In this document: positions 1-64,000 of the stretch, piece after piece
Layout: each line of letters begins with the position of its first letter
Numbering within the stretch: the first letter of the stretch is position 1
Made by a program: the position numbers and the translations under genes
Notes under the pieces: generated by a model
What the model saw: only the letters and a program-made list of their open reading frames with translations
What the model was told of the DNA's origin: nothing
Databases searched by the model: none
Source of the DNA: Thermoanaerobaculia bacterium
GTDB lineage: Bacteria; Acidobacteriota; Thermoanaerobaculia; Multivoradales; JAHEKO01
Direction: 5' to 3'
Assembly: GCA_041567315.1 (NCBI GenBank)
Contig: JBFGCA010000004.1
Span: 20,922 to 84,921, forward strand
DNA length: 64,000 nucleotides

Positions 1-744
1 ATCCGCGACGGGCAGCCCGGGTTCGTCAGTGCCAGCCAGGGGGTCGAGATGCTGGAGGTGCCGGCCACCGCAAGCCGCGCCGCCGGCGACGTCCACATCT
101 ACGGCAATCCGCACATCCACACCAGCCCGCTCAACGCCCGGGCGATCGCCGCCAACCTCGCCGCCGGTCTCAAGCGCGTCGATCCGGCCGGCGCCGCGGT
201 CTACGAAGAGAACCTCGCGCGTTTCAACCGGCGGATCGACGAGGCGCTCTACGGCCGCGAGCTGCCGGCCCTGCTGGGCCGCGAGGCGCTCGATGGGCTG
301 GCCAGCCAGGGACGGCTGGTCGAGTTCCTGCGCGAGCAGCGGCTCGAGGGCCGGCCGCTTGTCGAGCGGCTGGGCGGCTGGCTGGGCCGCGGTCTCGACT
401 TCCGGGGCGCCAGGATCGTCACCTACCACAAGAACTGGGTCTACTTCGCGACCCTGTTCGGGCTCGAGGTGGTGGACTACGTCGAGCGCAAGCCCGGCAT
501 CCCGCCGTCGGCGCGCCACGTCCACGAGCTGCTCGAGACCATCCGTCGGCTCGACATCCGGGTGCTGCTGGCGGCCAGCTACTTCAGCCGCCAGCAGGTC
601 GAGACCATCGCCGAGCGGGCCGGCTGTCAGGCGGTCGTCGTGCCGCTGGGTCCGATGACGGTCGGACCAGAGTCCTACTTCGAGCTGGTAGACCACTGGG
701 TCGACTCGCTCGATCGCGCGCTGTCCGGCACGCCCGCGGAGTAG
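1..744 (+). CDS. Metal (Zn/Mn) ABC transporter substrate-binding protein, ZnuA/TroA family; 5'-partial, truncated by the window edge
   Basis: ORF 49..744 lies in a frame that stays open back to position 1. The translation has metal-SBP hallmarks (HIYGNPHIHTSP, C-terminal helix region). The next gene, 11 bp downstream, is an ABC-3 permease. Confidence 0.8.
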   Translation: MRDGQPGFVSASQGVEMLEVPATASRAAGDVHIYGNPHIHTSPLNARAIAANLAAGLKRVDPAGAAVYEENLARFNRRIDEALYGRELPALLGREALDGLASQGRLVEFLREQRLEGRPLVERLGGWLGRGLDFRGARIVTYHKNWVYFATLFGLEVVDYVERKPGIPPSARHVHELLETIRRLDIRVLLAASYFSRQQVETIAERAGCQAVVVPLGPMTVGPESYFELVDHWVDSLDRALSGTPAE

Positions 745-755
745 GGGGAGAGGCC

Positions 756-1577
756 ATGTGGGAGATCCTCGAATTCATGGCGGCGCCGTTCGCGGCCTGC
801 GTGGTCCTGGTCGGTCTGCACGGCTACTTCGGGCTCCACGTGCTGCTGCGGGAGGTGATCTTCGTCGACCTGGCGCTGGCCCAGATCGCCGCCCTGGGCA
901 CGGTGGCGGCGCTGGTAAGCGGCCATCCGCACGGCAGCTGGGCGGCGCTCGCCTTCTCGCTCGGTGCCACGGTGCTGGGCGCGGCGTTCTTCAGCCTCAC
1001 CCGCATGCGGCGCGGCCGGGTGCCGCAGGAGGCGGTGATCGGGATCACCTTCGTGGTCGCCTCGGCGGCGGCGATCCTGCTCGCCGACCGGGCGCCCGAG
1101 GGGGCCGAACAGATCAAGGAGCTGCTGGCGGGCTCCATCCTGTGGGTGACCTGGCCGGCGGTGGTGACGGCGCTGCTGGTCTACGCCGCGATCGGGCTGT
1201 TCCACTACCTCTTCCGGCGGCGGTTCATTCTCATCTCCGAGGACCCCGAGCGGGCCTTTGCCGAGGGGCTGCGCGTCAGGCTCTGGGATTTTCTCTTCTA
1301 TCTTTCGTTCGGCTTCATGATCACCCTGTCGGTCCACATGGCGGGGGTGCTGATGGTCTTCTCCTATCTGGTGGCGCCGGCGATCATCGCCCTGGCGATG
1401 ACCCACGGCTGGCCGGCGCGGATCGCCGTCGCCTTCGGGGTGGGGGTAGCGGCCAGCGCCCTGGGGCTCGCCGCCTCTTACCGCTGGGACCTGCCCAGCG
1501 GGCCGGCGATCGTCTGCACGTTGGGGGCGTTCCTGGCGGTGCTGGCGGTGCGGCGGATGCTGGCCCGGGCGGCCTGA
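756..1577 (+). CDS. Metal ABC transporter permease (ABC-3 / ZnuB-TroCD family)
   Basis: 273-aa polytopic membrane protein (FMAAPFAACVVLVGLHGYFGLHVLLREVIFVDLALAQIAALG) typical of ABC-3 permeases. Sits immediately downstream of the SBP gene. Confidence 0.8.
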   Translation: MWEILEFMAAPFAACVVLVGLHGYFGLHVLLREVIFVDLALAQIAALGTVAALVSGHPHGSWAALAFSLGATVLGAAFFSLTRMRRGRVPQEAVIGITFVVASAAAILLADRAPEGAEQIKELLAGSILWVTWPAVVTALLVYAAIGLFHYLFRRRFILISEDPERAFAEGLRVRLWDFLFYLSFGFMITLSVHMAGVLMVFSYLVAPAIIALAMTHGWPARIAVAFGVGVAASALGLAASYRWDLPSGPAIVCTLGAFLAVLAVRRMLARAA

Positions 1578-1674
1578 GGGCGGCCGGTCCAGCGCGCCGC
1601 CCGGCGACGGCGGGTCGGAGCCTCGAGACCGGCGTGGGGCCGTTCGGGCCGCGGCGGGTCGGCGGACCCGCGGC

Positions 1675-2262
1675 TCAGCTGCTGCCGGCGAGCTCGCGGC
1701 CCGGCCGGTCCGGCTCCTGAGGTCCGCGCACTGCCATCAGCAGCCCGTCGGCGCTCTCGCGGCAGCCGGAGGCCACCTGCTCGGCCGTCTGCGGCGGGGC
1801 GGCGGTCAGTCGCAGCGGCGCGTCCTCGTCGACGTCGCGGCTGGCCGAGACCGGCAGCCACAGCTCGCGCCGCCGCTCGCCGACCACCAGCGTCAGCCGC
1901 GCGCAGCTGCCCGGGCTCAGGGTCGGATCGAGCAGGACGGCCAGGCGCCGGGTCGTGGTCGCTCCCGCGCCGGACAGCTCGACCGCCAGCGCGTGCTCGA
2001 GCACCAGCGCCTCGCCTTCGAGCCGCAGCTCTACACGGCCGGCGCCGGCCGGGTTGCCGACCTCGACCTCCACCGCCAGCGCCTCGCCGGGCTCGAACCG
2101 CCCGTCGCGGCCGCCGTCGCGCAGGGTGATCGAGAGCAGCTCGGGCTGCGACCCAAGCGCGGTCCCGGTGGGCTGGACCGATTGTCGCCCAGCGGCGGAG
2201 GGCGCCGTCCCCGTCAGCAGGACGGCGATGGTGGCCAGAAGCTGGGTAGGAAGATGGCTCAT
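1675..2262 (-). CDS. Hypothetical secreted protein (N-terminal signal peptide MSHLPTQLLATIAVLLTGTAPSAAG)
   Basis: Internal ATG of ORF 1675..2481, preceded by a GAGGAG ribosome-binding site. Signal-peptide-like N-terminus and GC3-rich codon usage. No recognisable family. Confidence 0.5.
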   Translation of the reverse strand: MSHLPTQLLATIAVLLTGTAPSAAGRQSVQPTGTALGSQPELLSITLRDGGRDGRFEPGEALAVEVEVGNPAGAGRVELRLEGEALVLEHALAVELSGAGATTTRRLAVLLDPTLSPGSCARLTLVVGERRRELWLPVSASRDVDEDAPLRLTAAPPQTAEQVASGCRESADGLLMAVRGPQEPDRPGRELAGSS

Positions 2263-2773
2263 GGTCGCTCCTCGGCTCTGGATCGGGTCGGGCCCCTGTC
2301 CTCGATCTGAAGCTGAGCAACCCCGATGCCAGCACTGGAGCAGCCTGAGTCGAGGCCCCCCGGAGGCTTGAGTTCGCGGCATCCGGCCGGCCAGTCGCCG
2401 CACCTGTCGCCCTTTGCGGCGCGGGTCGTCCTTTCGGGGTGACGCCGGACGGTGCCGCTGCGGCCCCGCCGTGCTGGCCACGCCGCGACGAGCTCGCCGA
2501 TCGCCTTCCGAGGGGCATCGGCCCGCTCTACCTGGCTTTGCTGCAGGCCCGGACCTGGCGACGCAAGCCTGCGCTGACCGGCACGGGCCACCGTTGGAGG
2601 ATGAAGACCGCAGTGCCCGGCACGGCCGCGCTCTGCACGGCCACGCTCTTGGCTGCGCCGTCCGGACTCGCGGATGCGGTCCGCCGCCTGCCGGCTTGCC
2701 TTATCCGGCTCTGCTGAAAAGCCGGTCAGTCGTCGCTGGCCCGGCGGCAGAGGCTTGGCCGTGTGATCGGCAG

Positions 2774-3958
2774 CTACCGCGACGAGGAGGCCGCGGCGGC
2801 CGGGACCGGTTCGTCGTCGCCGAGAACGGTGACGGTCTGACCGGGGCGCAGGCGCTCGCCGCCGCGGACGACGACGCGGTCGCCCGGGGCGACCGCTCCC
2901 GAGACCTCGATCAGCTCGCCGTCGCCGACGCCGGTCTCGACGTCGAGGCGCTCGGCCACGTTCTCGGCGGTGACCCGGTAGACGTAGGTCGCCTGGCGCC
3001 GCAGGACGAGGGCGTCGCGGGGCACCGAGACGACGTGGCGCGGCGGGGCGGTGGGGAGCGCCACCCGCACCGGGGTGCCGACGATCCAGGGCGTCTCGCC
3101 GGCGGCGGCGGCGAGCGCGATCCGCACCTCGAACATCCGCGAGCGCTCGTCGCCCACCCGCAGCACGGCGCGGAGCGGCGCCTCGACGGTGCGCTGCCGG
3201 TCGGAGACCGGCACCGTCATCCCCTCGCGGAGGAACGGCTCGATCGCCAGCGGCGCCTGCGCCCGCACCTCGAGGTCGCCGACGTCGACCAGACGCAGCA
3301 CCGGCTGACCGACGGTGACGTAGCCGCCGGGCTGCTCGAGGCGCTCGACCACCTTGCCCGGGAAGGGCGCCCGCAGCCGGGTGCGCTCGAGGGCGAAGAG
3401 GGTGCGCTCGCGGCGCACCCGGGCGGCGATCAGCTCCTGCTCGGCGGCGGCCAGCCGTGAGGTGGCCTCCTCGAGCTGCTCGGCGGGGAGGATCTGCTGT
3501 TCGTTGAGGCGCCGGGCGCGGGCGGCCTGCTGGTCGAGGTAGTCGAGGTTGGCCTCCAGCCGCCGGATGGTGGCCTCGTCGTCCTGGAGCTGGAGCTGGA
3601 GCGCGCGGTCGTCGACGCGGGCGATCTCCTCACCGCGGGCCACGGTCTGACCGGCCTCGGCGACCCGGGTGAGCTGGCCGGCCACCTCGGCGGCGATCCG
3701 CGCGTCGTGGCGGCTCACCACCGTGCCCGGCACCTGGAGGCGGGGCGCCATCTGGCGCTCGAGGGCCACCGCCACCTCGACCGGTGCCGGCGGGGGGCCC
3801 TCCTGGTCGGCGAGCGGGGCGGCCGGCAGGCCGAGAGCCGAAACAACGAACACCGCGACGATCGCCGCGGCAGCCGGCGCGAGCCGCGACGCCCGGCCGC
3901 CGGCGTCGCCGCACCCGCCGACCGCACCGCTCGATTTACGGAAGGAACCGTTGGACAT
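2774..3958 (-). CDS. Efflux RND transporter periplasmic adaptor subunit (membrane fusion protein, HlyD/AcrA-like)
   Basis: C-terminal 395 codons of ORF 2774..6931, starting MSNGSFRK after a GGAGG ribosome-binding site. Has a signal/TM anchor, a coiled-coil hairpin (RRLEANLDYLDQQ...) and beta-barrel MFP segments. Stop lies 23 bp downstream of the RND pump gene. Confidence 0.85.
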   Translation of the reverse strand: MSNGSFRKSSGAVGGCGDAGGRASRLAPAAAAIVAVFVVSALGLPAAPLADQEGPPPAPVEVAVALERQMAPRLQVPGTVVSRHDARIAAEVAGQLTRVAEAGQTVARGEEIARVDDRALQLQLQDDEATIRRLEANLDYLDQQAARARRLNEQQILPAEQLEEATSRLAAAEQELIAARVRRERTLFALERTRLRAPFPGKVVERLEQPGGYVTVGQPVLRLVDVGDLEVRAQAPLAIEPFLREGMTVPVSDRQRTVEAPLRAVLRVGDERSRMFEVRIALAAAAGETPWIVGTPVRVALPTAPPRHVVSVPRDALVLRRQATYVYRVTAENVAERLDVETGVGDGELIEVSGAVAPGDRVVVRGGERLRPGQTVTVLGDDEPVPAAAASSSR

Positions 3959-3981
3959 CTTCAATCCTCCTCGACCGTGTG

Positions 3982-6900
3982 TCACGACGCTCTCTGCAGC
4001 TCGCCGGCGGGCTCGACGAAGCGGCCCAGCCGCCGCACCTGGGCGGTCTCGCCCAGCCTGAGCAGGCAGGGGAGGAGCACCAGGGTGAACAGGGTGCTGA
4101 CGCTCATGCCGCCGACGATCACTGCTGCCAGCCCGCGGTAGATGACGCTGCCGGCGCCGGGCAGGAGCAGCAGCGGCAGCATCCCGAAGATGCTGGTCAG
4201 GGTGCTCATGAAGATCGGCCGCAGCCGCACCCTGAGCGCCTGGTGGACCGCCTCGTCGCGGCGCGCCCCCTGGCGCTCGGCGGCGCGGGTCTGGTGGACC
4301 AGCAGGATGGCGTTGTTGACCACCAGCCCGAGCAGGATGATGAACCCGATCATGGTCAGCAGGTCGAGCGGCTGGAAGGTGACGAGGTTCAGCAGCCGGA
4401 GCGCGACCACCCCGCCCACCGTCGCCAGCGGCAGCGCCAGCACCACCAGCAGGCTGTCGCGGAGCGACCCGAAGAGCGCGCTCATCAGCAGGAACAGCAC
4501 CAGCAGCGCCACCAGGAAGTTCTGCGACATGGTGCGGATCGCCTGCCTCAAGCTGTCGGCGCTGCCGCCGTACTGGACGTTGCCGTCGGCCGGCAGGGCG
4601 GCGAGCAGCCGCGGCTCGACCTGCCCCTGCAGAATGTCGAGCGCCTCCTCGAGCGACATGCTGTCGGGCGGCGTCACCGCCAGGGTGACGGTGCGCCGGC
4701 GGTCGATGCGGTGGATGCTCGAGGGGCCCACCGTGCGCTCGATCCCCAGCAGCTCGCCGACCGGCAGCACCGCGCCCGAGGGGGTGGCCACCGGCAGCCC
4801 GGCCAGCTCCTCGGGGGTGCGCCACCCCTCGGCCCGCAGGATGACGTCGAGCCGCTTTTCGCCGTCGAAGTGCTCGCCCACCCACAGCCCGTCGCCCAGC
4901 GAGCGGATGACGTCGGCCACCGCCGGCCGCGTCCAGCCCACCTCGGCGATCCGCCGGTCGTCGGGGTGGAGCCGCAGCTCGGGCTCGGCCATCTCGGTCC
5001 CCGGCCAGGCCTGGGTCTGGGCGCCGGGGATCGCCTCGGCCACCACGTCGAGTCCGTGGGCGGCGGCCTCCAGCAGCGCCTCGCCCTCGGCCGACTGCAG
5101 GTGGACGGCGATCGAGCGGTCGCCGCCGAAGCCGCCGAACAGGTTGCCCTGGAAGACGAAGGCGCGGGTGTCGGGGAAGCCGGCCACCACCTCGTCGCGG
5201 ACGATCCGCTCGAGCTCCCTGACCCGGCCCTGGTCGAGCGCCCTCACCCCGACGGTGCCGCCGCCCGGCCACAGGATGAAGTAGTAGTTCTTGAGCGCCG
5301 GCTGCTTCTCGGCCCGCATGTAGGGCCCCAGCCGCTCGACCATCGGCTGGACGATCTCGCGCTCGATCGAGGCCAGGTTGGCCCCGGGCGGGAAGTTGAA
5401 GAAGCCGTCGACCGCGTCGCGCTTGACCGGTGGCAGGTAGTCGAGCTTGGGGATCAGGGTGATGGTGGTGGCGGCCGGCACCGCCATCAGCAGCGCGATC
5501 AGCGCCAGCCGGCGGCGCGGCCGATCGGTCCAGCCGATGATCCGGCCGGCGACGGCGCCCCAGAAGTCGGCGTGGGTGTCCTCCAGCCGGGCGTCGGTGA
5601 GCCAGCGCTTGGCGGCCGCCGGCAGGATCGTCACCGCCACCAGCAGTGAGATGGTCACCGCCATGGCGATGGTCAGCGCCAGGTCGGCGAAAAGCTGGCC
5701 CTCGACGTCTTTCAGGAAGATCACCGGCAGGAAGATGGCCACCGTGGTGGCGGTGGAGGCGATCAACGCCCCCCACACCTGCGAGGCGCCCTCGAGCGAG
5801 CCCTGGTGCGGCGAGCGCCCCTGCTCGCGAAGCCGGACGATGTTCTCGAGCACGATGATGGCGGCGTCGAGCACCATCCCCACCGCGAAGGCCAGCCCGG
5901 CCAGCGAGATGACGTTGAGCGAGCGGCCGCTCAGGTTCAAGACCACGAAGGTGGTGAGCAGCGAGATGGGGATGGCGGTGGCGACGATCAGGGTGGCGCG
6001 GAGCTGGCGCAGGAACCACCACAGGACGCCGATCGCCAGCAGCACCCCCAGCCCCAGGTTGGTGCGCACCAGCCCGATCGCCCGGTAGATGAAGACCGAG
6101 GCGTCGAAGCTCTGGGCGATGGTCAGGCCTTCCTCGGCCAGCGGCCCGTCGCGCAGCGCCGCCACCTCGGCCTTGACCCGGTTGAGGGTCTCCAGCACGT
6201 TGGCCTGGCTCTCGCGGTCGACGCGGATCGCCATCGCCGGGTTGCCGTTCTGGATCGAGAAGCCGGTGCGGTCGCCGCGCTTGACGCCGATGGTGGCGAC
6301 GTCGCCGAGCAGCACCGGCCGCCCCTCGCGCCAGTCGAGGACCAGCCCGGCGAGCTGCTCGGGGCCGTAGCGGCCGGCGAAGCGGAGGGTGTACTGCCGC
6401 CGGCCGACGTCCACGAAGCCGCCCGAGACGTCCTCGGCGCGGCCGGCCAGCGCCGCCACCCGCGGGATCTCGATCCCCAGCTCGGCGGCGCGGTAGGGGT
6501 CGAACTCGATCCGCAGCTCCTCGGGCGAGCCGGCGTTGACCTCGACGTGGGCCACCCCCTCGAGGTTCTCGAGCCGCGCCTTGACCACGTCCTCGACCAG
6601 TCGCTGGTAGTCCTCGATCGGCCCCGGGTTGCCGGGCAGCAGCTGGATGAAGAACCAGCTCAGCGCCTGGTTGGGCCCGCCGCCCCAGCCGCCGAGATGG
6701 ATGGTCGGCGGGGTGGCGTCGCGGGGCAGCGGCGGCAGCCGGTTGAGCCGGCTGATGACGTCGACCAGCGTCTGCTCCATGTCGGTGTCGAGCCCGAAGG
6801 TGAGGTTGATCCAGCTGCCGCCGGGGTTGGCGTTGGCGTTGAGCTCCTTCAGGCCCGGCAGCCCCTGGAGCACCTCCTCCTGGGGCTCGAGGATCTCGGC

Positions 6901-7080
6901 CTCCACCTCCTGCGGCGAGGCCGCTCGCCACCCGGTCTGGATCGAGAGCTGCGGCAGCTCGATGTCCGGGAACAACTGGATCGGCAGCTTGACCAGGCTG
7001 AACACCCCGAACAGCACCACGATCGCCACCGCCACCGCCACCCCCGCCGGGTGCTTGAGTGCGCTTTCGGTGAGCCGCAA
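3982..7080 (-). CDS. RND efflux permease (AcrB/HAE-family inner-membrane pump), TTG start
   Basis: About 1032 aa with 12-TM RND architecture and large periplasmic loops. The ORF track extends it to 7323, but a GGAGG ribosome-binding site followed by TTG (LRLTESALKHPAGVAVAVAIVVL) marks the probable start. Confidence 0.88.
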   Translation of the reverse strand: MRLTESALKHPAGVAVAVAIVVLFGVFSLVKLPIQLFPDIELPQLSIQTGWRAASPQEVEAEILEPQEEVLQGLPGLKELNANANPGGSWINLTFGLDTDMEQTLVDVISRLNRLPPLPRDATPPTIHLGGWGGGPNQALSWFFIQLLPGNPGPIEDYQRLVEDVVKARLENLEGVAHVEVNAGSPEELRIEFDPYRAAELGIEIPRVAALAGRAEDVSGGFVDVGRRQYTLRFAGRYGPEQLAGLVLDWREGRPVLLGDVATIGVKRGDRTGFSIQNGNPAMAIRVDRESQANVLETLNRVKAEVAALRDGPLAEEGLTIAQSFDASVFIYRAIGLVRTNLGLGVLLAIGVLWWFLRQLRATLIVATAIPISLLTTFVVLNLSGRSLNVISLAGLAFAVGMVLDAAIIVLENIVRLREQGRSPHQGSLEGASQVWGALIASTATTVAIFLPVIFLKDVEGQLFADLALTIAMAVTISLLVAVTILPAAAKRWLTDARLEDTHADFWGAVAGRIIGWTDRPRRRLALIALLMAVPAATTITLIPKLDYLPPVKRDAVDGFFNFPPGANLASIEREIVQPMVERLGPYMRAEKQPALKNYYFILWPGGGTVGVRALDQGRVRELERIVRDEVVAGFPDTRAFVFQGNLFGGFGGDRSIAVHLQSAEGEALLEAAAHGLDVVAEAIPGAQTQAWPGTEMAEPELRLHPDDRRIAEVGWTRPAVADVIRSLGDGLWVGEHFDGEKRLDVILRAEGWRTPEELAGLPVATPSGAVLPVGELLGIERTVGPSSIHRIDRRRTVTLAVTPPDSMSLEEALDILQGQVEPRLLAALPADGNVQYGGSADSLRQAIRTMSQNFLVALLVLFLLMSALFGSLRDSLLVVLALPLATVGGVVALRLLNLVTFQPLDLLTMIGFIILLGLVVNNAILLVHQTRAAERQGARRDEAVHQALRVRLRPIFMSTLTSIFGMLPLLLLPGAGSVIYRGLAAVIVGGMSVSTLFTLVLLPCLLRLGETAQVRRLGRFVEPAGELQRAS

Positions 7081-7531
7081 GACGTCCTCCCTTCGTCGCC
7101 GATCGCCGCGTGCCGTGGTGCCGGCCGGCGCCGGACCCCGCCCCGAGAGCCCGGAGCGAACTGGCGCCAACTCACAGCCTGATACGGGCCGGCCGTGCAG
7201 GGGTTGCCGACGAACCGGCCATGGATCGGGCCAGCCGACCTGGATCGCTGGGGCCACGGGAAGCCCGGGCAGGAGTCGGGATGGGAGGAGGCCCTCCGAG
7301 CACCGCCCGGGAAGAGTCGTCATGGCCGCGGCGGTCGGCCGGTGTCCGGTGGCGTATGCTCCGGCCGCGAGGCCCCGCGCCGCCCAGGCGCTGTCGGATG
7401 TGCGGGCCCAGTGATGACCAGGGGCGCGCAGGGCTGCCAGTCTCGGCGGTGCTGCAAGGCGGTGGTGGCTCGGATAAGGTCCGAGTCACCGGGTCGAGCA
7501 CAACGGCCGGCCGGCAGGGGCGACAGCCGAG

Positions 7532-7978
7532 GTGAGCTACAAGATCGTCCTCATCCTCCACCTGCTGGGGGCGGCGGTGTGGACCGGCGGGCACCTGGTC
7601 CTGGCGCTGGGGTTTCTGCCCCGGGCGCTCGCCGTCGGCGATCCGCGAATCGTGCTCGGTTTCGAGGAGCGCTACGAACGGATCGGGATCCCCGCTCTGC
7701 TCGTGCAGATCGTCACCGGGTTGGTGCTGGCCTATCGGTATCTGCCCGATCCGGCGAGCTGGTTCTCTTTCGCGACCCCGGTTGCCAGCCACGTGCTGCT
7801 CAAGCTGGCGTTGCTGCTGGTCACCCTGGCCCTGGCGATCGACGCCCGCCTGCGTCTGGTGCCGCGGCTCACCCGCGAGCGGCTGCCCGCTCTCGCCTGG
7901 CACGTTGGCGCCGTCACCGTGATCGCCGTCCTGATGGTGGCCCTTGGCGCCGGCATCCGCACCGGCGGCCTCTTCTAG
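7532..7978 (+). CDS. CopD/HemJ-like small 4-TM membrane protein
   Basis: 148 aa, MSYKIVLILHLLGAAVWTGGHL..., four predicted TM helices as in CopD (PF05425)-type proteins. Divergent from the RND operon. Confidence 0.55.
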   Translation: MSYKIVLILHLLGAAVWTGGHLVLALGFLPRALAVGDPRIVLGFEERYERIGIPALLVQIVTGLVLAYRYLPDPASWFSFATPVASHVLLKLALLLVTLALAIDARLRLVPRLTRERLPALAWHVGAVTVIAVLMVALGAGIRTGGLF

Positions 7979-8061
7979 TGCACTGTAACGCCTGCATCGG
8001 GAGTGGATGGCGCGGCGAGACCCGGCCAGGCGCTCCCGACTTGGGCGTTACGGGCCACTAG
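7977..8061. other. 85-nt imperfect palindromic structured element between convergent genes; possible bidirectional terminator
   Basis: Arms tagtgcactgtaacgcc / ggcgttacgggccacta, with an inner cgggag/ctcccg stem. Confidence 0.3.
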
Positions 8062-8141
8062 CAGCCGACATGTCGGTGCGCGGCCGCCCCTTCGAGAAGC
8101 GGCCGCGGCGGCGGGTCGAGCGGTCCGTCGACGGCTCGGAC

Positions 8142-9653
8142 TCAGGCCGCCGCGCGGGTGGCGGCGTCGCGGCCGACCAGAGCGAAGCCGACGGTGTTGA
8201 AGTTGAAGTCGGCGACTTCCTGGAAGAGCTTCGCCGCCTCGGCGGCGTTGCCGGCGCCCTCTTCGGCCACGGCCAGCTGGTAGCGGATGTACATGGTGTT
8301 GGCGTGGTCGGCCTGCCGCAGGTGCTCGACGGCCGCGGCATAGTCACCCTGACGCAGCCGGGCGAGACCCGTCACCCAGTGATAGGCCTCCATCTTGCGC
8401 GGGTTGGCGTCGGCCTCGACCAGCTTGCGGTTCGCCTCGGCGTGCCGCTCGGCCCCCTCGTAGTCGTCTCGGTAGGCGGCCAGCAGCCCGTCCCACATCT
8501 GGCAGGTGGCCTCCTGCAGTCGTGGGGTCTCGCCGCCCATCTCCTCGCCGATCTCGCGCCGCAGGGCGTTGGCCCGGGCGATGGCGGCCGCGGCCTGGTC
8601 CAGCTTGCCGGCGTGCAGGGCGGCGGTGGCGTGGTTGTCGAGCGTGAAGACCTGGACCCCCTTGACCTGGTGAGCCGGGGTGCCCATCGCCTCGACCTGG
8701 TCGGCCAGCGTGGCCAGCTCGTCGAGCGAGCCCTGGACGTCGCCGCCGTGGATGTGGGTGAAGGCGCGGTAGTTGGCGTAGACCGCGCGGTTCTCGGGGG
8801 GCGCCGAGTCGACCCCGGCGTCGTAGGCGGCGCGGGCCTCGGCGATGTTGCCCAGGAAGGAGGCGACGTGCCCCTTCTTGAGCTGCGCCACCGACAGCGC
8901 GGGATCGAGCTCGGTGGCCTTGGTGTAGGCGGCGAGCGCCCCCTCGAGGTCCTGCTGCGCGCGCTTGACGTCGCCCAGGCCCTCGTAGGCCTTGGCCTCG
9001 CTCGGCGCCAGCTCGGCCAGACGCCGCATCCACTCCTCGGCGCGGGCGAAGTCCTTGGGCTCGCCGAACAGGTTGTTGTTGCCCATGAAGAAGACGGCGC
9101 CCTGGAACTTCGGGTCGAGCTCCAGCGCGCGCGCCGCCGACTCGCGGGCCGCCCGGTTCTCGTTGCGGAAGCCCTGCAGCCCGGAGAGCGCCAGCCAGGC
9201 GCGCGGGCTGTTTGGATAGCTCTCGGTGAGCTGGCGGGCCAGCTCGAGGGCGCGGTCGGAGGCGTTCTCCAGGAAGGCGGCGCGGCTGATCTCGACCAGC
9301 AGCCTCTCGCCCTCGCTCTTGCCCTCGAGATTGGCCGCCGCCTGGTCGAGGGCCTGGCTGAACTCGGGACCCGAGAGGGCGGCGTTGGACAGCCAGTAGT
9401 AGCCGTAGGCGAAGCCGGGATCGGCGGCCACCGCGGCCTTGAAGCGGGCATTGGCCTCGACGTTGCGTCCCAGGTCGCTGAGCGCCAGGCCCTCGCGGAA
9501 CTGGCTCAGCGCCTCGGCCGAGGAGGTGGTGACCGGGATCTCCTCGACGGTGGGCCCGGTGGCTTCCTGCGGGCTTTCGGAGTAACCGCAGGCCACGGTC
9601 GAAGTCAGGACCAGTCCGGCGAGCATGGCCAGGCGGTTTGGGGATGTTCTCAT
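8142..9653 (-). CDS. TPR-repeat lipoprotein
   Basis: Signal peptide plus lipobox (LVLTSTVAC). Multiple TPR-like repeats (AYEGLGDVKRAQQDLEGALAAYTKATELDP...). Confidence 0.7.
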   Translation of the reverse strand: MRTSPNRLAMLAGLVLTSTVACGYSESPQEATGPTVEEIPVTTSSAEALSQFREGLALSDLGRNVEANARFKAAVAADPGFAYGYYWLSNAALSGPEFSQALDQAAANLEGKSEGERLLVEISRAAFLENASDRALELARQLTESYPNSPRAWLALSGLQGFRNENRAARESAARALELDPKFQGAVFFMGNNNLFGEPKDFARAEEWMRRLAELAPSEAKAYEGLGDVKRAQQDLEGALAAYTKATELDPALSVAQLKKGHVASFLGNIAEARAAYDAGVDSAPPENRAVYANYRAFTHIHGGDVQGSLDELATLADQVEAMGTPAHQVKGVQVFTLDNHATAALHAGKLDQAAAAIARANALRREIGEEMGGETPRLQEATCQMWDGLLAAYRDDYEGAERHAEANRKLVEADANPRKMEAYHWVTGLARLRQGDYAAAVEHLRQADHANTMYIRYQLAVAEEGAGNAAEAAKLFQEVADFNFNTVGFALVGRDAATRAAA

Positions 9654-9790
9654 CTCGACTCCTCCTTGGTTGGGGGCGCGACCGACTCCGCTCCGGCCGG
9701 GCGCGGGTCTCCCCCGCGGTTTCCCAGCGAGGAAGGACCGGGGCGCGACGGCCGAAGGACGGTCCGACGAATCTTACGAGAAGTCGGGGC

Positions 9791-11224
9791 TCAGGGTTCT
9801 GGCGGCCCCGAGCCGGCCGCGGCCCGGTCGTCGAGCTCTACCCGGATCTGCCGCCAGTGCCCCTGGCGGAAGCGCAGCACCGAGAGCAGACTGCGGCTGG
9901 CGTGACCCAGCACGATGGCGCGCCAGATGTCGGCCGGCTCGAGACCGCGGATGAGGTCGAGGACCGCGCACAGCCCCAACGGCAGGGCGAGCTGCGAGAT
10001 CAGGCTGATCCACAGCGGGCTGCGGGTGTCGCCGGTGCCCTGCAGGGCGCCGGTGTAGCTCAGCGCCAGCACCAGCAGCACCGCCGACAGACTGAGGTGG
10101 GCCAGCAGCTGGCTGCCGAGCGCCACCACCGCCGGGTCCTCGACCCCGAACAGCGCGAACAGCGGCCCGGGAAAGGCGAGGAAGATCAGCCCCACCGGCA
10201 CCGTGATCGCCAGCCCCAGGGTGCCGGTGGCCCGCGGGGTGATCGCCGAGCGCTCCGGCTGGCCGGCTCCGAGGTTCTGCCCGGCGACGGTGGCGGCAGC
10301 CGACATCATGGCGATGCCGGTCCAGGTGACCAGCGAGAAGAGCTGCATGTAGCCGAGGGCGTAGGCGGCCTGGGCCTCGGCGCTCTGACGCAGCGAGCCC
10401 ACGAAACGCACCAGCAGCACCCCGCCCAGGTTCATGGCGATCCCCTGGAAGCCGGTGGGCAGCCCGAAGCGGAAAAGCTGGCCGATGATCTTCCAGTCGG
10501 GGGCCAACCCCATGCCGCGGGTGAAGTGGACCACCAGCCGGCCCGAGGCGAGCAGGCGGAAGGCGTAGAGGCTGACCACGGCCCCGGCCAGCGCGGTGCC
10601 CATCGCCGCTCCTTTGGTCCCGAAGCCGGGGATCGGTCCCAGCCCGCGGATCAGCACCACGTTGCCGACCAGGTTGAGGACGGTGAGCGCCACCCCCAGC
10701 CGCAGCGGCGTGCGGGCGTCGCCGGCCGCCCGCAGGGCGCCGCCCAGCATGAAGAAGTGCAGCATGCCGATGCTGAAGACGAACATGATCCGCAGGTAGG
10801 GGAGCGCCTCGGCCTGGACCGCCGGCGCGGCGCGCACGAAGTCGAGCAGCCGGGGGGCGGCGAGCCAGCCGATCGGCGCGAAGACCAGCAGGGCGAGGGC
10901 GGTCGAGGTCAGGAACGCCTGGTAGACCACCCGGTCGACGTCCTCCGCCCGCCCGGCGCCGGTGAAGCGGGCGACCAGCACCCCCATCCCCGAGTAGAGC
11001 GAGCTGACGAAGACCACCACCACCAGGAAGATCTGCCAGGAGACGCCGATGGCGGCGTTGCCGTCGTAGCCCACGAAGTGGCCGACCATCGCGTGGTCGA
11101 CGATCCCCTGCAGCCCGGCGATCGTGTTCTGCAGCAGGGTGGGCCAGGCGAGCTTCCAGACCGCGGCCGGGATCGGCCCCTCGACGATCGAGCGGTCGAA
11201 GCCGGTGCGTGTCCTGGCCGACAT
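9791..11224 (-). CDS. MATE family efflux transporter (NorM/DinF-like)
   Basis: 477 aa, 12 TM helices. N-terminal WKLAWPTLLQNTIAGLQGIVDHAMVGH motif typical of MATE. Confidence 0.85.
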   Translation of the reverse strand: MSARTRTGFDRSIVEGPIPAAVWKLAWPTLLQNTIAGLQGIVDHAMVGHFVGYDGNAAIGVSWQIFLVVVVFVSSLYSGMGVLVARFTGAGRAEDVDRVVYQAFLTSTALALLVFAPIGWLAAPRLLDFVRAAPAVQAEALPYLRIMFVFSIGMLHFFMLGGALRAAGDARTPLRLGVALTVLNLVGNVVLIRGLGPIPGFGTKGAAMGTALAGAVVSLYAFRLLASGRLVVHFTRGMGLAPDWKIIGQLFRFGLPTGFQGIAMNLGGVLLVRFVGSLRQSAEAQAAYALGYMQLFSLVTWTGIAMMSAAATVAGQNLGAGQPERSAITPRATGTLGLAITVPVGLIFLAFPGPLFALFGVEDPAVVALGSQLLAHLSLSAVLLVLALSYTGALQGTGDTRSPLWISLISQLALPLGLCAVLDLIRGLEPADIWRAIVLGHASRSLLSVLRFRQGHWRQIRVELDDRAAAGSGPPEP

Positions 11225-11294
11225 CCTGGGGTCCGCGGCCGGCGGGGCCCGGCGGCCGCCGGCGGCTGCCGCCGCCGGCCCTCAGCGCCGGCCT

Positions 11295-11978
11295 TCAGCC
11301 GGGGGCCGCGATCTCGTCCTCGTCGTAGTAGTCGACCTTGTGGAGCGGCATCACCACGCTGGAGACCACGTTGAGCAGGTGGCCGCCGATCCGCTTGTAA
11401 TAGCGGCAGCCGAGCACCACCACCGTGGTCAGGTCGGCGGCGTACCCCGAGCGGGCGATGCGCAGCAGCAGTCCGTCGCAGCGCTTGGCGGACTCCTTGC
11501 CGTGCCGGATCAGCCGGAGGGCGCGCTCGCGGTCGGAGCTGCGGAACACCTCGGCGGCGGCCTTGAAGCCCTCCTCGACGCCGGCCCGGATCTCCTTGAG
11601 CTCGCCGAGGATGTCGTCGTCGGGCAGCTCGCCTTCGTAGAGGTCGCACAGCTCGCCGAGGTTCTTGGCGTAGTCGCCGATCCGCTCGACGTCCTTGACC
11701 AGGCTCATGAGCAGCAGACAGTACGGCAGCCGCGGCGAGTTGGAGGCCACCGACAGATGGGTGACCACCGCCTTGCGGACCGCGCGCTCGAGCTTGTTGA
11801 CCTTGATGTCGCTGCGGTAGATCTGGCTGCGCTCGTCGGGCGGCGCCGCAGCGCCGTCGAAGAAGCGGCCCGAGATGATGGTCATTTCGTAGGTCAACCG
11901 CAGCATCTCGGCAAAACTCTCCGCCATCTGGCTGAGTGGGTTGCCGGGGCGGAAGATGTGGAGCAGCTCCTGGAGCAT
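11295..11978 (-). CDS. PhoU-domain protein (phosphate-transport-system regulator-like)
   Basis: 227 aa with two PhoU-like helical repeats (DVERIGDYAKNL). GGGAGAG ribosome-binding site. Immediately downstream of the Na/Pi cotransporter. Confidence 0.75.
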   Translation of the reverse strand: MLQELLHIFRPGNPLSQMAESFAEMLRLTYEMTIISGRFFDGAAAPPDERSQIYRSDIKVNKLERAVRKAVVTHLSVASNSPRLPYCLLLMSLVKDVERIGDYAKNLGELCDLYEGELPDDDILGELKEIRAGVEEGFKAAAEVFRSSDRERALRLIRHGKESAKRCDGLLLRIARSGYAADLTTVVVLGCRYYKRIGGHLLNVVSSVVMPLHKVDYYDEDEIAAPG

Positions 11979-11993
11979 GGTCGGCTCTCCCGA

Positions 11994-13172
11994 TCAGTCG
12001 AGCAGTCGGTTGAGAAAGGCGAAGAACGCCGGAATGCCGTAGAACAGCACCAGCACATAGAGCACCGCCCACCGCCGCTGCCGCACCGCCAGGGCGGCCA
12101 GCCAGCGGGCGGCCTTGAGCGGCAGGTTGCGGAGCGCCGGCAGCGGGTAGATGACCAGCGTCGCCGTCAGGTTGAACAGCAGGTGGACCAGGGCGATGGT
12201 CAGCCCGGCGCGGGCGTGGACGCCGGCGGTCCCCAGCGAGGCCAGCAGCGCGGTCACCGTGGTGCCGATGTTGGCGCCGACGGTGATCGGGAAGGCGGTC
12301 GCCAGCGACAGGATGCCGGCGCCCGCCATCGGCACCAGCAGCGAGGTGGTGATCGAGCTGGACTGCACCATGACGGTGATGATCGCCCCGACGATGATCG
12401 AGACCAGCGCGTTCTGCCCCAGGGCGCGGCTCAGATAGACCTCGACCCGTGACTGCATGAGCCGGCGCATCAATCGCACGATGACCGCCAGGGCGGCGAA
12501 GATGAGCAGCGCGCTGATCGCGATCAGCACCATGCCCTGGGCGCGGTCGGAGGCCGGGAAAAGACGCTCGGCCAGCGTCTTGGCCGGCGCCACGGCGCTC
12601 TTGAGCCAGGCCTTGAGCGGGCTCTCGTATTCGATCGCCGCCGCCCCCGGCAGCCGGTCGGCGAGCAGCGTCGCCAGCTGTCTCAGGAAGCCGGTCGCCA
12701 TCTCCAGGGGCAGCAGCGTCGCCACCGCGAAGAAGTTGAAGAAGTCGTGGCAGGTGGCCACCGCAAAGGCGCGCTGGAACTCGGCGGGGCGGCCCATGTG
12801 CCCCATCGACACCAGCGAGTTGGTCACCGTGGTGCCGATGTTGGCGCCCATGATCATCGGCACCGCATTGGCCACCGGCAGCGGGTTCTCGGGGGCGGCG
12901 ACCAGCCCGACGATCATCGCCGTGGTGACCGACGAGGACTGGACCAGGGTGGTCGTGAGGATGCCCACCATCAGCCCGATGAACGGACTCGAGGTGGCGG
13001 CGAAGAAGCTGTCCAGCAGCTCTTTGCCGAGCATCTTGAAGCCGTCGCCCAGCCCCTTGACGCCGGTCAGGAAGACGAACAGGAAGGCGACCACCGCCAC
13101 CGCGCGCAGCACGGTGACGAGGGTGCCGTTGTCCCACGCGGCCCAGGCGGTGCTCGGCGCCGTCTTCGAAAT
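11994..13172 (-). CDS. Na+/phosphate cotransporter family protein (NptA-like); start uncertain
   Basis: Two Na/Pi-cotransporter repeat units (LVQSSSVTTAMIVGLV...; MVQSSSITTSLLVPMA...). The ORF track extends it to 14006 by read-through. The best ribosome-binding site (AGGAGGGAG) precedes an in-frame ATT at about 13172. An alternative GTG lies about 60 nt downstream. Confidence 0.75.
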   Translation of the reverse strand: MSKTAPSTAWAAWDNGTLVTVLRAVAVVAFLFVFLTGVKGLGDGFKMLGKELLDSFFAATSSPFIGLMVGILTTTLVQSSSVTTAMIVGLVAAPENPLPVANAVPMIMGANIGTTVTNSLVSMGHMGRPAEFQRAFAVATCHDFFNFFAVATLLPLEMATGFLRQLATLLADRLPGAAAIEYESPLKAWLKSAVAPAKTLAERLFPASDRAQGMVLIAISALLIFAALAVIVRLMRRLMQSRVEVYLSRALGQNALVSIIVGAIITVMVQSSSITTSLLVPMAGAGILSLATAFPITVGANIGTTVTALLASLGTAGVHARAGLTIALVHLLFNLTATLVIYPLPALRNLPLKAARWLAALAVRQRRWAVLYVLVLFYGIPAFFAFLNRLLD

Positions 13173-13231
13173 GGCGCTCCCTCCTGCTGCGGGTCGGTGC
13201 CGGGCGCCGGCCCCGCCGCTCGCGCCTGGCA

Positions 13232-14188
13232 CTAGGATACCCGCTCCGCTGCCGCCGGGCTCGCGGGTGCTCCGAGTCCGGCGCCGGCGCCGGCCCGGCG
13301 TTCCGCCGTCGCGATCCGCCGCAGCAGGGCGTCGGCCAGCCGCCCGGCGGCGGCGGGGGCGTGCCGGAAGAACAGCGAGGGCTCGACCAGCTCGAGCTCG
13401 GTGAAGCGCGGTGCGCCGGCGTCGTCGCGAAGGAAGTCGGCTCTCGCGTAGAGCAGCGGACCGCTGCCGGTGACCTTCTCGGCCAGGGCCACGGCGCGCG
13501 CCGTGAGCTCCAGCTCGGCGGGCTCGGGAGCGACCGGCTCGTCGCTGGCCCCGAAATCGTCCTGCACCCGGTAGTCGCCGGGTGGCGGCAGTTTCCGGAC
13601 CGCGTGGCTGAAGCGGCCGTCTAGGAAGACCAGCGAGCGCTCGCCGGCGGTCTCGACGCTCGCCAGATAGGGCTGGAGCAGCGCGTCCTCCCGCGCCAGC
13701 AGCCGCTCCAGGTGTTGGCTGGCGGCGGCCAGCCCGGCGGCGTCGGCGTCGAAGCGCAGGGTCTCGCGCGAGGTGGCGCCGATCCGCGGCTTGATGAAGC
13801 CCCGCGACCAGCCCCGCTCGGCCATCCACCGGGCCAGCGGCGGCCGGCTGCCGCGGGCCAACCGGACGATCGGCACCACCGGCAGTCCGGCCTCGGCCAG
13901 CCGCTCGAGGTAGCGCTTGTCGGTGTTCCAGCGCACCACCGCCGCCGGGTTGAAGAGCCGGGTGAGCCCGGCGACCCGCTCGGCCCAGTCGACGTAGGCC
14001 TCCCACCGCTCCATGTAGTCCCAGGTGGTGCGGATCAGGCAGGCGTCGAAGGCCCCCCAGTCGACCGCGGGATCGTCCCAGGCCGGCTCGGCGACCTCCA
14101 CCCCGCGCCCGGCGAGCGCTGCCCGCAGCGGCCGATCGTCGACCTCCCAGGCCGGCAGGTCCGAGCAGGTGGCGAGGGCGATGCGCAT
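13232..14188 (-). CDS. ATP-grasp domain protein (RimK / glutathione-synthetase-like ligase)
   Basis: Internal ATG (MRIALATCSDLP) of ORF 13232..14833. ATP-grasp-like layout (pre-ATP-grasp N-domain, then ...GFIKPRIGATSRETLRF...). Confidence 0.7.
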   Translation of the reverse strand: MRIALATCSDLPAWEVDDRPLRAALAGRGVEVAEPAWDDPAVDWGAFDACLIRTTWDYMERWEAYVDWAERVAGLTRLFNPAAVVRWNTDKRYLERLAEAGLPVVPIVRLARGSRPPLARWMAERGWSRGFIKPRIGATSRETLRFDADAAGLAAASQHLERLLAREDALLQPYLASVETAGERSLVFLDGRFSHAVRKLPPPGDYRVQDDFGASDEPVAPEPAELELTARAVALAEKVTGSGPLLYARADFLRDDAGAPRFTELELVEPSLFFRHAPAAAGRLADALLRRIATAERRAGAGAGLGAPASPAAAERVS

Positions 14189-14333
14189 CGGAAGGTGGGA
14201 AACCGGCGACCCAACGACGGCCGGAAGCTTGTGTAGCATAGCCGGCGTAGCGATGGGCTGGTCAGAAGAGCTGGGTAGAGGGCCGGGGGAGCGACGTCGG
14301 CGTCGCGGCACGTCAGGCCGGCCCGGGTGGCTC

Positions 14334-14846
14334 GTGCTGACCGCCCTTCTGGGCTCCCTGCTACTTGCGGCGGGGCCGCGGGGCGAACGGCCCACTCGCC
14401 CGGCCCTCAACCGGCCCGGGGCGTCCAGTTTCGTCGTCGAGATCGACGGGATCGAAGCCGGCTCTTTCCGGACCGTCGAGGGCCTCGGAGCGCGGCTCGA
14501 CGTCGTGCCCTTCGCCGGTGGCGAGGACCTGTTGCTCGAGCGGCTGGGCGAGGCGCTTTTCGCCAGGGTGACCCTGGCAGCCGGCGCGCCGGGACCGCCG
14601 CTCGTCGAGTGGCAGCAGGAGGTGGCCGAAGGCGAAGCCGCGCCCCGTGACGTCGAGCTCGTCATGCGCCTCGAACGCGACACCGCCACCTGGCGCGCCG
14701 GTCCCGTCCCCTTCTGCCGCTGGAAGCTTCCGGCTGCCCGACTCGCCGCCCTCGAAGAGCAGCGGGTCGTCCTCGAAGGTGACGGCCAGACGCCGATCGA
14801 ATGGGCCGCCTGCCCCGGCGCCCTCTGGCCCAAGAACCGGATCTAG
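14334..14846 (+). CDS. Phage tail tube-like protein (T4 gp19 / PF06841 'conserved hypothetical phage tail region protein' family), orphan
   Basis: The translation carries the family signature SFVVEIDGIEAGSFRTVEGLG...ARVTLAAG...VELVMRLERDTATWRAGPVPFCRWKL. Probable GTG start within ORF 14025..14846. An unusual hydrophobic N-terminal segment (VLTALLGSLLLAAGP). Confidence 0.6.
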   Translation: MLTALLGSLLLAAGPRGERPTRPALNRPGASSFVVEIDGIEAGSFRTVEGLGARLDVVPFAGGEDLLLERLGEALFARVTLAAGAPGPPLVEWQQEVAEGEAAPRDVELVMRLERDTATWRAGPVPFCRWKLPAARLAALEEQRVVLEGDGQTPIEWAACPGALWPKNRI

Positions 14847-14855
14847 CGGCCCTTC

Positions 14856-17800
14856 CTAGCCCGTTGGCGGTTCGCCGGAGGGGACGATCACCGGCTGGGC
14901 GTCGGTGGCGCGGACGGCCTGGTTGAAGGCGTCGAGCTCAGTGGCGAAGACGGCGTCGAGGGCGGCGAGCTGGGCGTCGAGCTCGGCCTCGAGGTCGGCG
15001 TAGCGCCGGCGCGTGCCGTCGGTCGGCGGCGCCTCGGCGGCGCCGACGACGCCGAGCAGGGCGAGGAGCTGGTTGTCGAGCCTCGGCGGGAAGTTGAGCA
15101 CGTCCTGCGAGGACTCGGATCGGTTCTGGTGAAGGGCGTCTTCGATGGCGTCGAGCCGCGCGGTCACCGCGGCGGCGGCCGCGCGCACCGGGTCGGCGTC
15201 GGCGGCGGCGGCGGACGGGCCGCCGCCGACGGCCTGGCTGCCGTCGTTGCCGGCCCCGTCGCCGGCCCCGCGCTCGGCGAGGCGGCCGGTCAGGGCCTCG
15301 ACCTGCTGGCGCACGTCACGCAGGCGGCGCAGCGCCCGGTGGCTGGCCGAGAGGCTCGCCCAGATCTCGCGGGCGAGGGCGTACTGGGCCTCGTAGTCCG
15401 CGGGGCTGGTGGCCAGCCGGGGGTCGGCGCGCACTTCGACGCGGTGCCGCCGGCTGTAGTCGCCGGCGGTGAACGCCACCTCGTAGGTGCCGGGCGGCAC
15501 CACCGGACCACGCGCCGAGCCCCAGAGCACGGTGCCGTCGACGAGGTCGGCGTCGGCGAGGCGCAGGTCCCAGACGAAACGGTTGACGCCGCGCTCGGCG
15601 GGGAGCTTGCGGACCGGCAGCGCGTCGGGCGGCAGGAAGCGCTCCCAGGGGCTGGGGGCGCGGCGCTCCTCGCGGAGGCTCGAGAAGCTGCGCAGCACCT
15701 CGCCGGCGCCGCCGAGGATCTCGATCGAGACCTCGAGCTGGCCCTCGGCGGCCCGGGCCGCGGCCTCTTCGCCGAGCAGGTACTGCAGCACCACGCCGAC
15801 CGGCGGGTTCTTGCCGGACGGTTCGCTGCCGCCGAAGAAGCCGCCGCCCCCGAAGCGATGGGCGTCGCGCGGCTGGAACAGATGAACGGCGGCGGCCGCG
15901 GTCGCGTCGTCGAGCTGGCGCAGCGGCGAGAGGTCGTCGAAGATCCAGAACGAGCGCCCCTGGGTGGCGATCACCAGGTCGCCCTCGGCGATCGCAAGGT
16001 CGGTGATCGGGGTGGCCGGCAGGCCCAGCTCGAGGGGCTGCCAGCGGACACCGTCGTCGAACGAGACGTAGAGCCCGAACTCGGTGCCCGCGAAGAGCAG
16101 GCCCTTGCGGCCCGGGTCCTCGCGCACCACCCGCACGAAGTGACCGGCCGGGATGCCGTTGGCGCCGTCGGTCAGCAGCTGCCAGCGGGCGCCGTAGTCG
16201 TCGGTGCGGAAGACGTAGGGCCGGAAGTCGTCGAGCCGGTAGCGGGTCACCGCCAGCAGAGCACGGCCCGGGCCGTGCGGCGACAGCTCGATCGCGTTGA
16301 CCTGCGCCCACTCGGGCATCTGTTTGGGAGTCACGTCTTGCCAGGTGGTGCCGCCGTCGCGCGACAGATGGACCAGCCCGTCGTCCGAGCCCGCCCACAG
16401 CACGCCCGCCTCGCGCGGCGACTCCTCGAACGCGAAGACCGTGCCGTAGACCTCGACCCCGGTGTTGTCGAGGGTGATCGGCCCGCCGGCGTACTCCTGC
16501 TTGGCGGGATCCTTGCGGCTCAGATCGGGGCTGATGGCCTGCCAGCTCTGGCCCTCGTCGGTCGAGCGGTGGACGTACTGCGAGGCGTGGTAGAGCACGT
16601 TCGGATCGTGCGGCGAGATCCGCAGCGGCGCGTTCCACTGGAAGCGGTAGCGCAGGTCGGCCGCCGCCTGCCCGACCGCGAGCTGCGGGTAGACCATGAT
16701 CTCGCGCTCCTGGTCGGTGCGCCGGTCGTGGCGGCCGAGCTGGCCGCCGTAGCAGCCGGCGTAGGTGACGTCGGGATTCCGCGGGTCGACCGCCACGTGG
16801 CCGCTCTCGCAGCCGCCGATGACCCACCAGTGGTGGCGGGCGATCCCGCGGGCCGCCGTGCGGCTGGGGATCGACACGCAGCTGTTGTCCTGCTGGCAGC
16901 CGTAGAGGCGGTAGGGGAACTGCCCGTCGACGGTCAGCCGGTACATCTCGGCGGTGGGCTGGTTGTCCTGCGCCGACCAGGTGGCGCCGCCGTTGTAGCT
17001 GACGTTGGCGCCGCCGTCGTTGCCGTTGATCACGACCTGCGGATCGTCGGGGTGGATCCACAGGTCGTGATGGTCGCCGTGCGGGGCGCGCAGGTATTCG
17101 AAGCTCTTGCCGCCGTCGTGCGAGCGCCACAGCCCGACGTTGAGCACCCAGACGGTCTCGGCGTCCCGAGGGTCGGCGAAGACGTGGGTGTAGTACCAGG
17201 CGCGCTGCCGGAACTCGCGCTCGGCGTTGACCCGGCGGAAGCTCTTGCCGCCGTTGTCGGAGCGGTAGAGGCCGCCCTCCTCGGCCTCGATCAGCGCCCA
17301 CACCCGCTGCGGGCGGGCCGGCGACACCGCCACCCCGATCCGTCCCAGCTCGCCCTGGGGCAGACCGTCGGTGAGCCGCTCCCAGCTGTCGCCGCCGTCG
17401 GTCGAGCGCCACAGGGAGCTGCCCTCGCCGCCGCTGGTGAGCGTCCAGGGTTTGCGCTCCACCCGCCAGGTGGCGGCGTAGAGCACCCGCGGGTTGACCG
17501 GGTCGAGCGCGAGGTCGACGGCGCCGGCGCGATCGGACACGAAGAGCACCTTCTGCCAGCTCCGCCCGCCGTCGGTCGTGCGGAAGACCCCGCGCTCGTC
17601 GTTGGGTCCGAAGATGTGCCCCAGCGCCGCCACCCACGCCCGGTCGGGGTCGGTCGGGTGGACCCGGATGCGTCCGATCTGGCCGGCCTCGCGCAGCCCC
17701 GCGTGCTGCCAGCTCTGGCCGGCGTCGGTCGAGCGGTAGACCCCGTCGCCGGGCGAGACGTTGCCCCGCGGGCAGGCCGAGCCGGTGCCGGCCCAGACGA

Positions 17801-18122
17801 CATTCGAATCCGAAGGCGCCACCGCCACCGCCCCGATCGACCCCACCCCGAGCTGCCCGTCGGTGACGTTCTTCCAGCTCACTCCGCCGTCCTCGGTCTT
17901 CCACACTCCGCCGCCGGTCGAGCCCATGTAGAAGGTCTTCAGATCGCCGTGGACGCCGGTCACCGCCGTCACCCGGCCGCCGCGGTAGGGCCCCACCAGC
18001 CGCGCCTCCAGCTTCTCGAACAACTCCGGCTCGAACCGCGGCTCCGCCTCCGCGCCTGCGGCCGGCGTCATGACGACGGCTGCCGCGAGCGCACTCAGAC
18101 CGAAGACAAGACGCAATCTCAT
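14856..18122 (-). CDS. Secreted BNR/Asp-box repeat protein (sortilin/VPS10-like glycoside-hydrolase-like beta-propeller)
   Basis: About 1088 aa, beginning with signal peptide MRLRLVFGLSALAAAVVMTPAAG. Many S-x-D-x-G-x-T-W Asp-box repeats (STDGGVSWK, STDAGQSWQ, TTDGGRSWQ, STDGGDSWE, SDNGGKSF, SHDGGKSF, YNGGATWS, STDEGQSWQ, SRDGGTTWQ). Confidence 0.8.
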   Translation of the reverse strand: MRLRLVFGLSALAAAVVMTPAAGAEAEPRFEPELFEKLEARLVGPYRGGRVTAVTGVHGDLKTFYMGSTGGGVWKTEDGGVSWKNVTDGQLGVGSIGAVAVAPSDSNVVWAGTGSACPRGNVSPGDGVYRSTDAGQSWQHAGLREAGQIGRIRVHPTDPDRAWVAALGHIFGPNDERGVFRTTDGGRSWQKVLFVSDRAGAVDLALDPVNPRVLYAATWRVERKPWTLTSGGEGSSLWRSTDGGDSWERLTDGLPQGELGRIGVAVSPARPQRVWALIEAEEGGLYRSDNGGKSFRRVNAEREFRQRAWYYTHVFADPRDAETVWVLNVGLWRSHDGGKSFEYLRAPHGDHHDLWIHPDDPQVVINGNDGGANVSYNGGATWSAQDNQPTAEMYRLTVDGQFPYRLYGCQQDNSCVSIPSRTAARGIARHHWWVIGGCESGHVAVDPRNPDVTYAGCYGGQLGRHDRRTDQEREIMVYPQLAVGQAAADLRYRFQWNAPLRISPHDPNVLYHASQYVHRSTDEGQSWQAISPDLSRKDPAKQEYAGGPITLDNTGVEVYGTVFAFEESPREAGVLWAGSDDGLVHLSRDGGTTWQDVTPKQMPEWAQVNAIELSPHGPGRALLAVTRYRLDDFRPYVFRTDDYGARWQLLTDGANGIPAGHFVRVVREDPGRKGLLFAGTEFGLYVSFDDGVRWQPLELGLPATPITDLAIAEGDLVIATQGRSFWIFDDLSPLRQLDDATAAAAVHLFQPRDAHRFGGGGFFGGSEPSGKNPPVGVVLQYLLGEEAAARAAEGQLEVSIEILGGAGEVLRSFSSLREERRAPSPWERFLPPDALPVRKLPAERGVNRFVWDLRLADADLVDGTVLWGSARGPVVPPGTYEVAFTAGDYSRRHRVEVRADPRLATSPADYEAQYALAREIWASLSASHRALRRLRDVRQQVEALTGRLAERGAGDGAGNDGSQAVGGGPSAAAADADPVRAAAAAVTARLDAIEDALHQNRSESSQDVLNFPPRLDNQLLALLGVVGAAEAPPTDGTRRRYADLEAELDAQLAALDAVFATELDAFNQAVRATDAQPVIVPSGEPPTG

Positions 18123-18435
18123 CGAGACCTCCCGGGAGCGATAGGTTTGATCGAACGGCCGGCCAGCAGCCCTGCCTGCACGAGCGCCGCGGAGTATAGC
18201 GGTGCCCGCGACCCGACGGTGCCGAGCTGGGGGGTTCTGTGAGGTAAGTTCCAGTTGACGCGGCGGGCGGCGAAGGGCCGAGTGAGCAGGCGCGACGATC
18301 GCGGACGGCGGACGGTACGCTGACCAGAGAGCAAAGCCGCCCCGCGCGGCGCGGTCGCTCGGAAGGCCAAACCGCAGCGCCTCGCATTCTTCGGCCTCCC
18401 GAGGTTCCAGCCCGGCATCACGGACCGCGATCACG

Positions 18436-20088
18436 ATGACCAAGCAGCGCCCGACCCCTGCCTGGATCTGCTGCTTCTACCTCCTGGCCGTTCTGGCCTG
18501 CGGTCCGGCCCAAGAGGTCGACCTGGTGATCCGCGGCGGCACCCTCTACGACGGGCAGGGCGGATCGCCTGTGGTCGGCGATCTCGCGATCGACGGCGAC
18601 CGCATCGTCGGCGTCGGACGGCTCGGACGGGTGCGGGGACGCGCCGAGATCGACGTTGCCGGGCTGGCGGTGGCGCCGGGGTTCGTCAACATGCTGAGCT
18701 GGGCGACCGCCAGCTTGCTGGTCGACGGCCGGGCGCTGAGCGACGTCCGCCAGGGCGTGACCCTCGAGGTCTTCGGCGAGGGGTGGTCGATGGGGCCGCT
18801 GACCGAGGAGATGAAGCGCGAGATGGTGGAGCGGCAGGGCGACCTCGAGTTCGCGGTCGAATGGACGACGCTGGCCGAGTACCTGGAGCACCTCGAGCGG
18901 CGGGGGATCGCGCCCAACGTCGCCTCCTTCGTCGGTGCTACCACGGTGCGGATCCACGAGCTGGGTCACGAGGACCGCGCGCCGGAGCCCGAGGAGCTGG
19001 CGGCGATGCGCGGCCTGGTGCGGCAGGCGATGGAGGAGGGGGCGCTGGGGGTGGGCTCGTCGCTGATCTACGCGCCGGCCTACTACGCCTCGACCGACGA
19101 GCTGGTGGCGCTCGCCGAGGTGGCGGCCGAGTACGGCGGCATGTACATCTCGCACCTCCGCAGTGAAGGCGAGGAGCTGCTGGAGGCGATCGACGAGCTG
19201 ATCGAGATCGCCCGCCGCGCCGGCACACGGGCCGAGATCTACCACCTCAAGGCCTCGCGCCCGGAGAACTGGGGCAAGCTCGAGGCGGCCATCGCCCGGG
19301 TCGAGGCGGCGCGCGCCGCCGGCCTCGAGATCACCGCCGACGTCTACCCCTATCCGGCCAGCGCCACCGGTCTCAACGCGCCGATGCCGCCGTGGGTGCA
19401 GGAGGGCGGTCACGAAGCCTGGGTGGAGCGGCTCAAGGACCCCGGGATCCGCGCCCGGGTGCGCGAGGAGATGGACCTCATCGACCCCGCCAAGATCCTG
19501 CTGGTGGACTTCAAGAGCGAGGCGCTCAAGCCGCTCACCGGCCAGACCCTGGCCGAGGTGGCGGCGGCGCGCGGCACCAGTCCCGAGGACACCGCCATGG
19601 ACCTGGTGATCGAGGACGACAGCCGGGTGGGGGCGATCTATTTCTCGATGTCGGAGGACAACGTCCGCCGCAAGCTCGCCCTGCCGTGGGTGAGCCTGGG
19701 CTCGGATGCCGGGGCGCCGGCGCCGGAGGGCGTCTTCCTGCTGTCGTCGAGCCACCCCCGCGCCTACGGCACCTTCGCCCGGGTGCTGGGCCGCTACGTC
19801 CGCGACGAGGGACTGATGCCGCTCGAGGAGGCGATCCGCCGCATGACGCTGCTCCCCGCCACCAACCTGCGGCTCCGCGAGCGCGGCCGCCTGATGCCGG
19901 GTTTCTTCGCCGACGTGGTGGTGTTCGATCCGCAGCAGATCCGCGACCTGGCCACCTTCGAGGACCCGCACCGGCTGGCCGAGGGCGTGCTCCACGTGCT
20001 GGTCAACGGGGTGCCGGTGCTGAGCGACGGCGAGCCCACCGGCGCCACCCCCGGGCGGGTGGTGCGCGGGCCCGGCTGGCGAGGCTAG
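18436..20088 (+). CDS. N-acyl-D-amino-acid deacylase (D-aminoacylase) family amidohydrolase
   Basis: 550 aa with signal peptide. DLVIRGGTLYDGQGG N-terminal motif. Amidohydrolase metal-binding regions and the C-terminal beta-sandwich typical of D-aminoacylases. Confidence 0.8.
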   Translation: MTKQRPTPAWICCFYLLAVLACGPAQEVDLVIRGGTLYDGQGGSPVVGDLAIDGDRIVGVGRLGRVRGRAEIDVAGLAVAPGFVNMLSWATASLLVDGRALSDVRQGVTLEVFGEGWSMGPLTEEMKREMVERQGDLEFAVEWTTLAEYLEHLERRGIAPNVASFVGATTVRIHELGHEDRAPEPEELAAMRGLVRQAMEEGALGVGSSLIYAPAYYASTDELVALAEVAAEYGGMYISHLRSEGEELLEAIDELIEIARRAGTRAEIYHLKASRPENWGKLEAAIARVEAARAAGLEITADVYPYPASATGLNAPMPPWVQEGGHEAWVERLKDPGIRARVREEMDLIDPAKILLVDFKSEALKPLTGQTLAEVAAARGTSPEDTAMDLVIEDDSRVGAIYFSMSEDNVRRKLALPWVSLGSDAGAPAPEGVFLLSSSHPRAYGTFARVLGRYVRDEGLMPLEEAIRRMTLLPATNLRLRERGRLMPGFFADVVVFDPQQIRDLATFEDPHRLAEGVLHVLVNGVPVLSDGEPTGATPGRVVRGPGWRG

Positions 20089-20144
20089 GTCGGGGGCCGG
20101 ACCGGCGCCGGGCGAAAGGGCGTCCGGTACAATCCTGCGACCCG

Positions 20145-20738
20145 ATGCGGAACCCGCTCCAAACCGCCTCCCGCGGCCTGGTGCTGCTGGCCCTGCTGGC
20201 GGGCACCGTGCCCCGGCCGCTCGCCGCCGGCGAGCTGGTCGGTGTCGCGATGCCCGACGCCATCGAGGTCGGTGGCCGGCAGCTGGTGCTCAACGGCATG
20301 GGGCTCCGCAAGAAGGCGATCATCAAGATCTACGTCGCGGGTCTCTATCTGCCGGCCCCGCAGTCCGATCCCGCGGCGATCCTCGCCGCCGACGCGCCGC
20401 GCCGTCTCGGCATGGAGTTCCTGTTCGCGGCTAGCGCCGAGCGCACGCGGGGCGCCTGGGTGGACTGTCTGGAGAAGAACGTCCCCGCCGCCTCGGCCGA
20501 CGTCCGGGCGAAGTTCGCCGCCTTGAACGGGTACATGGAGGACCTCGAGAAGGGCGACCTGATGGCCTTTACGTACCTGCCCGGCGTCGGCACCTCCGTG
20601 GAGATCGGCCTCCAGGGCGGCGAGCCCGAGGTCAAGGGGACGCTCGCGGGCAAGCCGTTCGCCGATGCCCTGTTCTCCTGCTGGCTCGGTCCCGAGCCGC
20701 CGGGCGCGGCCTTCAAGCAGGGCCTGCTGGGGGGCTGA
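20145..20738 (+). CDS. Chalcone-isomerase-like (CHI-like) domain protein, secreted
   Basis: ATG inside the read-through ORF 19392..20738. Signal peptide. KKAIIKIYVAGLYLP motif typical of bacterial Chalcone_3 family proteins. Confidence 0.65.
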   Translation: MRNPLQTASRGLVLLALLAGTVPRPLAAGELVGVAMPDAIEVGGRQLVLNGMGLRKKAIIKIYVAGLYLPAPQSDPAAILAADAPRRLGMEFLFAASAERTRGAWVDCLEKNVPAASADVRAKFAALNGYMEDLEKGDLMAFTYLPGVGTSVEIGLQGGEPEVKGTLAGKPFADALFSCWLGPEPPGAAFKQGLLGG

Positions 20739-20742
20739 GGCG

Positions 20743-21930
<1,188 letters not shown>

Positions 21931-22094
21931 CGGCGCCCCCACCTTGATCCTCGACCGCCAGCCGGGCGTGAACCCGCGCCCCGCGGCCGGGAACGCACGG
22001 GGTTGAAGGCAGGGCCGGAGAATCCGGCCTCCGCGCCGCCGCGTAGCCTCTACGCCGGGCGCGTGGCGAGACCCACCGAGACCAGGAGAACCCA

Positions 22095-22955
22095 ATGCAC
22101 CGCAAGTCGAGATCTTTCCTGCTGCTGGCCGTGCTGACCACCGTCACCCTGTCGGGCTGTCTGCTGCTCACCGCCGAGCAGTTCCAGAGCCTGACCCTGC
22201 TGCTGAAGCTGACCGAGGCGGTGCCCGCCGGACAGAGCGTCGAGGTCCACCGCGCCTTCTACCCGGGCGAGGTCAAGGTGCGCCGCAACTACATCAAGGT
22301 GTTCGGCCGGCTCGAGCTGCCGGCCGGCGCCGAGATGCCGACCAGCGTCACTGCCCGGGTGGAGTCGGAGGACCTCGCGACCGAGCAGATCTACAACCGC
22401 TTCACGATCCGGATCCCGGTCCAGCCGGACGGCTCGTTCTTCAAGTTCAGGCGGTTTGCGAAGAACCTGCGGCCGCGCACCTTGCAGACCTTCTTCATCG
22501 AGGTGGCGGGCGCCGACATCCCCACCGACACCAAGGTGGCGCTGTGCGTGGACGTGGTCAAGAAGCGCGCCGAAGCCGCCCAGCAGGAGGACTGCGGGCC
22601 GGGGGACGGCAACGGCGGGGGTGGTGGTGGCGGCGGCGGCGATCCCGACATGGTCATCGTCGACGTGCTCGACAACAGCTTCGACCCCAAGTCGGTGACC
22701 ATCCAGCCGGGCGACACGGTGCGCTGGGTGCTGCGCGGTCAGGACTCCAGCCACACCGCCACCGAGATGAACGGCACCTGGGACAGCGGCTTCGTGTTCA
22801 ACGCCGCCGGCGCCTTCTTCGAGCGCACCTTCCCCATCTCCGAGGACGGCCAGACCTTCCAGTACTACTGCGTCACCCACCAGGGGTGCTGCGAGATGCA
22901 GGGCTCGGTGCGGGTGGGGGCCAACGCCCCCGATCCGGGCGACGGCTACACGTAG
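22095..22955 (+). CDS. Lipoprotein with C-terminal cupredoxin (type-1 blue-copper) domain
   Basis: Lipobox LTLSGC. Poly-Gly linker (GPGDGNGGGGGGGGGDPD). C-terminal domain has His...Cys-x2-His-x5-Met ligand spacing (SSHTATEM...YYCVTHQGCCEMQG) as in plastocyanin/azurin-like proteins. Confidence 0.6.
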   Translation: MHRKSRSFLLLAVLTTVTLSGCLLLTAEQFQSLTLLLKLTEAVPAGQSVEVHRAFYPGEVKVRRNYIKVFGRLELPAGAEMPTSVTARVESEDLATEQIYNRFTIRIPVQPDGSFFKFRRFAKNLRPRTLQTFFIEVAGADIPTDTKVALCVDVVKKRAEAAQQEDCGPGDGNGGGGGGGGGDPDMVIVDVLDNSFDPKSVTIQPGDTVRWVLRGQDSSHTATEMNGTWDSGFVFNAAGAFFERTFPISEDGQTFQYYCVTHQGCCEMQGSVRVGANAPDPGDGYT

Positions 22956-22961
22956 TCCCAG

Positions 22962-25424
22962 CTAGGCGTCGGGTCGCAGCACCAGGGTGTGGGCCACCGT
23001 CCCGGGCAGGAACGGGGCCGGCTCGCCGGCCGCCCAGGCCCGGTGGCCGGCCCGGTAGTGGGGAGAGAGCGGGTGGCCGCTCTGGCCGGCCGGCATGTGG
23101 AAGAGGCCCTCTTCCTCGCGGCCCGGCGCCACCACCAGGCGCTGGGAGGCGCCCTCGGCCGGCGCCTGGACGCGCGGCATGTGCGAGTCGCCGGGCAGCG
23201 GCTCGGCCGGCATGTCGAGCAGGCGGCCCGAACCGGGCAGGAAGCGGCTCAGCGGATGGCGGATCCTCGCGGTGTTGCGCTCCCCCCAGGTGCGGTCGGC
23301 GAGCCGGCCGCCGCGCTCGGCGAAATAGTCGAGCACGCCGTCGACGGCCGCCAGCAGCCGCTCCTCCCAGCTCGGCTCGGACGGCAGCAGCTCCGCCGGC
23401 TGTTCGTTCGCCAGCCGCCACAGCGCCGACTCGACCTGGTGCAGCTCGGCCAGGCGGAAGCGCTCGTCGGCCTGCCGGCAGGGGGCGGTGAGCTCGCCCA
23501 GCACCCGGTCGAGGAGCTCCAGCCGGAAGGCGCGGACCAGCCGGTAGCCGGCCGAGTCGACCGCCGCCCGGCCGCCCCAGTCCTCGACCAGGCGGCGCAG
23601 CTCGGCGCGCCCGTCGTGGCCGGCAGTGGCCTCGGGGGAGAGGACCTCGAGCAGCAGCCCCCGCCAGCGCTCCAGAAACAGCGCCCGGTCGTCGAGCTGG
23701 ACGGCCAGCAGGTCGCCTTCGGTGGCGCTCTCCAGCTCCAGCAGCCGGTCGCGGATCTGGCGGGCGCGGGCGCCCAGCACGTAGCCGCCGTGGCCGAGCC
23801 TGGCGAGCATCTCGCCGCCCACCACCCGGCTGTTGGCGGTCCAGATGCGCCCGCCCGGCGGGTCGGCGAGCCGCGGGTATTCGGCGGGGGCCAGATAGCC
23901 GTCCCAACCGCGGCCGCCGTCGGCCCAGGCCAGCGGCAGCCGGCCGTCGTGCCCGAAGCGGCGCGGCATCGGACCCATCACCGTCCAGCCGATGCGGCCA
24001 CCTGCGTCGGCCACCACGAAGTTCTGGGGCGGGGCGCCCACCCGGTTGGCGACCGCCATCGCCTCGTCGACGTCGCCGGCGCCCTCGAGCCCGACCAGCT
24101 CGAGATTCACCGCCGCGGCGTCGTGGGCGATCCAGCGCACCGCCCGCCGCCGCCCCTGGTGGTCGCGGTCGACAATCGGGCCCCACGGGGTCTCCTCGAC
24201 CTCCAGGACCTCGTCCTCGGCGCCGCGCACGCGCAGCACCTCGCGGTGGCGCTCGGGCAGGCGCGGTCCGTCGGGGGTGAGATAGGCGCCGCCGGCCTCG
24301 CCGTCCGGCGACTCGAGAACCACCAGGTCGATCCAGTCGCCGTAGGTGTTGGTGAAGCCCCAGGCCACGCGGCCGTTGCTGCCGACGATGACCAGCGGCC
24401 CGCCGGGCAGGGTGACGCCGGTGATCCGGCGCTCGCCGGCCGGGTCGCCGGGATCGGGGTAGACCAGCGAGGCGCGGTACCAGATGTTGGGCACCCCCAG
24501 CCCGAGGTGCATGTCGTTGGCGAGCATGGCCCCGCCGTGGGCGGTGTGGGCGCCGGCCACCGCCCAGTTGTTGGAGCCGGTGACCGCCGATTCTCCAGGC
24601 TCGGGTCCGCCGGGCCGGGGCCCGGGCGCTGCCGGCGCCGGCAGCGCGGGGACCGGCGGCAGCGGGAGCGGCGCCGCGACGGGGAGCGAAGCGGGTAGCG
24701 GGGGATCGGAAAGCGGCGTGCCGTCGATCGGAGCGTCCCAGCTCGTGCCCCAGGGGGCCAGGAAGTCGAGCCACTCGGGTCCCAGCAGGTCGTGGATCAG
24801 GCCCCACGCGGACTCCCGGCTGCCGTCCTCGTCGTGGAGCTGGAAGTACATGGCGTAGACCGCGAGCAGGGTGTCGGCCGGCCGCCAGGGCGCGGGCTCG
24901 GCGCCCAGCACCAGGTACTCGAACGGGGGCGCCTCCAGCGCCCACAGCCCGGCCCGGACCCCCTCGGCGTAGGCCTGGAGCAGCCGTTTGGTGACCGGGT
25001 CCGCGGTCTCTGCCAGCCGCTCGGCGCGCGCCCGGAAGCGATGCAGCCGGTGGGCGCGGTCGGCGGGCAGGGCCGCCTTGCCGAACAGCTCGGCCAGCTC
25101 GCCCGCCGCCTGCCGGCGCATCAGGTCCATCTGGAAGAAACGCTCTTGGGCGTGCAAAAACCCCAGCCCGCGCGTCAGGTCGAGCCGGTCCTCTGCGTAC
25201 ACCGTCGGGACCCCCAGGGAGTCCCGCGTGATCCGAACCGGCGCCGAAAGCCCCTCGACCGCGACCTCGCCGTCGAGCTGCGGCAGACTGGCCCGCAGCC
25301 GGCCGCGGCCCCACAGGGCCAGCCCGGCCGCCGTCGCCACCAGCAGCACCACGACCCCCAGCGCCAGCCGCCGCCACCGGCCGCCACCTGCTTGCGGCGC
25401 CCGCGGCGTCACCGGTTCGGCCAT
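22962..25424 (-). CDS. Penicillin acylase family protein (Ntn-hydrolase, peptidase S45)
   Basis: 820 aa. The spacer is followed by SNNWAV, the autoproteolytic N-terminal Ser of the beta subunit. Overall alpha-spacer-beta layout. Confidence 0.85.
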   Translation of the reverse strand: MAEPVTPRAPQAGGGRWRRLALGVVVLLVATAAGLALWGRGRLRASLPQLDGEVAVEGLSAPVRITRDSLGVPTVYAEDRLDLTRGLGFLHAQERFFQMDLMRRQAAGELAELFGKAALPADRAHRLHRFRARAERLAETADPVTKRLLQAYAEGVRAGLWALEAPPFEYLVLGAEPAPWRPADTLLAVYAMYFQLHDEDGSRESAWGLIHDLLGPEWLDFLAPWGTSWDAPIDGTPLSDPPLPASLPVAAPLPLPPVPALPAPAAPGPRPGGPEPGESAVTGSNNWAVAGAHTAHGGAMLANDMHLGLGVPNIWYRASLVYPDPGDPAGERRITGVTLPGGPLVIVGSNGRVAWGFTNTYGDWIDLVVLESPDGEAGGAYLTPDGPRLPERHREVLRVRGAEDEVLEVEETPWGPIVDRDHQGRRRAVRWIAHDAAAVNLELVGLEGAGDVDEAMAVANRVGAPPQNFVVADAGGRIGWTVMGPMPRRFGHDGRLPLAWADGGRGWDGYLAPAEYPRLADPPGGRIWTANSRVVGGEMLARLGHGGYVLGARARQIRDRLLELESATEGDLLAVQLDDRALFLERWRGLLLEVLSPEATAGHDGRAELRRLVEDWGGRAAVDSAGYRLVRAFRLELLDRVLGELTAPCRQADERFRLAELHQVESALWRLANEQPAELLPSEPSWEERLLAAVDGVLDYFAERGGRLADRTWGERNTARIRHPLSRFLPGSGRLLDMPAEPLPGDSHMPRVQAPAEGASQRLVVAPGREEEGLFHMPAGQSGHPLSPHYRAGHRAWAAGEPAPFLPGTVAHTLVLRPDA

Positions 25425-25504
25425 GACGGCGGAGTCTACCGGCTCGCCCGTGCTACGCTCCGGCGCCGGTCGCGCCGCGGCCGTTCCCTCCCGCTCACCG
25501 AGGC

Positions 25505-26874
25505 ATGACCCCCCGCCGCGCCGCCTTGCTGCTCGCCGCGCTGTTCCCCACCGCCTTGTCCGCCACCGACAAGCCGCTGACCGTGCCCTACGAGCAGTTC
25601 GTGCTGCCCAACGGGCTCAACGTCATCGTCCACTCCGACCACACGACGCCGGTGGTCAGCGTCAACATCCGCTACGACGTCGGCTCGGCTCGCGAGAGAC
25701 CGGGGCGCACCGGTCTGGCGCACCTCTTCGAGCACATCCTCTTCGAGGGCTCGGAGCACGTGCCCGAGGGGAAGTTCGACGAGTGGCTGGAGGCCGCCGG
25801 CGGCACCAACAACGGGGCTACCGACTCGGACCACACTTTCTACTGGCAGGACGTGCCGAGCAACGCGCTCGAGCTGGCGCTGTTCCTGGAGTCGGACCGC
25901 ATGGGCCATCTGCTGGCGGCGATGAGCCCCGCCAAGGTAGACGGCCAGCGCGACGTGGTCAAGAACGAGCGCCGGCAGTCGGTCGAGAACCGACCCTACG
26001 GTCTGGCCTGGGAGACCCTGGACGAGAATCTCTACCCGCCGGGGCATCCGTATCACCACCCGACGATCGGCTCGATGGAGGACCTGACCGCGGCCAGCTA
26101 CGAGGACGTGGTCGAGTTCTTCCGTGACTACTACGGTCCCGGCAACGCCACCCTGTCGGTGGCCGGCGACGTCGAGCCGGCGGCCGCCCGGCGGCTGGTG
26201 GAGAAGTGGTTCGGCGACGTGCCGCCGGGGCGCCCGCCGCCCGGCTCGAGACCGACAAGCGGCTGGTGCTGGAGGACCGGGTGCAGCTGCCGCGGCTCTA
26301 CGTCTGCTGGCTGTCGCCGCCGCGCTTCGCCCCCGGCGACGCCGAGCTCGACCTGGCCGCGGACCTGCTGGCCGGCGGCCGCAGCTCGCGGCTCTACCGC
26401 CGGCTGGTCTACGAGCTGGAGTCGGCGCAGGAGGTGGTGGCCTTCCAGCGCTCGCGGCGGTTCACCTCCACCTTCTGCATCCTGGCCACCGCCCGCCAGG
26501 GCCACGGGCTGGCCGAGCTGGAGGCCGAGATCTCGACCCAGATCGACCAGCTGGCCGACGACGGTCCGACCGAGCGCGAGCTGACCGGCGCCATCCATCG
26601 CTACGAGACCGAGTTCCTCGGCCGGCTCGAGCGGGTCGGGGGCTTCGACGGCAAGGCCGACCTGCTCAACCTGTACTACCTGGAGACCGCCAACCCCGAC
26701 TACTTCAACGAGGACCTCAGCCGCTACCGTGCCGTCGGGCCGGCCGACCTGCGGGCGGCGGTTCGCGCCCATCTGCGGCCGGCGGCCCGGGTGGTGCTCA
26801 GCGTGGTGCCGGAAGGCCGGCGCGGGTTGGCGGTGCCCGCCGGGGAGGAGGCGTCGATCGCTGCGGATGGCTGA
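25505..26874 (+). CDS. M16 family zinc peptidase (pitrilysin-like; HxxEH motif); reading frame apparently disrupted near 26240
   Basis: HLFEHILFEGS inverted zinc-binding motif. Homology continues in the +1 frame (ORF 26206..26874: ...ARLETDKRLVLEDRVQLPRLY) after a C-rich run (ccgccgccc). This indicates a 1-nt indel or a sequencing error. Confidence 0.7.
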
Positions 26875-26953
26875 ACCTCCGCGGCGGCGTCGGCCGCGGT
26901 TACCGGGCGATCGCGGGTCGGTGCGGCCGGCGCGACGCCGAACGGCCTGTTCG

Positions 26954-28615
26954 ATGGCCCTTTGGACGACCCGTCGCCGGGCGCCGCGGTGGATTCGCCG
27001 GGCGATTGCCCGGACCGTCCGGCGATCGACTGGCGCGGTTCTGACGAGGGCCGGTCTGCTGACCGCGGTCCTGTTCACCGGGGCGGCGCCGGTCGCGGTC
27101 GCCGCCCGGTCATCCCCGGAGACACCTGCCATCATGCCCGACAGCCTGCCCGCCACCCCCGACCGCAGCCGGCCGCCCGAGCTGGGGCCGCCGCCCGCCC
27201 TGTCGCTGCCGCCGCTCCAGCGTCTGCGGCTGGGCGGCGGGCTCGAGGTGGTGCTGCTCGAGAAGCACGAGGTGCCGCTGGTCGAGGTCGAGCTGCTGGT
27301 GCGCGCCGGTTCGGCCGGCGATCCGGCCGGCCGGGAGGGGCTCGCCGAGCTGACCGCCGCGCTGCTCGACAAGGGAGCCGGCGGCCGCGGCGCCCTCGAG
27401 ATCGCCGAGGCGGTGGAGTTCCTGGGCGCCGAGCTCCAGACCTGGTCCGACTACCACGACTCCGGGGTGCGGCTGTTCGCGCCGGTGGCGCGGCTGGCCG
27501 ACGGGCTGCCGCTGCTCGCCGACGTGGCGCTGCGGCCGGAGTTCGCCGCCGAGGAGCTGGACCGCCAGCGCCGCGACCGGCTGACCGAGCTGCTCAGGGC
27601 GCGCGACGAGCCGCGCACGGTGGCCGCCGTGCAGCTGGACCGGGCGCTCTACGGCGACCGGCATCCCTATGGCCGGCAGCCGGGGGAGGCCAGCCTGCGG
27701 TCGCTCGCCCCCGACGACCTGCGCGCCTTCCACCGCCGCCACTATCGGCCGGACAACGCCGTGCTGCTGGTGGTTGGCGACGTCACCGCCGCCGACCTGC
27801 TGCCGCTGCTGCAACGGGCCTTCGCCGGCTGGGCCGGGGCGTCCCAACCCCAGCAGGGTGGCGAGACGTCCGCGGAGACGGCGCCCGACCGAGAGGTGAC
27901 CGTCGAACCGGAGACGGCGGAGCAGACGCCCGTCGAGGCGGGGCCGGCGCCCGGCGGGGCGGGCGGCCGCCGCGTCTATCTCGTCGACATGCCTGGTGCC
28001 GCCCAGTCCGAGGTCCGCGTCGGGCGGGTGGGGGCGCCGCGCGATACGCCGGACTACTTTCCGCTGACGGTGATGAACACGGTGCTGGGGGCCTCCTTCA
28101 CCTCGCGGCTCAACTCCAACCTGCGCGAGGACAAGGGCTACGCCTACGGCGCCTACTCGCGCTTCCGCCTGCGCCGGCAGGCGGGACCGTTCTTCGCCGG
28201 CGCCGCCGTCCAGACCGACGCCACCGCCGCTACCGTCACCGAGATCCTGCGCGAGCTGGAGGCCATCCGCCGGATCACCCCCGAGGAGCTGGAGCGGGCC
28301 CGCAACTACGCCGCCCTCACCTATCCGCGCCGCTTCCAGTCGGTCGCCGGCATCACCGACGAGCTGGCCGAGCTGGTCCGCCACCGGCTGGCCGAGGACT
28401 TCTTCAACAGCTACGTCGAGCGGGTGCTGGCGGTCGGCCGCGAAGAGGCCGAGGCCGTCGCCGCCCGCTGGATCGACCCCGAAGACGTGGCGGTGGTGGT
28501 GGTCGGCGACCGCGCCCAGGTCGAGGCCGAGCTGCGCGCCCTGGGGATCGGCCCGGTCGAGACCCTGACCGTCGAAGACGTGCTCGGCCCGGCGCCCAGA
28601 CTCACCGACGGCTGA
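26954..28615 (+). CDS. M16 family peptidase-like protein lacking the HxxEH motif (probable non-catalytic partner subunit)
   Basis: Signal peptide (MALWTTRRRAPRWIRRAIARTVRRSTGAVLTRAGLLTAVLFTGAAPVAVAA). M16 N- and C-domain homology (RVYLVDMPGAAQSEVRVG...). In-frame ATG of ORF 26729..28615. Confidence 0.75.
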   Translation: MALWTTRRRAPRWIRRAIARTVRRSTGAVLTRAGLLTAVLFTGAAPVAVAARSSPETPAIMPDSLPATPDRSRPPELGPPPALSLPPLQRLRLGGGLEVVLLEKHEVPLVEVELLVRAGSAGDPAGREGLAELTAALLDKGAGGRGALEIAEAVEFLGAELQTWSDYHDSGVRLFAPVARLADGLPLLADVALRPEFAAEELDRQRRDRLTELLRARDEPRTVAAVQLDRALYGDRHPYGRQPGEASLRSLAPDDLRAFHRRHYRPDNAVLLVVGDVTAADLLPLLQRAFAGWAGASQPQQGGETSAETAPDREVTVEPETAEQTPVEAGPAPGGAGGRRVYLVDMPGAAQSEVRVGRVGAPRDTPDYFPLTVMNTVLGASFTSRLNSNLREDKGYAYGAYSRFRLRRQAGPFFAGAAVQTDATAATVTEILRELEAIRRITPEELERARNYAALTYPRRFQSVAGITDELAELVRHRLAEDFFNSYVERVLAVGREEAEAVAARWIDPEDVAVVVVGDRAQVEAELRALGIGPVETLTVEDVLGPAPRLTDG

Positions 28616-28703
28616 TCGCAGCCGGCTCCTCGGCCCGTCGGGCGCCGGACGGAGCGGCGAAGGGGCCGAGCCGGCCGACCGGGCACCGAGTCCAGCGGAC
28701 GGC

Positions 28704-28916
28704 TCAGGTCGCCGGGCGCCCGCGGAGCAGCCGCCCGGGCAGCGCCAGCAGCCCGCGCAGCAGGTCCAGGACGCCGTCGACGGCCAGCCCCAGCAGCCGG
28801 AAGGGCAGCAGCAGCAGCCAGACCAGCGGGTAGAGCACCAGTACCACAAGCGCCAGCGGCCAGCTCAGCACCAGCAGGATGCACCACAGCAGGAAATTGC
28901 GCACGGCGGTGCCCAT
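28704..28916 (-). CDS. Small hydrophobic membrane protein (hypothetical)
   Basis: Internal Met of ORF 28704..28961 (MGTAVRNFLLWCILLVLSWPLALVVLVLYPLVWLLLLPF...), two predicted TM helices. Could be spurious. Confidence 0.35.
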   Translation of the reverse strand: MGTAVRNFLLWCILLVLSWPLALVVLVLYPLVWLLLLPFRLLGLAVDGVLDLLRGLLALPGRLLRGRPAT

Positions 28917-29130
28917 CCTCCTAGCAGTACGCACCCGGTCCCGGCGGGTTTCGCTCGCCACGGCTGACGAGGGCGCCTCCAGCTCTCAGCCGTCCCCAGA
29001 GCTGGTGGCTGTCGAGCTGCTGGAGGATCTCCTCTTAGCAGGACCTTTCCTTGAGGCTGGCGTAGGCCCCGGGAAGTAGACCGCGGTCAGCTCGGCGCCG
29101 CCGTCCGCCGCCGCCACGACATGACGGTCC

Positions 29131-29198
29131 CGCGCCGGCTGCCCGTCGTCGAATAGGCGGGTGCTGAAGTAGCGCTCGCGCGGCGCCGTGACGAGATG
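29131..29198 (-). pseudogene. Displaced 3'-terminal remnant of a cysteine-synthase-like gene
   Basis: Minus-strand translation ...APRERYFSTRLFDDGQ... parallels the authentic C-terminus ...GDRGERYFSTRLFESE of the 30613..31506 gene. No start codon. Confidence 0.35.
29155..29179. repeat. Direct repeat copy A (aggcgggtgctgaagtagcgctcgc), identical to the cysteine-synthase 3'-terminal sequence
   Basis: 25/25-nt identity with 30629..30653. The imperfect similarity extends about 10 nt to each side. Confidence 0.7.
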
Positions 29199-30533
29199 TC
29201 AGCCGCCCAGGGTGACGACGAAGGCGGCGATCTTCATCGCGACTCGCATCACCGTTGGGGCGAGGTCCTCGACCGCCTTTGCCGCCTGTTTGAGGCCCTC
29301 AATCGAGAGGTCCAGGAATCCCCGATCGGGCTTTTCCTTGGTGGCCTCAGCGACCACCAGCTCGGCGGTCTTCGCTACTCGCTCGCCGTCCTCGGGTCTT
29401 TGCTCCGCCACCGTCTTGAGGGCCTCCTGTAGCTCGGCTATCAGTGCGGCAAGCCGCTCCTGCTGGTCGGCGGGCAGCATAGGTGCGTTTCGCACGATCT
29501 GGGTCACCCGCTCGAGGCGCGACTTGATGTTGACCGGACCCACGACATTCGACACCTGGATCTTGTCCTTCGACATGTCGACTCCTATCTGTTGCCCCAC
29601 CATGTTGAAGATTACATCGCGCGCCTGCGCCGAATAGCTCCCCTGTGTGCTGCCTTCTTGAATCAGTGCCCTCCGATAGCGGCGGACCTTCTCCTGGTCC
29701 TTCAGCTCGAGATAGTCCTCTTCGAACACGCTGACTTCATGGTTCACGGTCTGGCACAGCTCGTCGAGACGCGCCGCCGAGACCCTTCGAGGCTGGTACT
29801 CGTCGGGTACCCGCGAGTCGAATGCATGGTCGGGGTTGCGGCTCAGGAGGATCGTGGGCAGTAGCGCGGCGCGCACGGCGCCAAGCAGATAGAACTCGCG
29901 CGGTGACAGCTCTTCCACGAACGAGATGCAGAGGCTGGCCCTGGAAACCTGCTGCTCGTACGGGTGCTCGTAGGAGAGGTAGTCCACGCCCGCCGGCACC
30001 ATGATCGGACTGTATTTGAGCGTCTTGAGCTGCTCCTCGAGTCTGGCGCCGCCCCCCTCCGCCAGCGCCGAAGCTCCGATCACCAGGCACTGTCGCTGTC
30101 CCGAAGAGAGCTCGTAGGTCGGTGGGGGCTCGGTGCCTAGATAGGTCTTGAGAATGCGCAGCGCATGTCGGTGATTGCGGACCTCCCGCAACAGTTGACG
30201 GCGTGAGAACCGCCGCTGGAGCAGGGTGTCCGGTATCGAGTCGTCAGGTAGCACGTCCTCGACGAATATCAGAGCCGGCTTTCGGGCACGAACGCAGAGC
30301 GCGATCTCGTAGAGGATGTAGCTCGAGGGCTCGGGGTCTCGATACGGGAGGACCGCGATCATGCCGTCCGTATTGCGAAGATGGCGCTCGGCCTTGGCGG
30401 CGTTGAGATGGTCCTGATCGGCTGGCGGGTCGAGGCTGGGCGTCATGCCCTCGCTGAGCATGAGTTCCTGGAAGAACTCGTTGATGTCGTTGTCCGGTGG
30501 CCGGTAGCTGTGTGAGTAGTAGACGATGTACAT
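29199..30533 (-). CDS. Hypothetical protein on a lower-GC cassette: tandem TIR-like / flavodoxin-fold (SLOG-like) domains plus a C-terminal helical region
   Basis: 444 aa, starting at the ATG MYIVYYSHSY (the track ORF begins 2 codons earlier at a TTG). GC is about 55-63% against about 70% in the flanks. Rare codons (ata, cta, aga, agg). The N-terminal strand-helix pattern (YIVYYSH...DINEFFQEL...ILYEIALCVRARKPALIFVED) repeats in a second unit (CLVIGAS...LCISFVEELSPREFYLLGAVRAALLPTILL). Confidence 0.65.
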   Translation of the reverse strand: MYIVYYSHSYRPPDNDINEFFQELMLSEGMTPSLDPPADQDHLNAAKAERHLRNTDGMIAVLPYRDPEPSSYILYEIALCVRARKPALIFVEDVLPDDSIPDTLLQRRFSRRQLLREVRNHRHALRILKTYLGTEPPPTYELSSGQRQCLVIGASALAEGGGARLEEQLKTLKYSPIMVPAGVDYLSYEHPYEQQVSRASLCISFVEELSPREFYLLGAVRAALLPTILLSRNPDHAFDSRVPDEYQPRRVSAARLDELCQTVNHEVSVFEEDYLELKDQEKVRRYRRALIQEGSTQGSYSAQARDVIFNMVGQQIGVDMSKDKIQVSNVVGPVNIKSRLERVTQIVRNAPMLPADQQERLAALIAELQEALKTVAEQRPEDGERVAKTAELVVAEATKEKPDRGFLDLSIEGLKQAAKAVEDLAPTVMRVAMKIAAFVVTLGG

Positions 30534-30612
30534 CGGCAACGCCGTCCCGATTGGCTACCTGACCACCCAAGAGGTTGGGGGGTCGTGACGCGAGCCTGCC
30601 CGCATCGCGCGG

Positions 30613-31506
30613 CTACTCCGATTCGAACAGGCGGGTGCTGAAGTAGCGCTCGCCGCGGTCGCCGAAGACGACGACGACGTTGCCCTCGTCCATCTCGGCG
30701 GCGAGCTGTTGGGCGGCCCACAGGCAGGCGCCGGAGCTGAGGCCGGCGAGGATGCCCTCGCGGGCGGCGATCTCGCGGGTCACCCGGTAGGCGTCCTCTT
30801 CGGGGGCCTCGAAGGTGCGGTCCAGGAGCGAGCGGTCGTAGATCGGCGGCTGGTAGGTCTCCGAGGAGTGTTTGAGGCCGTCGATCTTGGCCCGCGGCTC
30901 GCCCCCCGGCTCGACGGCGCAGATGGCGGCCCGGATCCCGCGCTCGCGGAAGCACTCCGCGACCCCGGTCAGCGTGCCGCCGGTGCCGTAGCCGGCGACG
31001 AAGGCGTCGATCCGGCCGTCGAGGGCCGCCGCCACCTCGGCGCCGGTCTCCAGCCGGTGGACCTCGACGTTGTCGCGGTTCTCGTTCTGGTTGATGTAGA
31101 AGTAGCGGCCGGGCTCCGACTCGATCAGCTCCTTGGCGCCGAAGATGTGGCTGTCGGGGTCGTCCTTGGTGGTCAGCACCAGCTCGGCCCCCCAGTAGCG
31201 AAGCATCTTGCGGCGCTCCAGGGTCTTGTTCTCGAGCATGAAGAGCTTGAGCCGGTAGCCCTTGACCGCCGCCACCATCCCCAGCGCGATGCCGGTGTTG
31301 CCGCTGGTGGCCTCGACGATGGTCATCCCCGGCTCCAGCTCGCCGCGCCGCTCGGCCTCCTCGATCATGTAGCGGGCGATCCGGTCCTTGAGCGACCCGC
31401 TGGGGTTGGCCAGCTCCAGCTTGGCCCAGATCGCCACCCGCGGGTTGGGGCTCGACCGCGCCAGCCGCACCAGCGGCGTGTTCCCGATCTGCGCGAGGAC
31501 GTCCAT
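30613..31506 (-). CDS. Cysteine synthase (O-acetylserine sulfhydrylase, CysK/CysM family; PLP-dependent)
   Basis: 297 aa. PLP-lysine motif SGSLKDRIA, TSGNTGIALGMVAA, GTGGT loop. Confidence 0.9.
   Translation of the reverse strand: MDVLAQIGNTPLVRLARSSPNPRVAIWAKLELANPSGSLKDRIARYMIEEAERRGELEPGMTIVEATSGNTGIALGMVAAVKGYRLKLFMLENKTLERRKMLRYWGAELVLTTKDDPDSHIFGAKELIESEPGRYFYINQNENRDNVEVHRLETGAEVAAALDGRIDAFVAGYGTGGTLTGVAECFRERGIRAAICAVEPGGEPRAKIDGLKHSSETYQPPIYDRSLLDRTFEAPEEDAYRVTREIAAREGILAGLSSGACLWAAQQLAAEMDEGNVVVVFGDRGERYFSTRLFESE
30629..30653. repeat. Direct repeat copy B, lying within the last codons of the cysteine synthase gene
   Basis: Identical 25-mer. Encodes ...ERYFSTRLF of cysteine synthase on the minus strand. 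Confidence 0.7.
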
Positions 31507-31601
31507 TGGTCAGGTGAAACCCGGGTCGTCGCCGGGTCAGCAGCGGCCCAAGGATATGTCGACCCTGGCCCGGGCGCGAAATGCGGGCGCCCCCAGGGCT
31601 T

Positions 31602-32969
31602 TCAGCCGGTGGGTTCCGCCGGGCGGTCGGCGGCGTCCGGGCGGCGTCGGGGGGTCATCTCGAGCTTCTCGTAGATGGCGGCGAAGCGGGGGTTGGTGGC
31701 TTCGACCTGGGCGAGGACGCGCTGGGAGGCGGCTTTGTCGCCGGCGTGCTCGAGGGCCCAGGCCAGGTTGAGGCGGTTGTACAGCTTGAGGACGCCGCCT
31801 CCCATGCCCCAGTAGTAGATCGCGTCGTCGGCGCCGCGCATCCGCTCGATGGCCTCTTCGTACTGGCCCAGCATCGCCAGCCGCGAGCCCTCGAGGTGCA
31901 TCTCGAAGGCCTTCAGAAAACCGGCGTAGAGCGGGCTGGCGGTGTCGTCGTCCGCCATCCTGAGCAGCTCCTCCTCGATCGCCAGCGCCTCGGCCGTGCG
32001 GCCGCTGAGCACCGCCATGCGGTGGACCAGAAACGGCGGCTCCTCGAGGATCTGGTGGCAATGGACCATCTCGTCACGCCACGGCGCGTCGAAATCGAGG
32101 GCCAGGAAGGCCTTCCACAGACGCGCCCAGCAGCGCAGCTTCTCGATCTCCTTGCCGCAGTTGGGCGCCGCCCGGTCGACCACCGCGTCGAGGTTTTCGG
32201 GACGGCCCTCGAGCACCGCCAGGTTGAGCAGATTGAAGTATGAGGCGCAGAAGTCAGGCTTGATCGCCAGCGCCTGCTCGAGCTGGCTGCGGGCCTCGTC
32301 GTAGCGGCCGACCACCATCAACATCTCGCTCAGCGAGTCGTAGGGGTTGGCCTGGTCGGGGGCGATGAACTTGTAGGTCTCGAAGTGCTCCTCGGCCTCC
32401 TGGAACTTGCCCTGGGCGAGGGCCAGGTAGCCGAGGAGGTTGTGGGCCGTGACCCAGTTGGGGTCGGCCTCGAGCAGCCGCCGGAAGTGGCGCTCGGCCT
32501 TCTCCCAGTCCTGGTCATCGAAGGCCTGGGTCGAGCAGTTGAACAGGGCATAGGGGTCGCCGGGGTGGCGCTCCAGGTACTCCTCGAGCAGCCGGCGGGC
32601 GTCGTCGGTCCGGCGCTCGGCGACGGCCAGGGTGTAGCCCACAAGGAAGCGCTCGCGGTCGTTGAGCCGCTGGAGGTCGGCCTCGCGCAGCTCGGCGAGC
32701 AGCCGGTCGCGCTCCTCGCCGAACCACAGCAAGTCGATCAGCCGGACCTTGGCGGCGGCGAACCCGGGGTCGAGCTCGAGGGCTCGGCGGAAGTGCCCCA
32801 GCGCGTCGCGGCGGTAGTACTTCATGTGGGCTGCCAGCCCCCGCTCGAACTCGGCGAGCGCCTGCTCGGACGTGGTCGTCCACTGGGGCCCGCTGCCGCG
32901 GGCCATCACCATCATCGCGGCGCCGGCGAGGACCAGCGGCACGGCGATCCACCAGATCTTGCGCATCAT
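31602..32969 (-). CDS. TPR-repeat protein with N-terminal membrane anchor
   Basis: 455 aa with multiple TPR units. Start overlaps the upstream PP2C gene stop by 4 nt (ATGA). Confidence 0.7.
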   Translation of the reverse strand: MMRKIWWIAVPLVLAGAAMMVMARGSGPQWTTTSEQALAEFERGLAAHMKYYRRDALGHFRRALELDPGFAAAKVRLIDLLWFGEERDRLLAELREADLQRLNDRERFLVGYTLAVAERRTDDARRLLEEYLERHPGDPYALFNCSTQAFDDQDWEKAERHFRRLLEADPNWVTAHNLLGYLALAQGKFQEAEEHFETYKFIAPDQANPYDSLSEMLMVVGRYDEARSQLEQALAIKPDFCASYFNLLNLAVLEGRPENLDAVVDRAAPNCGKEIEKLRCWARLWKAFLALDFDAPWRDEMVHCHQILEEPPFLVHRMAVLSGRTAEALAIEEELLRMADDDTASPLYAGFLKAFEMHLEGSRLAMLGQYEEAIERMRGADDAIYYWGMGGGVLKLYNRLNLAWALEHAGDKAASQRVLAQVEATNPRFAAIYEKLEMTPRRRPDAADRPAEPTG

Positions 32970-35488
32970 CGAGCCTCCCGGTCGCGGGCGACCGCGACCA
33001 GCGTGATGTCGTCGTAGGGCTCACCACCCGAGGTGAAGGCCCGCAGCTCGGCCAGCACCCGGGCGATCACCGCGTCGGGCGCGGCGGGGGCGCCGGCGAC
33101 CACCGCCGCCAGCCGCTCGACGCCGAACGGCTCGCCGCCCGGGGCGCGCGCCTCGACGACGCCGTCCGAGTAGCCGAGCACCAGGTCGCCCGGCGCCATC
33201 GCCACCCGCTGGACCCGGTAGTCGCCGTTGAGGAGGGCGCCCAGCGGCAGGCGGTGGTCGGGCAGCGGCAGCTCGGCGACCTCACCGTCCCGCCGCCGCA
33301 CCAGCGGCTGCGGCTGGCCGGCCAGCACGTAGTCCAGCCCGTCGCCCTCCTCGGTCGTGGCCAGGTAGGCGAGGGCCACGAAGCTCTTGCGCTGGCCCAG
33401 GCCGTAGAGCCGCCGGTTGGCGAGCGCCATCAGCCGTCCCGGCTCGGAGTGGCTGAGGGCGAGGGAGTGGAGCGCCTCGTGGGCGGCCATCATCAGCAGC
33501 GCCCCCGACACCGACTTGCCGGCCACGTCGCCGTAGACCAGCGCCCGCGAGCCGCTGCGGGTGCCGGGCAGCTGGGTGTAGAAGTCGCCGCCGACGTGGC
33601 GGGCCGGCCGGCAGACCGCCGCCACCCGCCAGCCGGGGCCCAGGTCGAGGGCGGCCGGCAGCAGCTCGCTCTGCACCGCGGCGGCGATCTGCAGCTCGCG
33701 CTCGAGCTCCGCCTGCTGGGTCCGCTCCTCGAGCAGCAGACTGGTCTCGAGGGCGATCGCCGCCTGGTCGAGCAGGCTGTCGAGCAGGTCCAGCTCGCTG
33801 CGGTCGAGCTCCATCTGACCGCGCTTGCCCGACAGCAGGACGATGCCGATCCGCCGCCGCGGCGAGGCCAGCTCGCCGGCCAGCTCCACCCCCGCCGCCT
33901 GCAGGGCGTCGATGCCGCCGGCCAGCTCGGCCGAGACGCCGGGGCTGTCGCGCAGGACCGCCAGCTCGCGCAGCCGCCGCCGGCTGGGCAGCTCGGCGGC
34001 GGCGCCGGGCAGCGGCAGCTTGGCGGGCAGCCGGTCGGGACCGGCCACCCGCTCGAGACGGTCGCCACGGATCAGATAGAGGGCGGCGAAGTGAAGTCCC
34101 ATCACCTGCGGCAGCCGGTCCACCAGGTCGCGGACCACCTGCTGGAGATCCACCTGGGCGGTCAGCGCCCGTCCCAGCTCGCGCATCGCCTCCTCGAGCC
34201 GCCGCCGCTCGGCGAAGAAGGAGCGGTCGACGATCACCTGGAGGCGATGCCGCACCGGCTCGAAAAGCAGCACGATGACCAGCGCGAAGAGCAGCGGGAA
34301 GTAGGGCGAGGCGGCCAGCGGGCTGCCCTTGGCCACCACGTTGAACAGCGTGATGCCCAGTGCGTAGAGGGCGGTCACCACCGCGGTGGTGGCGGTGTAG
34401 AGCAGGCTCTTGCGCAGGATGACCCGGATGTCGAGGAGCTGGAAGCGAACGATCCCGTAGGTGAAGGTGAGCGGCACCAGGGCGAGCGGCGCCAGCCCGT
34501 AGTAGAGGAACTTCTCGGTGTGGAGAAAGGACGGGAAGGCGACCGCCGTGGTCAGGAACGGCAACAGGCCGAAGACCGACCCGAAGAGCACCAGCGCCGC
34601 CCCCCGCCGCAGCCGCGGATCGGCCAGCCGCCGGGTGTTGAGGGTGAGGGCCACCAGCCCGAGGACCATGTAGATGGCCAGCACCCACCAGTTGGCCGCC
34701 GGCGCGCCGCTGATCAACGGCAGCTCGACGCCGCGCAGCCGAGCGCGCATCAGGGTGCCGGCGAGCACCAGCGGCGGCAACAGATAGACCGTCGTCAGCA
34801 GGGTCAGCCACGCCCGCCGCCGCCGCCGGAAACCGGGCTCGCCGGGCTCCGGCCGCGCCGCCACCGGCCGCGGGAAGACCAGGAAGAAATGCAGAAAGCA
34901 GGCGGGGAGGAAGAGCAGCGCCACCATGCCGGTGGTCAGCACGAAGCTGTCGACCCAGGTGTAGGAGGCCGGCCGCAGGCGGCAGACCAGGAACAGCAGG
35001 AAGAGGATCGAGAGCACGAAGAACAGCTGGGCGGGGCGCAGGGCGGGCTGCCGGCTGAGCACGAACAGACCCACGAAGAAGAACGCGAACCCCAGCAGAC
35101 AGGCGTAGAGGTAGGGTCCGCCGCCGGCCCGGCGGCGGCCCAGCTCGACCTCGACCTCGCGCAGGCCCTCGCGGTCCTTGACCAGATAGGGCACCGAGGC
35201 CCCCACGCTGTAGCGGTTGAGCAGCACCGCGGCGTGGGTGGTCGAGCGCAGCATGGTGCGTCCGATCCCCAGGATGCGGTCGCCGGGGCGGATGCCGGCC
35301 CGATGGGCGCCGCTGTCCTTGACCACCTGCCGGACCCGCAGCTCGGCCGGAGCGTCGGCCTCCAGCACCACCCCGTCGTAGGGCCGCGGCAGGTACATGT
35401 CGGCAATCGACAGACCGGCCAGCAGAAAGGCGATCAGACCGAACGCCTGGAGCACACGGGTGACCCTGGGGCGCGAGGTGCCCATCAC
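32966..35488 (-). CDS. PDZ / multi-TM / GAF / PP2C (SpoIIE-RsbU-type) serine phosphatase
   Basis: 840 aa. N-terminal PDZ-like region (RVRQVVKDSGAHRAGIRPGDRILGIG), about 8 TM helices, a GAF-like region and a C-terminal PP2C domain (GDFYTQ...YGDVAGKSVSGAL...DDITLV). Confidence 0.8.
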   Translation of the reverse strand: MMGTSRPRVTRVLQAFGLIAFLLAGLSIADMYLPRPYDGVVLEADAPAELRVRQVVKDSGAHRAGIRPGDRILGIGRTMLRSTTHAAVLLNRYSVGASVPYLVKDREGLREVEVELGRRRAGGGPYLYACLLGFAFFFVGLFVLSRQPALRPAQLFFVLSILFLLFLVCRLRPASYTWVDSFVLTTGMVALLFLPACFLHFFLVFPRPVAARPEPGEPGFRRRRRAWLTLLTTVYLLPPLVLAGTLMRARLRGVELPLISGAPAANWWVLAIYMVLGLVALTLNTRRLADPRLRRGAALVLFGSVFGLLPFLTTAVAFPSFLHTEKFLYYGLAPLALVPLTFTYGIVRFQLLDIRVILRKSLLYTATTAVVTALYALGITLFNVVAKGSPLAASPYFPLLFALVIVLLFEPVRHRLQVIVDRSFFAERRRLEEAMRELGRALTAQVDLQQVVRDLVDRLPQVMGLHFAALYLIRGDRLERVAGPDRLPAKLPLPGAAAELPSRRRLRELAVLRDSPGVSAELAGGIDALQAAGVELAGELASPRRRIGIVLLSGKRGQMELDRSELDLLDSLLDQAAIALETSLLLEERTQQAELERELQIAAAVQSELLPAALDLGPGWRVAAVCRPARHVGGDFYTQLPGTRSGSRALVYGDVAGKSVSGALLMMAAHEALHSLALSHSEPGRLMALANRRLYGLGQRKSFVALAYLATTEEGDGLDYVLAGQPQPLVRRRDGEVAELPLPDHRLPLGALLNGDYRVQRVAMAPGDLVLGYSDGVVEARAPGGEPFGVERLAAVVAGAPAAPDAVIARVLAELRAFTSGGEPYDDITLVAVARDREAR

Positions 35489-35533
35489 CGGTGGTACGAG
35501 GAAAGCGGCCCGGGGTTCGCGGCCATCGGTTTC

Positions 35534-38068
<2,535 letters not shown>

Positions 38069-38279
38069 GACAGCGAGGATCTTAGTACCCGGGTGGCCGC
38101 GAACCCCCGCGGCGGCGGCCTCCCGCCCGTGGGCGAGGGTCGGTGGGTTGGCTGGAGGGGTGGTGGTCTGCGGTGGTGCCCCCGCCCCCGGCCGCCTCGC
38201 GGCGCTGCGGGCTGCTCGCTACCGGGCCGGCGGACGAAGGGTCGACTTGCTCCGGGCAGTTTCCCGGCTGCGCACGGCT

Positions 38280-40550
38280 TCAGCGGATGACGGGGGCGTC
38301 GCGGCGGTTCCAGAAGGGGCCGCGGCGGGGAGGGAGAGCGCCGCGGCGGAAGATCTCCTGGCGGCGGCCGTCGCCGGAGTGGCGGACGCGGAGGCCGGTC
38401 GACTCTTCGACCCAGTGGGTGACGACGGCGTCGGGGCGGGTCGCGGGCCGGCCCAGGCGGGCGGGGGCGGCGCGCTCCATGAACCGGCGCCAGAGAGGGG
38501 CGGCGGCGGCGGCGCCGGAGAGGCCGGCGGCACCGCCCTCGTCGCGGCCGATCCAGACGGCGGTGACCAGGCCGCCGGCGCCGCCGACGAACCAGGCGTC
38601 GCGGCCGCCGTCGGAGGTGCCGGTCTTGCCGAAGGGCCGGAGTGAGGGCGGGAGCGGTGCGCGCCGTTCGCCGGCCTCGGTGAGCAGGTCGCGGACCAGG
38701 TAGGCGGCGGCGGCCGAGGCCACCCGCCGGTCGCTCGGACGGTCGCGGTCGAGGCGCCGGCCGTCGGGCCGCCGGAGCTCGTGGTAGGGGCGCGGCAGCG
38801 GCCGGCGGCCGAGCTTGCCGGCGAAGGTGGCGTAGGCGGCGGACAGCTCGAGCGGCGTGGTCTCGACGGCGCCGAGGACGAAGGCCGGGGCCGGCTCCGG
38901 GGGCAGGTCGAGACCGGCGCGGCGGAAGCGCTCGGCGATGGCCCCCCACCCGCACCAGCGGGCGAGACGCACGAAGGGAGGGTTGAGCGAGTCGACCAGC
39001 GCGCGGCGCAGCGACACCGGGCCGCGGTAGCGCCCGTCCGGATTGGCGGGCTCCCACGGACCAGGGGAGGTGGCGATGGCGATCGGTCCGTCCTCGACCA
39101 GATGGGCGGGGTAGAGGGGCCGCTGGCCGCCACAGCGCTCGAAGGCCTCGAGCAGCACCAGCGGCTTGACCGTCGATCCCGGCTGCCGGCGGGCGCGCCG
39201 GCCGCGGTCGAAGGCGTCGGGACGCCGGGGATCGCCGCCGACGTAGGCCACCACGTCGCCGCTTGTCGCGTCGAGGGCGACCAGGGCGGCCGACAGGTCG
39301 CGACCGCCCAGCCGGGAGAGGGCAGCGCTTACCTCACGCTCGGCCAGCTCCTGGAGCCAGGGGTCGAGGGTCGACCACACCACGACCCCGCGACCGTCGT
39401 CCAGGCGCCGGCTGGCCACCTCCGCGGCCCGCTCGCGGAGCCAGTCGAGGTAGGCGGCGGCCGGCGCCGTCTCCGGGGGCCGCAGCTTGAGGGCCGGCAG
39501 TCCCCGCCGCCGGGCCGCCGCCAGCTCGGCGGGCGGCGCCCAGCCCAGCTCCTCCAGACGATCCAGCACCCAGCGCTGGCGGGCCAGCGCGCGCTCCGGA
39601 TGCCGAGTCGGGTGGAGCCGGTTGGGGCCCTGGATCAATGCCGCCAGCAGCGTCGCCTGACCGAGGTCGAGACGGGTGGCCGATCTGCCGAAGTAGGCCT
39701 CGGCGGCGGCGCCGAAGCCGTGGACGGCGACGCCGCCGAGGTGTCCGAGATAGACGGCGTTGAGATAGGCCCCGAGGATCTCCTCCTTGTCGTGCTCGGC
39801 TTCGAGCGCCAGGGCGCGGAGCGCCTCCGAGGCCTTCCGCCCCAGCGTCCGCCGCGGGCTGAGGTCGCGCAGCTTGACCAGTTGCTGGGTGACGGTGCTG
39901 CCGCCCTGCACCACCTTGCCGGCCCGCGCGTTGCGCAACAGCGCCCGCGCCAGCGCCCGCGCGTCGACGCCCCGGTGCTCGAAGAAGCGGGCGTCCTCGG
40001 CCGCCAGCACCGCCCGCCACAGATGCTCGGGCAGCTCCTCGAAACGCACCAGCCGCCGCCGTCCGTAGCGCGGATCGAACGACTCGGCCAGCAGCTCGGG
40101 CTCCAGCCAGACATCGCCCTCCTGGCCCTCCACCCTTCCCAGCACCCGTCCGTCGGCCGCCCGCAGCCGCAGCCCCACCAGCCCGGCCGGGTGGCGCCGC
40201 CGCCGCACCCGATGCTCGCGCCGGTAGATCCAGAACACCTCGTGTCCCCAGAAGAACTCCCCGGCCGCCGCCGGCCGCCGGTGCACCCGCCGGTACCCCA
40301 GCCGCTCGAGCCGCTCGGGCAGCGCCAGCTCCTGCACCGTCGCCCCCGCCTCCACCACCAGCGGCGCCCCCCAGATCCGCACCTCGTTGCGCCCCAGATC
40401 CTCCTCCAGCCCCGCCGCCACCGAGGGCGCCGCGGTGCCGATGACCACCAGCGCCAAAGTCCCGATCAAGCGCCGCGCCCGCCCCGTTTCCAACACGGCC
40501 TTGACGATCTTCAGTCTCACCGACTGTTCTTCTGGCTGACTGAAATCCAT
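38280..40550 (-). CDS. Class A penicillin-binding protein (GT51 transglycosylase + transpeptidase; PbpC-like)
   Basis: GT51 motif EDARFFEHRGVD. Transpeptidase motifs STVKP, SLN, KTGT. N-terminal TM anchor. Confidence 0.85.
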   Translation of the reverse strand: MDFSQPEEQSVRLKIVKAVLETGRARRLIGTLALVVIGTAAPSVAAGLEEDLGRNEVRIWGAPLVVEAGATVQELALPERLERLGYRRVHRRPAAAGEFFWGHEVFWIYRREHRVRRRRHPAGLVGLRLRAADGRVLGRVEGQEGDVWLEPELLAESFDPRYGRRRLVRFEELPEHLWRAVLAAEDARFFEHRGVDARALARALLRNARAGKVVQGGSTVTQQLVKLRDLSPRRTLGRKASEALRALALEAEHDKEEILGAYLNAVYLGHLGGVAVHGFGAAAEAYFGRSATRLDLGQATLLAALIQGPNRLHPTRHPERALARQRWVLDRLEELGWAPPAELAAARRRGLPALKLRPPETAPAAAYLDWLRERAAEVASRRLDDGRGVVVWSTLDPWLQELAEREVSAALSRLGGRDLSAALVALDATSGDVVAYVGGDPRRPDAFDRGRRARRQPGSTVKPLVLLEAFERCGGQRPLYPAHLVEDGPIAIATSPGPWEPANPDGRYRGPVSLRRALVDSLNPPFVRLARWCGWGAIAERFRRAGLDLPPEPAPAFVLGAVETTPLELSAAYATFAGKLGRRPLPRPYHELRRPDGRRLDRDRPSDRRVASAAAAYLVRDLLTEAGERRAPLPPSLRPFGKTGTSDGGRDAWFVGGAGGLVTAVWIGRDEGGAAGLSGAAAAAPLWRRFMERAAPARLGRPATRPDAVVTHWVEESTGLRVRHSGDGRRQEIFRRGALPPRRGPFWNRRDAPVIR

Positions 40551-40973
40551 TTCCAGTCTCGCGAAGCAACGGCTGTGCCATACCCCCGAGAGATAGATTC
40601 TGGCTGTTCATGCTTCCGAGGCTTGCACGGCGTTCGGCGGTGCATGCCCGCCGCCGGCGGAAGCAGAAGAGAAGAGCTGGGTAGGGCGCGGTAGTGGCCC
40701 TCGGCCGAAAAAGGAGTTGCGAGACCGCGGAGTCATCCCCACAGGAGCTGAGGTGCCTCAGCGGCCGCACTGGTCGTGGCCCTTCTCAACGCCAAGCCAC
40801 CGGCGCCTCTAGCTCGAGCCCTCCATCCACGAGCGGAACGGTTCGCGGCAGTGGGTCGGCCCCCCACGGACCGGGCAGGAGCCGGCCGGGGTGGGGCTCG
40901 ACAGGGGCCTTGAGACGAGCGCTTGCGACACGCCCCGAAGGTCACGGACCGTGCGGCGCGAAGGCGAAAGGAG

Positions 40974-41010
40974 GAGCGGGCCTCCGCTCTGAAGTGTGTC
41001 AGGCCCGCTC
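40974..41010. other. Stable hairpin (9-bp GC-rich stem gagcgggcc / ggcccgctc, 19-nt loop) inside the 580-bp intergenic region upstream of ku
   Basis: Seen directly in the sequence. A second hairpin, gctgagg-tg-cctcagc, lies at about 40747..40762. Confidence 0.3.
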
Positions 41011-41129
41011 CGTCCCCAGGCGCGCCCCACCCCGGTCGGCTCTCGCCACCGCCATCCAGGCCGACCCGCTGCCTCACAAACCGTCCGCAAACCCCGAAAT
41101 CCCTTTGGTCATGCTAAGATCCGCCGATC

Positions 41130-41996
41130 ATGCCGCTTCGGCCGATGGCCTCTGGGACGGTGTCCTTCGGGCTGGTCGCGATTCCGGTGAAGCTGTATAC
41201 GACCGGGGAGAGCGCCAGCACGGTGCGCTTCAGCATGGTCCACCGCGACTGCGGGACGCGGGTCAAGTACCGCTACTACTGCCCGACCGACGACAAGCTG
41301 GTCGAGCGCGACGAGCTGGCCAAGGGCTACGAGTTCGCCAAGAACCAGTACGTGCTGTTCGACGACGACGAGCTCAAGGCGCTGCAGCCGGAGCCCACCA
41401 ACGCCATCGAGATCAGCGAGTTCATCCCGCTCACCGAGATCGACCCGCTGTTCTTCGACAAGTCCTACTACCTGGGGCCCGACCGCGGCGGCGCCAAGCC
41501 CTACCGGCTGCTGGCCGAGACCATGAAGCAGACCGGCCGCGCGGCGCTCGCCAAGTACGCCGCCCGCGGCAAGAACTACCTGGTGCTGCTGCGGCCGTTC
41601 GAGAGCGGGCTGGTGATGCAGCAGCTGCGCTACGCCGACGAGGTGCGGCCCTTCGCCGAGGTGCCGATCGACGACGCGGAGGTTAGCGAGGGGGAGCTCA
41701 AGCTGGCCCGCCAGCTCGTCGAGCAGAGCGCTACCGAGTCGTTCGACGCCGGCGCCTACGAGGACGAGGTCCGCAAGCAGGTGTGGGCGATGGTCGAGCG
41801 CAAGATCCAGGGCGAGGAGATCGTGGCGGCGCCGGAGGAGGCGCCCAAGGCGCAGATCATCGATCTGATGGAGGCCCTCAAAGCCAGTCTCGGCGAGGGC
41901 GGCGAGAGCAAGACGGCGCGCAAGCCGCCGCGGCGGGCCGCGGGTCGCGGCAGCGGCGGCAAGAAGGCGGCGGCCAAGCGGGCGCGCGCCAAATAA
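41130..41996 (+). CDS. ku: NHEJ DNA end-binding protein Ku
   Basis: 288 aa. Ku core (SGTVSFGLVAIPVKLYTTGE...) plus a basic lysine-rich C-terminal tail. Confidence 0.9.
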   Translation: MPLRPMASGTVSFGLVAIPVKLYTTGESASTVRFSMVHRDCGTRVKYRYYCPTDDKLVERDELAKGYEFAKNQYVLFDDDELKALQPEPTNAIEISEFIPLTEIDPLFFDKSYYLGPDRGGAKPYRLLAETMKQTGRAALAKYAARGKNYLVLLRPFESGLVMQQLRYADEVRPFAEVPIDDAEVSEGELKLARQLVEQSATESFDAGAYEDEVRKQVWAMVERKIQGEEIVAAPEEAPKAQIIDLMEALKASLGEGGESKTARKPPRRAAGRGSGGKKAAAKRARAK

Positions 41997-42105
41997 GCCC
42001 TGCCGTGAGCGGCCCAGCGACGCGTCGGCCGGTGGCTCGACCGGTGGCGCGGTGGCCGGCTCGGTCGAGCGGCGGCGGGGACCCCCGCGCGGACGGGGGG
42101 CGAAG

Positions 42106-43014
42106 ATGAGCGTGGCGGTCCAGATGCGCCCGGCGGTGCGCCGCGGGTCGCCGGCGGGGTACACCACCCGGCAGGTGGCCGAGGCGCTCGGGGTCTCGGC
42201 AGGGCGGGTCCGCGCGCTGGCGCGCGCCGGCCTGCTCGAGCCGCGTCGCGGGTCGCGCAGGGAGTACCGGTTCTCCTTCCGGGACCTGGTTCTGGCGCGG
42301 GTCGCGAGGGAGCTGCTCGAGGCCGGGGTCTCCGGCCGGCGGATGCGGCGTGCGCTCGAGCGGCTGCGCCGGCAGCTTCCGGCCGGCCGCTCGCTGGCCG
42401 CGGTGCGGCTCGGGGTCGAGGGCGGCCGGGTGGTGGTGCGCGACGCGGCCGGCGATTGGGAGCCGGAGTCGGGCCAGCAGCGGCTGGACCTGGAGGTCTC
42501 GGAGCTGGCCGGCAAGGTGGCGCCGCTGGCGGTGCGGGCGGCGACCGGAGATCCCGAAGGCCTTGGGGCGTCGGCGGAGGACTGGTTCGAGCTCGGTCTG
42601 GAGCTCGAGGCGGGCGCGCCGGAGCGGGCGGCGGCGGCCTACCGGGCGGCGCTGCGCCTGGAGACCGATCACGCCGGCGCCCACCTGAACCTCGGGCGCC
42701 TGCTCCACGAGCAGGGCCGGCCCGCGGAGGCGGAGCGGCACTACCGGCGGGCCCTGGCCGCCGGACCGGACGACCCGACCGCAGCGTTCAATCTGGGGGT
42801 CGCGCTCCAGGACCTCGGGCGGCCGCGCGACGCTCTGGCGGCCTACCAACAGGCGCTCGAGGCCGACGCCGGCTACGCCGACGCCTATTACAACCTGGCC
42901 GGCGTGTGCGAGGAGCTGGGCGAGCAGGCAGAGGCCATCGGCTACCTCAAGACCTATCGGTCGCTGGTCGGTCTGGCACCGGACAAAGGGCGGGGGAAGG
43001 TGCCGGCCTCCTGA
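42106..43014 (+). CDS. MerR-like HTH domain protein with C-terminal TPR repeats
   Basis: ATG (MSVAVQ) within ORF 42052..43014. HTH region YTTRQVAEALGVSAGRVRALARAGLLEP. Three or four TPR units. Confidence 0.6.
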   Translation: MSVAVQMRPAVRRGSPAGYTTRQVAEALGVSAGRVRALARAGLLEPRRGSRREYRFSFRDLVLARVARELLEAGVSGRRMRRALERLRRQLPAGRSLAAVRLGVEGGRVVVRDAAGDWEPESGQQRLDLEVSELAGKVAPLAVRAATGDPEGLGASAEDWFELGLELEAGAPERAAAAYRAALRLETDHAGAHLNLGRLLHEQGRPAEAERHYRRALAAGPDDPTAAFNLGVALQDLGRPRDALAAYQQALEADAGYADAYYNLAGVCEELGEQAEAIGYLKTYRSLVGLAPDKGRGKVPAS

Positions 43015-43068
43015 GCGGGGAGGTCGGCACCGGTGGGTTTGGGTCAGGTGGGATGAAAAGGCGGGATT

Positions 43069-43113
43069 GACTACGTGGCTTGCTCGATAGGACGCCGTTT
43101 TGTCCTGCAAGCC
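43069..43113. terminator. Nested perfect inverted repeat between convergent genes; probable bidirectional terminator or protein-binding palindrome
   Basis: 11-bp perfect stems (acgtggcttgc / gcaagccacgt) enclose an inner hairpin ggac-gccgtttt-gtcc. Confidence 0.35.
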
Positions 43114-43141
43114 ACGTGCCAGCCCCGCTCTCCGGGGGCTG

Positions 43142-43379
43142 CTAGCCCTGCGGCAGCGCCTCCTCCTCGCGGTCGGCGAGATCGTTCTGGATGCCGAGGC
43201 GCGTGCAGGCGGCGTCGTAGAGCTGCAGGGTGGCCTTCTTCGCCTTCTGCAGCTCGGTGAGCCGCTCCTTGACCTTGGCCAGCTCCTCGGCGATCTGCCG
43301 GTCGAGGTCGGCGATCTCCTGCTTCGCGACCTCGAGCGATCTCTCGAAAAACGTCCGCTGCTCGTCCCTCAGTTCCATC
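43142..43379 (-). CDS. Small coiled-coil protein (hypothetical)
   Basis: 79 aa, MELRDEQRTFFERSLEVAKQEIADLDRQIAEELAKVKERLTELQKAKK... at the 3' end of ORF 43142..43909. Heptad-like pattern. Confidence 0.4.
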
Positions 43380-43440
43380 ACGCTCTCCCCTGACGGCTTG
43401 ACCGTGCCGCCGGCGCCGCCGGCGGCCACGGTCCTGCATC

Positions 43441-46206
43441 TTACCGCTCGGCCCCGGCGGCGATCGCCGCCAGCTGTTCGTCGATCCGCTGGAGCTCCAC
43501 CTCGAGCTGACGCCGGGCTTCTCCGTCGGCGGGCTGCCACTCGTCCTGCCCGGTGAGCGGCTCGGCCGGGGAATCGGGCAGCCGCTCGACCGCCGGATCG
43601 ACCGGGGGTTCGGCCACCTCCGTCCGGATCGGACCGGCGGCGGGCCCGGCAGCCGGCCCGGCGGCCGGTCCCGGCGGGGCCGGCGCCGCCACCGACGCTT
43701 CCGGTCGCTGCGCCGCCGCGGCGCCCTCCGGCGGCTCGGTCGCCGCACCGTCCTCGACGCCGGGACCACCGGCGCCGCGCAGGGGGGACAGCAGCAGCAG
43801 GGCAGCCACGGCCAGAGCAGCGAGCACCACCAGCAGCGCCACCAGGAGCCGTCGGAATCGCGCCCGTTCGTGCTCCTCGGTAGGCTGGTCGTCGCCGGGG
43901 TCGCCCCACGGGGACAGGCGCTTCAGGACCGGCGCCAGCCCCGCTGCCACCGGCTCGACCGGGACCGTGCGCTCCTCGAGCGGGCTGGCGGCGGGCGTGG
44001 GCGGGCCGGGTGCAGCCGACGAGGAGGTGGGCGCCGGGGCCCGGGTCGCCGCCGGGGGCGCGGCGGCGACCGTCGGTGCCGCCGACTTCCGACCCGCGAG
44101 CAGCTCCTCGAGGTAGGCCGCCAGGTCGCCGGGCCCCGGGGTCGGGCTCAGGGCGGTGAGGATGCGGTCGAGCTCCGCCTGCAGCTCGGAGGCGTACTGG
44201 TAGCGGTCGTCGGGATCGCGGGCCAGCGCCCGGCGCAGGATCAGCCGCACCGGCGACGGCAGGCCCGGCGTGGCCTGCAGCCGGGTCTCCAGGTCGCAGG
44301 CGCGGGCCGCCTCGAGCACCGCGATCTCGTTGTCGCCGGTGTAGAGCTTCTCGCCGGCCAGCATCTCGAACAGCAGGGCGCCGACCGCGAAGACGTCCGA
44401 GCGGCGGTCGACGGCGCGGCCTGCGGCCTGCTCCGGGGACATGTACTGGAGCTTGCCCTTGAGGGCGCCGATCTGGGTCGACCCCAGGTTGGAGACCGCC
44501 TTGGCGACCCCGAAGTCGCAGAGCTTGATGTCGCCGCCGAAGCTGATCAGCACGTTCTGCGGCGAGACGTCGCGGTGGACCAGCTCCAGCTCGCGGTCGT
44601 CGAAGTCGCGCTTGCGGTGCGCGTAGTCGAGAGCGCTGGCCACCCGCGAGGCGACGTGGAGGGCAAGACCACCGGGCAGCGGCCGGTTCTCCCGGCGGGC
44701 GGCGTGGAGGATGGACCGCAGGTCCAGCCCCTCGACGTATTCCATGGCGATGTAGTAGTCGTCGCCGAGCCGGCCCAGATCGTAGATGTGGACGATGTTG
44801 TTGTGGTTGAGCTGGGCGGCCAGCTTGGCCTCGTCGACGAACATCTCGACGAACGCCTGTTCGTCGGCCGGCCGCGGCAGGATGCGCTTGAGCGCCACCC
44901 GCTTTTCGAACCCACCGACGCCGCGCCGCCGCGCCTTCCAGACCTCGGCCATGCCGCCGACGCCGATCCGCTGCTCCAGGGTGTACTCGCCGAACTCGAC
45001 GTCGGGTCCGAGCAGCCCCTGGCCGCCTCCGGGCAGCTCGTGGTGGAAGTCCGCCCCGAGGTCCTCCGGCGCGCCGCCGGCCTCCGGGGCGTCCGCCGGC
45101 CGGGCGGCGGGCCCGCCTCCGGACGGTGACGGCGCCGGCTCGCCGAGCACCTCGGACAGCTCAAGGCCGACCAGGGTCTCGCGGAGCAGCCGGTCGACCT
45201 GGGCGGTTTCCTGCACGCGGTCGGCGGCGGGCCGTCCGGTCCCGTGCAGCGAGCTCGCCAGCAGGTTGGCCAGGGTGCGGTCGAGAGCGCCGCTGGCGTC
45301 CGACGCCGCCGCCCATCGATCGGCGTCCGCTGTGGTGGGGTCGCCCGGCGGCCGCCCTCCGGCCTGGGCGGAAAAGGACACGGTGGGATCCGGCCCGGCG
45401 AGGTCCGAGCCCGCTAAGTCCAGCTCGGCGGGGTCGAACTCGGCGCTCTCGGTCAGGCCGCCGACCGTGTCACTGACCGGGCCGCTGACCGGGCCGCTGA
45501 CCGGGCCGCCGGTCGGACCTTCGGGCTCCCCGGCGGACTCGGGAGCGCCTTCCGCCCCGGCAGCGACCGCGACCGGGACCTCGACCCGGCGCTCCTCCGC
45601 CGCCGGCACCACGGCCCCGTCGGCGGCAGCTTGCCCGACGGCAACCGGCTCGGCGGTCTCGACGGCCTCGGGCTCCGCAGCGTGCTCGACGGGCGGCTCG
45701 GCCGACTCCTCGGCCGGCGGCCGCGAAGACTCCGCCGCCGCGGTGGTCTCGGCTGGAGGCTCGGCGGGATCGATCAGCTCGGCGAGCAGGTCGCCGAAGA
45801 TCTCCTGGGAGCTGAAGATGCGCTGGCCGGGGCCGCCCGCCGTCGCCGGCCGTCCGCCGCGCGCTGCCAGCCCGTCGCGCACCGCGCCGACCAGCGCCTC
45901 GGGCTCGACGGCCAGCGGCAGGACGGCATCGGCCGGCGAGGCCACGGCCTGCTGCTCGCGCCGCTCGGCCAGGAGCAGCACGCCCGGGCCGCCGCTCTGC
46001 CGGCAGAAGGTCCGGACCAGATCGTCGGCCCCGGACAGCCGGTCGTCGACCAGCACCAGCTGCGGGGCGTACTCCGAGGCCGCCCGCAGCGCCTGGTCGT
46101 GGCTCGCCGCCGTCTTGACCAGCCAGCCCTGGGCGGCGAGCGCCGCGCGCAGGCGCTCCGAACCCGCGGTCTCCTGCTCGGCCAGCAGAATCAACGCCAT
46201 GGTCAC
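43441..46206 (-). CDS. Receiver-domain / Hanks-type Ser/Thr protein kinase fusion, with TM segment and Pro/Ala-rich C-terminal tail
   Basis: N-terminal CheY-like REC fold (LILLAEQE...LVLVDDRL). Kinase motifs GVGGMAEVWKA, HRDVSPQNVLI, DFG. Low-complexity linkers with GPVS and GPAA repeats. Confidence 0.85.
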   Translation of the reverse strand: MTMALILLAEQETAGSERLRAALAAQGWLVKTAASHDQALRAASEYAPQLVLVDDRLSGADDLVRTFCRQSGGPGVLLLAERREQQAVASPADAVLPLAVEPEALVGAVRDGLAARGGRPATAGGPGQRIFSSQEIFGDLLAELIDPAEPPAETTAAAESSRPPAEESAEPPVEHAAEPEAVETAEPVAVGQAAADGAVVPAAEERRVEVPVAVAAGAEGAPESAGEPEGPTGGPVSGPVSGPVSDTVGGLTESAEFDPAELDLAGSDLAGPDPTVSFSAQAGGRPPGDPTTADADRWAAASDASGALDRTLANLLASSLHGTGRPAADRVQETAQVDRLLRETLVGLELSEVLGEPAPSPSGGGPAARPADAPEAGGAPEDLGADFHHELPGGGQGLLGPDVEFGEYTLEQRIGVGGMAEVWKARRRGVGGFEKRVALKRILPRPADEQAFVEMFVDEAKLAAQLNHNNIVHIYDLGRLGDDYYIAMEYVEGLDLRSILHAARRENRPLPGGLALHVASRVASALDYAHRKRDFDDRELELVHRDVSPQNVLISFGGDIKLCDFGVAKAVSNLGSTQIGALKGKLQYMSPEQAAGRAVDRRSDVFAVGALLFEMLAGEKLYTGDNEIAVLEAARACDLETRLQATPGLPSPVRLILRRALARDPDDRYQYASELQAELDRILTALSPTPGPGDLAAYLEELLAGRKSAAPTVAAAPPAATRAPAPTSSSAAPGPPTPAASPLEERTVPVEPVAAGLAPVLKRLSPWGDPGDDQPTEEHERARFRRLLVALLVVLAALAVAALLLLSPLRGAGGPGVEDGAATEPPEGAAAAQRPEASVAAPAPPGPAAGPAAGPAAGPIRTEVAEPPVDPAVERLPDSPAEPLTGQDEWQPADGEARRQLEVELQRIDEQLAAIAAGAER
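45473..45508. repeat. Coding tandem repeat, 12 bp x3 (ctgaccgggccg), encoding GPVS repeats in the kinase linker
   Basis: Three perfect tandem copies within CDS 43441..46206. Confidence 0.6.
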
Positions 46207-46332
46207 CCTTCCCAGACGTCGAGTGTTCTAGCACCGCCGCTGCCGGGGGTCAATGGACTCTCAACATTGAAGTTGTTGCGAGAGAGGGGTTTAACGGTCG
46301 CGCGGCGGACCGGCCTGGCGTAGACTGAGACC

Positions 46333-47352
46333 ATGCCGGCAGCGCCCGCACCGCCCCTCGACCGGCTCGGCAGACCGCTGCGGGACCTCAGGATTTCGGT
46401 CACCGACCGCTGCAACTTCCGCTGCCGCTACTGCATGCCGCGGGAGGTGTTCGGCGCCGAGTTCCGCTTCCTGCCCCGCGCCGAGCTGCTGACCTTCGAG
46501 GAGATCCAGCGGCTGGCGCGGATCTTCCACGCGCTCGGGGTGCGCAAGTTCCGCCTGACCGGCGGCGAGCCGCTGCTGCGCCGCGACCTGCCCGGGCTGG
46601 TGCGGCTGCTCGCCGGGCTGCCGGGCGTGGAGGTGGTGCTGACCAGCAACGGCTCGCTGCTGGCCCGCCACGCCGGGGCGCTGGCGGCGGCCGGCCTGGC
46701 CAGGGTCACCGTGAGCCTCGACTCGCTGGACGAGGCGGTCTTCCGGCGGATGAACGACGTCGACTACTCGGTGAGCGACGTGCTGGCCGGCATCGAAGCG
46801 GCGGCGGCGGCGGGACTCACCCCGATCAAGGTGAACGCGGTGATCCAGCGCGGGGTCAACGACGGCGGCGTGGTGGCCTTCGCGCGCCACTTCAAGGGCA
46901 GCGGCCACGTGCCGCGGTTCATCGAGTACATGGACGTCGGCAACACCAACGGCTGGCGGCTGGACCAGGTGGTGCCCGGCGCCGAGATCGTCGAGCGGAT
47001 CCGGACCGAGCTGCCGGCCGAGCCGGTGACGCCCGACTACCGCGGCGAGGTCGCGAGCCGCTGGCGCTACCTGGATGGCGAGGGCGAGTTCGGGGTCATC
47101 ACCTCGGTCAGCCGGCCGTTCTGCGGCGACTGCACCCGCGCCCGGCTGTCGGCCGAAGGCAAGCTGTTCACCTGCCTGTTCGCCAGCGAGGGCACCGACC
47201 TGCGGCACGCCCTCCGCTCCGGCGCCTCCGACGCCGACCTGGCCGAGCTCCTCAGCGCCGTCTGGGCGCGGCGCGCCGACCGCTACTCGGAACAGCGCTC
47301 GGCGGCCACCAGCGGTCTGCACCGGATCGAGATGTCCTACATCGGCGGCTGA
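46333..47352 (+). CDS. moaA: GTP 3',8-cyclase MoaA (radical SAM, molybdenum cofactor biosynthesis)
   Basis: CNFRCRYCMP radical-SAM cluster motif. C-terminal second Cys cluster (CGDCTRARLSAEG). Confidence 0.9.
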   Translation: MPAAPAPPLDRLGRPLRDLRISVTDRCNFRCRYCMPREVFGAEFRFLPRAELLTFEEIQRLARIFHALGVRKFRLTGGEPLLRRDLPGLVRLLAGLPGVEVVLTSNGSLLARHAGALAAAGLARVTVSLDSLDEAVFRRMNDVDYSVSDVLAGIEAAAAAGLTPIKVNAVIQRGVNDGGVVAFARHFKGSGHVPRFIEYMDVGNTNGWRLDQVVPGAEIVERIRTELPAEPVTPDYRGEVASRWRYLDGEGEFGVITSVSRPFCGDCTRARLSAEGKLFTCLFASEGTDLRHALRSGASDADLAELLSAVWARRADRYSEQRSAATSGLHRIEMSYIGG

Positions 47353-47463
47353 CCGCCGGTGGCCGGCCCGGCCGGCCGGACCTGTGGAGGATTTCGCTGC
47401 ACCGCGGCGGCGGCTGGCCTACCTTGATGGAGGCCGTTTCGGGCCTCTCGGGGTAAGCGAGCC

Positions 47464-48147
47464 ATGAGCCCTCCACAGATCGCGCCACAGACCACCACCG
47501 GGACGCCGCCGCCGTCGCCCCGGGTGCCGCTGCAGCGCAAGATCATCCTCAAGTTCCAGCACTTCGACGGCTTCTCGATCGAGGCCTCCCGGAACATCTC
47601 GCTGACCGGGATGTTCATCCGCACCGACTCGCCCGAGCCGCCGGGCGCGGTGTTCATGTTCGAGGTCTGGGTGGGGGACGACTACCAGCTGGTGCACGGC
47701 GTCGGGGAGGTCGTCTGGGAGCGCCGCCGCGCCGACGGACCCAACCGTCCGCCCGGCATGGGAGTGCGTTTTCTCAAGCTCGACCCGGACAGCCGGCGGG
47801 TGATCTCGGGTCTGGTCGAGCACCAACTGCGCGCCGGCGCCGAGGCCGAGACGCTGATGGTCCCCACCGGCGAGTCGGCGGCGGCCGGCGCCCCCGGTCT
47901 CGAAGTGCTGCGCTTCGAAGAGCCGCCGGCGCTCGAGCCGCAGCCGCCGCTGGCGCTCGCCGCTCCGCCGCCCGCCACGGTGCCGCCACCGGCGGCGGCC
48001 GGCGCCGGCGACGGCTCGCCAGCGGCCAGCCCCGCCGAGAGCGCCACGGAGCCGCCGCCCGCGACCGGCGCCCGCCCGCTCGCCTGGCTCGGTCTCTGGC
48101 TGATGGTGGCCGTCGCCACCCTGGCCCTGCTGCTGGTCATCGTCTAG
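47464..48147 (+). CDS. PilZ-domain protein with Pro/Ala-rich linker and C-terminal TM anchor
   Basis: N-terminal PilZ-like domain (VPLQRKIILKFQHFDGFSIEASRNISLTGMFIRTD). Paralogous to the N-terminus of the 58514 gene. Confidence 0.65.
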   Translation: MSPPQIAPQTTTGTPPPSPRVPLQRKIILKFQHFDGFSIEASRNISLTGMFIRTDSPEPPGAVFMFEVWVGDDYQLVHGVGEVVWERRRADGPNRPPGMGVRFLKLDPDSRRVISGLVEHQLRAGAEAETLMVPTGESAAAGAPGLEVLRFEEPPALEPQPPLALAAPPPATVPPPAAAGAGDGSPAASPAESATEPPPATGARPLAWLGLWLMVAVATLALLLVIV

Positions 48148-48181
48148 TCGGGCCTCCGGCTCTGCTACGATCCGCGGCCTG

Positions 48182-49465
48182 TTGGCTGCCGCGATCAAGA
48201 CCGCGCGGGACAGCGCCCCGGACGGCCGGGTGCGCCGGTGGACTGCGCGCCTCGGCCGGCCGGCGGCGATCGCGCTGATCGCCGCGCTCGCCGCCTGCGC
48301 GGGGCCGCCGGCGCCGGCGCCTTCGGGCGACCAGGCGCTCGCCGAGCGGGCCGCCCGGCTCGCCCGTGAGCTGATCCTGGTCGACACCCACGTCGATCTG
48401 CCCTACCGGCTGAACAAGCAGTGGGAGGACGTCTCCGTCCGCACGCCCGGCGGCGACTTCGACTACGAGCGGGCGCGGGCCGGCGGGCTCGACGCGCCCT
48501 TCATGTCGATCTACGTGCCCGCCAGCTATCAGGAGACGGGCGGCGCCAAGGAGCTCGCCGACCGGCTGATCGACATGGTCGAGGACCTCGAGCGCCGCTG
48601 GCCCGACCGCTTCGCCGTGGCCCGCTCGGCGGCCGACGTGCGGCGGCAGTCCGCCGCCGGCCTGATCTCGCTGCCGATGGGGATGGAGAACGGGGCGCCG
48701 ATCGAGGACGACCTCGGCAACCTGGAGCACTTCTGGCGGCGCGGCATCCGCTACGTCACGTTGACCCACTCCGAGAACAACCAGATCTGTGACTCCTCCT
48801 ACGCCGAGGAGCGGCGGTGGGGGGGGCTGAGCCCGTTCGGCCGGCAGGTGGTCGCCGAGATGAACCGCCTGGGGATCATGATCGACGTTTCGCATCTCTC
48901 GGACGCGACCGTCGATCAGGTGCTCGAGCTGTCGGCGGCGCCGGTCATCGCCTCGCACTCCTCGTGCCGGGCGTTCACCCCGGACTGGGAGCGCAACCTG
49001 GACGACGAGCGGATCCGCCGCCTGGCCGCCGCCGGCGGCGTGATCCACGTCAACTTCGGCTCCGCCTTCCTGACCGCGGAGGCCAACCGGCAGTCGCAGG
49101 CCCTGTGGGAGAGCTTCGGCGCCTACAAGGACGAGCACGGGCTGGCCGACGACGATCCCGCGGCCGACGCCTATCTCGAGCAGCTCAAGCGCGAGAACCC
49201 GATGTCGCTGGCCGACGTCACCGACGTGGCCGACCACATCGATCACGTGGTCGCCCTGGTCGGGGTCGACCACGTCGGGCTGGGCTCCGATTTCGACGGG
49301 GTGGGGGAGACCACGCCGACCGGGCTCGAGGACGTCTCTTTCTACCCCAATCTGCTGCGGGCGCTCCTCGAGCGCGGTTACGACGAGGAGGACCTGCGCA
49401 AGATCTGCGGCGAGAACACGCTGCGGGTGTGGGAGGAGGTCGAGGCGGTGGCGCGGCGGCTCTAG
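48182..49465 (+). CDS. Membrane dipeptidase (peptidase M19, renal-dipeptidase family), lipoprotein
   Basis: VDTHVDLPYRL..., HSENN and DVSHLS metal-binding motifs. Lipobox AALAAC. Confidence 0.85.
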   Translation: MAAAIKTARDSAPDGRVRRWTARLGRPAAIALIAALAACAGPPAPAPSGDQALAERAARLARELILVDTHVDLPYRLNKQWEDVSVRTPGGDFDYERARAGGLDAPFMSIYVPASYQETGGAKELADRLIDMVEDLERRWPDRFAVARSAADVRRQSAAGLISLPMGMENGAPIEDDLGNLEHFWRRGIRYVTLTHSENNQICDSSYAEERRWGGLSPFGRQVVAEMNRLGIMIDVSHLSDATVDQVLELSAAPVIASHSSCRAFTPDWERNLDDERIRRLAAAGGVIHVNFGSAFLTAEANRQSQALWESFGAYKDEHGLADDDPAADAYLEQLKRENPMSLADVTDVADHIDHVVALVGVDHVGLGSDFDGVGETTPTGLEDVSFYPNLLRALLERGYDEEDLRKICGENTLRVWEEVEAVARRL

Positions 49466-49506
49466 CAGGCTGCTAGGCTGGGGTCTGAGCGCCCCGCCGC
49501 GGCGGC

Positions 49507-51333
49507 TCAGCCGTCGGTCCCGGCCGGCCGCTCTTCGATCCAGCGGTCGACCTGCCGCCCCAGCAGCGCCAGCGGCATCTCGCCGCTGCCCAGCACCACG
49601 TCGTGGAAGGCGCGGAGGTCGAACCTCTCGCCGAGGCGCTCGCGGGCGCGCCGCCGCAGCTCGAGGATCTCGAGCTGGCCCACCTTGTAGGCGCAGGCCT
49701 GCCCGGGCGACACGATGTAGCGCTCGATCTCGGCGACCACGTCGGTCTCGGGCATGCCGGTGGCGGCCAGCATGTAGTCGATGGCCTGCCGGCGGGTCCA
49801 GCGCTGGGCGTGGATCCCGGTGTCGACGACCAGCCGGGCGGCCCGGAAGAGCTGGCCGGTGAGGTAGCCAAGGCGGTCGAACGGGTCCTGCTGGTAACCC
49901 TCCTCGGCGGCCAGCCGCTCGGCGTACAGCGCCCAGCCCTCGCTGTAGGCGGTAAACGGGATGACGCGGCGGAAGAAGGGCACGCCGGTCAGCTCCTGGG
50001 CGATCGAGCCCTGGAAGTGGTGCCCCGGTACCGCCTCGTGGTAGGCCAGGGTGCGCATCCCGAAGCGCGGGATCTCCTTGACGCTGCGCAGGTTGATGAA
50101 GAACTTGCCCGGCTCGGAGCGGTCGAGCGGCGCCCCCTGGTAGTAGGCGCCGGGGGCGGTGGTCTGCTTGAACTCGGGGACCCGCTCGACCTTCACGCCT
50201 ACGGTCGGGCGGAGGCCGAAGAGACGGTCCATGCCGGCGTCGATCTCGTCGATGATCGCCTGGAAGTCGTCGATGATCCGCCGCCGGCCCTCCTGGTCGT
50301 CGGAGTAGAGGAAGCGGGGCTCCTCGTTGAGGGCGTTCATGGTCGCCGCCAGGTCGTCGGTCGGGTCGCCCTGGGAAGCCAAGATCTCGAGCATCTCGGC
50401 CTGGATCGCCGCGACCTCGGCCAGGCCCAGGCGGTGGATCTCGTCGGCGCTCATCCCGGTGGTGGTGTGGTGGCGCAGCGTCCAGGCGTAGAACGCCTCG
50501 CCGTCGGGGAGCTTCCAGACCCCGTCGTCGTCGGTGGCGATCCCGGCCTGGCCGGCGAAGAAGTCGATCAGCCGCCGGTAGGCCGGGTAGACGACGTCGG
50601 TCAGTTCGCGCTCGAGGCGCGCCAGCAGCGCGGTGCCGCGCGCGCTCTCGGCCTCGCCCAGCCCGGCCAGCTTGCCGCGCAGATGGGCGTAGAGCAGGTG
50701 GTCGGCGGGCGGCGGCGCGATGAAGCCGCGCATCTCTTCGAGCACCCGCTCGATGACGAAGCGGGGCGGCACGATCCCCATCTCTTCGCGCAGCCGCAGG
50801 TCCTCGAGCACCTGGTCGAAGGCGGTGCCGAACTTGGCGACCCGGGTCACGTACTGGCGGGCGCCGCGCAGGTCGTCGACCCGGTGGGTGTTGATCATGA
50901 AGTCGGGCAGGTCGCTCTGGATGCCAAAGAGCTGGTTGACCGGATAGCCGTGGAACAGGTAGCGATTGCCCTCCTGGGCGTCGGCCAGGAACCACTCGAG
51001 GACGTCGAAGGACAGCCGGCCGGCCTCGTCGAGCGAGTCGCGGTCGTAGCTCCGCAGGGTGGCGAGCTGGTGGTCCAGCCACCGCGCCTCGCGGCGCGCG
51101 AACTCGACCGACTGGTCGTCGAGGTCGTCGTTGTGGAACTGGAGCCCCAGCGGCTCCAGGATCCGCATCGAGGACAGCATCTGCGGGTGACGCAGCGCGA
51201 ACTGGAGAAAGACCCGGGCGTAGAAGTGGTCGATCGACCACGGCTTGAGCCACCAGGTGGGCACCAGGAAGGCGAGGGCGGCGAGCAGCAGGACGACGGC
51301 GCCGATCAGCGCCAGGCGCGCGAGTCGTTTCAT
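49507..51333 (-). CDS. DUF885 family protein (putative metallopeptidase)
   Basis: 608 aa with signal/anchor. Conserved HEAVPGHHFQ motif of DUF885. Confidence 0.7.
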   Translation of the reverse strand: MKRLARLALIGAVVLLLAALAFLVPTWWLKPWSIDHFYARVFLQFALRHPQMLSSMRILEPLGLQFHNDDLDDQSVEFARREARWLDHQLATLRSYDRDSLDEAGRLSFDVLEWFLADAQEGNRYLFHGYPVNQLFGIQSDLPDFMINTHRVDDLRGARQYVTRVAKFGTAFDQVLEDLRLREEMGIVPPRFVIERVLEEMRGFIAPPPADHLLYAHLRGKLAGLGEAESARGTALLARLERELTDVVYPAYRRLIDFFAGQAGIATDDDGVWKLPDGEAFYAWTLRHHTTTGMSADEIHRLGLAEVAAIQAEMLEILASQGDPTDDLAATMNALNEEPRFLYSDDQEGRRRIIDDFQAIIDEIDAGMDRLFGLRPTVGVKVERVPEFKQTTAPGAYYQGAPLDRSEPGKFFINLRSVKEIPRFGMRTLAYHEAVPGHHFQGSIAQELTGVPFFRRVIPFTAYSEGWALYAERLAAEEGYQQDPFDRLGYLTGQLFRAARLVVDTGIHAQRWTRRQAIDYMLAATGMPETDVVAEIERYIVSPGQACAYKVGQLEILELRRRARERLGERFDLRAFHDVVLGSGEMPLALLGRQVDRWIEERPAGTDG

Positions 51334-51403
51334 GGGATCTCCTCCGAGAGCCGGTTGCTCTTCCCGTCGCGTCCTACGGAGGACCGCGGCGAGAAGTTCC
51401 GCC

Positions 51404-51934
51404 CTACGCCTGGTTGGCGACGTCGATGGTGCCGATGTAGGGCAGGGTGCGGTACCGGTCGGCGTAGTCGAGACCGTAGCCCACCACCCAGACGTCGGGG
51501 ATGTCGAACCCGAGGTAGTCCAGGTCGACCGGCACCTGGAGCCGCGACGGCTTGCGCACCAGCGCGCGGGTCTTGACCGAGGCCGGCCGGCGCGCCTTCA
51601 GCAGGCGGGTCAGGTAGTCGAGGGTGTGGCCGGTGTCGACGATGTCCTCGACCACCAGCACGTGCTTGCCGCCGACGTCGGAGCGCAGGTCCATGATCAG
51701 CCGCACCCGGCCGGCCACGTCGCCGTCGGGATAGCTCGACAAGGCGATGAAGTCGGCCCGCCGCGGCACCGTCAGGCGGCGCGACAGATCGGCCAGGAAG
51801 ATGAAGGCGCCGCGCAGCACCCCCACCAGGTAGAGCTCATCGACCGCCCGGTAGTCCTCGGAGATCTGCGCCGCCAGCTCGTCGACCCGCCGGGCGATCT
51901 GCTCTTCACCGAGCAGGACCGGGGGCGCCGTCAC
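51404..51934 (-). CDS. hpt: Hypoxanthine-guanine phosphoribosyltransferase
   Basis: GTG start within ORF 51404..52129. PRPP-binding motif VLVVEDIVDTGHTL. Confidence 0.85.
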   Translation of the reverse strand: MTAPPVLLGEEQIARRVDELAAQISEDYRAVDELYLVGVLRGAFIFLADLSRRLTVPRRADFIALSSYPDGDVAGRVRLIMDLRSDVGGKHVLVVEDIVDTGHTLDYLTRLLKARRPASVKTRALVRKPSRLQVPVDLDYLGFDIPDVWVVGYGLDYADRYRTLPYIGTIDVANQA

Positions 51935-52557
51935 GCCGGCAGCCGCTCGGCCCGGTTGCGGTAGAGCTGGCGATCGACCACCGCCGCCATCGCCTCGACG
52001 TCGAGGTCGCGACCCAGGAAGTCGCGGATCCGGGTCGCCTCCGCCGCCGGCTCGTCGAGCACCCGGCGGTAGTCGAGCTCCAGGGACTCGAACCACGGCC
52101 GGTGCTTGAGCAGGTAGGCGGCGCGCCACAGGTCGCCCTCGAACAGCTCCATCATCCGCTCGTCGGTGGCGTCGGCGCTCTCGCCGCGGCGGGCCAGCAT
52201 CTTGGCCTGCGAGGCCAGCACCTCGCGCAGGTCGCGGCGCATCAGCAGGACCCGATAGTTGTTGTCGGCCGGCAGCTCCTTGAGCAGGTAGGAGATGATC
52301 TTGATCGCCTTGCCGCGGGCCGCCGCCAGCCAGTTCCAGTCGGTCTCCTTTGCCAGTTCCTTGACCCGCTCCAGCTCGAAATAGCCCTTGGGGTTGTCCT
52401 CGTCGGCGGTGCGGACGCCGTCGACCACCAGCTGCATGCCGCTGGCCTCGAGCATCTTCATGGTCATCGAAGTGCCCGACCGCGGCAGCCCCGAGACCAC
52501 CACGATGGGCTCACCGAAACGGGCCCGGCGATAGATGCGGCGCAGGTTCGGTGCCAT
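51931..52557 (-). CDS. Sulfotransferase family protein (PAPS-dependent)
   Basis: 208 aa. 5'-PSB-like loop VVVSGLPRSGTS. Stop overlaps the hpt start by 4 nt. Confidence 0.65.
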   Translation of the reverse strand: MAPNLRRIYRRARFGEPIVVVSGLPRSGTSMTMKMLEASGMQLVVDGVRTADEDNPKGYFELERVKELAKETDWNWLAAARGKAIKIISYLLKELPADNNYRVLLMRRDLREVLASQAKMLARRGESADATDERMMELFEGDLWRAAYLLKHRPWFESLELDYRRVLDEPAAEATRIRDFLGRDLDVEAMAAVVDRQLYRNRAERLPA

Positions 52558-52635
52558 CCTCCAGCCTCGTGCGTTATGATAGCAATCCTCGCCTCGACGC
52601 CCCGCGTCACGACGTACCGCGGGCACCCCCTCGGA

Positions 52636-54896
<2,261 letters not shown>

Positions 54897-54900
<4 letters not shown>

Positions 54901-56915
54901 CCGATCGATCCAACCGACGGCAGGGGAGCATCCGGGCGGCGAGTCGGGCGCGCTGGCGGCTGCCGGTCATGGCGGTGCTGGCGATCCTGGGCGCGGCGGG
55001 CATGGCGGCGCTCTCCTGCGCCGGCGGCGCCGCCTCAACGGCGGCCGGCCAGCGGGTCATCGTCCTCGGCTTCGACGGCATGGACCACGAGGTCGTGCGC
55101 CGGCTGATGGCCGAGGGCCGGTTGCCCAACATGCGCAAGCTGGCCGAGCGCGGGAGCTTCGCGCCGCTCGAGACCTCGGTGCCGCCGCAAAGCCCGGTGG
55201 CCTGGTCCAACTTCATCACCGGCATGGACTCCGGAGGGCACGGCATCTTCGACTTCGTCCACCGCGATCCGGCGACCATGCTGCCGTACCTGTCGACCAG
55301 CCGCACCGAGGCCCCCGACCGCTTCCTCGAGCTGGGCCGCTGGCAGGTGCCGCTTTCGGCCGGCAAGGTGGAGCTGCTGCGCCACGGCAAGCCGTTCTGG
55401 CAGGCGCTCGAGGAGCACGGCGTGGAGACCACCATCGTCCGCATGCCGGCCAACTTCCCGCCCTCGGGCGAGGCCACCCGCGAGCTGTCGGGGATGGGGA
55501 CCCCCGATCTGCTGGGTACCTCCGGCACCTTCTCGTTCTACACCTCGGAGCTGTTCGCCTTCCAGGGGCAGGACGTCACCGGCGGCAACGTCTACGAGGT
55601 CTACCCCTACGAGGGCAGGGTCGAGGCCAGCCTCCACGGTCCCGACAACCCGTTCCGCAAGGAAAAGGAGAAGGTGGAGCTGCCGTTCACCGTGTTCATC
55701 GACCCGGCCGAGCCGGTGGTCAAGCTGGAGGTCGGGGGCGAGGAGCTGGTGCTGGCGGTCGGGGAGTGGAGCGACTGGATGGCGGTGGACTTCCCGCTGG
55801 CGCCCACCCAGAGCCTGCGCGCCGCGGTGCGGTTCTACTTGAAGCAGGCCCACCCCGAGCTCGAGCTCTACGCCTCGCCGCTCAACATCGACCCGCTGGC
55901 GCCGGCGATGCCGATCTCGACGCCGGGCTCGTGGGCCGCCGATCTGGCCGAGGGCACCGGCGGCCGCTACTACACGCAGGAGATGCCGGAGGACACCAAG
56001 GCGCTGTCGAACGGCGTGTTCACCACCGAGGAGTTCCTGGCCCAGGCGCGGATCACCGGCGAGCAGTTCATCGACCAGTACTGGTGGGTCCTCGACCGCT
56101 TCGAGCGCGGGCTGCTGTTCTACTACTTCGGCAACCTGGACCAGACCTCGCACATGATGTGGCGGGCGATGGACCCGGAGCACCCGGCCTACGACCCCGA
56201 GAAGGACGGACCGTTCGCCGGCGAGATCGAGAGGATCTACGAGCAGCTCGACGGCGTGGTCGGCCAGACCCTCGAGCGGATGGGCGAGGACACCCTGCTG
56301 GTGGTGATGTCGGACCACGGTTTCACCAGCTGGCGGCGCGCCTTCCACCTCAACAGCTGGCTCCGGGACAACGGCTACGTGGTGCTCAAGGACCCGCGAC
56401 GGAGGGACGATCCGGGGCTGTTCCTCAACGTCGACTGGACGCGGACGCGGGCCTACGCGCTGGGTCTCAACGGCCTCTATCTCAACCTCCAGGGTCGCGA
56501 GAGCCGCGGCATCGTTCCCCCCGGCGAGCGGCAAGCGCTGATGGAGGAGATCGCCGGCAAGCTGCTCGAGGTGATCGACCCGGCGACCGGCCAGCCGGCG
56601 ATCACCAGGGTCTACCGCCGCGAGCAGGTCTACCGCGACCGCGGGCAGCTCGAGATCGGTCCCGACCTGCTGGTCGGCTACGCCAAGGGCACCCGCGGCT
56701 CCAACCAGTCGGCGCTCGGCGAGTTCCCGCCCGAGGTGATCGTCGACAACGACGAGCCGTGGAGCGGCGACCACTGCATGGACCACGAGGCGGTGCCCGG
56801 CATCCTGCTGACCAGCCGGCCGCTGGCCCGGCCGGCCGCCAGCCTCAAGGAGCTGGCGGCGTCGATCCTGGCCGAGTTCGGGGTCGGCGGGTTTCCGGCC
56901 GCGGCGGCCGGCTAG
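54897..56915 (+). CDS. Alkaline-phosphatase-superfamily protein (NPP-like), paralog of the upstream gene
   Basis: Same motif set (LGFDGMDH, PQSPVAWSNFITG, GGHGIFDF, VMSDHGF, WSGDHC). Start overlaps the upstream stop (ATGA). Confidence 0.75.
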
Positions 56916-56960
56916 CCGCAGCCGGCGGCCTTCGTAGAGGACCGAGATTCGGAGACGACA

Positions 56961-57155
56961 ATGTTCGGAAAGAAATCAGTCAAGCTCGAGGCGGAGCTGG
57001 TGGCCAAGGTCAAGCGCTACGCCGACATCGCCGGCTACTCGTCGGTCGAGGAGTTCATCACCCACGCCCTCGACAAGGAGCTGGCCAAGCTGGAGGACGC
57101 GGACTCCGAGGAGGAGATCCGCAAGCGGCTGCAGGGGCTGGGCTACATCTCGTAG
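56961..57155 (+). CDS. Small ribbon-helix-helix (CopG/Arc-like) protein
   Basis: 64 aa, MFGKKSVKLEAELVAKVKRYADIAGYSSVEEFITHALDKELAKL. Beta-strand then two helices. GGAGACGACA ribosome-binding-site-like sequence upstream. Confidence 0.5.
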   Translation: MFGKKSVKLEAELVAKVKRYADIAGYSSVEEFITHALDKELAKLEDADSEEEIRKRLQGLGYIS

Positions 57156-57185
57156 CCGCACCCGGGTGCGCGGTCCATCGTTGCG

Positions 57186-58007
57186 ATGCGCTTGCTGAAT
57201 CTCCTGGTGGGGACCCTCGTCGACGGTCTCCTGTGGCCGTTTCGCGGTCTGCCGCCGCTGGCCGGGCTGACCGTGGTCTCGCTGCTGACCGCGATCGGCA
57301 TGCTGCTGGTCTTCAAGGCCACCTCCGATCAGCCGGGACTCGAGGCGGTCAAGCGCCGCATCCACGCCTGCCTTTTCGAGATCCGGCTGTTCAACGACGA
57401 CCTGCGGGCGATCCTCAGGGCCCAGCTCGAGATCCTGCGCCACAACCTGCGCTACTTCCGGCTGTCGCTGGTGCCGCTGGTGTGGATCCTGCCGCCGCTG
57501 GTGCTGGTGGTCGCGCAGCTCCAGGCCCACTACGGCTACCGGGGGCTCGAGCCCGGGCAGGCGGTGCTGCTCTCGGTGGAGCTGGAGAAGGCACCGGCCG
57601 ACAGCCCGCGGCCGGCGGTCGCGGTCGAGCTGCCGGCCGGGCTCGAGCTCGAGACGCCGGGGGTCTGGATCCCGTCGCGGGGCGAGCTCACCTGGCGGCT
57701 GGCCGCCGAGCGTCGGGGCGACTTCGAGCTGGCGGTCGAGATCGGCGGCCAGCGCTTCCAGAAGCGCGTGCGCGCCTCGGAGCGGGCGGTCCGCCGCTCG
57801 CCGCGGCGCCATCTGGGCGGCTTCGTGGACCAGCTGCTCTATCCCAGCGAGCCGCCGCTGCCGGCCGATGGACCGGTCAAGGCGATCCGCGTCGCCTACC
57901 CCGAGGACCCGGTGGTGGCCTTCATGCCCCGATGGATGTGGATCTACTTCCTGCTCGCCGTGGTCTTCGCCTTCGTGCTCCGCAGACGCTTTGGCGTGAC
58001 CATCTGA
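57186..58007 (+). CDS. Hypothetical membrane protein (three TM helices with a central soluble domain)
   Basis: 273 aa, GC3-rich. TM helices at the N-terminus, middle (LVPLVWILPPLVLVVAQL) and C-terminus (MWIYFLLAVVFAFVL). Confidence 0.55.
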   Translation: MRLLNLLVGTLVDGLLWPFRGLPPLAGLTVVSLLTAIGMLLVFKATSDQPGLEAVKRRIHACLFEIRLFNDDLRAILRAQLEILRHNLRYFRLSLVPLVWILPPLVLVVAQLQAHYGYRGLEPGQAVLLSVELEKAPADSPRPAVAVELPAGLELETPGVWIPSRGELTWRLAAERRGDFELAVEIGGQRFQKRVRASERAVRRSPRRHLGGFVDQLLYPSEPPLPADGPVKAIRVAYPEDPVVAFMPRWMWIYFLLAVVFAFVLRRRFGVTI

Positions 58008-58385
58008 CGCCGACGGTCCGCGGGCCTGTTCGCGAAGTCCGCCCCAGGAGGGACCGGCCGCCTCGAGGGCGGCCGGCGCGGGGTTGGGGGGCGGGGGACT
58101 GGCGGGGGTCAGGCCCGGAGGCACCGGGCCGGAGAGAGCCGTCGTCCGATCCGTTTCCCGAGGGAGGAAGGTCGATCGGTCATGGCGTCACTTTGCGGCA
58201 GCAAGCCAGGTGCCAGCCGTTTCGCCGCGAGGTGCCACCCACTTGGTGCGGGGGACGCGGATTTGCAGGGGAATCCTCGTAACCCTCGATTTCTCAATAT
58301 TATAGGTTGACTTCACGGACGATCGTTGGCGGGGTTGCAGGGGTCTTTCAGGCCCGCGGACCGGGCCCTGCGGTCATGGACGTTG

Positions 58386-58420
58386 CCAATTTGTTGTCGT
58401 CCGGGAGTTCCAAAAATTGG
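58386..58420. promoter_or_regulatory. Inverted repeat CCAATTT-N21-AAATTGG in an AT-rich intergenic region upstream of the PilZ-AMIN gene; candidate operator
   Basis: 7-bp perfect inverted repeat. The surrounding 150 bp is the most AT-rich stretch in the window (ttctcaatattataggttgacttcac). Confidence 0.2.
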
Positions 58421-58513
58421 AGGCGGGTCCGGTGGCCGAATTGCGGTCGGGGACCCGCGGCCGTCCACTAGAATCCGCCCCAGCGTCCCCACTTAGGTGC
58501 CTACGCCCGAGCG

Positions 58514-60046
58514 ATGACCGACTACGATCCCTCGCGACCGATTCCGATCGAATCGAAGCGCGTGCCGCTGGAGCGCGAGGTGGCGCTGCAGTTCCAGAAC
58601 TTCAGCGGCTTCATCCACCAGTACTCGCACAACATCTCGATGGGCGGGATCTTCATCAAGTCGGTCGATCCGCGCCCGGCCGGCAGTCTGTGCCGGCTCG
58701 AGTTCCGGCTCGCCGACGGCTACAAGCTGATCGAAGGGCGGGGCGAGGTGATCTGGGTGCGCGACCGGGACGAGAGCCCGGAGCGCCCCGCGGGGATGGG
58801 GATCCGCTTTCTGGAGCTCGAGCCCGAGAGCCAGCGGCTGATCCGGCGCATGGTGGAAGAGCACGAGCGAAAGGGCGGCAAGCCGTTCGACGTCGACCGG
58901 GTCCCCCGGGGGGCAGAGGAGGCTCCGCCGGCCTCGCCACCGCCGCCCGCTTCGACGAGCGGCCCGCCGGGCGACGGGGCCGCCGAACCGGCCGCCCCGG
59001 AGGCGGGCACCCCGGAGGCCGGCGCGTCGGAGGTTGGCACCCCCGAGGCTGGCGGCACGGGCGGCGCAGCGAAGGCGCCCGCCCTCGCGACCGGCAAGTT
59101 CCAGCTGCCCGATCTCGACGAGAAGACCTCGACGCCCGGCGGGCTCGGGCCGCCGCTGCTCGAGCCCTCGCCCGGCCCGGTGGTCGCTGGCCCGGCCCCC
59201 GCCGCGGTCTCCGGCGGCACCGCCTCGGTCGGCCGCCGTCGCGGTCGGCGGGCGGTGCTGGTCGGCCTCGTGCTGGCCGCCGTAGCCGGTGCGGGCGCCT
59301 ATGTCTGGGTGGAGCGGCCGGAGCTCCTGGGGCTCGGAGGGACGGATCTCGCTCGAACCCCGGCCGCCGGCCCGGAGCCGCCCGCCGTCGCCGACGGCTC
59401 GACGCCCGCCCGCGGGCGTCCCGCGGCCCCGCCGAGCGGAGCGGCGGAGAGCCTCCCCGCGGAAGACGACGCCGCGCCGGCGGGCGAAGGCGAGGCCGCC
59501 ACCGGGGGAGTCGGCAGTAGGGGAGCCGGCCCTGCGGGGGCCGCCCGCGAGCCCGAAGGACCGGCCGAAGAGACCGCCGCGGAGACGGCGCCAGAGGAGC
59601 CGCCGTTGGGCCCGGCGGTCCCTCCGGCGGCGGCGGGCACCGGGACGGGAGCGGTCGCCACCGAACCACCGGCCGCCGCCGGTCCGTCGTCCGGTCTCGG
59701 TGTCCTCGAGCGGGTCACCTGGCGCCGCGAAGACGCCTGGCTGGTGGTCGAGCTGACCACCGCGGGCGAGGTGACCCCGGCCTCCTTCGTCTCGACGCGG
59801 CTCGAGGGGACCGCCGAGTCGCGCCACCTGGTCCGGCTGCTGGGGATCGGGGAGCCGTTCCGCAGCTCGGCCCTGAACGTCGGCGAGCCCGAGCTGCGCC
59901 GCATCCGGACCGGCCACCACCCCGGATCCGGCGGCGGCGAGCTGCACGTGGTGTTGGACCTGGCGCGGCCCCGGGTCGAGGTCGCCCGCGCCGAGACCGC
60001 CGGCCGCACCCTGCGGCTCTACCTGGCCGCCGCCCCGGGTGGTTAG
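58514..60046 (+). CDS. PilZ-domain protein with Pro/Ala/Gly-rich linker, TM segment and C-terminal AMIN-like domain
   Basis: N-terminal PilZ (RVPLEREVALQFQNFSGFIHQYSHNISMGGIFIKS). TM helix (AVLVGLVLAAVAGAGAYVWV). C-terminal beta-rich domain (VTWRREDAWLVVELTTAGEV...HVVLDLARP...LRLYL) resembling AMIN. Confidence 0.7.
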   Translation: MTDYDPSRPIPIESKRVPLEREVALQFQNFSGFIHQYSHNISMGGIFIKSVDPRPAGSLCRLEFRLADGYKLIEGRGEVIWVRDRDESPERPAGMGIRFLELEPESQRLIRRMVEEHERKGGKPFDVDRVPRGAEEAPPASPPPPASTSGPPGDGAAEPAAPEAGTPEAGASEVGTPEAGGTGGAAKAPALATGKFQLPDLDEKTSTPGGLGPPLLEPSPGPVVAGPAPAAVSGGTASVGRRRGRRAVLVGLVLAAVAGAGAYVWVERPELLGLGGTDLARTPAAGPEPPAVADGSTPARGRPAAPPSGAAESLPAEDDAAPAGEGEAATGGVGSRGAGPAGAAREPEGPAEETAAETAPEEPPLGPAVPPAAAGTGTGAVATEPPAAAGPSSGLGVLERVTWRREDAWLVVELTTAGEVTPASFVSTRLEGTAESRHLVRLLGIGEPFRSSALNVGEPELRRIRTGHHPGSGGGELHVVLDLARPRVEVARAETAGRTLRLYLAAAPGG

Positions 60047-60124
60047 GTTGCCTCGCCGGGCGGGCTCGGACAGAATAGGTCGATGTGCGGGGCCGCCCGG
60101 CGGCGGCCCACGGAGTGCGAATCC

Positions 60125-60694
60125 ATGGCTTCCATCGACGCCAACAACTGCCGTCCGGGGACCAAGCTGCTGCTCGGCGGCGAGCTCTACACGGTGCTCG
60201 AGCGGGCCCACCACAAGCCCGGCAAGGGCGGCGCCTTCGTGCGCTTCAAGCTCAAGGGCATCGTCAGCGGCAAGGTGATCGACCACACCGTGCGGGCCGG
60301 CACCCGGATGGAAACGGCCGCCGTCATCACCCAGCCGATGCAGTACCTCTATCAGCAGGGAGACAACTACGTCTTCATGCACACGGAGACCTACGAGCAG
60401 CTCACCGTGCCGGACGAGCTGATCGGCTTCGCCGCCCAGTTCCTGGTCGAGAACGCCGAAGCCCAGGTCACCATGTACGAGGGCCGGCCGATCGGCGTCC
60501 AGCTGCCCCAGAAGATGGAGTTCGAGGTCACCGAGACCATCGACGACGCGGCCCGCGGCAACACCGCGACCAGCGCCACCAAGGAGGCCAAGCTGGAGAC
60601 CGGACTGGTCGTGCAGGTGCCGCTGTTCATCAAGACCGGAGATCGCGTCCGCGTGTCGACCGACGACGGCGCCTACCTCGAGCGTGCGGGTTGA
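60125..60694 (+). CDS. efp: Translation elongation factor P
   Basis: 189 aa, MASIDANN...KPGKGGAFVRFKLKG. Three OB-like domains. ATG inside ORF 60083..60694. Confidence 0.9.
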   Translation: MASIDANNCRPGTKLLLGGELYTVLERAHHKPGKGGAFVRFKLKGIVSGKVIDHTVRAGTRMETAAVITQPMQYLYQQGDNYVFMHTETYEQLTVPDELIGFAAQFLVENAEAQVTMYEGRPIGVQLPQKMEFEVTETIDDAARGNTATSATKEAKLETGLVVQVPLFIKTGDRVRVSTDDGAYLERAG

Positions 60695-60857
60695 GGCCGC
60701 CGCCCACCCCTCCATCCGAGACCACTGCATGAGCCCTGCAGCGAGCGCGGCCCGCCGGCCGGCGGTCGACCCGCCCCGACGGCGTCAGGGGGGCGGGCAC
60801 AGATGCCGGACCCGCCACGGGCCGCCTGCCAGAGGTTCCGGCCCAGGGCATTTGCGC

Positions 60858-62498
60858 GTGTCCCCCATCTGGGCGCTGCTCTTGATGCTGGCGGCCCCCT
60901 GGCCGCTCGCTGCCGCCGAGGCCGACGGCTGGTCGCGGCTGACCAGCGCCAACTTCACGCTGCTCAGCAACGCCGACCCGGCGGCGGCGGCCGGCGTCGC
61001 CGTCGGCCTCGAGCGGTTCCGGGCCGCTTTCGCCAGCCTCGCCCCCGAGCTCGAGCTGCGCTCGCCGGTGCCGATGAAGATCTTCGTCTTCCGCGACGCG
61101 GCGGCCTACGCCCCCTACAAGACGGCGGCCGACGGCGAAGGCGCCCGGATCCTCGGCCAGTTCCTCAGCCACCCCGACGCCGCCTACATCACCCTCGACG
61201 GCGGCGCCGCGGCGGTCGACGCGCTGACGCTGATCCACCACGAGTTCGTCCACCACGTCATGCGGGCCAGCCTGCCGCGGGTGCCGCTATGGCTCCACGA
61301 GGGGCTGGCCGAGTACTACAGCACCTTCGGGACCGACGGCCGCTTCGCCTACCTCGGCGAGCCGGTGGCGCGCCACCTGGCCTGGCTGGAGCGCCACCAG
61401 GAGCTGGGGCTGGAGGAGGTGCTGGCCGAGAGCGCCGGGCACCGGAGCGGGCGCCAGGAGCGCGGACACGGCCCGCTGCAGCAGGCCGGCCGCTTCTACG
61501 CCGTCTCCTGGGCGCTGACCCACTATCTGCTGAGCGGCGACGAGGGGCGGCTGGCCGGTATGGCCGAGCTGCTGGTCCGCCTGCACGACGGCGAGGACGG
61601 CGTCGCCGCCTTCGCGGCCGCCTTCGAGCAGTCGCCCCGCGAGCTGGAGCGGGAGCTGCGCCGCTATCTGCTGGCCGGCGGGCTCGCCCCGGCGGCCCTG
61701 CCCCTGGGCCGGCTGGGCGTGGTCGAGTCGGTGGGCGTCGAGCCGGCGCCCCCGGCCGAGGTGCTGGTCGAGCTGGGCGGGCTGCTGGCCCACGCCGGGC
61801 GGACCGAGGCGGCCGAGGCCCATCTGCGGCGCGCTCTGGACCTCCAGCCCGAGCTGGCGCGCGCCTACGCCTGGCTGGGCCACATACGGGCCCGCGAGGG
61901 CCGCCAACCGGAGGCCGAGGCGCTGTTCGCACGGGCCCTCGAGCTGGGGGCCGGCGACGCCCTCAGCTTCGTGCTCTACGGGCGGCACCTGCTGGCCGTC
62001 GCCGAGACGGCGAGCGAGCCCGAGGAGCGGCGCCGGACGGCGACCGCCGCCCGCACCGTGCTGGCGGTGGCGACCGAGCTGGCCCCCGACTTCGCCGAGG
62101 CGCGGGCGCTGCTGGGCTACGCGCAGCTCCTCGAAGGGGGGGACCCGGCGGCCGGGCTGGCCGAGATGACGGCGGCCCGCGAGCGGCTGCCGGGACGCAT
62201 GGACCTCGCCTTCCACCAGCTCCAGCTCCATCTGCGGCTGGGGGAGAGCGACCGCGCCCGGGGGCTGCTCGAGGGCGTCCTCGAGCCGCTGGCCGACCCG
62301 GAGCTGACCGTCCAGGCCCGTGAGGCGATCGAGCGCAGCGCGTTGCTGCTGGAGGCCAACCAGGCGCTCCGCCAGGGGCGGGTCGAGCGGGCGCTCGAGC
62401 TGATCGACCACGCCATCGCGGTGACCAGCGACGACGGGCTGCGCGACGCCATGGAGGACCGGCGGCGCGACCTCGAGCGGCGGTCGGGAGGGCGCTGA
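60858..62498 (+). CDS. Secreted putative zinc metallopeptidase (DUF1570-like HExxH) with C-terminal TPR repeats
   Basis: Signal peptide (VSPIWALLLMLAAPWPLAAA), LIHHEFVHHV HExxH-type motif, then TPR units. GTG start within ORF 60684..62498. Confidence 0.55.
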   Translation: MSPIWALLLMLAAPWPLAAAEADGWSRLTSANFTLLSNADPAAAAGVAVGLERFRAAFASLAPELELRSPVPMKIFVFRDAAAYAPYKTAADGEGARILGQFLSHPDAAYITLDGGAAAVDALTLIHHEFVHHVMRASLPRVPLWLHEGLAEYYSTFGTDGRFAYLGEPVARHLAWLERHQELGLEEVLAESAGHRSGRQERGHGPLQQAGRFYAVSWALTHYLLSGDEGRLAGMAELLVRLHDGEDGVAAFAAAFEQSPRELERELRRYLLAGGLAPAALPLGRLGVVESVGVEPAPPAEVLVELGGLLAHAGRTEAAEAHLRRALDLQPELARAYAWLGHIRAREGRQPEAEALFARALELGAGDALSFVLYGRHLLAVAETASEPEERRRTATAARTVLAVATELAPDFAEARALLGYAQLLEGGDPAAGLAEMTAARERLPGRMDLAFHQLQLHLRLGESDRARGLLEGVLEPLADPELTVQAREAIERSALLLEANQALRQGRVERALELIDHAIAVTSDDGLRDAMEDRRRDLERRSGGR

Positions 62499-62500
62499 CC

Positions 62501-63709
62501 GTGGTCCACCGCGCCATCCCGCAGCACACCGTCGCCGGGGCCGACCAGGGCTTCGAGGCCCTCGGTCTGAGCGCGCCGGTGCTGGACTGCCTGCGCCGCC
62601 TCGGCTTCGAGCGTCCGACCCCGATCCAGGCCGCGGTGCTGCCGCCGGCGCTGGCCGGCCGTGACCTGGTGGGGCTGGCCGAGACCGGCTCGGGCAAGAC
62701 CGCCGCCTTTGGCCTGCCGGTGGTCGAGAGCCTGGCCCGGCGGCCCGGGACCCACGCGCTGATCCTGTCGCCGACGCGTGAGATCGCGCTCCAGAGCCTG
62801 GCCTTCGTCGAGGTCGTCGGCGCCGCCCACGGGCTCGAGACGGTGTGCGTGATCGGCGGCGTCCGCTTCAAGCCCCAGATCGACGGCCTGCGCCGCGGCG
62901 TCGAGCTGGTGCTCGCCACCCCGGGGCGGCTGCTGGACCACCTGCGCCGCGGCAACGCCCGCTTCGACCGGGTGCGCGAGGTGGTGATCGACGAGGCCGA
63001 CCACATGCTCGACCTCGGCTTCCTGCCCCAGATCAACGCCGTCTTCGAGGCGCTGCCGGCCGAGCGGCGGACGATGATGTTCTCGGCCACCATGCCCGAC
63101 GGAGTGGCGCGGCTGGCGGCGCGCTTCCTTCGCGACCCGGTGCGGGTCGACCTGCGCCCCGAGGGCCGGGTGGCGGAGGGCATCCGTCATCGCCTCTACC
63201 TGGTCGACCGCGACGACAAGAAGCCGTGTCTGCTCGCGCTCGCCCGCGGCGAGCCCGGCAGCATGCTGGTCTTCATGCGCCGCAAGGTGGACGCCGAGTG
63301 GGCCTGCCGCCAGCTCGAGCTGGAGGGCCATCCGGTGGAGCGCATCCACTCCGACCGCACCCAGGGGCAGCGGGTGCGGGCGCTCGACGGTTTCCGCGAG
63401 GGCGAGCACCGCATCCTGGTGGCGACCGACATCGCCGCCCGCGGCCTCGACATCCCGCGCATCCGGCACATCGTCAACTTCGACCTGCCGGCCACCGTCG
63501 AGGACTACGTCCACCGCGCCGGCCGCACCGCCCGCGGCAAGGCCGAGGGGCTGGTCTCCACCATCGCCACCTGGCGCGACAAGTCGATGGTGCGCGACAT
63601 CGAGCTGGCTCTCGGTGAGAAGCTGGAGCGCTCGACCGCCCCCGGCGTCGAGCCCTACGTCGAGCTCAACCGTGGCCCACGCCGCCGCATCCGGCGCCGG
63701 CTGCTGTAG
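62501..63709 (+). CDS. DEAD-box ATP-dependent RNA helicase
   Basis: Motifs AETGSGKT, PTRELA-like, DEAD (VIDEADHML), SAT and HRAGRTAR. GTG start. Confidence 0.9.
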   Translation: MVHRAIPQHTVAGADQGFEALGLSAPVLDCLRRLGFERPTPIQAAVLPPALAGRDLVGLAETGSGKTAAFGLPVVESLARRPGTHALILSPTREIALQSLAFVEVVGAAHGLETVCVIGGVRFKPQIDGLRRGVELVLATPGRLLDHLRRGNARFDRVREVVIDEADHMLDLGFLPQINAVFEALPAERRTMMFSATMPDGVARLAARFLRDPVRVDLRPEGRVAEGIRHRLYLVDRDDKKPCLLALARGEPGSMLVFMRRKVDAEWACRQLELEGHPVERIHSDRTQGQRVRALDGFREGEHRILVATDIAARGLDIPRIRHIVNFDLPATVEDYVHRAGRTARGKAEGLVSTIATWRDKSMVRDIELALGEKLERSTAPGVEPYVELNRGPRRRIRRRLL

Positions 63710-63738
63710 GGCGCTCCCGCTCTCCTGCGGACCCGCCG

Positions 63739-64000
63739 GTGAGCGACCCCGAGCTGCTGATCGACGGGCCGCCGCGGGCGCCGCTCACCCTGCTGCTGGC
63801 GCACGGCGCCGGGGCCGGCATGGAGACCCCGTTCATGGCCGCGATGGCGGCCGGCGTCGCCGCCGCTGGCTTCCGGGTGGCCCGCTTCGAGTTCCCCTAC
63901 ATGCGGCGGCGCCGCCAGACCGGCAAGCGGGGCGCCCCCGACCGCCGACCGGTGCTGGAGCAGGCCTTCCGCGACGCCGTGGCCGCCGCCGGCGATCCCG
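63739..64000 (+). CDS. Alpha/beta-hydrolase-fold protein (3'-partial at window end)
   Basis: GTG start. LTLLLAHGAGAGMETPFM dienelactone-hydrolase/KANL3-like N-terminus. Runs off the window. Confidence 0.45.
   Translation, partial: MSDPELLIDGPPRAPLTLLLAHGAGAGMETPFMAAMAAGVAAAGFRVARFEFPYMRRRRQTGKRGAPDRRPVLEQAFRDAVAAAGDP

Follow-up and report, generated by a model that had tools for sequence, protein, structure and literature searches.

An orphan tube-like gene with a hydrophobic N-terminal segment in a Thermoanaerobaculia bacterium

The stretch of DNA analysed here, referred to as the window (64 kb; G+C content 72.6%), carries on its plus strand at 14334..14846 an open reading frame that encodes a tube-like protein of 170 amino acids. 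Translation starts at a GTG codon (14334) and ends at a TAG stop codon (14844-14846), within a frame that is open from 14025 to this stop. The ORF had been proposed in a preliminary description of the locus, and we find it as described there: the product initiated at GTG 14334 contains VLTALLGSLLLAAGP, SFVVEIDGIEAGSFRTVEGLG, ARVTLAAG and WRAGPVPFCRWKL. Judged by hydropathy and alignment, its N-terminal segment MLTALLGSLLLAAGP (14334..14378) may represent the h-region of a signal peptide or a signal anchor. A Pro/Arg-rich linker, RGERPTRPALNRPGASS (14379..14429; pLDDT below 50), leads from this segment to the tube domain (14430..14780; FVVEIDG to VVLEG), for which alignment, AF2 models and Foldseek matches predict a beta-sandwich with one helix and a long beta-hairpin. 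The protein ends with a C-terminal tail, DGQTPIEWAACPGALWPKNRI (14781..14843), which holds the second cysteine and has, like the linker, low pLDDT in the AF2 models.

An in-frame ATG codon at 14253 would extend the product by 27 codons (14253..14333, plus strand; MGWSEELGRGPGERRRRRGTSGRPGWL) and thereby add an Arg-rich, basic n-region. This extension is possible but less likely. Its G+C content by codon position (.74/.78/.70) is non-coding-like, and a codon-usage coding score trained on the long genes of the window prefers the start at 14334. Shine-Dalgarno motifs are rare upstream of the genes in the window and thus are no guide for choosing between GTG 14334 and ATG 14253, and a scan of positions 13900-15100 found no sigma-70-like promoter or terminator consensus. 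The tube domain (measured over 14430-14843) has the coding-like G+C distribution that is usual for this genome (.80/.51/.86). By contrast, GC3 of the gene is only.85 as compared to about.93 in adjacent genes, and its coding score is 18, whereas the full-size flanking genes score between 47 and 470. A gene on the opposite strand was considered in the form of a 533-aa antisense ORF (13232..14833) and rejected, because orthologues of the ATP-grasp protein encoded there have only 287-339 amino acids and because homology and the coding-like G+C pattern both sit in the plus frame.

The identical 170-aa protein (P0001) is encoded in two NCBI MAGs of the uncultured, high-G+C bacterium that bears it (GCA_041609795.1 and GCA_041614715.1) and in seven Logan contigs. 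These nine contigs come from several samples, are 99.5-100% identical and represent one population, and the tube-like gene has 0 SNPs across them. Since, in addition, no orthologue with more than 39% identity is available, purifying selection is not demonstrable from these sequences.

Based on the distribution of start codons, the hydrophobic segment is obligatory. Downstream of GTG 14334, no in-frame ATG, GTG or TTG codon precedes the first residue of the tube domain (F33, 14430), so that MLTALLGSLLLAAGP belongs to any canonical product. A canonical downstream start that removes the segment, which had been put forward as an alternative at the outset, is therefore ruled out. The mean Kyte-Doolittle hydropathy of the segment is 2.2 over 12 residues; equal hydrophobicity is reached by 2.2% of the 32-aa windows that contain no stop codon when this DNA is translated in six frames, a proportion in which real membrane segments are counted. 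The segment aligns with signal peptides of related proteins, and the linker occupies the position of the c-region and the mature N-terminus in those relatives. When translation starts at GTG 14334 an h-region is present, a basic n-region and an AXA site are absent, the best candidate cleavage site is AAG followed by Pro, and basic residues are located after the h-region. Inspection by eye also revealed no Tat signal. Its consensus is S/T-R-R-x-F-L-K at the boundary of the n- and h-regions, while RRRRR occurs only in the doubtful ATG 14253 extension, 8 residues ahead of the h-region and out of an F-L-K context.

The surroundings of the gene are devoid of recognizable injection-system or phage genes. 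The preliminary description had noted that sheath, baseplate, spike and terminase genes are missing within at least 12 kb on either side, and this holds for the whole 64-kb window, which extends 14.3 kb leftward and 49 kb rightward of the gene. None of these families was detected in a Pfam scan of the gene calls of the window (covering all but the ORFs at 56961-57155 [64 aa] and 62501-63709 and the truncated last ORF at 63739-63999). Likewise, in-house HMMs for sheath, Pvc16_N, CIS_tube plus LysM and GPD hub proteins, which had been derived from genuine eCIS loci and verified against Pfam, have no match in the window, and a tube HMM finds a single tube ORF, hence no second tube gene. To the left lie genes for a DcsG-like ATP-grasp protein, a Na/Pi cotransporter, PhoU, MatE, a TPR protein, CopD and AcrB/HlyD. 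The next gene to the right encodes a convergently oriented sortilin/BNR protein and is followed by genes for an amidohydrolase, a chalcone-isomerase-like protein, HtrA, a cupredoxin, a penicillin amidase and M16 peptidases. Farther to the right are genes for a cysteine-synthase-like protein, a TPR protein, a SpoIIE phosphatase, LigD, PBP1, Ku, a MerR-TPR protein, a Ser/Thr kinase and MoaA, and also for PilZ, an M19 dipeptidase, DUF885, a phosphoribosyltransferase, a sulfotransferase, phosphodiesterases and EF-P. In this region, a complete three-domain LigD (phosphoesterase, ligase, primase-polymerase; 35534-38068, minus strand) and Ku (41160-41996, plus strand) form a non-homologous end-joining pair whose genes are 3 kb apart, with that of the PBP1-type penicillin-binding protein in between. 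A 444-aa ORF at 29199-30533 (minus strand) has no Pfam match and a base composition that is atypical of this genome (GC3.80, GC2.40); its coding score is 36, where about 200 would be expected at its length.

The ATP-grasp gene is located at 13232..14188 on the minus strand and starts with ATG at 14188. The divergent arrangement reported for this gene and the tube-like gene is thus accurate, as is the size of the intergenic region they share, which comprises exactly 145 bp up to GTG 14334 (14189..14333). The encoded protein is a DcsG-like ligase (PF27100; NF058666 with 232 bits, which is below the cut-off of 360) with many orthologues of about 58-69% identity in MAGs of Planctomycetota, Acidobacteriota and Myxococcales. 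Its gene and the start of the Na/Pi-cotransporter gene share one base, and the genes for PhoU and MatE follow (11994-14188, minus strand), from which we conclude that the ligase gene heads a leftward operon of its own. For a D-cycloserine-synthetase-like ligase, an operon with a Na/Pi cotransporter is surprising. The contexts of the orthologues vary.

Assignment of the product to the tail-tube (gp19/CIS tube) proteins, as made in the preliminary description, was substantiated by profile comparison. Alignment with hhalign against a 26-sequence tube alignment from which the window protein had been left out gave a probability of 99.2% and an E value of 1.2e-19 over 113 columns. Matches to the curated models of the inner-tube family do not reach the respective cut-offs: PF06841 is matched with E 6.6e-6 and 26.4 bits, just below the gathering score of 28.2, and TIGR02241 with E 1.6e-4 and 21.5 bits as compared to a cut-off of 62.4. 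The match to CIS5_fam amounts to 16 bits (cut-off 260). The alignment with TIGR02241 members nevertheless covers the whole tube domain, with both the first and the C-terminal strand included. The tube-family profile in turn matches the solved structures of All3324, Alg1, Pvc1, Afp1, Pvc5 and Afp5 with E values from 1e-33 to 1e-12. In an exhaustive HMMER (phmmer) search of 1.84 billion cluster representatives, 91 other relatives had E values up to 1e-3, with just two below 1e-10, and their identity to the window protein is at most 39%. A word-indexed protein search returned the identical protein as its sole match. There was no match in PHROGs or PADLOC, which gives no support to reading the protein as part of a phage or a defence system, and the Hcp Pfam family is not matched either. 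Taken on its sequence, the window protein can be regarded as a solid case of homology to the inner-tube proteins of contractile injection systems (CIS; PF06841/TIGR02241).

Conservation within the domain is uneven. The conserved element EVIEYQDGDD, with the consensus E(V/I)(V/I)E(Y/F)Q.G.D, appears as DVVPFAGGED in the window protein. The hairpin motif RKRPGR.K(Y/F).(N/D)ITLKRG, the most conserved one of the family, is absent and ERLGEALFARVTLAAG is found in its place. Both AF2 models are of low confidence (pLDDT 62 and 57; pTM 0.49 and 0.56), and at this low pLDDT the predicted order of secondary-structure elements, strands plus one helix, fits the tube pattern. With either low-confidence model as query, nearly all of the top 35 or so Foldseek matches in the PDB are CIS, phage or Hcp tubes, among them Pvc1, Afp1, Alg and Hcp tubes, with a best E value of 1.4e-3, a probability of 1.0 and a TM score of about 0.5.

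Many of the relatives carry an N-terminal export signal. At least 34 of the 91 have a signal-peptide-like pattern of n- and h-regions, and these are short single-domain proteins. In those examined over their full sequence, a K/R n-region is followed by a hydrophobic core and an AXA-type site (for example, MRLRSLLAGLCLALPAVAALATAQA before AEPK in P0093). The preliminary description had called the hydrophobic N-terminus of the window protein unusual for the family; this needs revision, since a sizeable set of relatives with textbook signal peptides shares it. The phmmer search was repeated with the tube domain only, which excludes a bias arising from the hydrophobic segment of the query. The best four non-self matches (P0003, P0094, P0139 and P0093; 51-63 bits) are all signal-bearing, whereas cytoplasmic tubes of the MPNRR..DHIGNFNF type score at most 50 bits, which is a modest margin. 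In a neighbor-joining tree calculated without bootstrap values, the window protein is sister to P0003 in a mostly signal-bearing group and sits on a very long branch; in the same tree, signal-bearing forms make up several deep groups outside the tight cluster of canonical tubes. By sequence, the window tube domain thus appears closer, by that modest margin, to signal-bearing members than to cytoplasmic CIS tubes. In the literature searched we found no papers that describe signal-bearing tube homologs. The cysteine in the tail of the window protein (AACPG; 14781-14843) shares a column of alignment A1 with the C-terminal cysteine of P0005, P0026 and P0049, which are signal-bearing and have two cysteines each. 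A disulfide that involves this residue may exist and would fit an exported protein. Other architectures also occur among the relatives: signal-bearing tandem double-tube proteins (P0002, P0058, P0080), N-terminal domains of lipoprotein type (LLAGC) joined to a C-terminal tube domain (P0014, P0018, P0062, P0087), a seeming combination of a LysM domain with a tube domain behind it (P0060), and long low-complexity N-terminal regions that precede the tube domain (P0028, P0068, P0069, P0075).

Genes for signal-bearing tubes of five independent lineages have unrelated chromosomal neighbours, and no CIS gene is present within 6-20 kb of loci L010/L021, L014/L103, L016, L089 and L104. In Nannocystaceae, the P0094 gene (L010-L013, L021) adjoins lspA and a gene for a large kinase. 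The P0173/P0139 gene (L014, L103) is located after one for a DUF7133/cytochrome c protein, and that of P0093 (L016-L018) is flanked by HDOD and TPR genes, with smpB and the pantothenate genes close by. The P0003 gene (L104) is divergent from a gene for an ECF sigma factor. For the Akkermansiaceae locus L089 the surroundings were examined with in-house CIS HMMs only. ATP-grasp genes are absent beside these signal-bearing relatives.

At four of these loci the arrangement looks, from the sequences, like a two-gene cassette (L014:10001-10966, L103:7816-8813, L089:2537-3815 and L104:1491-2698), which would represent at least three lineages. The gene directly downstream also begins with a signal peptide in each case. 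In L014, L103 and L089 it encodes a diverged tube-like protein with a weak match to the tube HMM. The second gene of L104 is not matched by this HMM, and its resemblance to tube proteins was recognized by eye from motifs; in L089 and L104 the second protein has an extra C-terminal region. The window, where the single tube ORF detected by the tube HMM is followed by the sortilin/BNR gene, has no second signal-bearing tube-like gene.

Detached tube genes are common in general, also among tubes that have no signal. A genome scan with alignment A3 yielded 80 loci, mostly in Myxococcota MAGs, of which 78 are non-signal. The A3 motifs are missing from the window protein, and the scan consequently recovered mostly canonical tubes and not the window locus. 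Clear eCIS clusters make up 28 of the 78 non-signal loci. The other 50 have no CIS gene in the examined flanks, a number to be read with the reservation that the in-house HMMs may miss divergent sheaths and that some flanks are short. Only Pfam-verified clusters were used, as clustering of neighbours was noisy owing to antisense ORFs. These roughly 50 orphan loci (L034, L039, L041, L044-L050, L053, L055-L059, L061-L063, L065-L071, L074, L078-L091 and L094-L097) encode canonical, signal-free tubes of about 143 amino acids that start with MPNRR.FDHIGNFNF, with the match near position 10001 in most, and have no conserved neighbours. Some MAGs, such as JBBISH01, CAIMEY01 and CANMLD01, contain two of them.

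Among known systems, the domain of the window protein is homologous over the full length to the eCIS tubes Pvc1, Afp1 and Alg1 and to the adaptors Pvc5 and Afp5, which belong to the same predicted fold class and are the top structural matches of the low-confidence models, and it is similar in size to eCIS tubes (about 140 amino acids). In contrast to eCIS tubes, however, it lacks a nearby sheath, baseplate or spike gene as well as the conserved basic hairpin motif, stays below the curated cut-offs, and has an obligatory hydrophobic N-terminus plus linker. T6SS Hcp, T4 gp19 and tubes of the lambda gpV type are members of the same fold superfamily that rank lower in the Foldseek list; they form rings, as we also infer for the window protein. 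They differ from it in that PHROG and Hcp Pfam searches give no sequence match, and in that they are cytoplasmic and are either driven out by a sheath or built along a tape measure, machinery that is absent from the window. The closest sequence relatives are signal-bearing orphan tubes (P0003, P0093, P0094, P0139/P0173 and the L089 pair), which share with the window protein a hydrophobic N-terminus before the tube domain and a context that is neither CIS nor phage. Yet these relatives have a K/R n-region, an AXA site and the RKRPGR..ITLKRG motif; the well-conserved ones among them pass the TIGR02241 cut-off, and several form the two-gene cassette, none of which applies to the window protein.

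Taken together, we give about an even chance to the interpretation that the window ORF encodes a stand-alone, fast-evolved homolog of CIS inner-tube proteins whose nearest kin are the signal-bearing orphan tubes. Counted in its favour are the homology itself, the unavoidable N-terminus, the signal-bearing nature of the closest relatives together with their genomic context, and the CIS-free window. Counted against it are the poor export signal (no basic n-region, no AXA site and a proline after the candidate site), the missed curated cut-offs, the lost key motif, the very long branch, the low coding score of 18 with GC3 at.85 rather than about.93, the lack of an orthologue above 39% identity combined with 0 SNPs across nine contigs, the low pLDDT of the AF2 models (57-62) and the absence of the second cassette gene.

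Several of these points would also be expected of a decaying relic, that is, a former tube gene of signal-bearing or CIS type on which selection has ceased to act. The frame of such a relic could stay open because DNA with 73% G+C contains few stop codons, and long spurious ORFs are common, as illustrated by the 533-aa antisense frame over the same DNA. A low coding score, reduced GC3, scores below the family thresholds, loss of the RKRPGR..K..NITLKRG motif, a degenerate-looking signal, confinement to a single lineage and a long branch all fit this scenario. It is a serious alternative and the strongest one, which we nevertheless consider somewhat unlikely, because the whole domain aligns with no frameshift or stop, the G+C pattern over codon positions is still coding-like, and hydrophobic segment, helix and C-terminal strand have all been kept. 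Moreover, nine contigs from several samples yield the same gene call, which is weak evidence given that they derive from one population.

Still less probable is that the protein is a cytoplasmic spare part. It would then be a regular paralog of the tube or tube adaptor of a CIS whose genes lie in another part of the genome, and its hydrophobic N-terminus would have no relevance. The frequency of detached tube genes (50 of 78 non-signal loci, and two per genome in several MAGs) agrees with this, as does the finding that PF06841 genes are among the most highly expressed ones in marine Myxococcota MAGs, where they were read as eCIS parts (PMC11937823). However, detached cytoplasmic tubes keep the MPNRR..DHIGNFNF start, the RKRPGR motif and a length of about 143 amino acids; the window protein has neither of the two motifs, its hydrophobic segment cannot be avoided, and its nearest relatives are signal-bearing. 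The idea that the tube-like gene and the divergent ATP-grasp gene form a functional pair, in which the ligase modifies the tube-like protein or both genes are co-regulated from the 145 bp between them, draws on their divergent arrangement at this short distance. We regard it as highly improbable. Co-occurrence of the two genes, suggested as a check in the preliminary description, is not observed: the contexts of ATP-grasp orthologues in three other genomes hold no tube-like ORF, and on this genomic context the partnership was rejected. In addition, the ligase orthologues are widespread while the tube-like gene is confined to a single lineage, the ligase gene heads the Na/Pi-cotransporter operon, and signal-bearing relatives of the tube-like protein have no such neighbour. 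Most simply, the adjacency is a coincidence.

For the preferred reading, a stand-alone inner-tube homolog related to signal-bearing orphan tubes, we propose the following scenario. The hydrophobic N-terminus would target the protein to the Sec translocon. Given the poor signal-peptidase site (AAG followed by Pro), it may remain uncleaved and serve as an N-terminal membrane anchor. The tube domain of about 120 residues would then be placed outside the cytoplasm, in the periplasm or the envelope, where it might serve as a binding module or as a scaffold that forms rings or other oligomers, with no need for sheath-driven ejection. Ring formation and an extracytoplasmic role are suggested by the fold, and export, oligomerization and any cellular role of the protein are predictions of this model.

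Going one step further, we tentatively propose an undescribed class of tubes that are exported through Sec and work independently of a sheath; it would have arisen by exaptation of the CIS inner-tube module and would include the window gene as a diverged member. The window gene would be a weak and possibly decaying representative of such a class and is of modest interest alone. The set of signal-bearing orphan tubes with their two-gene cassettes is a more interesting lead than the window copy. The tubes of phage tails, eCIS and T6SS are regarded as cytoplasmic parts that need a sheath or a tape measure. If the proposal is correct, Myxococcota, Verrucomicrobiota and further diderms would export such exapted tubes alone or as a pair, and these would form rings or tubes at the cell surface or within the periplasm. 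Recurrent exported tubes devoid of a machine would mean that the ring module has been reused outside the cytoplasm, where it could function as a scaffold or conduit, or as a ring with a binding or chaperone role.

Follow-up and report, generated by a model that had tools for sequence, protein, structure and literature searches.

A single-gene segment of foreign composition lies at the 3' end of the cysteine synthase gene cysK in the 64-kb stretch of DNA analysed here (the window), where it is bounded by direct copies of the cysK end. We consider it likely that the segment entered by a Campbell-type insertion of foreign DNA, and we think it probable, more specifically, that a circular, CIME-like single-gene cassette carrying its own mimic of the target end was inserted through a single crossover by a recombinase acting in trans. 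Granted a Campbell-type insertion, an integrase in trans appears the foremost candidate, at a likelihood somewhat short of even, followed by a decayed island as a lesser possibility and by RecA acting on short homology as a slighter one still.

Table 1. Features of the cassette and of its target gene in the window
Feature	Position	Strand	Description or evidence
Direct-repeat core, cysK-proximal (attL-like)	30629-30653	Minus strand encodes (G)ERYFSTRL of cysK	Exact 25-mer
Direct-repeat core, distal (attR-like), displaced cysK 3' fragment	29155-29179		Exact 25-mer
Whole similarity zone, proximal copy	30610-30671		Ungapped (84%) and gapped alignments
Whole similarity zone, distal copy	29136-29194		Ungapped and gapped alignments
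Cargo gene, 444 aa (446 aa from TTG at 30539), foreign codon usage	29199-30533	-	P0001 at 100% identity
Leader, cysK stop codon to cargo start codon	30534-30612	-	79 nt, cassette-borne, unconserved at other loci
Replacement cysK end, cassette side of core	30613-30628	-	Codons (L)FESE and stop
cysK/cysM-type cysteine synthase, target gene, intact	30613-31506	-	PALP 1e-64; TIGR01136 positions 3-299 of 299
Stretch beyond distal core, presumed former downstream flank of cysK	28985-29154	-	cysK frame: LFDDGQPARD..., 58 codons

The first-pass annotation had described a perfect 25-bp direct repeat that is not a common motif, with imperfect similarity outside its core, and this description holds. The 25-mer AGGCGGGTGCTGAAGTAGCGCTCGC occurs at exactly two places in the window, even when up to three mismatches are allowed, and shuffled sequence gave a 25-mer match in none of 100 runs. 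Without gaps, the likeness of the two copies covers 44 nt at 84% identity (29136-29179 versus 30610-30653), and a gapped alignment (29149-29194 versus 30623-30671; z = 19.5 against shuffles) extends over about 46-49 nt. The copies lie 1,474 bp apart, start to start, with a single ORF between them. Nucleotides 29180-29194 form a degenerate, frameshifted copy of the cysK codons VVFGDRG with three 1-nt deletions, which begins only 5 nt past the stop codon of the cargo gene, so that the unit consists of a leader, an ORF and a site and nothing else. The arrangement has an attL and an attR that share a core, as in integrative genetic elements (sensu Mageeney et al. 2020) and CIMEs. No third cysK-like copy, the expected sign of an older element that took in the M16 genes, was found, and the window contains no tRNA gene. 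No sigma-70 consensus is present in the leader, and scans for promoters, terminators and hairpins around the cassette returned nothing. Shuffled sequence folds as well as 29120-29215 does (z = 0.57), this region contains no attC-type palindrome, and the cassette ends show no inverted repeat, terminal inverted repeats included.

The target gene is preserved at full length. Its product reads ...GERYFSTRLFESE up to the stop codon, and the final LFESE, in frame, lies beyond the core towards the cassette, in agreement with the earlier proposals that the proximal repeat copy comprises the last codons of the cysteine synthase gene and that the insert supplies a replacement 3' end. The repeat falls where the DNA of cysK is most conserved, a stretch that is near-identical in many relatives. 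On the distal side, the displaced copy runs in the cysK frame without a stop over 58 codons, whereas 120 orthologues stop 3-17 residues after ERYFST; either the old cysK stop was lost or cysK originally ended in something other than this distal flank. The stretch beyond the distal core has a GC3 of 0.77, which marks it as non-coding, and no homology to it was found in relatives. A view based on 17 relatives, that RLFD is the native continuation and RLFESE atypical for the lineage, was dropped, given that 13 of the 120 orthologues end in RLFE..., among them the closest one (RLFE-stop) and one that ends RLFESEPSR-stop.

Direct repeats together with a degenerate target copy on the far side of the insert require the single-crossover (Campbell-type) insertion of a circle. 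In the sequence of events that we propose, a horizontally acquired single-gene circle would have entered the chromosome through one crossover inside the 25-nt identity block at the cysK 3' end, bringing with it a mimic of that end of about 65 nt. Of this mimic, the portion ahead of the crossover, degenerate and frameshifted, would now be found at 29180-29194, and the portion behind it, LFESE-stop, would now form the cysK terminus at 30613-30628. Because the LFESE-stop of the mimic terminates cysK, the enzyme remains intact, and the former chromosomal continuation would have been displaced 1,474 bp downstream. Three 1-nt deletions upstream of a perfect 25-nt core are indeed expected if the incoming arm was already a degenerate mimic. 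The catalyst would most likely be a tyrosine-type integrase from another element, acting in trans; as the cassette lacks a recombinase, the behaviour of the unit would be that of a CIME or of an integron cassette that has no integron. The empty site is predicted to read ...GGCGACCGCG-GCGAGCGCTACTTCAGCACCCGCCT-ATTCGACGACGGGCAG... and the circle junction ...CATCTCGTCACGGCGCCGC-GCGAGCGCTACTTCAGCACCCGCCT-GTTCGAATCGGAGTAGCCGCG... We infer from this arrangement that the intermediate was circular, where the crossover fell and that its catalyst acted in trans. The first-pass annotation had proposed a site-specific element at the 3' end of a protein gene, of which the 3'-end insertion and the replaced end stand, while site-specific recombination is inseparable here from homology-driven recombination.

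As the earlier annotation had anticipated, the segment is absent from relatives, where one repeat copy is left: 16 related Thermoanaerobaculia and Acidobacteriota loci, whose CysK proteins reach no more than 83% identity and whose downstream synteny is different, have one cysK end, one copy of the repeat and no cassette. None of the 16 has a second cysK end downstream, and an integrase-bearing element at cysK was seen neither in any relative nor in viral contigs. The closest other CysK is 83% identical. No near-identical or same-species empty site was found among contigs with the cargo, the M16 gene or the 70-aa ORF or among CysK cluster members, nor with a hypothetical CysK bearing the displaced tail as query, and neither the circle junction nor a cognate integrase was found. 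In five of the 16 relatives, cysK adjoins an orthologue of the window gene at 22962-25424, so that both flanks belong to one neighbourhood and their join is not chimeric.

This bears on the possibility that the locus is an assembly artefact, in which a lower-GC piece of another organism was joined at a common 25-mer. The DNA stems from a metagenome-assembled genome, the repeat-adjacent part of cysK is common to co-occurring relatives, and eight Logan contigs (k=31) stop at 30664-30677, all of which would suit such a join. The source metagenomes are SRR29257334 to SRR29257492 and the runs behind GCA_041614715.1 and GCA_041609795.1. However, two further NCBI assemblies cover the whole region, and other Logan contigs, built with a k of 31 that exceeds the repeat, run from 30669 across both repeats into the M16 gene; both junctions are therefore crossed independently of the assembly at hand, relatives likewise join cysK to the gene at 22962-25424, and a chimera would require foreign DNA with two copies of the 25-mer. 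We regard an artefact as extremely improbable. The eight contig ends were also considered as polymorphism, a reading that we rejected since 30-mers common to the cysK genes of co-occurring relatives explain them better.

The segment between the repeats is compositionally foreign. Its GC content is 63.0%, against 72.6% for the whole window, and falls to 58.5-59.5% in the lowest 200-nt windows. GC3 is 0.80 in the cargo ORF compared with 0.90-0.98 in host genes and 0.98 in cysK. Codons ending in A or T make up 19.8% of the cargo versus 5.2% in 25 host genes (sd 1.6, maximum 8.1), which places the cargo about 9 sd over the host mean. ATA and CTA each occur four times in the 445 cargo codons and once in 13,580 host codons, and AGA and AGG are also commoner in the cargo than in host genes. 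GC, GC3 and codon counts thus confirm the lower-GC segment with otherwise avoided codons that had been noted at the outset.

The cargo protein of about 440 aa comprises two nucleoside 2-deoxyribosyltransferase (NDT)/TIR-like domains followed by a helical C-terminal module, and has a flavodoxin-like three-layer fold that matches solved NDT or TIR structures. It has no Pfam hit and no sequence-level family match, and a literature search on DUF4404 and PDC-M14 found no papers. Glu76, within the S-x-Y-I-x-Y-E-I motif of the family, is invariant in 31 sequences and is presumably equivalent to the catalytic Glu of TIR/NDT-like enzymes; at a guess, the protein might act in defence or nucleotide processing. 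The fold likewise bears on the idea that the cargo is itself a new recombinase, guided by the carried target mimic, which would make the cassette an autonomous one-gene element. That the conserved parts amount to one gene and one site only, and that lineages differ in target (cysK, tRNA-Leu, tRNA-Arg), would fit this idea, but we ruled out a recombinase on the fold and give the idea hardly any weight.

The claim that no integrase or transposase is left in the window also proved correct: none of its 42 ORFs has an integrase or transposase Pfam domain, and neither does the cassette. Nor do these 42 ORFs include an IntI or tyrosine recombinase domain near the cassette, and an attI platform is absent. 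LigD (35534-38068) and Ku (41130-41996) are encoded in the window. The sole ORF within the unit is NDT/TIR-like, where an integrative genetic element would contain an integrase, and the absence of both integration and transfer genes corresponds to a CIME. An insertion sequence or transposon would differ in having a transposase and terminal inverted repeats, and here the repeat edges are imperfect and the length varies from one family locus to another; an integron gene cassette would differ in having attC, with IntI and attI. No recombinase was detected within 8-10 kb of the cargo homologues at L092, L093, L141, L151 and L152.

Flanking direct repeats of 40-101 nt were found at 7 of 24 distinct loci of the cargo family (the window, L091, L092, L094, L098, L104 and L107); 2.5% of 634 control placements scored at least 36, and the binomial probability for six of 24 loci at the control rate is about 2e-5. 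Two of the positive loci are doubtful, as L091 abuts IS21 and the repeat at L104 might be a dispersed element, and 17 of the 24 loci have no flanking repeats. The repeat-bounded units measure 1.5-2.3 kb, except at L107 (4 kb), where IS110 has been added. At L098, an intact tRNA-Leu(CAG) contributes its final 18 nt to the upstream copy, which a further 22 nt complete; the identity block starts within the T-arm of the tRNA, and a degenerate T-arm lies ahead of the downstream copy. This degenerate arm is also found behind the homologue at L092, where the acceptor end of the local tRNA-Arg(TCG) forms its terminus and the repeat is part of a tandem array behind that tRNA. Comparison of these two loci indicates that the degenerate arm moves with the cassette while its end is host-specific. 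The tRNA-Leu cassette, with protein P0019, occurs in at least 65 sample blocks. L092, L096 and L098 have a common cassette from -190 to about +150, all with such a site at the left edge; outside these three, no conserved non-coding motif was found between cassette lineages, and an Rfam scan of the cargo-family loci returned tRNAs only. Neither the degenerate att pattern nor the cargo family had a match in viral contigs, and among plasmids the family gave one distant match, on a Hymenobacter plasmid. At unrelated sites and in unrelated genomes, the cargo gene is again found between repeats derived from the respective target.

The recurrence of the family weighs on the choice, left open by the first-pass annotation, between a decayed island and a cassette mobilised in trans, and favours the latter without proving it. 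According to the former, a multi-gene, integrase-bearing element at the cysK 3' end would have been internally deleted down to one selected cargo gene and its att sites and would now be immobile. This is the textbook origin of CIMEs (PMC5704250), degraded elements and scattered partial tRNAs are frequent in islands, and the window is without a recombinase. However, nothing resembling a remnant or a pseudogene lies between the repeats, the ORF being preceded by 79 nt and followed by 5 nt; for one and the same gene to stand between repeats at six or seven unrelated sites, clean reduction would have had to happen again and again; and the perfect 25-nt core speaks against great age. We therefore hold a decayed island to be unlikely.

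Somewhat less likely again is a Campbell insertion that requires no integrase, in which RecA would recombine over 25-49 nt of homology and excision would be the reverse reaction between the direct repeats. The exact 25-nt block sits at the minimum length commonly cited for RecA-dependent exchange in E. coli. The position of the target where cysK DNA is best conserved and where Logan contigs break, and a repeat length that ranges from 40 to 101 nt among loci, unlike a fixed att core, are consistent with this route. Against it, the cassette-borne arm at L098 and L092 is too degenerate to pair by homology, the change from cassette-type to host-type sequence falls at the same point in both, the T-stem/acceptor junction, which suggests a defined crossover site, and RecA is inefficient at such short homology. 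The family also informs the possibility of a long target-site duplication, generated by a transposase or by end-joining of a widely staggered break, to which an insert between direct repeats and the LigD and Ku encoded nearby might point. Yet transposase and terminal inverted repeats are both missing, the copies differ by indels at one edge around a perfect core, unlike a fresh duplication, repeat length is inconstant across the family, and part of the repeat at L092 and L098 travels with the cassette, so that we consider such a duplication very improbable.

Returning to the circular cassette with recombination in trans, we tentatively extend it to the family, which may travel as minimal integrase-less circles whose only cis part is the mimic of a cysK, tRNA-Leu or tRNA-Arg end, with resident integrases or RecA as catalysts in trans. 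Were this so, single, possibly defence-related, genes would move in the manner of integron cassettes, free of an integron, and would be retargeted by swapping the mimic. Should the units have kept their mobility, adaptive genes could spread singly via the recombinases of other elements, with the target mimic on the cassette as the feature to search for; att-flanked units without an integrase go uncounted because integrative elements are sought via their integrases. If they are only scars, the cassette is an ordinary small genomic islet that still marks the GERYFST-coding stretch of cysK as an integration site. In either case, it represents a clean, one-gene, integrase-less example in a protein-gene target, cysK, from a poorly studied phylum, a description of which was not found in the literature searched.

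CIMEs are elements that have kept attL and attR and lost their integration genes, and the streptococcal ones are att-flanked remnants that can be mobilised by an incoming ICE or IME after accretion (PMC5704250). The cassette resembles them in its direct attL/attR-like repeats with the target 3' end and in the absence of integration and transfer genes, and the L092 homologue lies in a tandem array of such units, which is the sole indirect hint of mobilisation in cis after accretion with an element whose integrase matches. It differs from streptococcal CIMEs in that it consists of a single gene over 1.47 kb, shows no visible remnant of a parent ICE, targets cysK and resides in a Thermoanaerobaculia-like genome, and its mobilisation is putative. 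As a rule, integrative elements rebuild the tRNA or CDS into which they insert with a fragment kept in their attP, and they form tandem arrays (PMC7192596). Similar to Islander/TIGER elements (PMC7192596) and tycheposons (bioRxiv 10.1101/2020.12.28.424599), the carried fragment keeps the target functional, the displaced fragment marks the far end and the identity block sits at a gene 3' end. These elements have at least one integrase by definition and are typically longer than 2 kb, whereas here an integrase is absent from the unit, from the window and from the vicinity of most homologues.

With integron gene cassettes, the unit shares one ORF and one recombination site with hardly any spare DNA, a presumed circle and a recombinase in trans, but it has no attC-type folded palindrome, no IntI or attI and no long arrays, and its site is instead a mimic of a host-gene end. 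IMEX elements and pdif modules, which borrow XerC/XerD, are likewise small, lack their own recombinase and are bounded by copies of a host site; by inspection, the repeats described here are locus-specific gene or tRNA 3' ends and not 28-bp dif-like sites. As for the cargo, the fold of its two N-terminal domains is common to TIR/NDT-like proteins such as ThsB, SARM1 TIR, DNPH1/Rcl, BcmB and MilB, none of which matches it at the sequence level, and the combination of tandem domains with a helical C-terminal module is undescribed and sets it apart from these proteins.

Compared with PALP and TIGR01136, the cysK gene of the window has its full length, its protein ends in GERYFSTRLFESE*, and its last codons contain one copy of the 25-mer AGGCGGGTGCTGAAGTAGCGCTCGC, of which a second, exact copy lies downstream of the cargo gene. 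The first-pass annotation had described this pair as the borders of a lower-GC, single-gene cassette inserted into the 3′ end of the gene, a description that is confirmed in every particular. No third copy with up to three mismatches occurs in the window, and none of 100 shuffles matched. Similarity extends past the core, to 44 nt in all at 84% identity without gaps, and further with three 1-nt gaps. The segment has a GC content of 63.0% versus 72.6% for the window, and its ORF, 79 nt past the cysK stop, differs in composition from host genes, with a GC3 of 0.80 (host 0.90–0.98), 19.8% A/T-ending codons (5.2±1.6% in 25 host genes) and four ATA and four CTA codons, against one of each in 13,580 host codons. 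As already noted from the sequence, no integrase or transposase is encoded in the window (0 of 42 ORFs with such a domain). A gene for a full LigD, which has phosphoesterase, ligase and primase-polymerase domains, lies near a Ku gene, and together they provide the organism with a non-homologous end-joining pair.

Positions of features in the window and at the related loci named, with flanking direct repeats
Feature	Position	Strand	Description	Direct repeat	Score
cysK	30613-31506	minus	contains the upstream (gene order) repeat copy		
25-mer, proximal copy	30629-30653		within cysK		
25-mer, distal copy	29155-29179		downstream of cargo gene		
Window cassette, gapped repeat	29149-29194 and 30623-30671			46-49 nt	z 19.5
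Cargo ORF	29199-30533	minus	sole ORF between repeat copies		
Cargo C-terminal module	29205-29582		helical, residues 317-442		
M16 and 70-aa ORF region	25505-28961		two M16 peptidase genes and 70-aa membrane ORF, between cysK and penicillin-amidase gene		
Penicillin-amidase gene	22962-25424				
LigD	35534-38068	minus			
Ku	41130-41996	plus			
Phosphodiest-family genes	52102-54900 and 54897-56915	plus	adjacent paralogues		
L002 (GCA_041609795.1) cysK	5028-5921		called as two ORFs		
L094				84 nt	z 38
L098 (= L099, L101, L141-144)				40 nt	z 18-24
L104				60 nt	z 15
L091				52 nt	z 10
L092	4469-9456		tRNA-Arg(TCG), 3.2 kb (three ORFs including α/β-hydrolase), pseudo-tRNA 3′ end, cargo homologue, pseudo-tRNA 3′ end	45 nt	z 7-8
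L107 (= L108)	37-4174		4-kb unit, wider flanks	101 nt	score 112

Degenerate cysK-like sequence begins 5 nt past the cargo stop codon, and the combination of direct target copies with a degenerate extension on the far copy argues for a circle that entered through one crossover in the stretch common to both copies. Double-crossover replacement and co-transfer of a neighbouring gene fragment were rejected, since neither can yield this arrangement. The circle would join the chromosome by a single crossover inside the block shared with cysK. In the window, cysK gets its LFESE-stop from cassette-side sequence next to the proximal copy, and the distal copy retains a degenerate arm (29180-29194), followed by what would be the former downstream sequence of cysK. 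The location of the LFESE-stop on the cassette side supports the earlier reading of an element that supplies a replacement 3′ end. Orthologous CysK proteins stop 3–17 residues past ERYFST in 120 of 120 cases, and the present end, RLFESE, is not atypical for the lineage among 120 orthologues, so that the protein sequence cannot say which end is native. Read in the cysK frame, the distal copy has 58 codons without a stop and a non-coding GC3, which sits badly with the insertion model. A long target duplication is an unlikely origin for the two copies.

The closest relatives of the window CysK, from Thermoanaerobaculia/Acidobacteriota MAGs, share at most 83% amino-acid identity with it. In the 16 related loci with enough DNA downstream of cysK, a single 3′ end is present, with no second copy over distances of up to 6 kb; the cargo protein is encoded in none of the related loci, among which the repeat-core DNA is nearly invariant. 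Five relatives have the penicillin-amidase orthologue immediately after cysK, which places both cassette flanks in one chromosomal neighbourhood. In the window, the M16 genes and the 70-aa ORF lie there together with the cassette; as nothing intervenes in the five relatives, the region downstream of cysK is variable beyond the cassette, and no third cysK-like repeat marks them. Among assemblies with the cargo, M16 gene, 70-aa ORF or CysK-cluster members, no empty site was found, nor, with viral contigs added, a circle junction or helper integrase, which counts against the model. An assembly artefact is unlikely, as both junctions are spanned with the same sequence in two other NCBI assemblies and several k=31 Logan contigs. 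In different samples, eight Logan contigs built with k=31 stop at 30664-30677, 11–24 nt past the repeat, which we attribute to an assembly-graph branch point where cysK is near-identical in co-occurring relatives. In L002, a locus otherwise 99.9% identical, cysK is called as ORFs of 64 and 221 aa, reflecting a frameshift or sequencing error.

The cargo matches no Pfam, NCBIfam or PHROG profile, and its sole defence-database match is a weak one to PADLOC PDC-M14B (E = 5e-8, residues 317-427). The protein is a member of a conserved ~440-aa family (126 matches at 46–69% identity and, in the representative library, 74 clusters with E ≤ 1e-30) scattered across Acidobacteria, Paraburkholderia, Variovorax and Pseudorhodoferax. 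The C-terminal module is also found in that library by itself, in proteins of ~125 aa, and as a fusion with many unrelated N-termini. As a guess, the cargo may act in defence or nucleotide processing; it is unlikely to be itself the recombinase.

When 700 nt upstream were aligned with 700 nt downstream of each full-length homologue with usable flanks, direct repeats emerged at 7 of 24 distinct loci, in L107 with wider flanks; the other 17 have none, a point against the model. In a control set of 634 placements drawn from the same DNA, 2.5% score as high as the weakest positive, mostly on account of tandem paralogues; the top control scores came from 75–79% identical blocks, 2,135–2,144 nt apart, in the adjacent Phosphodiest-family genes of the window. 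Repeat-bounded units of 1.5–2.3 kb hold one gene, while the unit in L107 adds a 233-aa ORF without known function and an IS110-family transposase gene, with a HigB/HigA pair directly after. L091, beside IS21, and L104, whose repeat is possibly dispersed, are weaker positives. Mobile or defence neighbours include AbiEi in L091 and a reverse transcriptase with AIPR in L153, whereas some other homologues have housekeeping surroundings.

Several cassettes are linked to tRNA genes. In L098, the upstream copy comprises the final 18 nt of tRNA-Leu(CAG), a gene that is intact, and 22 nt of flank, and a degenerate T-arm, GTTCTAGAATCGTC..., precedes the downstream copy. The same arm recurs behind the L092 homologue, this time finishing with GGGCGCGCCA, which is the acceptor end of the tRNA-Arg(TCG) 3.2 kb upstream; a second arm with acceptor-end site marks the left edge of this cassette, a site shared by L096. 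In L097, the homologue lies 146 nt behind tRNA-Arg(CCG). L092, L096 and L098 have in common the cassette DNA between about −190 and +150, set in different genomic surroundings. Thus, the arm travels with the cassette while the sequence past it agrees with the local host, as would result from an exchange at one fixed point between a site on the element and a site on the chromosome.

Within the insertion model, we tentatively favour mobilization in trans by a tyrosine-type integrase, as unrelated sites carry the same one-gene unit. In L092, L093, L141, L151 and L152, no integrase was found within 8–10 kb of the homologue. Independent decay of larger islands to the same gene is possible but rather doubtful. 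RecA-driven recombination on 25–49 nt of homology appears improbable, even though the exact 25-nt block is near the minimum length usually quoted for RecA exchange and the target is cysK's best-conserved stretch.

Islets that are att-flanked, lack an integrase and sit at a conserved gene's 3′ end are a known kind of element; new in the window cassette are the target cysK, the host lineage and the uncharacterised cargo. That this one gene turns up again between target-derived repeats in other genomes is the main new result, and points to a possible class of trans-mobilized one-gene cassettes. An attP-fragment strategy is described for integrative elements that target tRNA or protein genes, and tandem arrays are known to result from it (PMC7192596); the window cassette resembles them in that an attP fragment would supply the target end, and L092 has the look of a tandem array whose units lack an integrase. 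By definition, a CIME keeps attL and attR and lacks integration genes (PMC5704250). The window segment likewise keeps attL/attR-like repeats without integration genes, and we read it as a CIME-like one-gene unit.

Follow-up and report, generated by a model that had tools for sequence, protein, structure and literature searches.

A repeat-bounded, single-gene insertion encodes a tandem TIR/NDT-like protein with a DUF4404-like tail, a candidate conflict-system effector

N-glycosidases of the TIR and NDT-like types hold a central place among the effectors of immunity in bacteria, plants and animals. In conflict systems, TIR and DrHyd domains act as NADase or nucleotide-processing effectors, and inactive members of the TIR/DrHyd/SLOG class serve as sensors (PMC9503650). 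NDT-type enzymes work as dimers, as does the NDT-like effector of retron Ec86 (bioRxiv 10.1101/2023.08.16.553469). New TIR/NDT-like clades keep proving to be NAD+- or nucleotide-depleting defence enzymes, the retron Ec86 effector and the DUF4062 protein Swarozyc being examples. Swarozyc is a single protein in which a DUF4062 TIR-like NADase is joined to a C-terminal helical auxiliary domain (bioRxiv 10.64898/2026.05.01.722283). Here we describe a family whose predicted enzymatic part has no Pfam, NCBIfam or PADLOC model, starting from the member encoded in a 64 kb stretch of DNA (the window). Its protein combines two copies of a TIR/NDT-like fold with a helical tail that also occurs on other proteins.

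The family and its two predicted TIR/NDT-like domains

A first-pass annotation, made from the sequence alone, had proposed tandem TIR-like or flavodoxin-fold domains followed by a helical tail. The ORF is as it described and lies on the minus strand, running from an ATG at 30533 (MYIVYYSHSY) to a stop codon at 29199-29201 (Table 1). All of the peptides quoted from it were located, namely DINEFFQEL (residues 16-24), ILYEIALCVRARKPALIFVEDVLPDD (73-98), CLVIGAS (149-155), YSPIMVP (174-180), LCISFVEELSPREFYLLGAVRAALLPTILL (201-230) and MRVAMKIAAFVVTLGG (429-444). Homologs share this ATG and do not use the TTG two codons upstream. There are 147 homologs at E<=1e-3, that is, about 150 close homologs, all of constant length, with 48-69% identity over the full length (34-sequence alignment); a family profile search gave more than 2,000 matches. 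Compared with Pfam, NCBIfam, PHROGs and PDB sequences, the window protein gave a weak DUF4404 match and chance matches only. Its N-terminal 310 residues matched no curated family, and the whole-family profile found nothing meaningful in the PDB. The annotation had recognized no characterized system with this arrangement, and for the arrangement Pfam, NCBIfam and PHROGs indeed came up blank, with PADLOC matching the tail only.

Table 1. Features of the ORF, its insertion and the target gene, in window coordinates
Feature	Coordinates	Strand	Description
Complete ORF, 444 aa + stop	29199..30533	(-)	Member of an unnamed ~440-aa protein family
Domain 1, residues 1-137	30123..30533	(-)	TIR/NDT(DNPH1)-like Rossmannoid, predicted catalytic
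Domain 2, residues 143-256	29766..30107	(-)	Second TIR/NDT-like fold, degenerate
Helical linker, residues 257-297	29643..29765	(-)	Conserved FEEDYLEL and RY motifs (alignment, AF2)
Low-confidence conserved segment, residues 298-333	29535..29642	(-)	Includes DMSKDKIQVSNVVGPVNIKS; first part of the tail module
C-terminal helical bundle, residues 334-444	29202..29534	(-)	Ends in a hydrophobic helix
Direct repeat, left copy	30610..30653	.	Core 30623-30653; functional 3´ end of the PALP/cysteine-synthase-like gene, encodes ...ERYFSTRLFESE and stop
Direct repeat, right copy	29136..29179	.	Core 29149-29179; displaced non-functional copy of the cysteine-synthase-like gene end
Low-GC insert between repeat cores	29180..30622	.	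Unit of 1474 bp counting one repeat copy
Target gene, 297 aa	30613..31506	(-)	PLP-dependent cysteine synthase family (PALP)

The AF2 model of the window protein (mean pLDDT 79.5) has beta-alpha-beta domains at residues 1-135 and 147-250 and helices at 256-313; confidence is low at 298-333, and residues 336-442 form a helical bundle. Both N-terminal domains are predicted to be Rossmannoid, with the five-stranded parallel, flavodoxin-like alpha/beta fold of solved TIR domains. Their top structural neighbors are NDT/DNPH1 and TIR proteins, and DNPH1/Rcl and MilB are the best single-domain matches. The first interpretation is supported at the level of fold and superfamily. The description of the C-terminal 170 residues as helical stands as an approximation, since a conserved non-helical stretch breaks the helices in the AF2 model. 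Comparison of domain 1 with domain 2 by hhalign gave no significant sequence similarity, so the case for an internal duplication rests on the fold and on the separate alignment of each domain to Rcl.

Domain 1 carries the conserved residues expected of a catalytic copy. [quoted passage not shown] As in DNPH1 and NDT enzymes, a Glu (E76) lies N-terminally in the helix after strand 4, with S70 at the Ser/Asp position six residues upstream. Alignment of the domain 1 profile to rat Rcl (hhalign; Rcl sequence verified against PDB 4fyh) pairs PS70...Y75-E76...K85-P86 with PS87...Y92-E93...KP at an E of 4.5e-4, but with a probability of 33% over 33 columns. Among 47 diverged relatives, Pfam TIR_2 (PF13676, clan STIR) matched 14 at E<=0.1 (lowest E 4.2e-7; P0127, the single match inspected, reached 22.7 bits, short of the gathering cut-off of 28), and Nuc_deoxyrib_tr (PF05014) matched eight, at E 3e-4 to 0.1 and sub-threshold scores of about 17-19 bits (cut-off 28.8). 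Both sets of matches fall within domain 1. The window protein itself gave no Pfam TIR match even at E<=10 and no match to PF05014. Domain 1 is apparently an active version of the fold with which immune TIR enzymes cleave nucleotides or NAD.

In domain 2, alignment to rat Rcl puts Y215-L216 at the NDT/DNPH1 Tyr-Glu position. Because Leu replaces the catalytic Glu, domain 2 is probably non-catalytic, and it may serve as the intramolecular dimer partner of domain 1.

The insertion and the distribution of the family

The gene had also been called cassette cargo, and it is the sole gene in a 1.47 kb low-GC insertion between direct repeats. GC in the window is lowest in the kilobases around the ORF (0.62-0.67, compared with about 0.73 for the 64 kb). 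The two 44-nt repeat copies are spaced 1474 nt apart and contain a 31-nt core identical at 30 of 31 positions; their local-alignment score is 29, against a mean of 10 and a 99th percentile of 13 for mismatched-flank controls. The right copy starts 20 nt past the ORF stop. The insert holds a single ORF, preceded by about 90 nt and followed by about 20 nt of further sequence; it contains neither a recombinase nor a tRNA nor an Rfam RNA, and a regulatory RNA, promoter and terminator were sought there and not found. We rejected an integron gene cassette, given that attC inverted repeats are lacking, no hairpin-forming pair lies beside the stop codon, and the flanks are direct repeats copying the 3´ end of the target gene. 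The closest cysteine-synthase orthologs (83-79% identity; loci L076, L082 and L083) carry a different downstream gene, so none could be aligned as a pre-insertion sequence representing the empty site.

Repeat-flanked family genes were found in eight independent loci, where imperfect repeats of 20-78 nt bound single-gene units of 1.5-2.3 kb at differing sites. Such att-like direct repeats lie at the 3´ end of a tRNA or other gene in the window, at L008 and L011, and at L033, L034 and L036, where a 40-nt repeat overlaps the last 18 nt of tRNA-Leu(CAG). The repeat sequence differs from site to site, even with closely related cargo (L006 and L033). Recombinase domains are absent from the neighbors in the window, L026, L033/L034 and L077-L080, and a decayed island with a nearby integrase was rejected, as neither the window nor the surroundings of the tRNA-Leu site showed a recombinase. 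If the protein were the enzyme that moves a minimal insertion element, a one-gene unit bounded by target-derived repeats would be explained; the variety of sites and the lack of a recombinase inside or near the units agree with this. Resolvase catalytic domains also have an alpha/beta topology related to the fold of the window protein. We consider this reading extremely improbable. Whatever moves them, these repeat-bounded islets provide a tractable case for recombinase-less insertion of putative defence genes at gene 3´ ends.

The distribution of the family is patchy: its members occur commonly in Acidobacteriota and Burkholderiales from soil, and were also found in a delta-proteobacterial MAG and on a Bacteroidota plasmid. 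There were two plasmid matches, one of them a relative at 75% coverage on a Hymenobacter plasmid, and no match to the protein in phage and PHROG collections; a phage or plasmid origin was rejected. In each genome inspected, the gene is single copy, atypical in GC and non-syntenic. Known defence or toxin-antitoxin genes occur in about four of the 11 neighborhoods inspected (QatC, a RosmerTA-like pair, AbiEi or RelE/RHS), with housekeeping genes in the rest, and no defence context or partner gene is conserved across the inspected loci.

The many metabolic neighbors would suit a housekeeping or salvage role, in which a DNPH1/MilB-like nucleotide N-hydrolase clears aberrant nucleotides and has no part in conflict. 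The single-domain structural matches to DNPH1/Rcl and MilB and the agreement of the Ser/Glu motif with DNPH1 also point in that direction. However, such a role sits poorly with the patchy distribution, the absence of synteny, the atypical GC and the repeat-bounded insertions, as well as with 300 extra residues that include a tail common to a defence candidate and a STAND-adjacent ORF (see below). We regard it as quite improbable.

A DUF4404-like tail module

The C-terminal ~130 residues form a divergent DUF4404-like helical module, with an HMM span of about residues 317-442. The Pfam DUF4404 model (PF14357) matched the window protein at E 0.015, its 16.4 bits falling short of the cut-off of 27. 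Many of the proteins retrieved with a tail profile carry a precomputed PF14357 match, marked weak in the case of P0438. These profile comparisons make a divergent branch of DUF4404 the best description of the tail. PADLOC model PDC-M14B matches it at E 5e-8 over profile positions of about 143-249 of 267, whereas the N-terminal half of PDC-M14B was unmatched by every tail-bearing protein tested, and PDC-M14A had no match among the neighbor genes tested. Against the PDB, the tail profile gave no meaningful match: all that it found, at E>0.04, were designed helical bundles, Cry6Aa and apolipophorin. Our literature search found no mention of PDC-M14 or DUF4404.

Proteins with many unrelated N-termini carry the module, which can also stand alone as a solo ORF. 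One source annotates a solo tail protein as ElaB/YqjD/DUF883-like. Within the family, a second type of tail is homologous to the DUF4404-like tail (hhalign probability 80%, E 1.4e-5). The first part of the module, residues 298-333, has a pLDDT below 50 in AF2, yet M320, S321 and G332 are invariant in close homologs, and the segment shares homology with the beginning of the alternative tail.

One solo tail ORF is located 8 nt upstream of an nSTAND1/AAA_16/TPR NTPase gene. At L012 and L072, a gene of one X-domain-plus-tail type immediately precedes the family member, and at L007 another tail-bearing gene lies 1.5 kb upstream. The first-pass annotation had proposed a candidate stand-alone effector, but judged by this sequence context the tail behaves like a coupling adaptor common to other proteins and adjoining a STAND NTPase elsewhere. 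These arrangements would also fit an enzyme that is the same but not autonomous, its tail being of the EAD type and the protein a trans-acting effector or signal generator switched on by a core partner, such as an nSTAND1 NTPase or an X-tail protein, encoded elsewhere in the genome. In keeping with this idea, one of the 47 diverged relatives contains TCAD2, which belongs among the domains of NTPase-centred conflict systems. On the other side, no second tail copy occurs within the 64 kb window, the gene stands alone at most loci with no conserved partner, and classical EAD systems fuse one copy to the core protein, a fusion that we did not see here. We hold a dependence on such a partner to be doubtful.

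The last helix of the window protein has a hydropathy of 1.65, which is borderline for a transmembrane segment, and 16 of 35 tails reach at least 1.6. A transmembrane tail anchor was rejected, the hydropathy being only borderline. More broadly, the protein could be a non-catalytic nucleotide-binding or membrane-anchored stress protein, made up of Rossmannoid sensors and an ElaB/YqjD-like tail anchor. The borderline helix, the label of the solo tail protein and the precedent of inactive TIR/DrHyd/SLOG members that act as sensors are consistent with this, but a ring of Arg, His and Lys residues is strictly invariant along with E76 and S70, which argues for catalysis, the last helix lies packed within the bundle in the AF2 model (pLDDT ~90), and the alternative tails of the family are not hydrophobic. 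Such a protein seems to us very improbable.

Taking the tail together with the repeats leads to a bolder proposal, which we think distinctly unlikely: a recombinase-less minimal integrative cassette would move one conflict gene from the 3´ end of one tRNA or protein gene to that of another, leaving imperfect, site-specific repeats of 20-78 nt, by some trans-acting or homology-assisted route or through the tandem protein itself, and the DUF4404-like tail would be a new adaptor coupling dispersed effectors to nSTAND1-type NTPases.

Proposed mechanism and comparison with known systems

An apparently active and a degenerate copy of a TIR-type fold joined to a helical adaptor tail most likely make a regulated conflict effector that destroys NAD+ or nucleotides. 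The specific model that we favor, and to which we give about an even chance, places the protein in an undescribed family of horizontally mobile conflict-system effectors, with an N-glycosidase in domain 1, a degenerate domain 2 and a regulatory tail. Against it count the sub-threshold Pfam scores, the low hhalign probability with Rcl, the lack of significant sequence similarity between domains 1 and 2, the mostly housekeeping neighborhoods and the absence of phage and PHROG matches linking the gene to phage conflict. The ORF and its family, the two folds, the Ser/Glu conservation, the modularity of the tail and the repeat-flanked insertion are observed, whereas the substrate, pseudo-dimer, trigger, regulation by the tail and defence function are inferred. 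Domain 1 would be an N-glycosidase of the TIR/DrHyd(NDT) class, in which the H8-S9-Y10-R11 loop and S70 would hold the phosphate of the substrate, and E76, as the catalytic carboxylate, would cut NAD+ or a (deoxy)nucleotide between base and ribose. Domain 2 probably replaces the second subunit needed by NDT-type enzymes, giving a single-chain pseudo-dimer. The DUF4404-like tail, as a non-enzymatic assembly or adaptor module, would hold the enzyme off until a trigger, for example phage infection, leads to homotypic association, the partner of the tail being either the tail itself or another tail-bearing protein. Once switched on, the enzyme would deplete NAD+ or nucleotides, and growth of the infected cell would stop.

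A natural single-chain version of a normally dimeric fold, in which a predicted active copy is paired with a degenerate one, could shed light on the gating of such enzymes. Through its tail, the family is connected with nSTAND1 NTPases, with the candidate PDC-M14 and with a large group of DUF4404-like proteins that have yet to be explored.

Unlike canonical TIR NADases (SARM1, plant TIRs, ThsB, TIR-STING/Cap12, SPARTA), the window protein has no Pfam TIR match, and no ThsA, CD-NTase, Argonaute or STING partner gene was seen in the inspected neighborhoods. For Thoeris in particular, no ThsA (SIR2/Macro-SLOG) neighbor occurs in the window or ten other loci, and the ThsB model matched one of the 47 relatives (E 0.0099). 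Unlike retron Ec86, the window gene has no retron RT or ncRNA nearby. With DNPH1/Rcl and NDT enzymes (PF05014, clan Nribosyltransf), the family shares the motif PS....YE[LI].......KP.L, including the phosphate-binding Ser and catalytic Glu. In contrast to these enzymes, to which identity is 15-18% and Pfam scores are sub-threshold, the window protein has 190 extra C-terminal residues, and where NDT-type enzymes need a dimer, it has two fold copies, one degenerate, in a single chain and is not a homodimer of the DNPH1/NDT kind.

The insertions resemble tyrosine-recombinase islets and cis-mobilisable elements in their imperfect direct repeats at tRNA-Leu, cysteine-synthase-like and other gene 3´ ends. 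They differ in size and content, at only 1.5-2.3 kb and one gene, in lacking an integrase inside or within several kb, and in having a different repeat sequence at every site of the family.

The tail, of which only the C-terminal half of PADLOC PDC-M14B is a counterpart, with PDC-M14A not seen, is like the EADs of NTPase-centred conflict systems (Kaur et al. 2020, PMC7159879) in being small, helical and non-enzymatic, C-terminal on varied N-modules, duplicated in adjacent genes and adjoining a STAND NTPase. Unlike EADs, no named EAD was detected in it, and the NTPase-adjacent copy is a separate ORF instead of a fusion.

Finally, the DUF4062 fold, which the first-pass annotation had named for comparison, gave no Pfam match in the window protein or the 47 relatives (E<=0.1). 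The layout is nonetheless that of Swarozyc: a single polypeptide begins with a TIR/NDT-like domain with a conserved catalytic Glu (predicted here), and a short beta segment leads to a helical stalk or auxiliary domain, which in Swarozyc is needed for regulation. Both also spread horizontally, with only some copies located in defence islands. What distinguishes the present family from Swarozyc is its tandem second, degenerate TIR/NDT-like domain and its DUF4404-like tail.

A conserved gene in a repeat-bounded insert

The ORF proposed by the first-pass annotation was recovered on the minus strand, with every quoted peptide present in its translation, and it lies in the stretch of lowest GC in the 64 kb window (0.62-0.67 vs about 0.73). 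Among 5.8 billion proteins searched, 147 homologs were identified, all annotated as hypothetical, nearly all 437-445 aa long and aligning end to end at 48-69% identity. Their hosts are Acidobacteriota (Thermoanaerobaculia and Solibacteraceae among them) and Burkholderiales (Paraburkholderia, Variovorax, Pseudorhodoferax), with further copies from a delta-proteobacterial MAG, soil and peat metagenomes, and a Hymenobacter plasmid. Given these homologs and 2,107 profile matches (E<=1e-3) among 1.84 billion cluster representatives, the ORF is a real, conserved gene.

Coordinates of the features discussed (nucleotides of the window, nucleotides of homologous loci, or residues of the window protein)
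Feature	Position	Strand	Detail
Family ORF	29199-30533	minus	444 aa from ATG 30533
PLP-dependent cysteine-synthase-family (PALP) gene	30613-31506	minus	precedes family ORF
Direct repeat pair	29136-29179 and 30610-30653		core 30/31 identical
Displaced cysteine-synthase frame	28962-29179		stop near 28990
85-aa ORF	28704-28961	minus	just downstream of insert
Direct repeats in 85-aa ORF	28736-28882		18-34 nt
Gene order compared	22962-38068
Domain 1	residues 1-135		beta-alpha-beta units (AF2)
Domain 2	residues 147-250		beta-alpha-beta units (AF2)
Helices	residues 256-313		AF2
Low-confidence segment	residues 298-333		AF2
Helical bundle	residues 336-442		AF2
Islet at tRNA-Leu(CAG)	L033:4242-4350 and 6134-6173
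126-aa ORF and nSTAND1 gene	L085:5001-8331
X-tail gene and family member	L012:9203-11886
X-tail gene and family member	L072:5-1346
N-terminal domain fused to tail	L021:4-1581

The last 31-44 nt of the cysteine synthase gene recur 20 nt past the family ORF stop. The 1474-bp unit between the repeats has the family ORF as its sole content, and no tRNA, Rfam RNA or recombinase was found in it. The left repeat copy gives the cysteine synthase a normal end (...RLFESE*), within the range of the ortholog ends (...RLFE*, ...RLFD*, ...RLFESEPSR*). The displaced frame continues for ~60 codons past the right repeat (RLFDDGQPARDRHVV), whereas in orthologs 0-6 residues follow RLF. The original end of the gene, or the region downstream of it, was probably altered on arrival of the insert. 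No empty site was found, the nearest orthologous loci being rearranged downstream of the cysteine synthase.

Gene order in the window is LigD - SpoIIE - TPR - PALP - insert - two M16 peptidases - penicillin amidase; in three relatives (L076, L082, L083) it is TPR - penicillin amidase - DUF4395/rhodanese - PALP - convergent gene, and compared with these the insertion site coincides with a rearrangement breakpoint. The 85-aa ORF beside the insert is very hydrophobic and Leu/Trp-rich, and at its place related contigs have a called gene of 66-70 aa with no Pfam match.

Repeats were found at other loci as well. When the 700 nt upstream were aligned to the 700 nt downstream of each locus, scores exceeded the control of mismatched flank pairs (mean 10.1, 99th percentile 13) in the window (29; repeat of 31-44 nt) and at L029 (45; 78 nt), L033/L034/L036 (31; 40 nt), L039 (18; 57 nt), L008 (17; 23 nt), L011 (16; 20 nt), L005 (15; 21-53 nt) and L006 (14; 34 nt). 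The repeat sequence differs from locus to locus. At L033, and likewise at L034 and L036, the homolog occupies a 1.8 kb islet at the 3´ end of tRNA-Leu(CAG), and the 40-nt direct repeat starts within the last 18 nt of the tRNA. The L008 repeat forms the 3´ end of a gene encoding 810 aa, and the L011 repeat directly adjoins the stop of a convergent gene for a kinase. The cargo of L006 and that of L033 are closely related, being homologous from about -190 to +72 relative to the ORF, yet the two have different insertion sites and different repeats. No integrase was found within 4-6 kb of the tRNA-Leu site or at the other inspected loci. That the protein is the mobility enzyme of its own element is a less likely reading.

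The family gene is conserved and mobile. In each genome inspected it is a singleton without a conserved neighbor, and its GC lies below that of the flanks in high-GC hosts and above it in the lowest-GC host, L012. Four loci have known conflict genes no more than a few kb away: QatC (E 8e-58) 1.3 kb downstream at L012; an RmrA-like HTH/M78 gene with DUF4411 and a T6SS RNase toxin at L024; AbiEi_2 and IS21 at L028; and RelE/ParE, IS3, integrase fragments and RHS on the Hymenobacter plasmid. Surroundings are ordinary metabolic or regulatory in the window, L026 and L077-L080. For the first-pass annotation, homologs consistently in housekeeping contexts at native GC would have counted against its reading; housekeeping contexts do occur at part of the loci, but neither native GC nor conserved synteny was found. 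A housekeeping nucleotide hydrolase is a less likely reading.

Two TIR/NDT-like folds

The AF2 model, built with a 34-sequence alignment, is confident (pLDDT 79.5) and bears out the suggested tandem: the window protein carries two TIR/NDT-like folds. Its first 310 residues matched no family in Pfam, NCBIfam or PHROG. When 47 diverged relatives (24-45% identity) were scanned individually against Pfam, 14 matched TIR_2 (best E 4.2e-7), eight Nuc_deoxyrib_tr and two Nuc_deoxyri_tr2, at the position of domain 1 in the cases inspected.

Aligned by hhalign to rat DNPH1 (Rcl), the sequence of which was checked beforehand against PDB 4fyh, the domain 1 profile (E 4.5e-4) pairs P-S70 with P-S87, Y75-E76 with Y92-E93, and K85-P86 with K-P. 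In Rcl, S87 is the serine that binds phosphate and E93 is the catalytic glutamate. S70, E76, P86, R108 and F109 are invariant, diverged set included; close homologs add Y5, H8, S9, Y10, R11, K47, R50, H51, R65, R82, E92, D93, R111, R116, R119 and H121. Domain 1 combines a DNPH1/NDT-like Ser/Glu constellation with a basic, invariant surface. Compared by eye, its strand-1 motif VYYSHSYR resembles Rcl VYFCGSIR, a correspondence absent from the hhalign output and for that reason inferred; the Ser-x-Arg would sit in the nucleotide-contacting loop of the TIR/DrHyd/SLOG class (PMC9503650).

Against the same segment of Rcl, domain 2 gives a weak alignment (E 0.011), and its similarity to domain 1 is not significant by hhalign. 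Because Y215-L216 faces Rcl Y92-E93, domain 2 has lost the Glu, and with it the catalytic carboxylate.

We suggest that domain 1 acts on NAD+ or a phosphorylated nucleoside by cleaving the N-glycosidic bond, that domain 2 may stand in for the second subunit needed by NDT-type enzymes, the retron Ec86 effector included (bioRxiv 10.1101/2023.08.16.553469), and that the tail could govern assembly or recruitment. Activation would then deplete an essential nucleotide and abort infection, by analogy with Swarozyc, a single-protein TIR-like NADase (bioRxiv 10.64898/2026.05.01.722283).

The DUF4404-like tail and known systems

For residues about 317-442, Pfam gives a weak DUF4404 match (E 0.015) and PADLOC a match to its candidate PDC-M14B, in the C-terminal half (E 5e-8); no significant relative was found among solved structures. 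In the representative search, the tandem N-module (1-310) is joined to another tail in many ~425-aa proteins, and the window-type tail ends many proteins whose N-termini are unrelated, among them a multi-pass membrane domain and several globular domains of unknown kind. The first 70 columns of both tail types are homologous (hhalign probability 80%, E 1.4e-5). The tail is thus modular and DUF4404-like. The hydropathy of its last helix is borderline for a transmembrane segment. That the protein is a non-catalytic sensor or is tail-anchored is a less likely reading.

In one diverged family member TCAD2 (Ternary complex associated domain 2, E 1e-23) replaces the usual tail (whole-family alignment A2, representatives P0121-P0184). 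A large N-terminal domain with the motif R.F.SDG.AV..(V/F)E…LRMHL.RLHAE.E.L, repeatedly fused to the same tail (L021, P0204, P0218), is a candidate for another uncharacterised effector or sensor module.

The tail profile retrieved 430 proteins; among the 120 listed, free-standing ORFs of 122-135 aa predominate, and many entries have a precomputed DUF4404 match. One such ORF, of 126 aa, lies upstream of the gene for a 980-aa nSTAND1/AAA_16/TPR NTPase, with 8 nt between them (L085; also L086 and L087), a pairing that suggests an accessory role for the tail family in STAND-type conflict systems. When all collected loci were scanned in six frames, the 64 kb window showed a single tail copy. At L012 an X-tail gene (392 aa) lies 177 nt upstream of the family member; at L072 a gene with the same X domain and tail stops 20 nt short of the family member, and at L007 the tail, on a different N-terminus, is found 1.5 kb upstream. 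The X domain of the recurring pair is conserved (RWFNRLYYDVR.WNK). The main alternative is that the same enzyme depends on a tail-bearing or tail-binding partner, for example an nSTAND1 NTPase.

The tail is small, helical, non-enzymatic, terminal, common to neighboring genes and found adjacent to a STAND NTPase, and by these features it fits the pattern of effector-associated coupling domains described by Kaur et al. (PMC7159879), although it belongs to none of the families named there. The libraries and literature searched contained no description of the tandem of predicted active and degenerate TIR/NDT-like domains, of the DUF4404-like tail, or of the repeat-bounded single-gene islets. By their defining tests, the window protein falls outside TIR_2, PF05014, DUF4062, Thoeris and PDC-M14; by analogy, it is predicted to act like a TIR/DrHyd effector.
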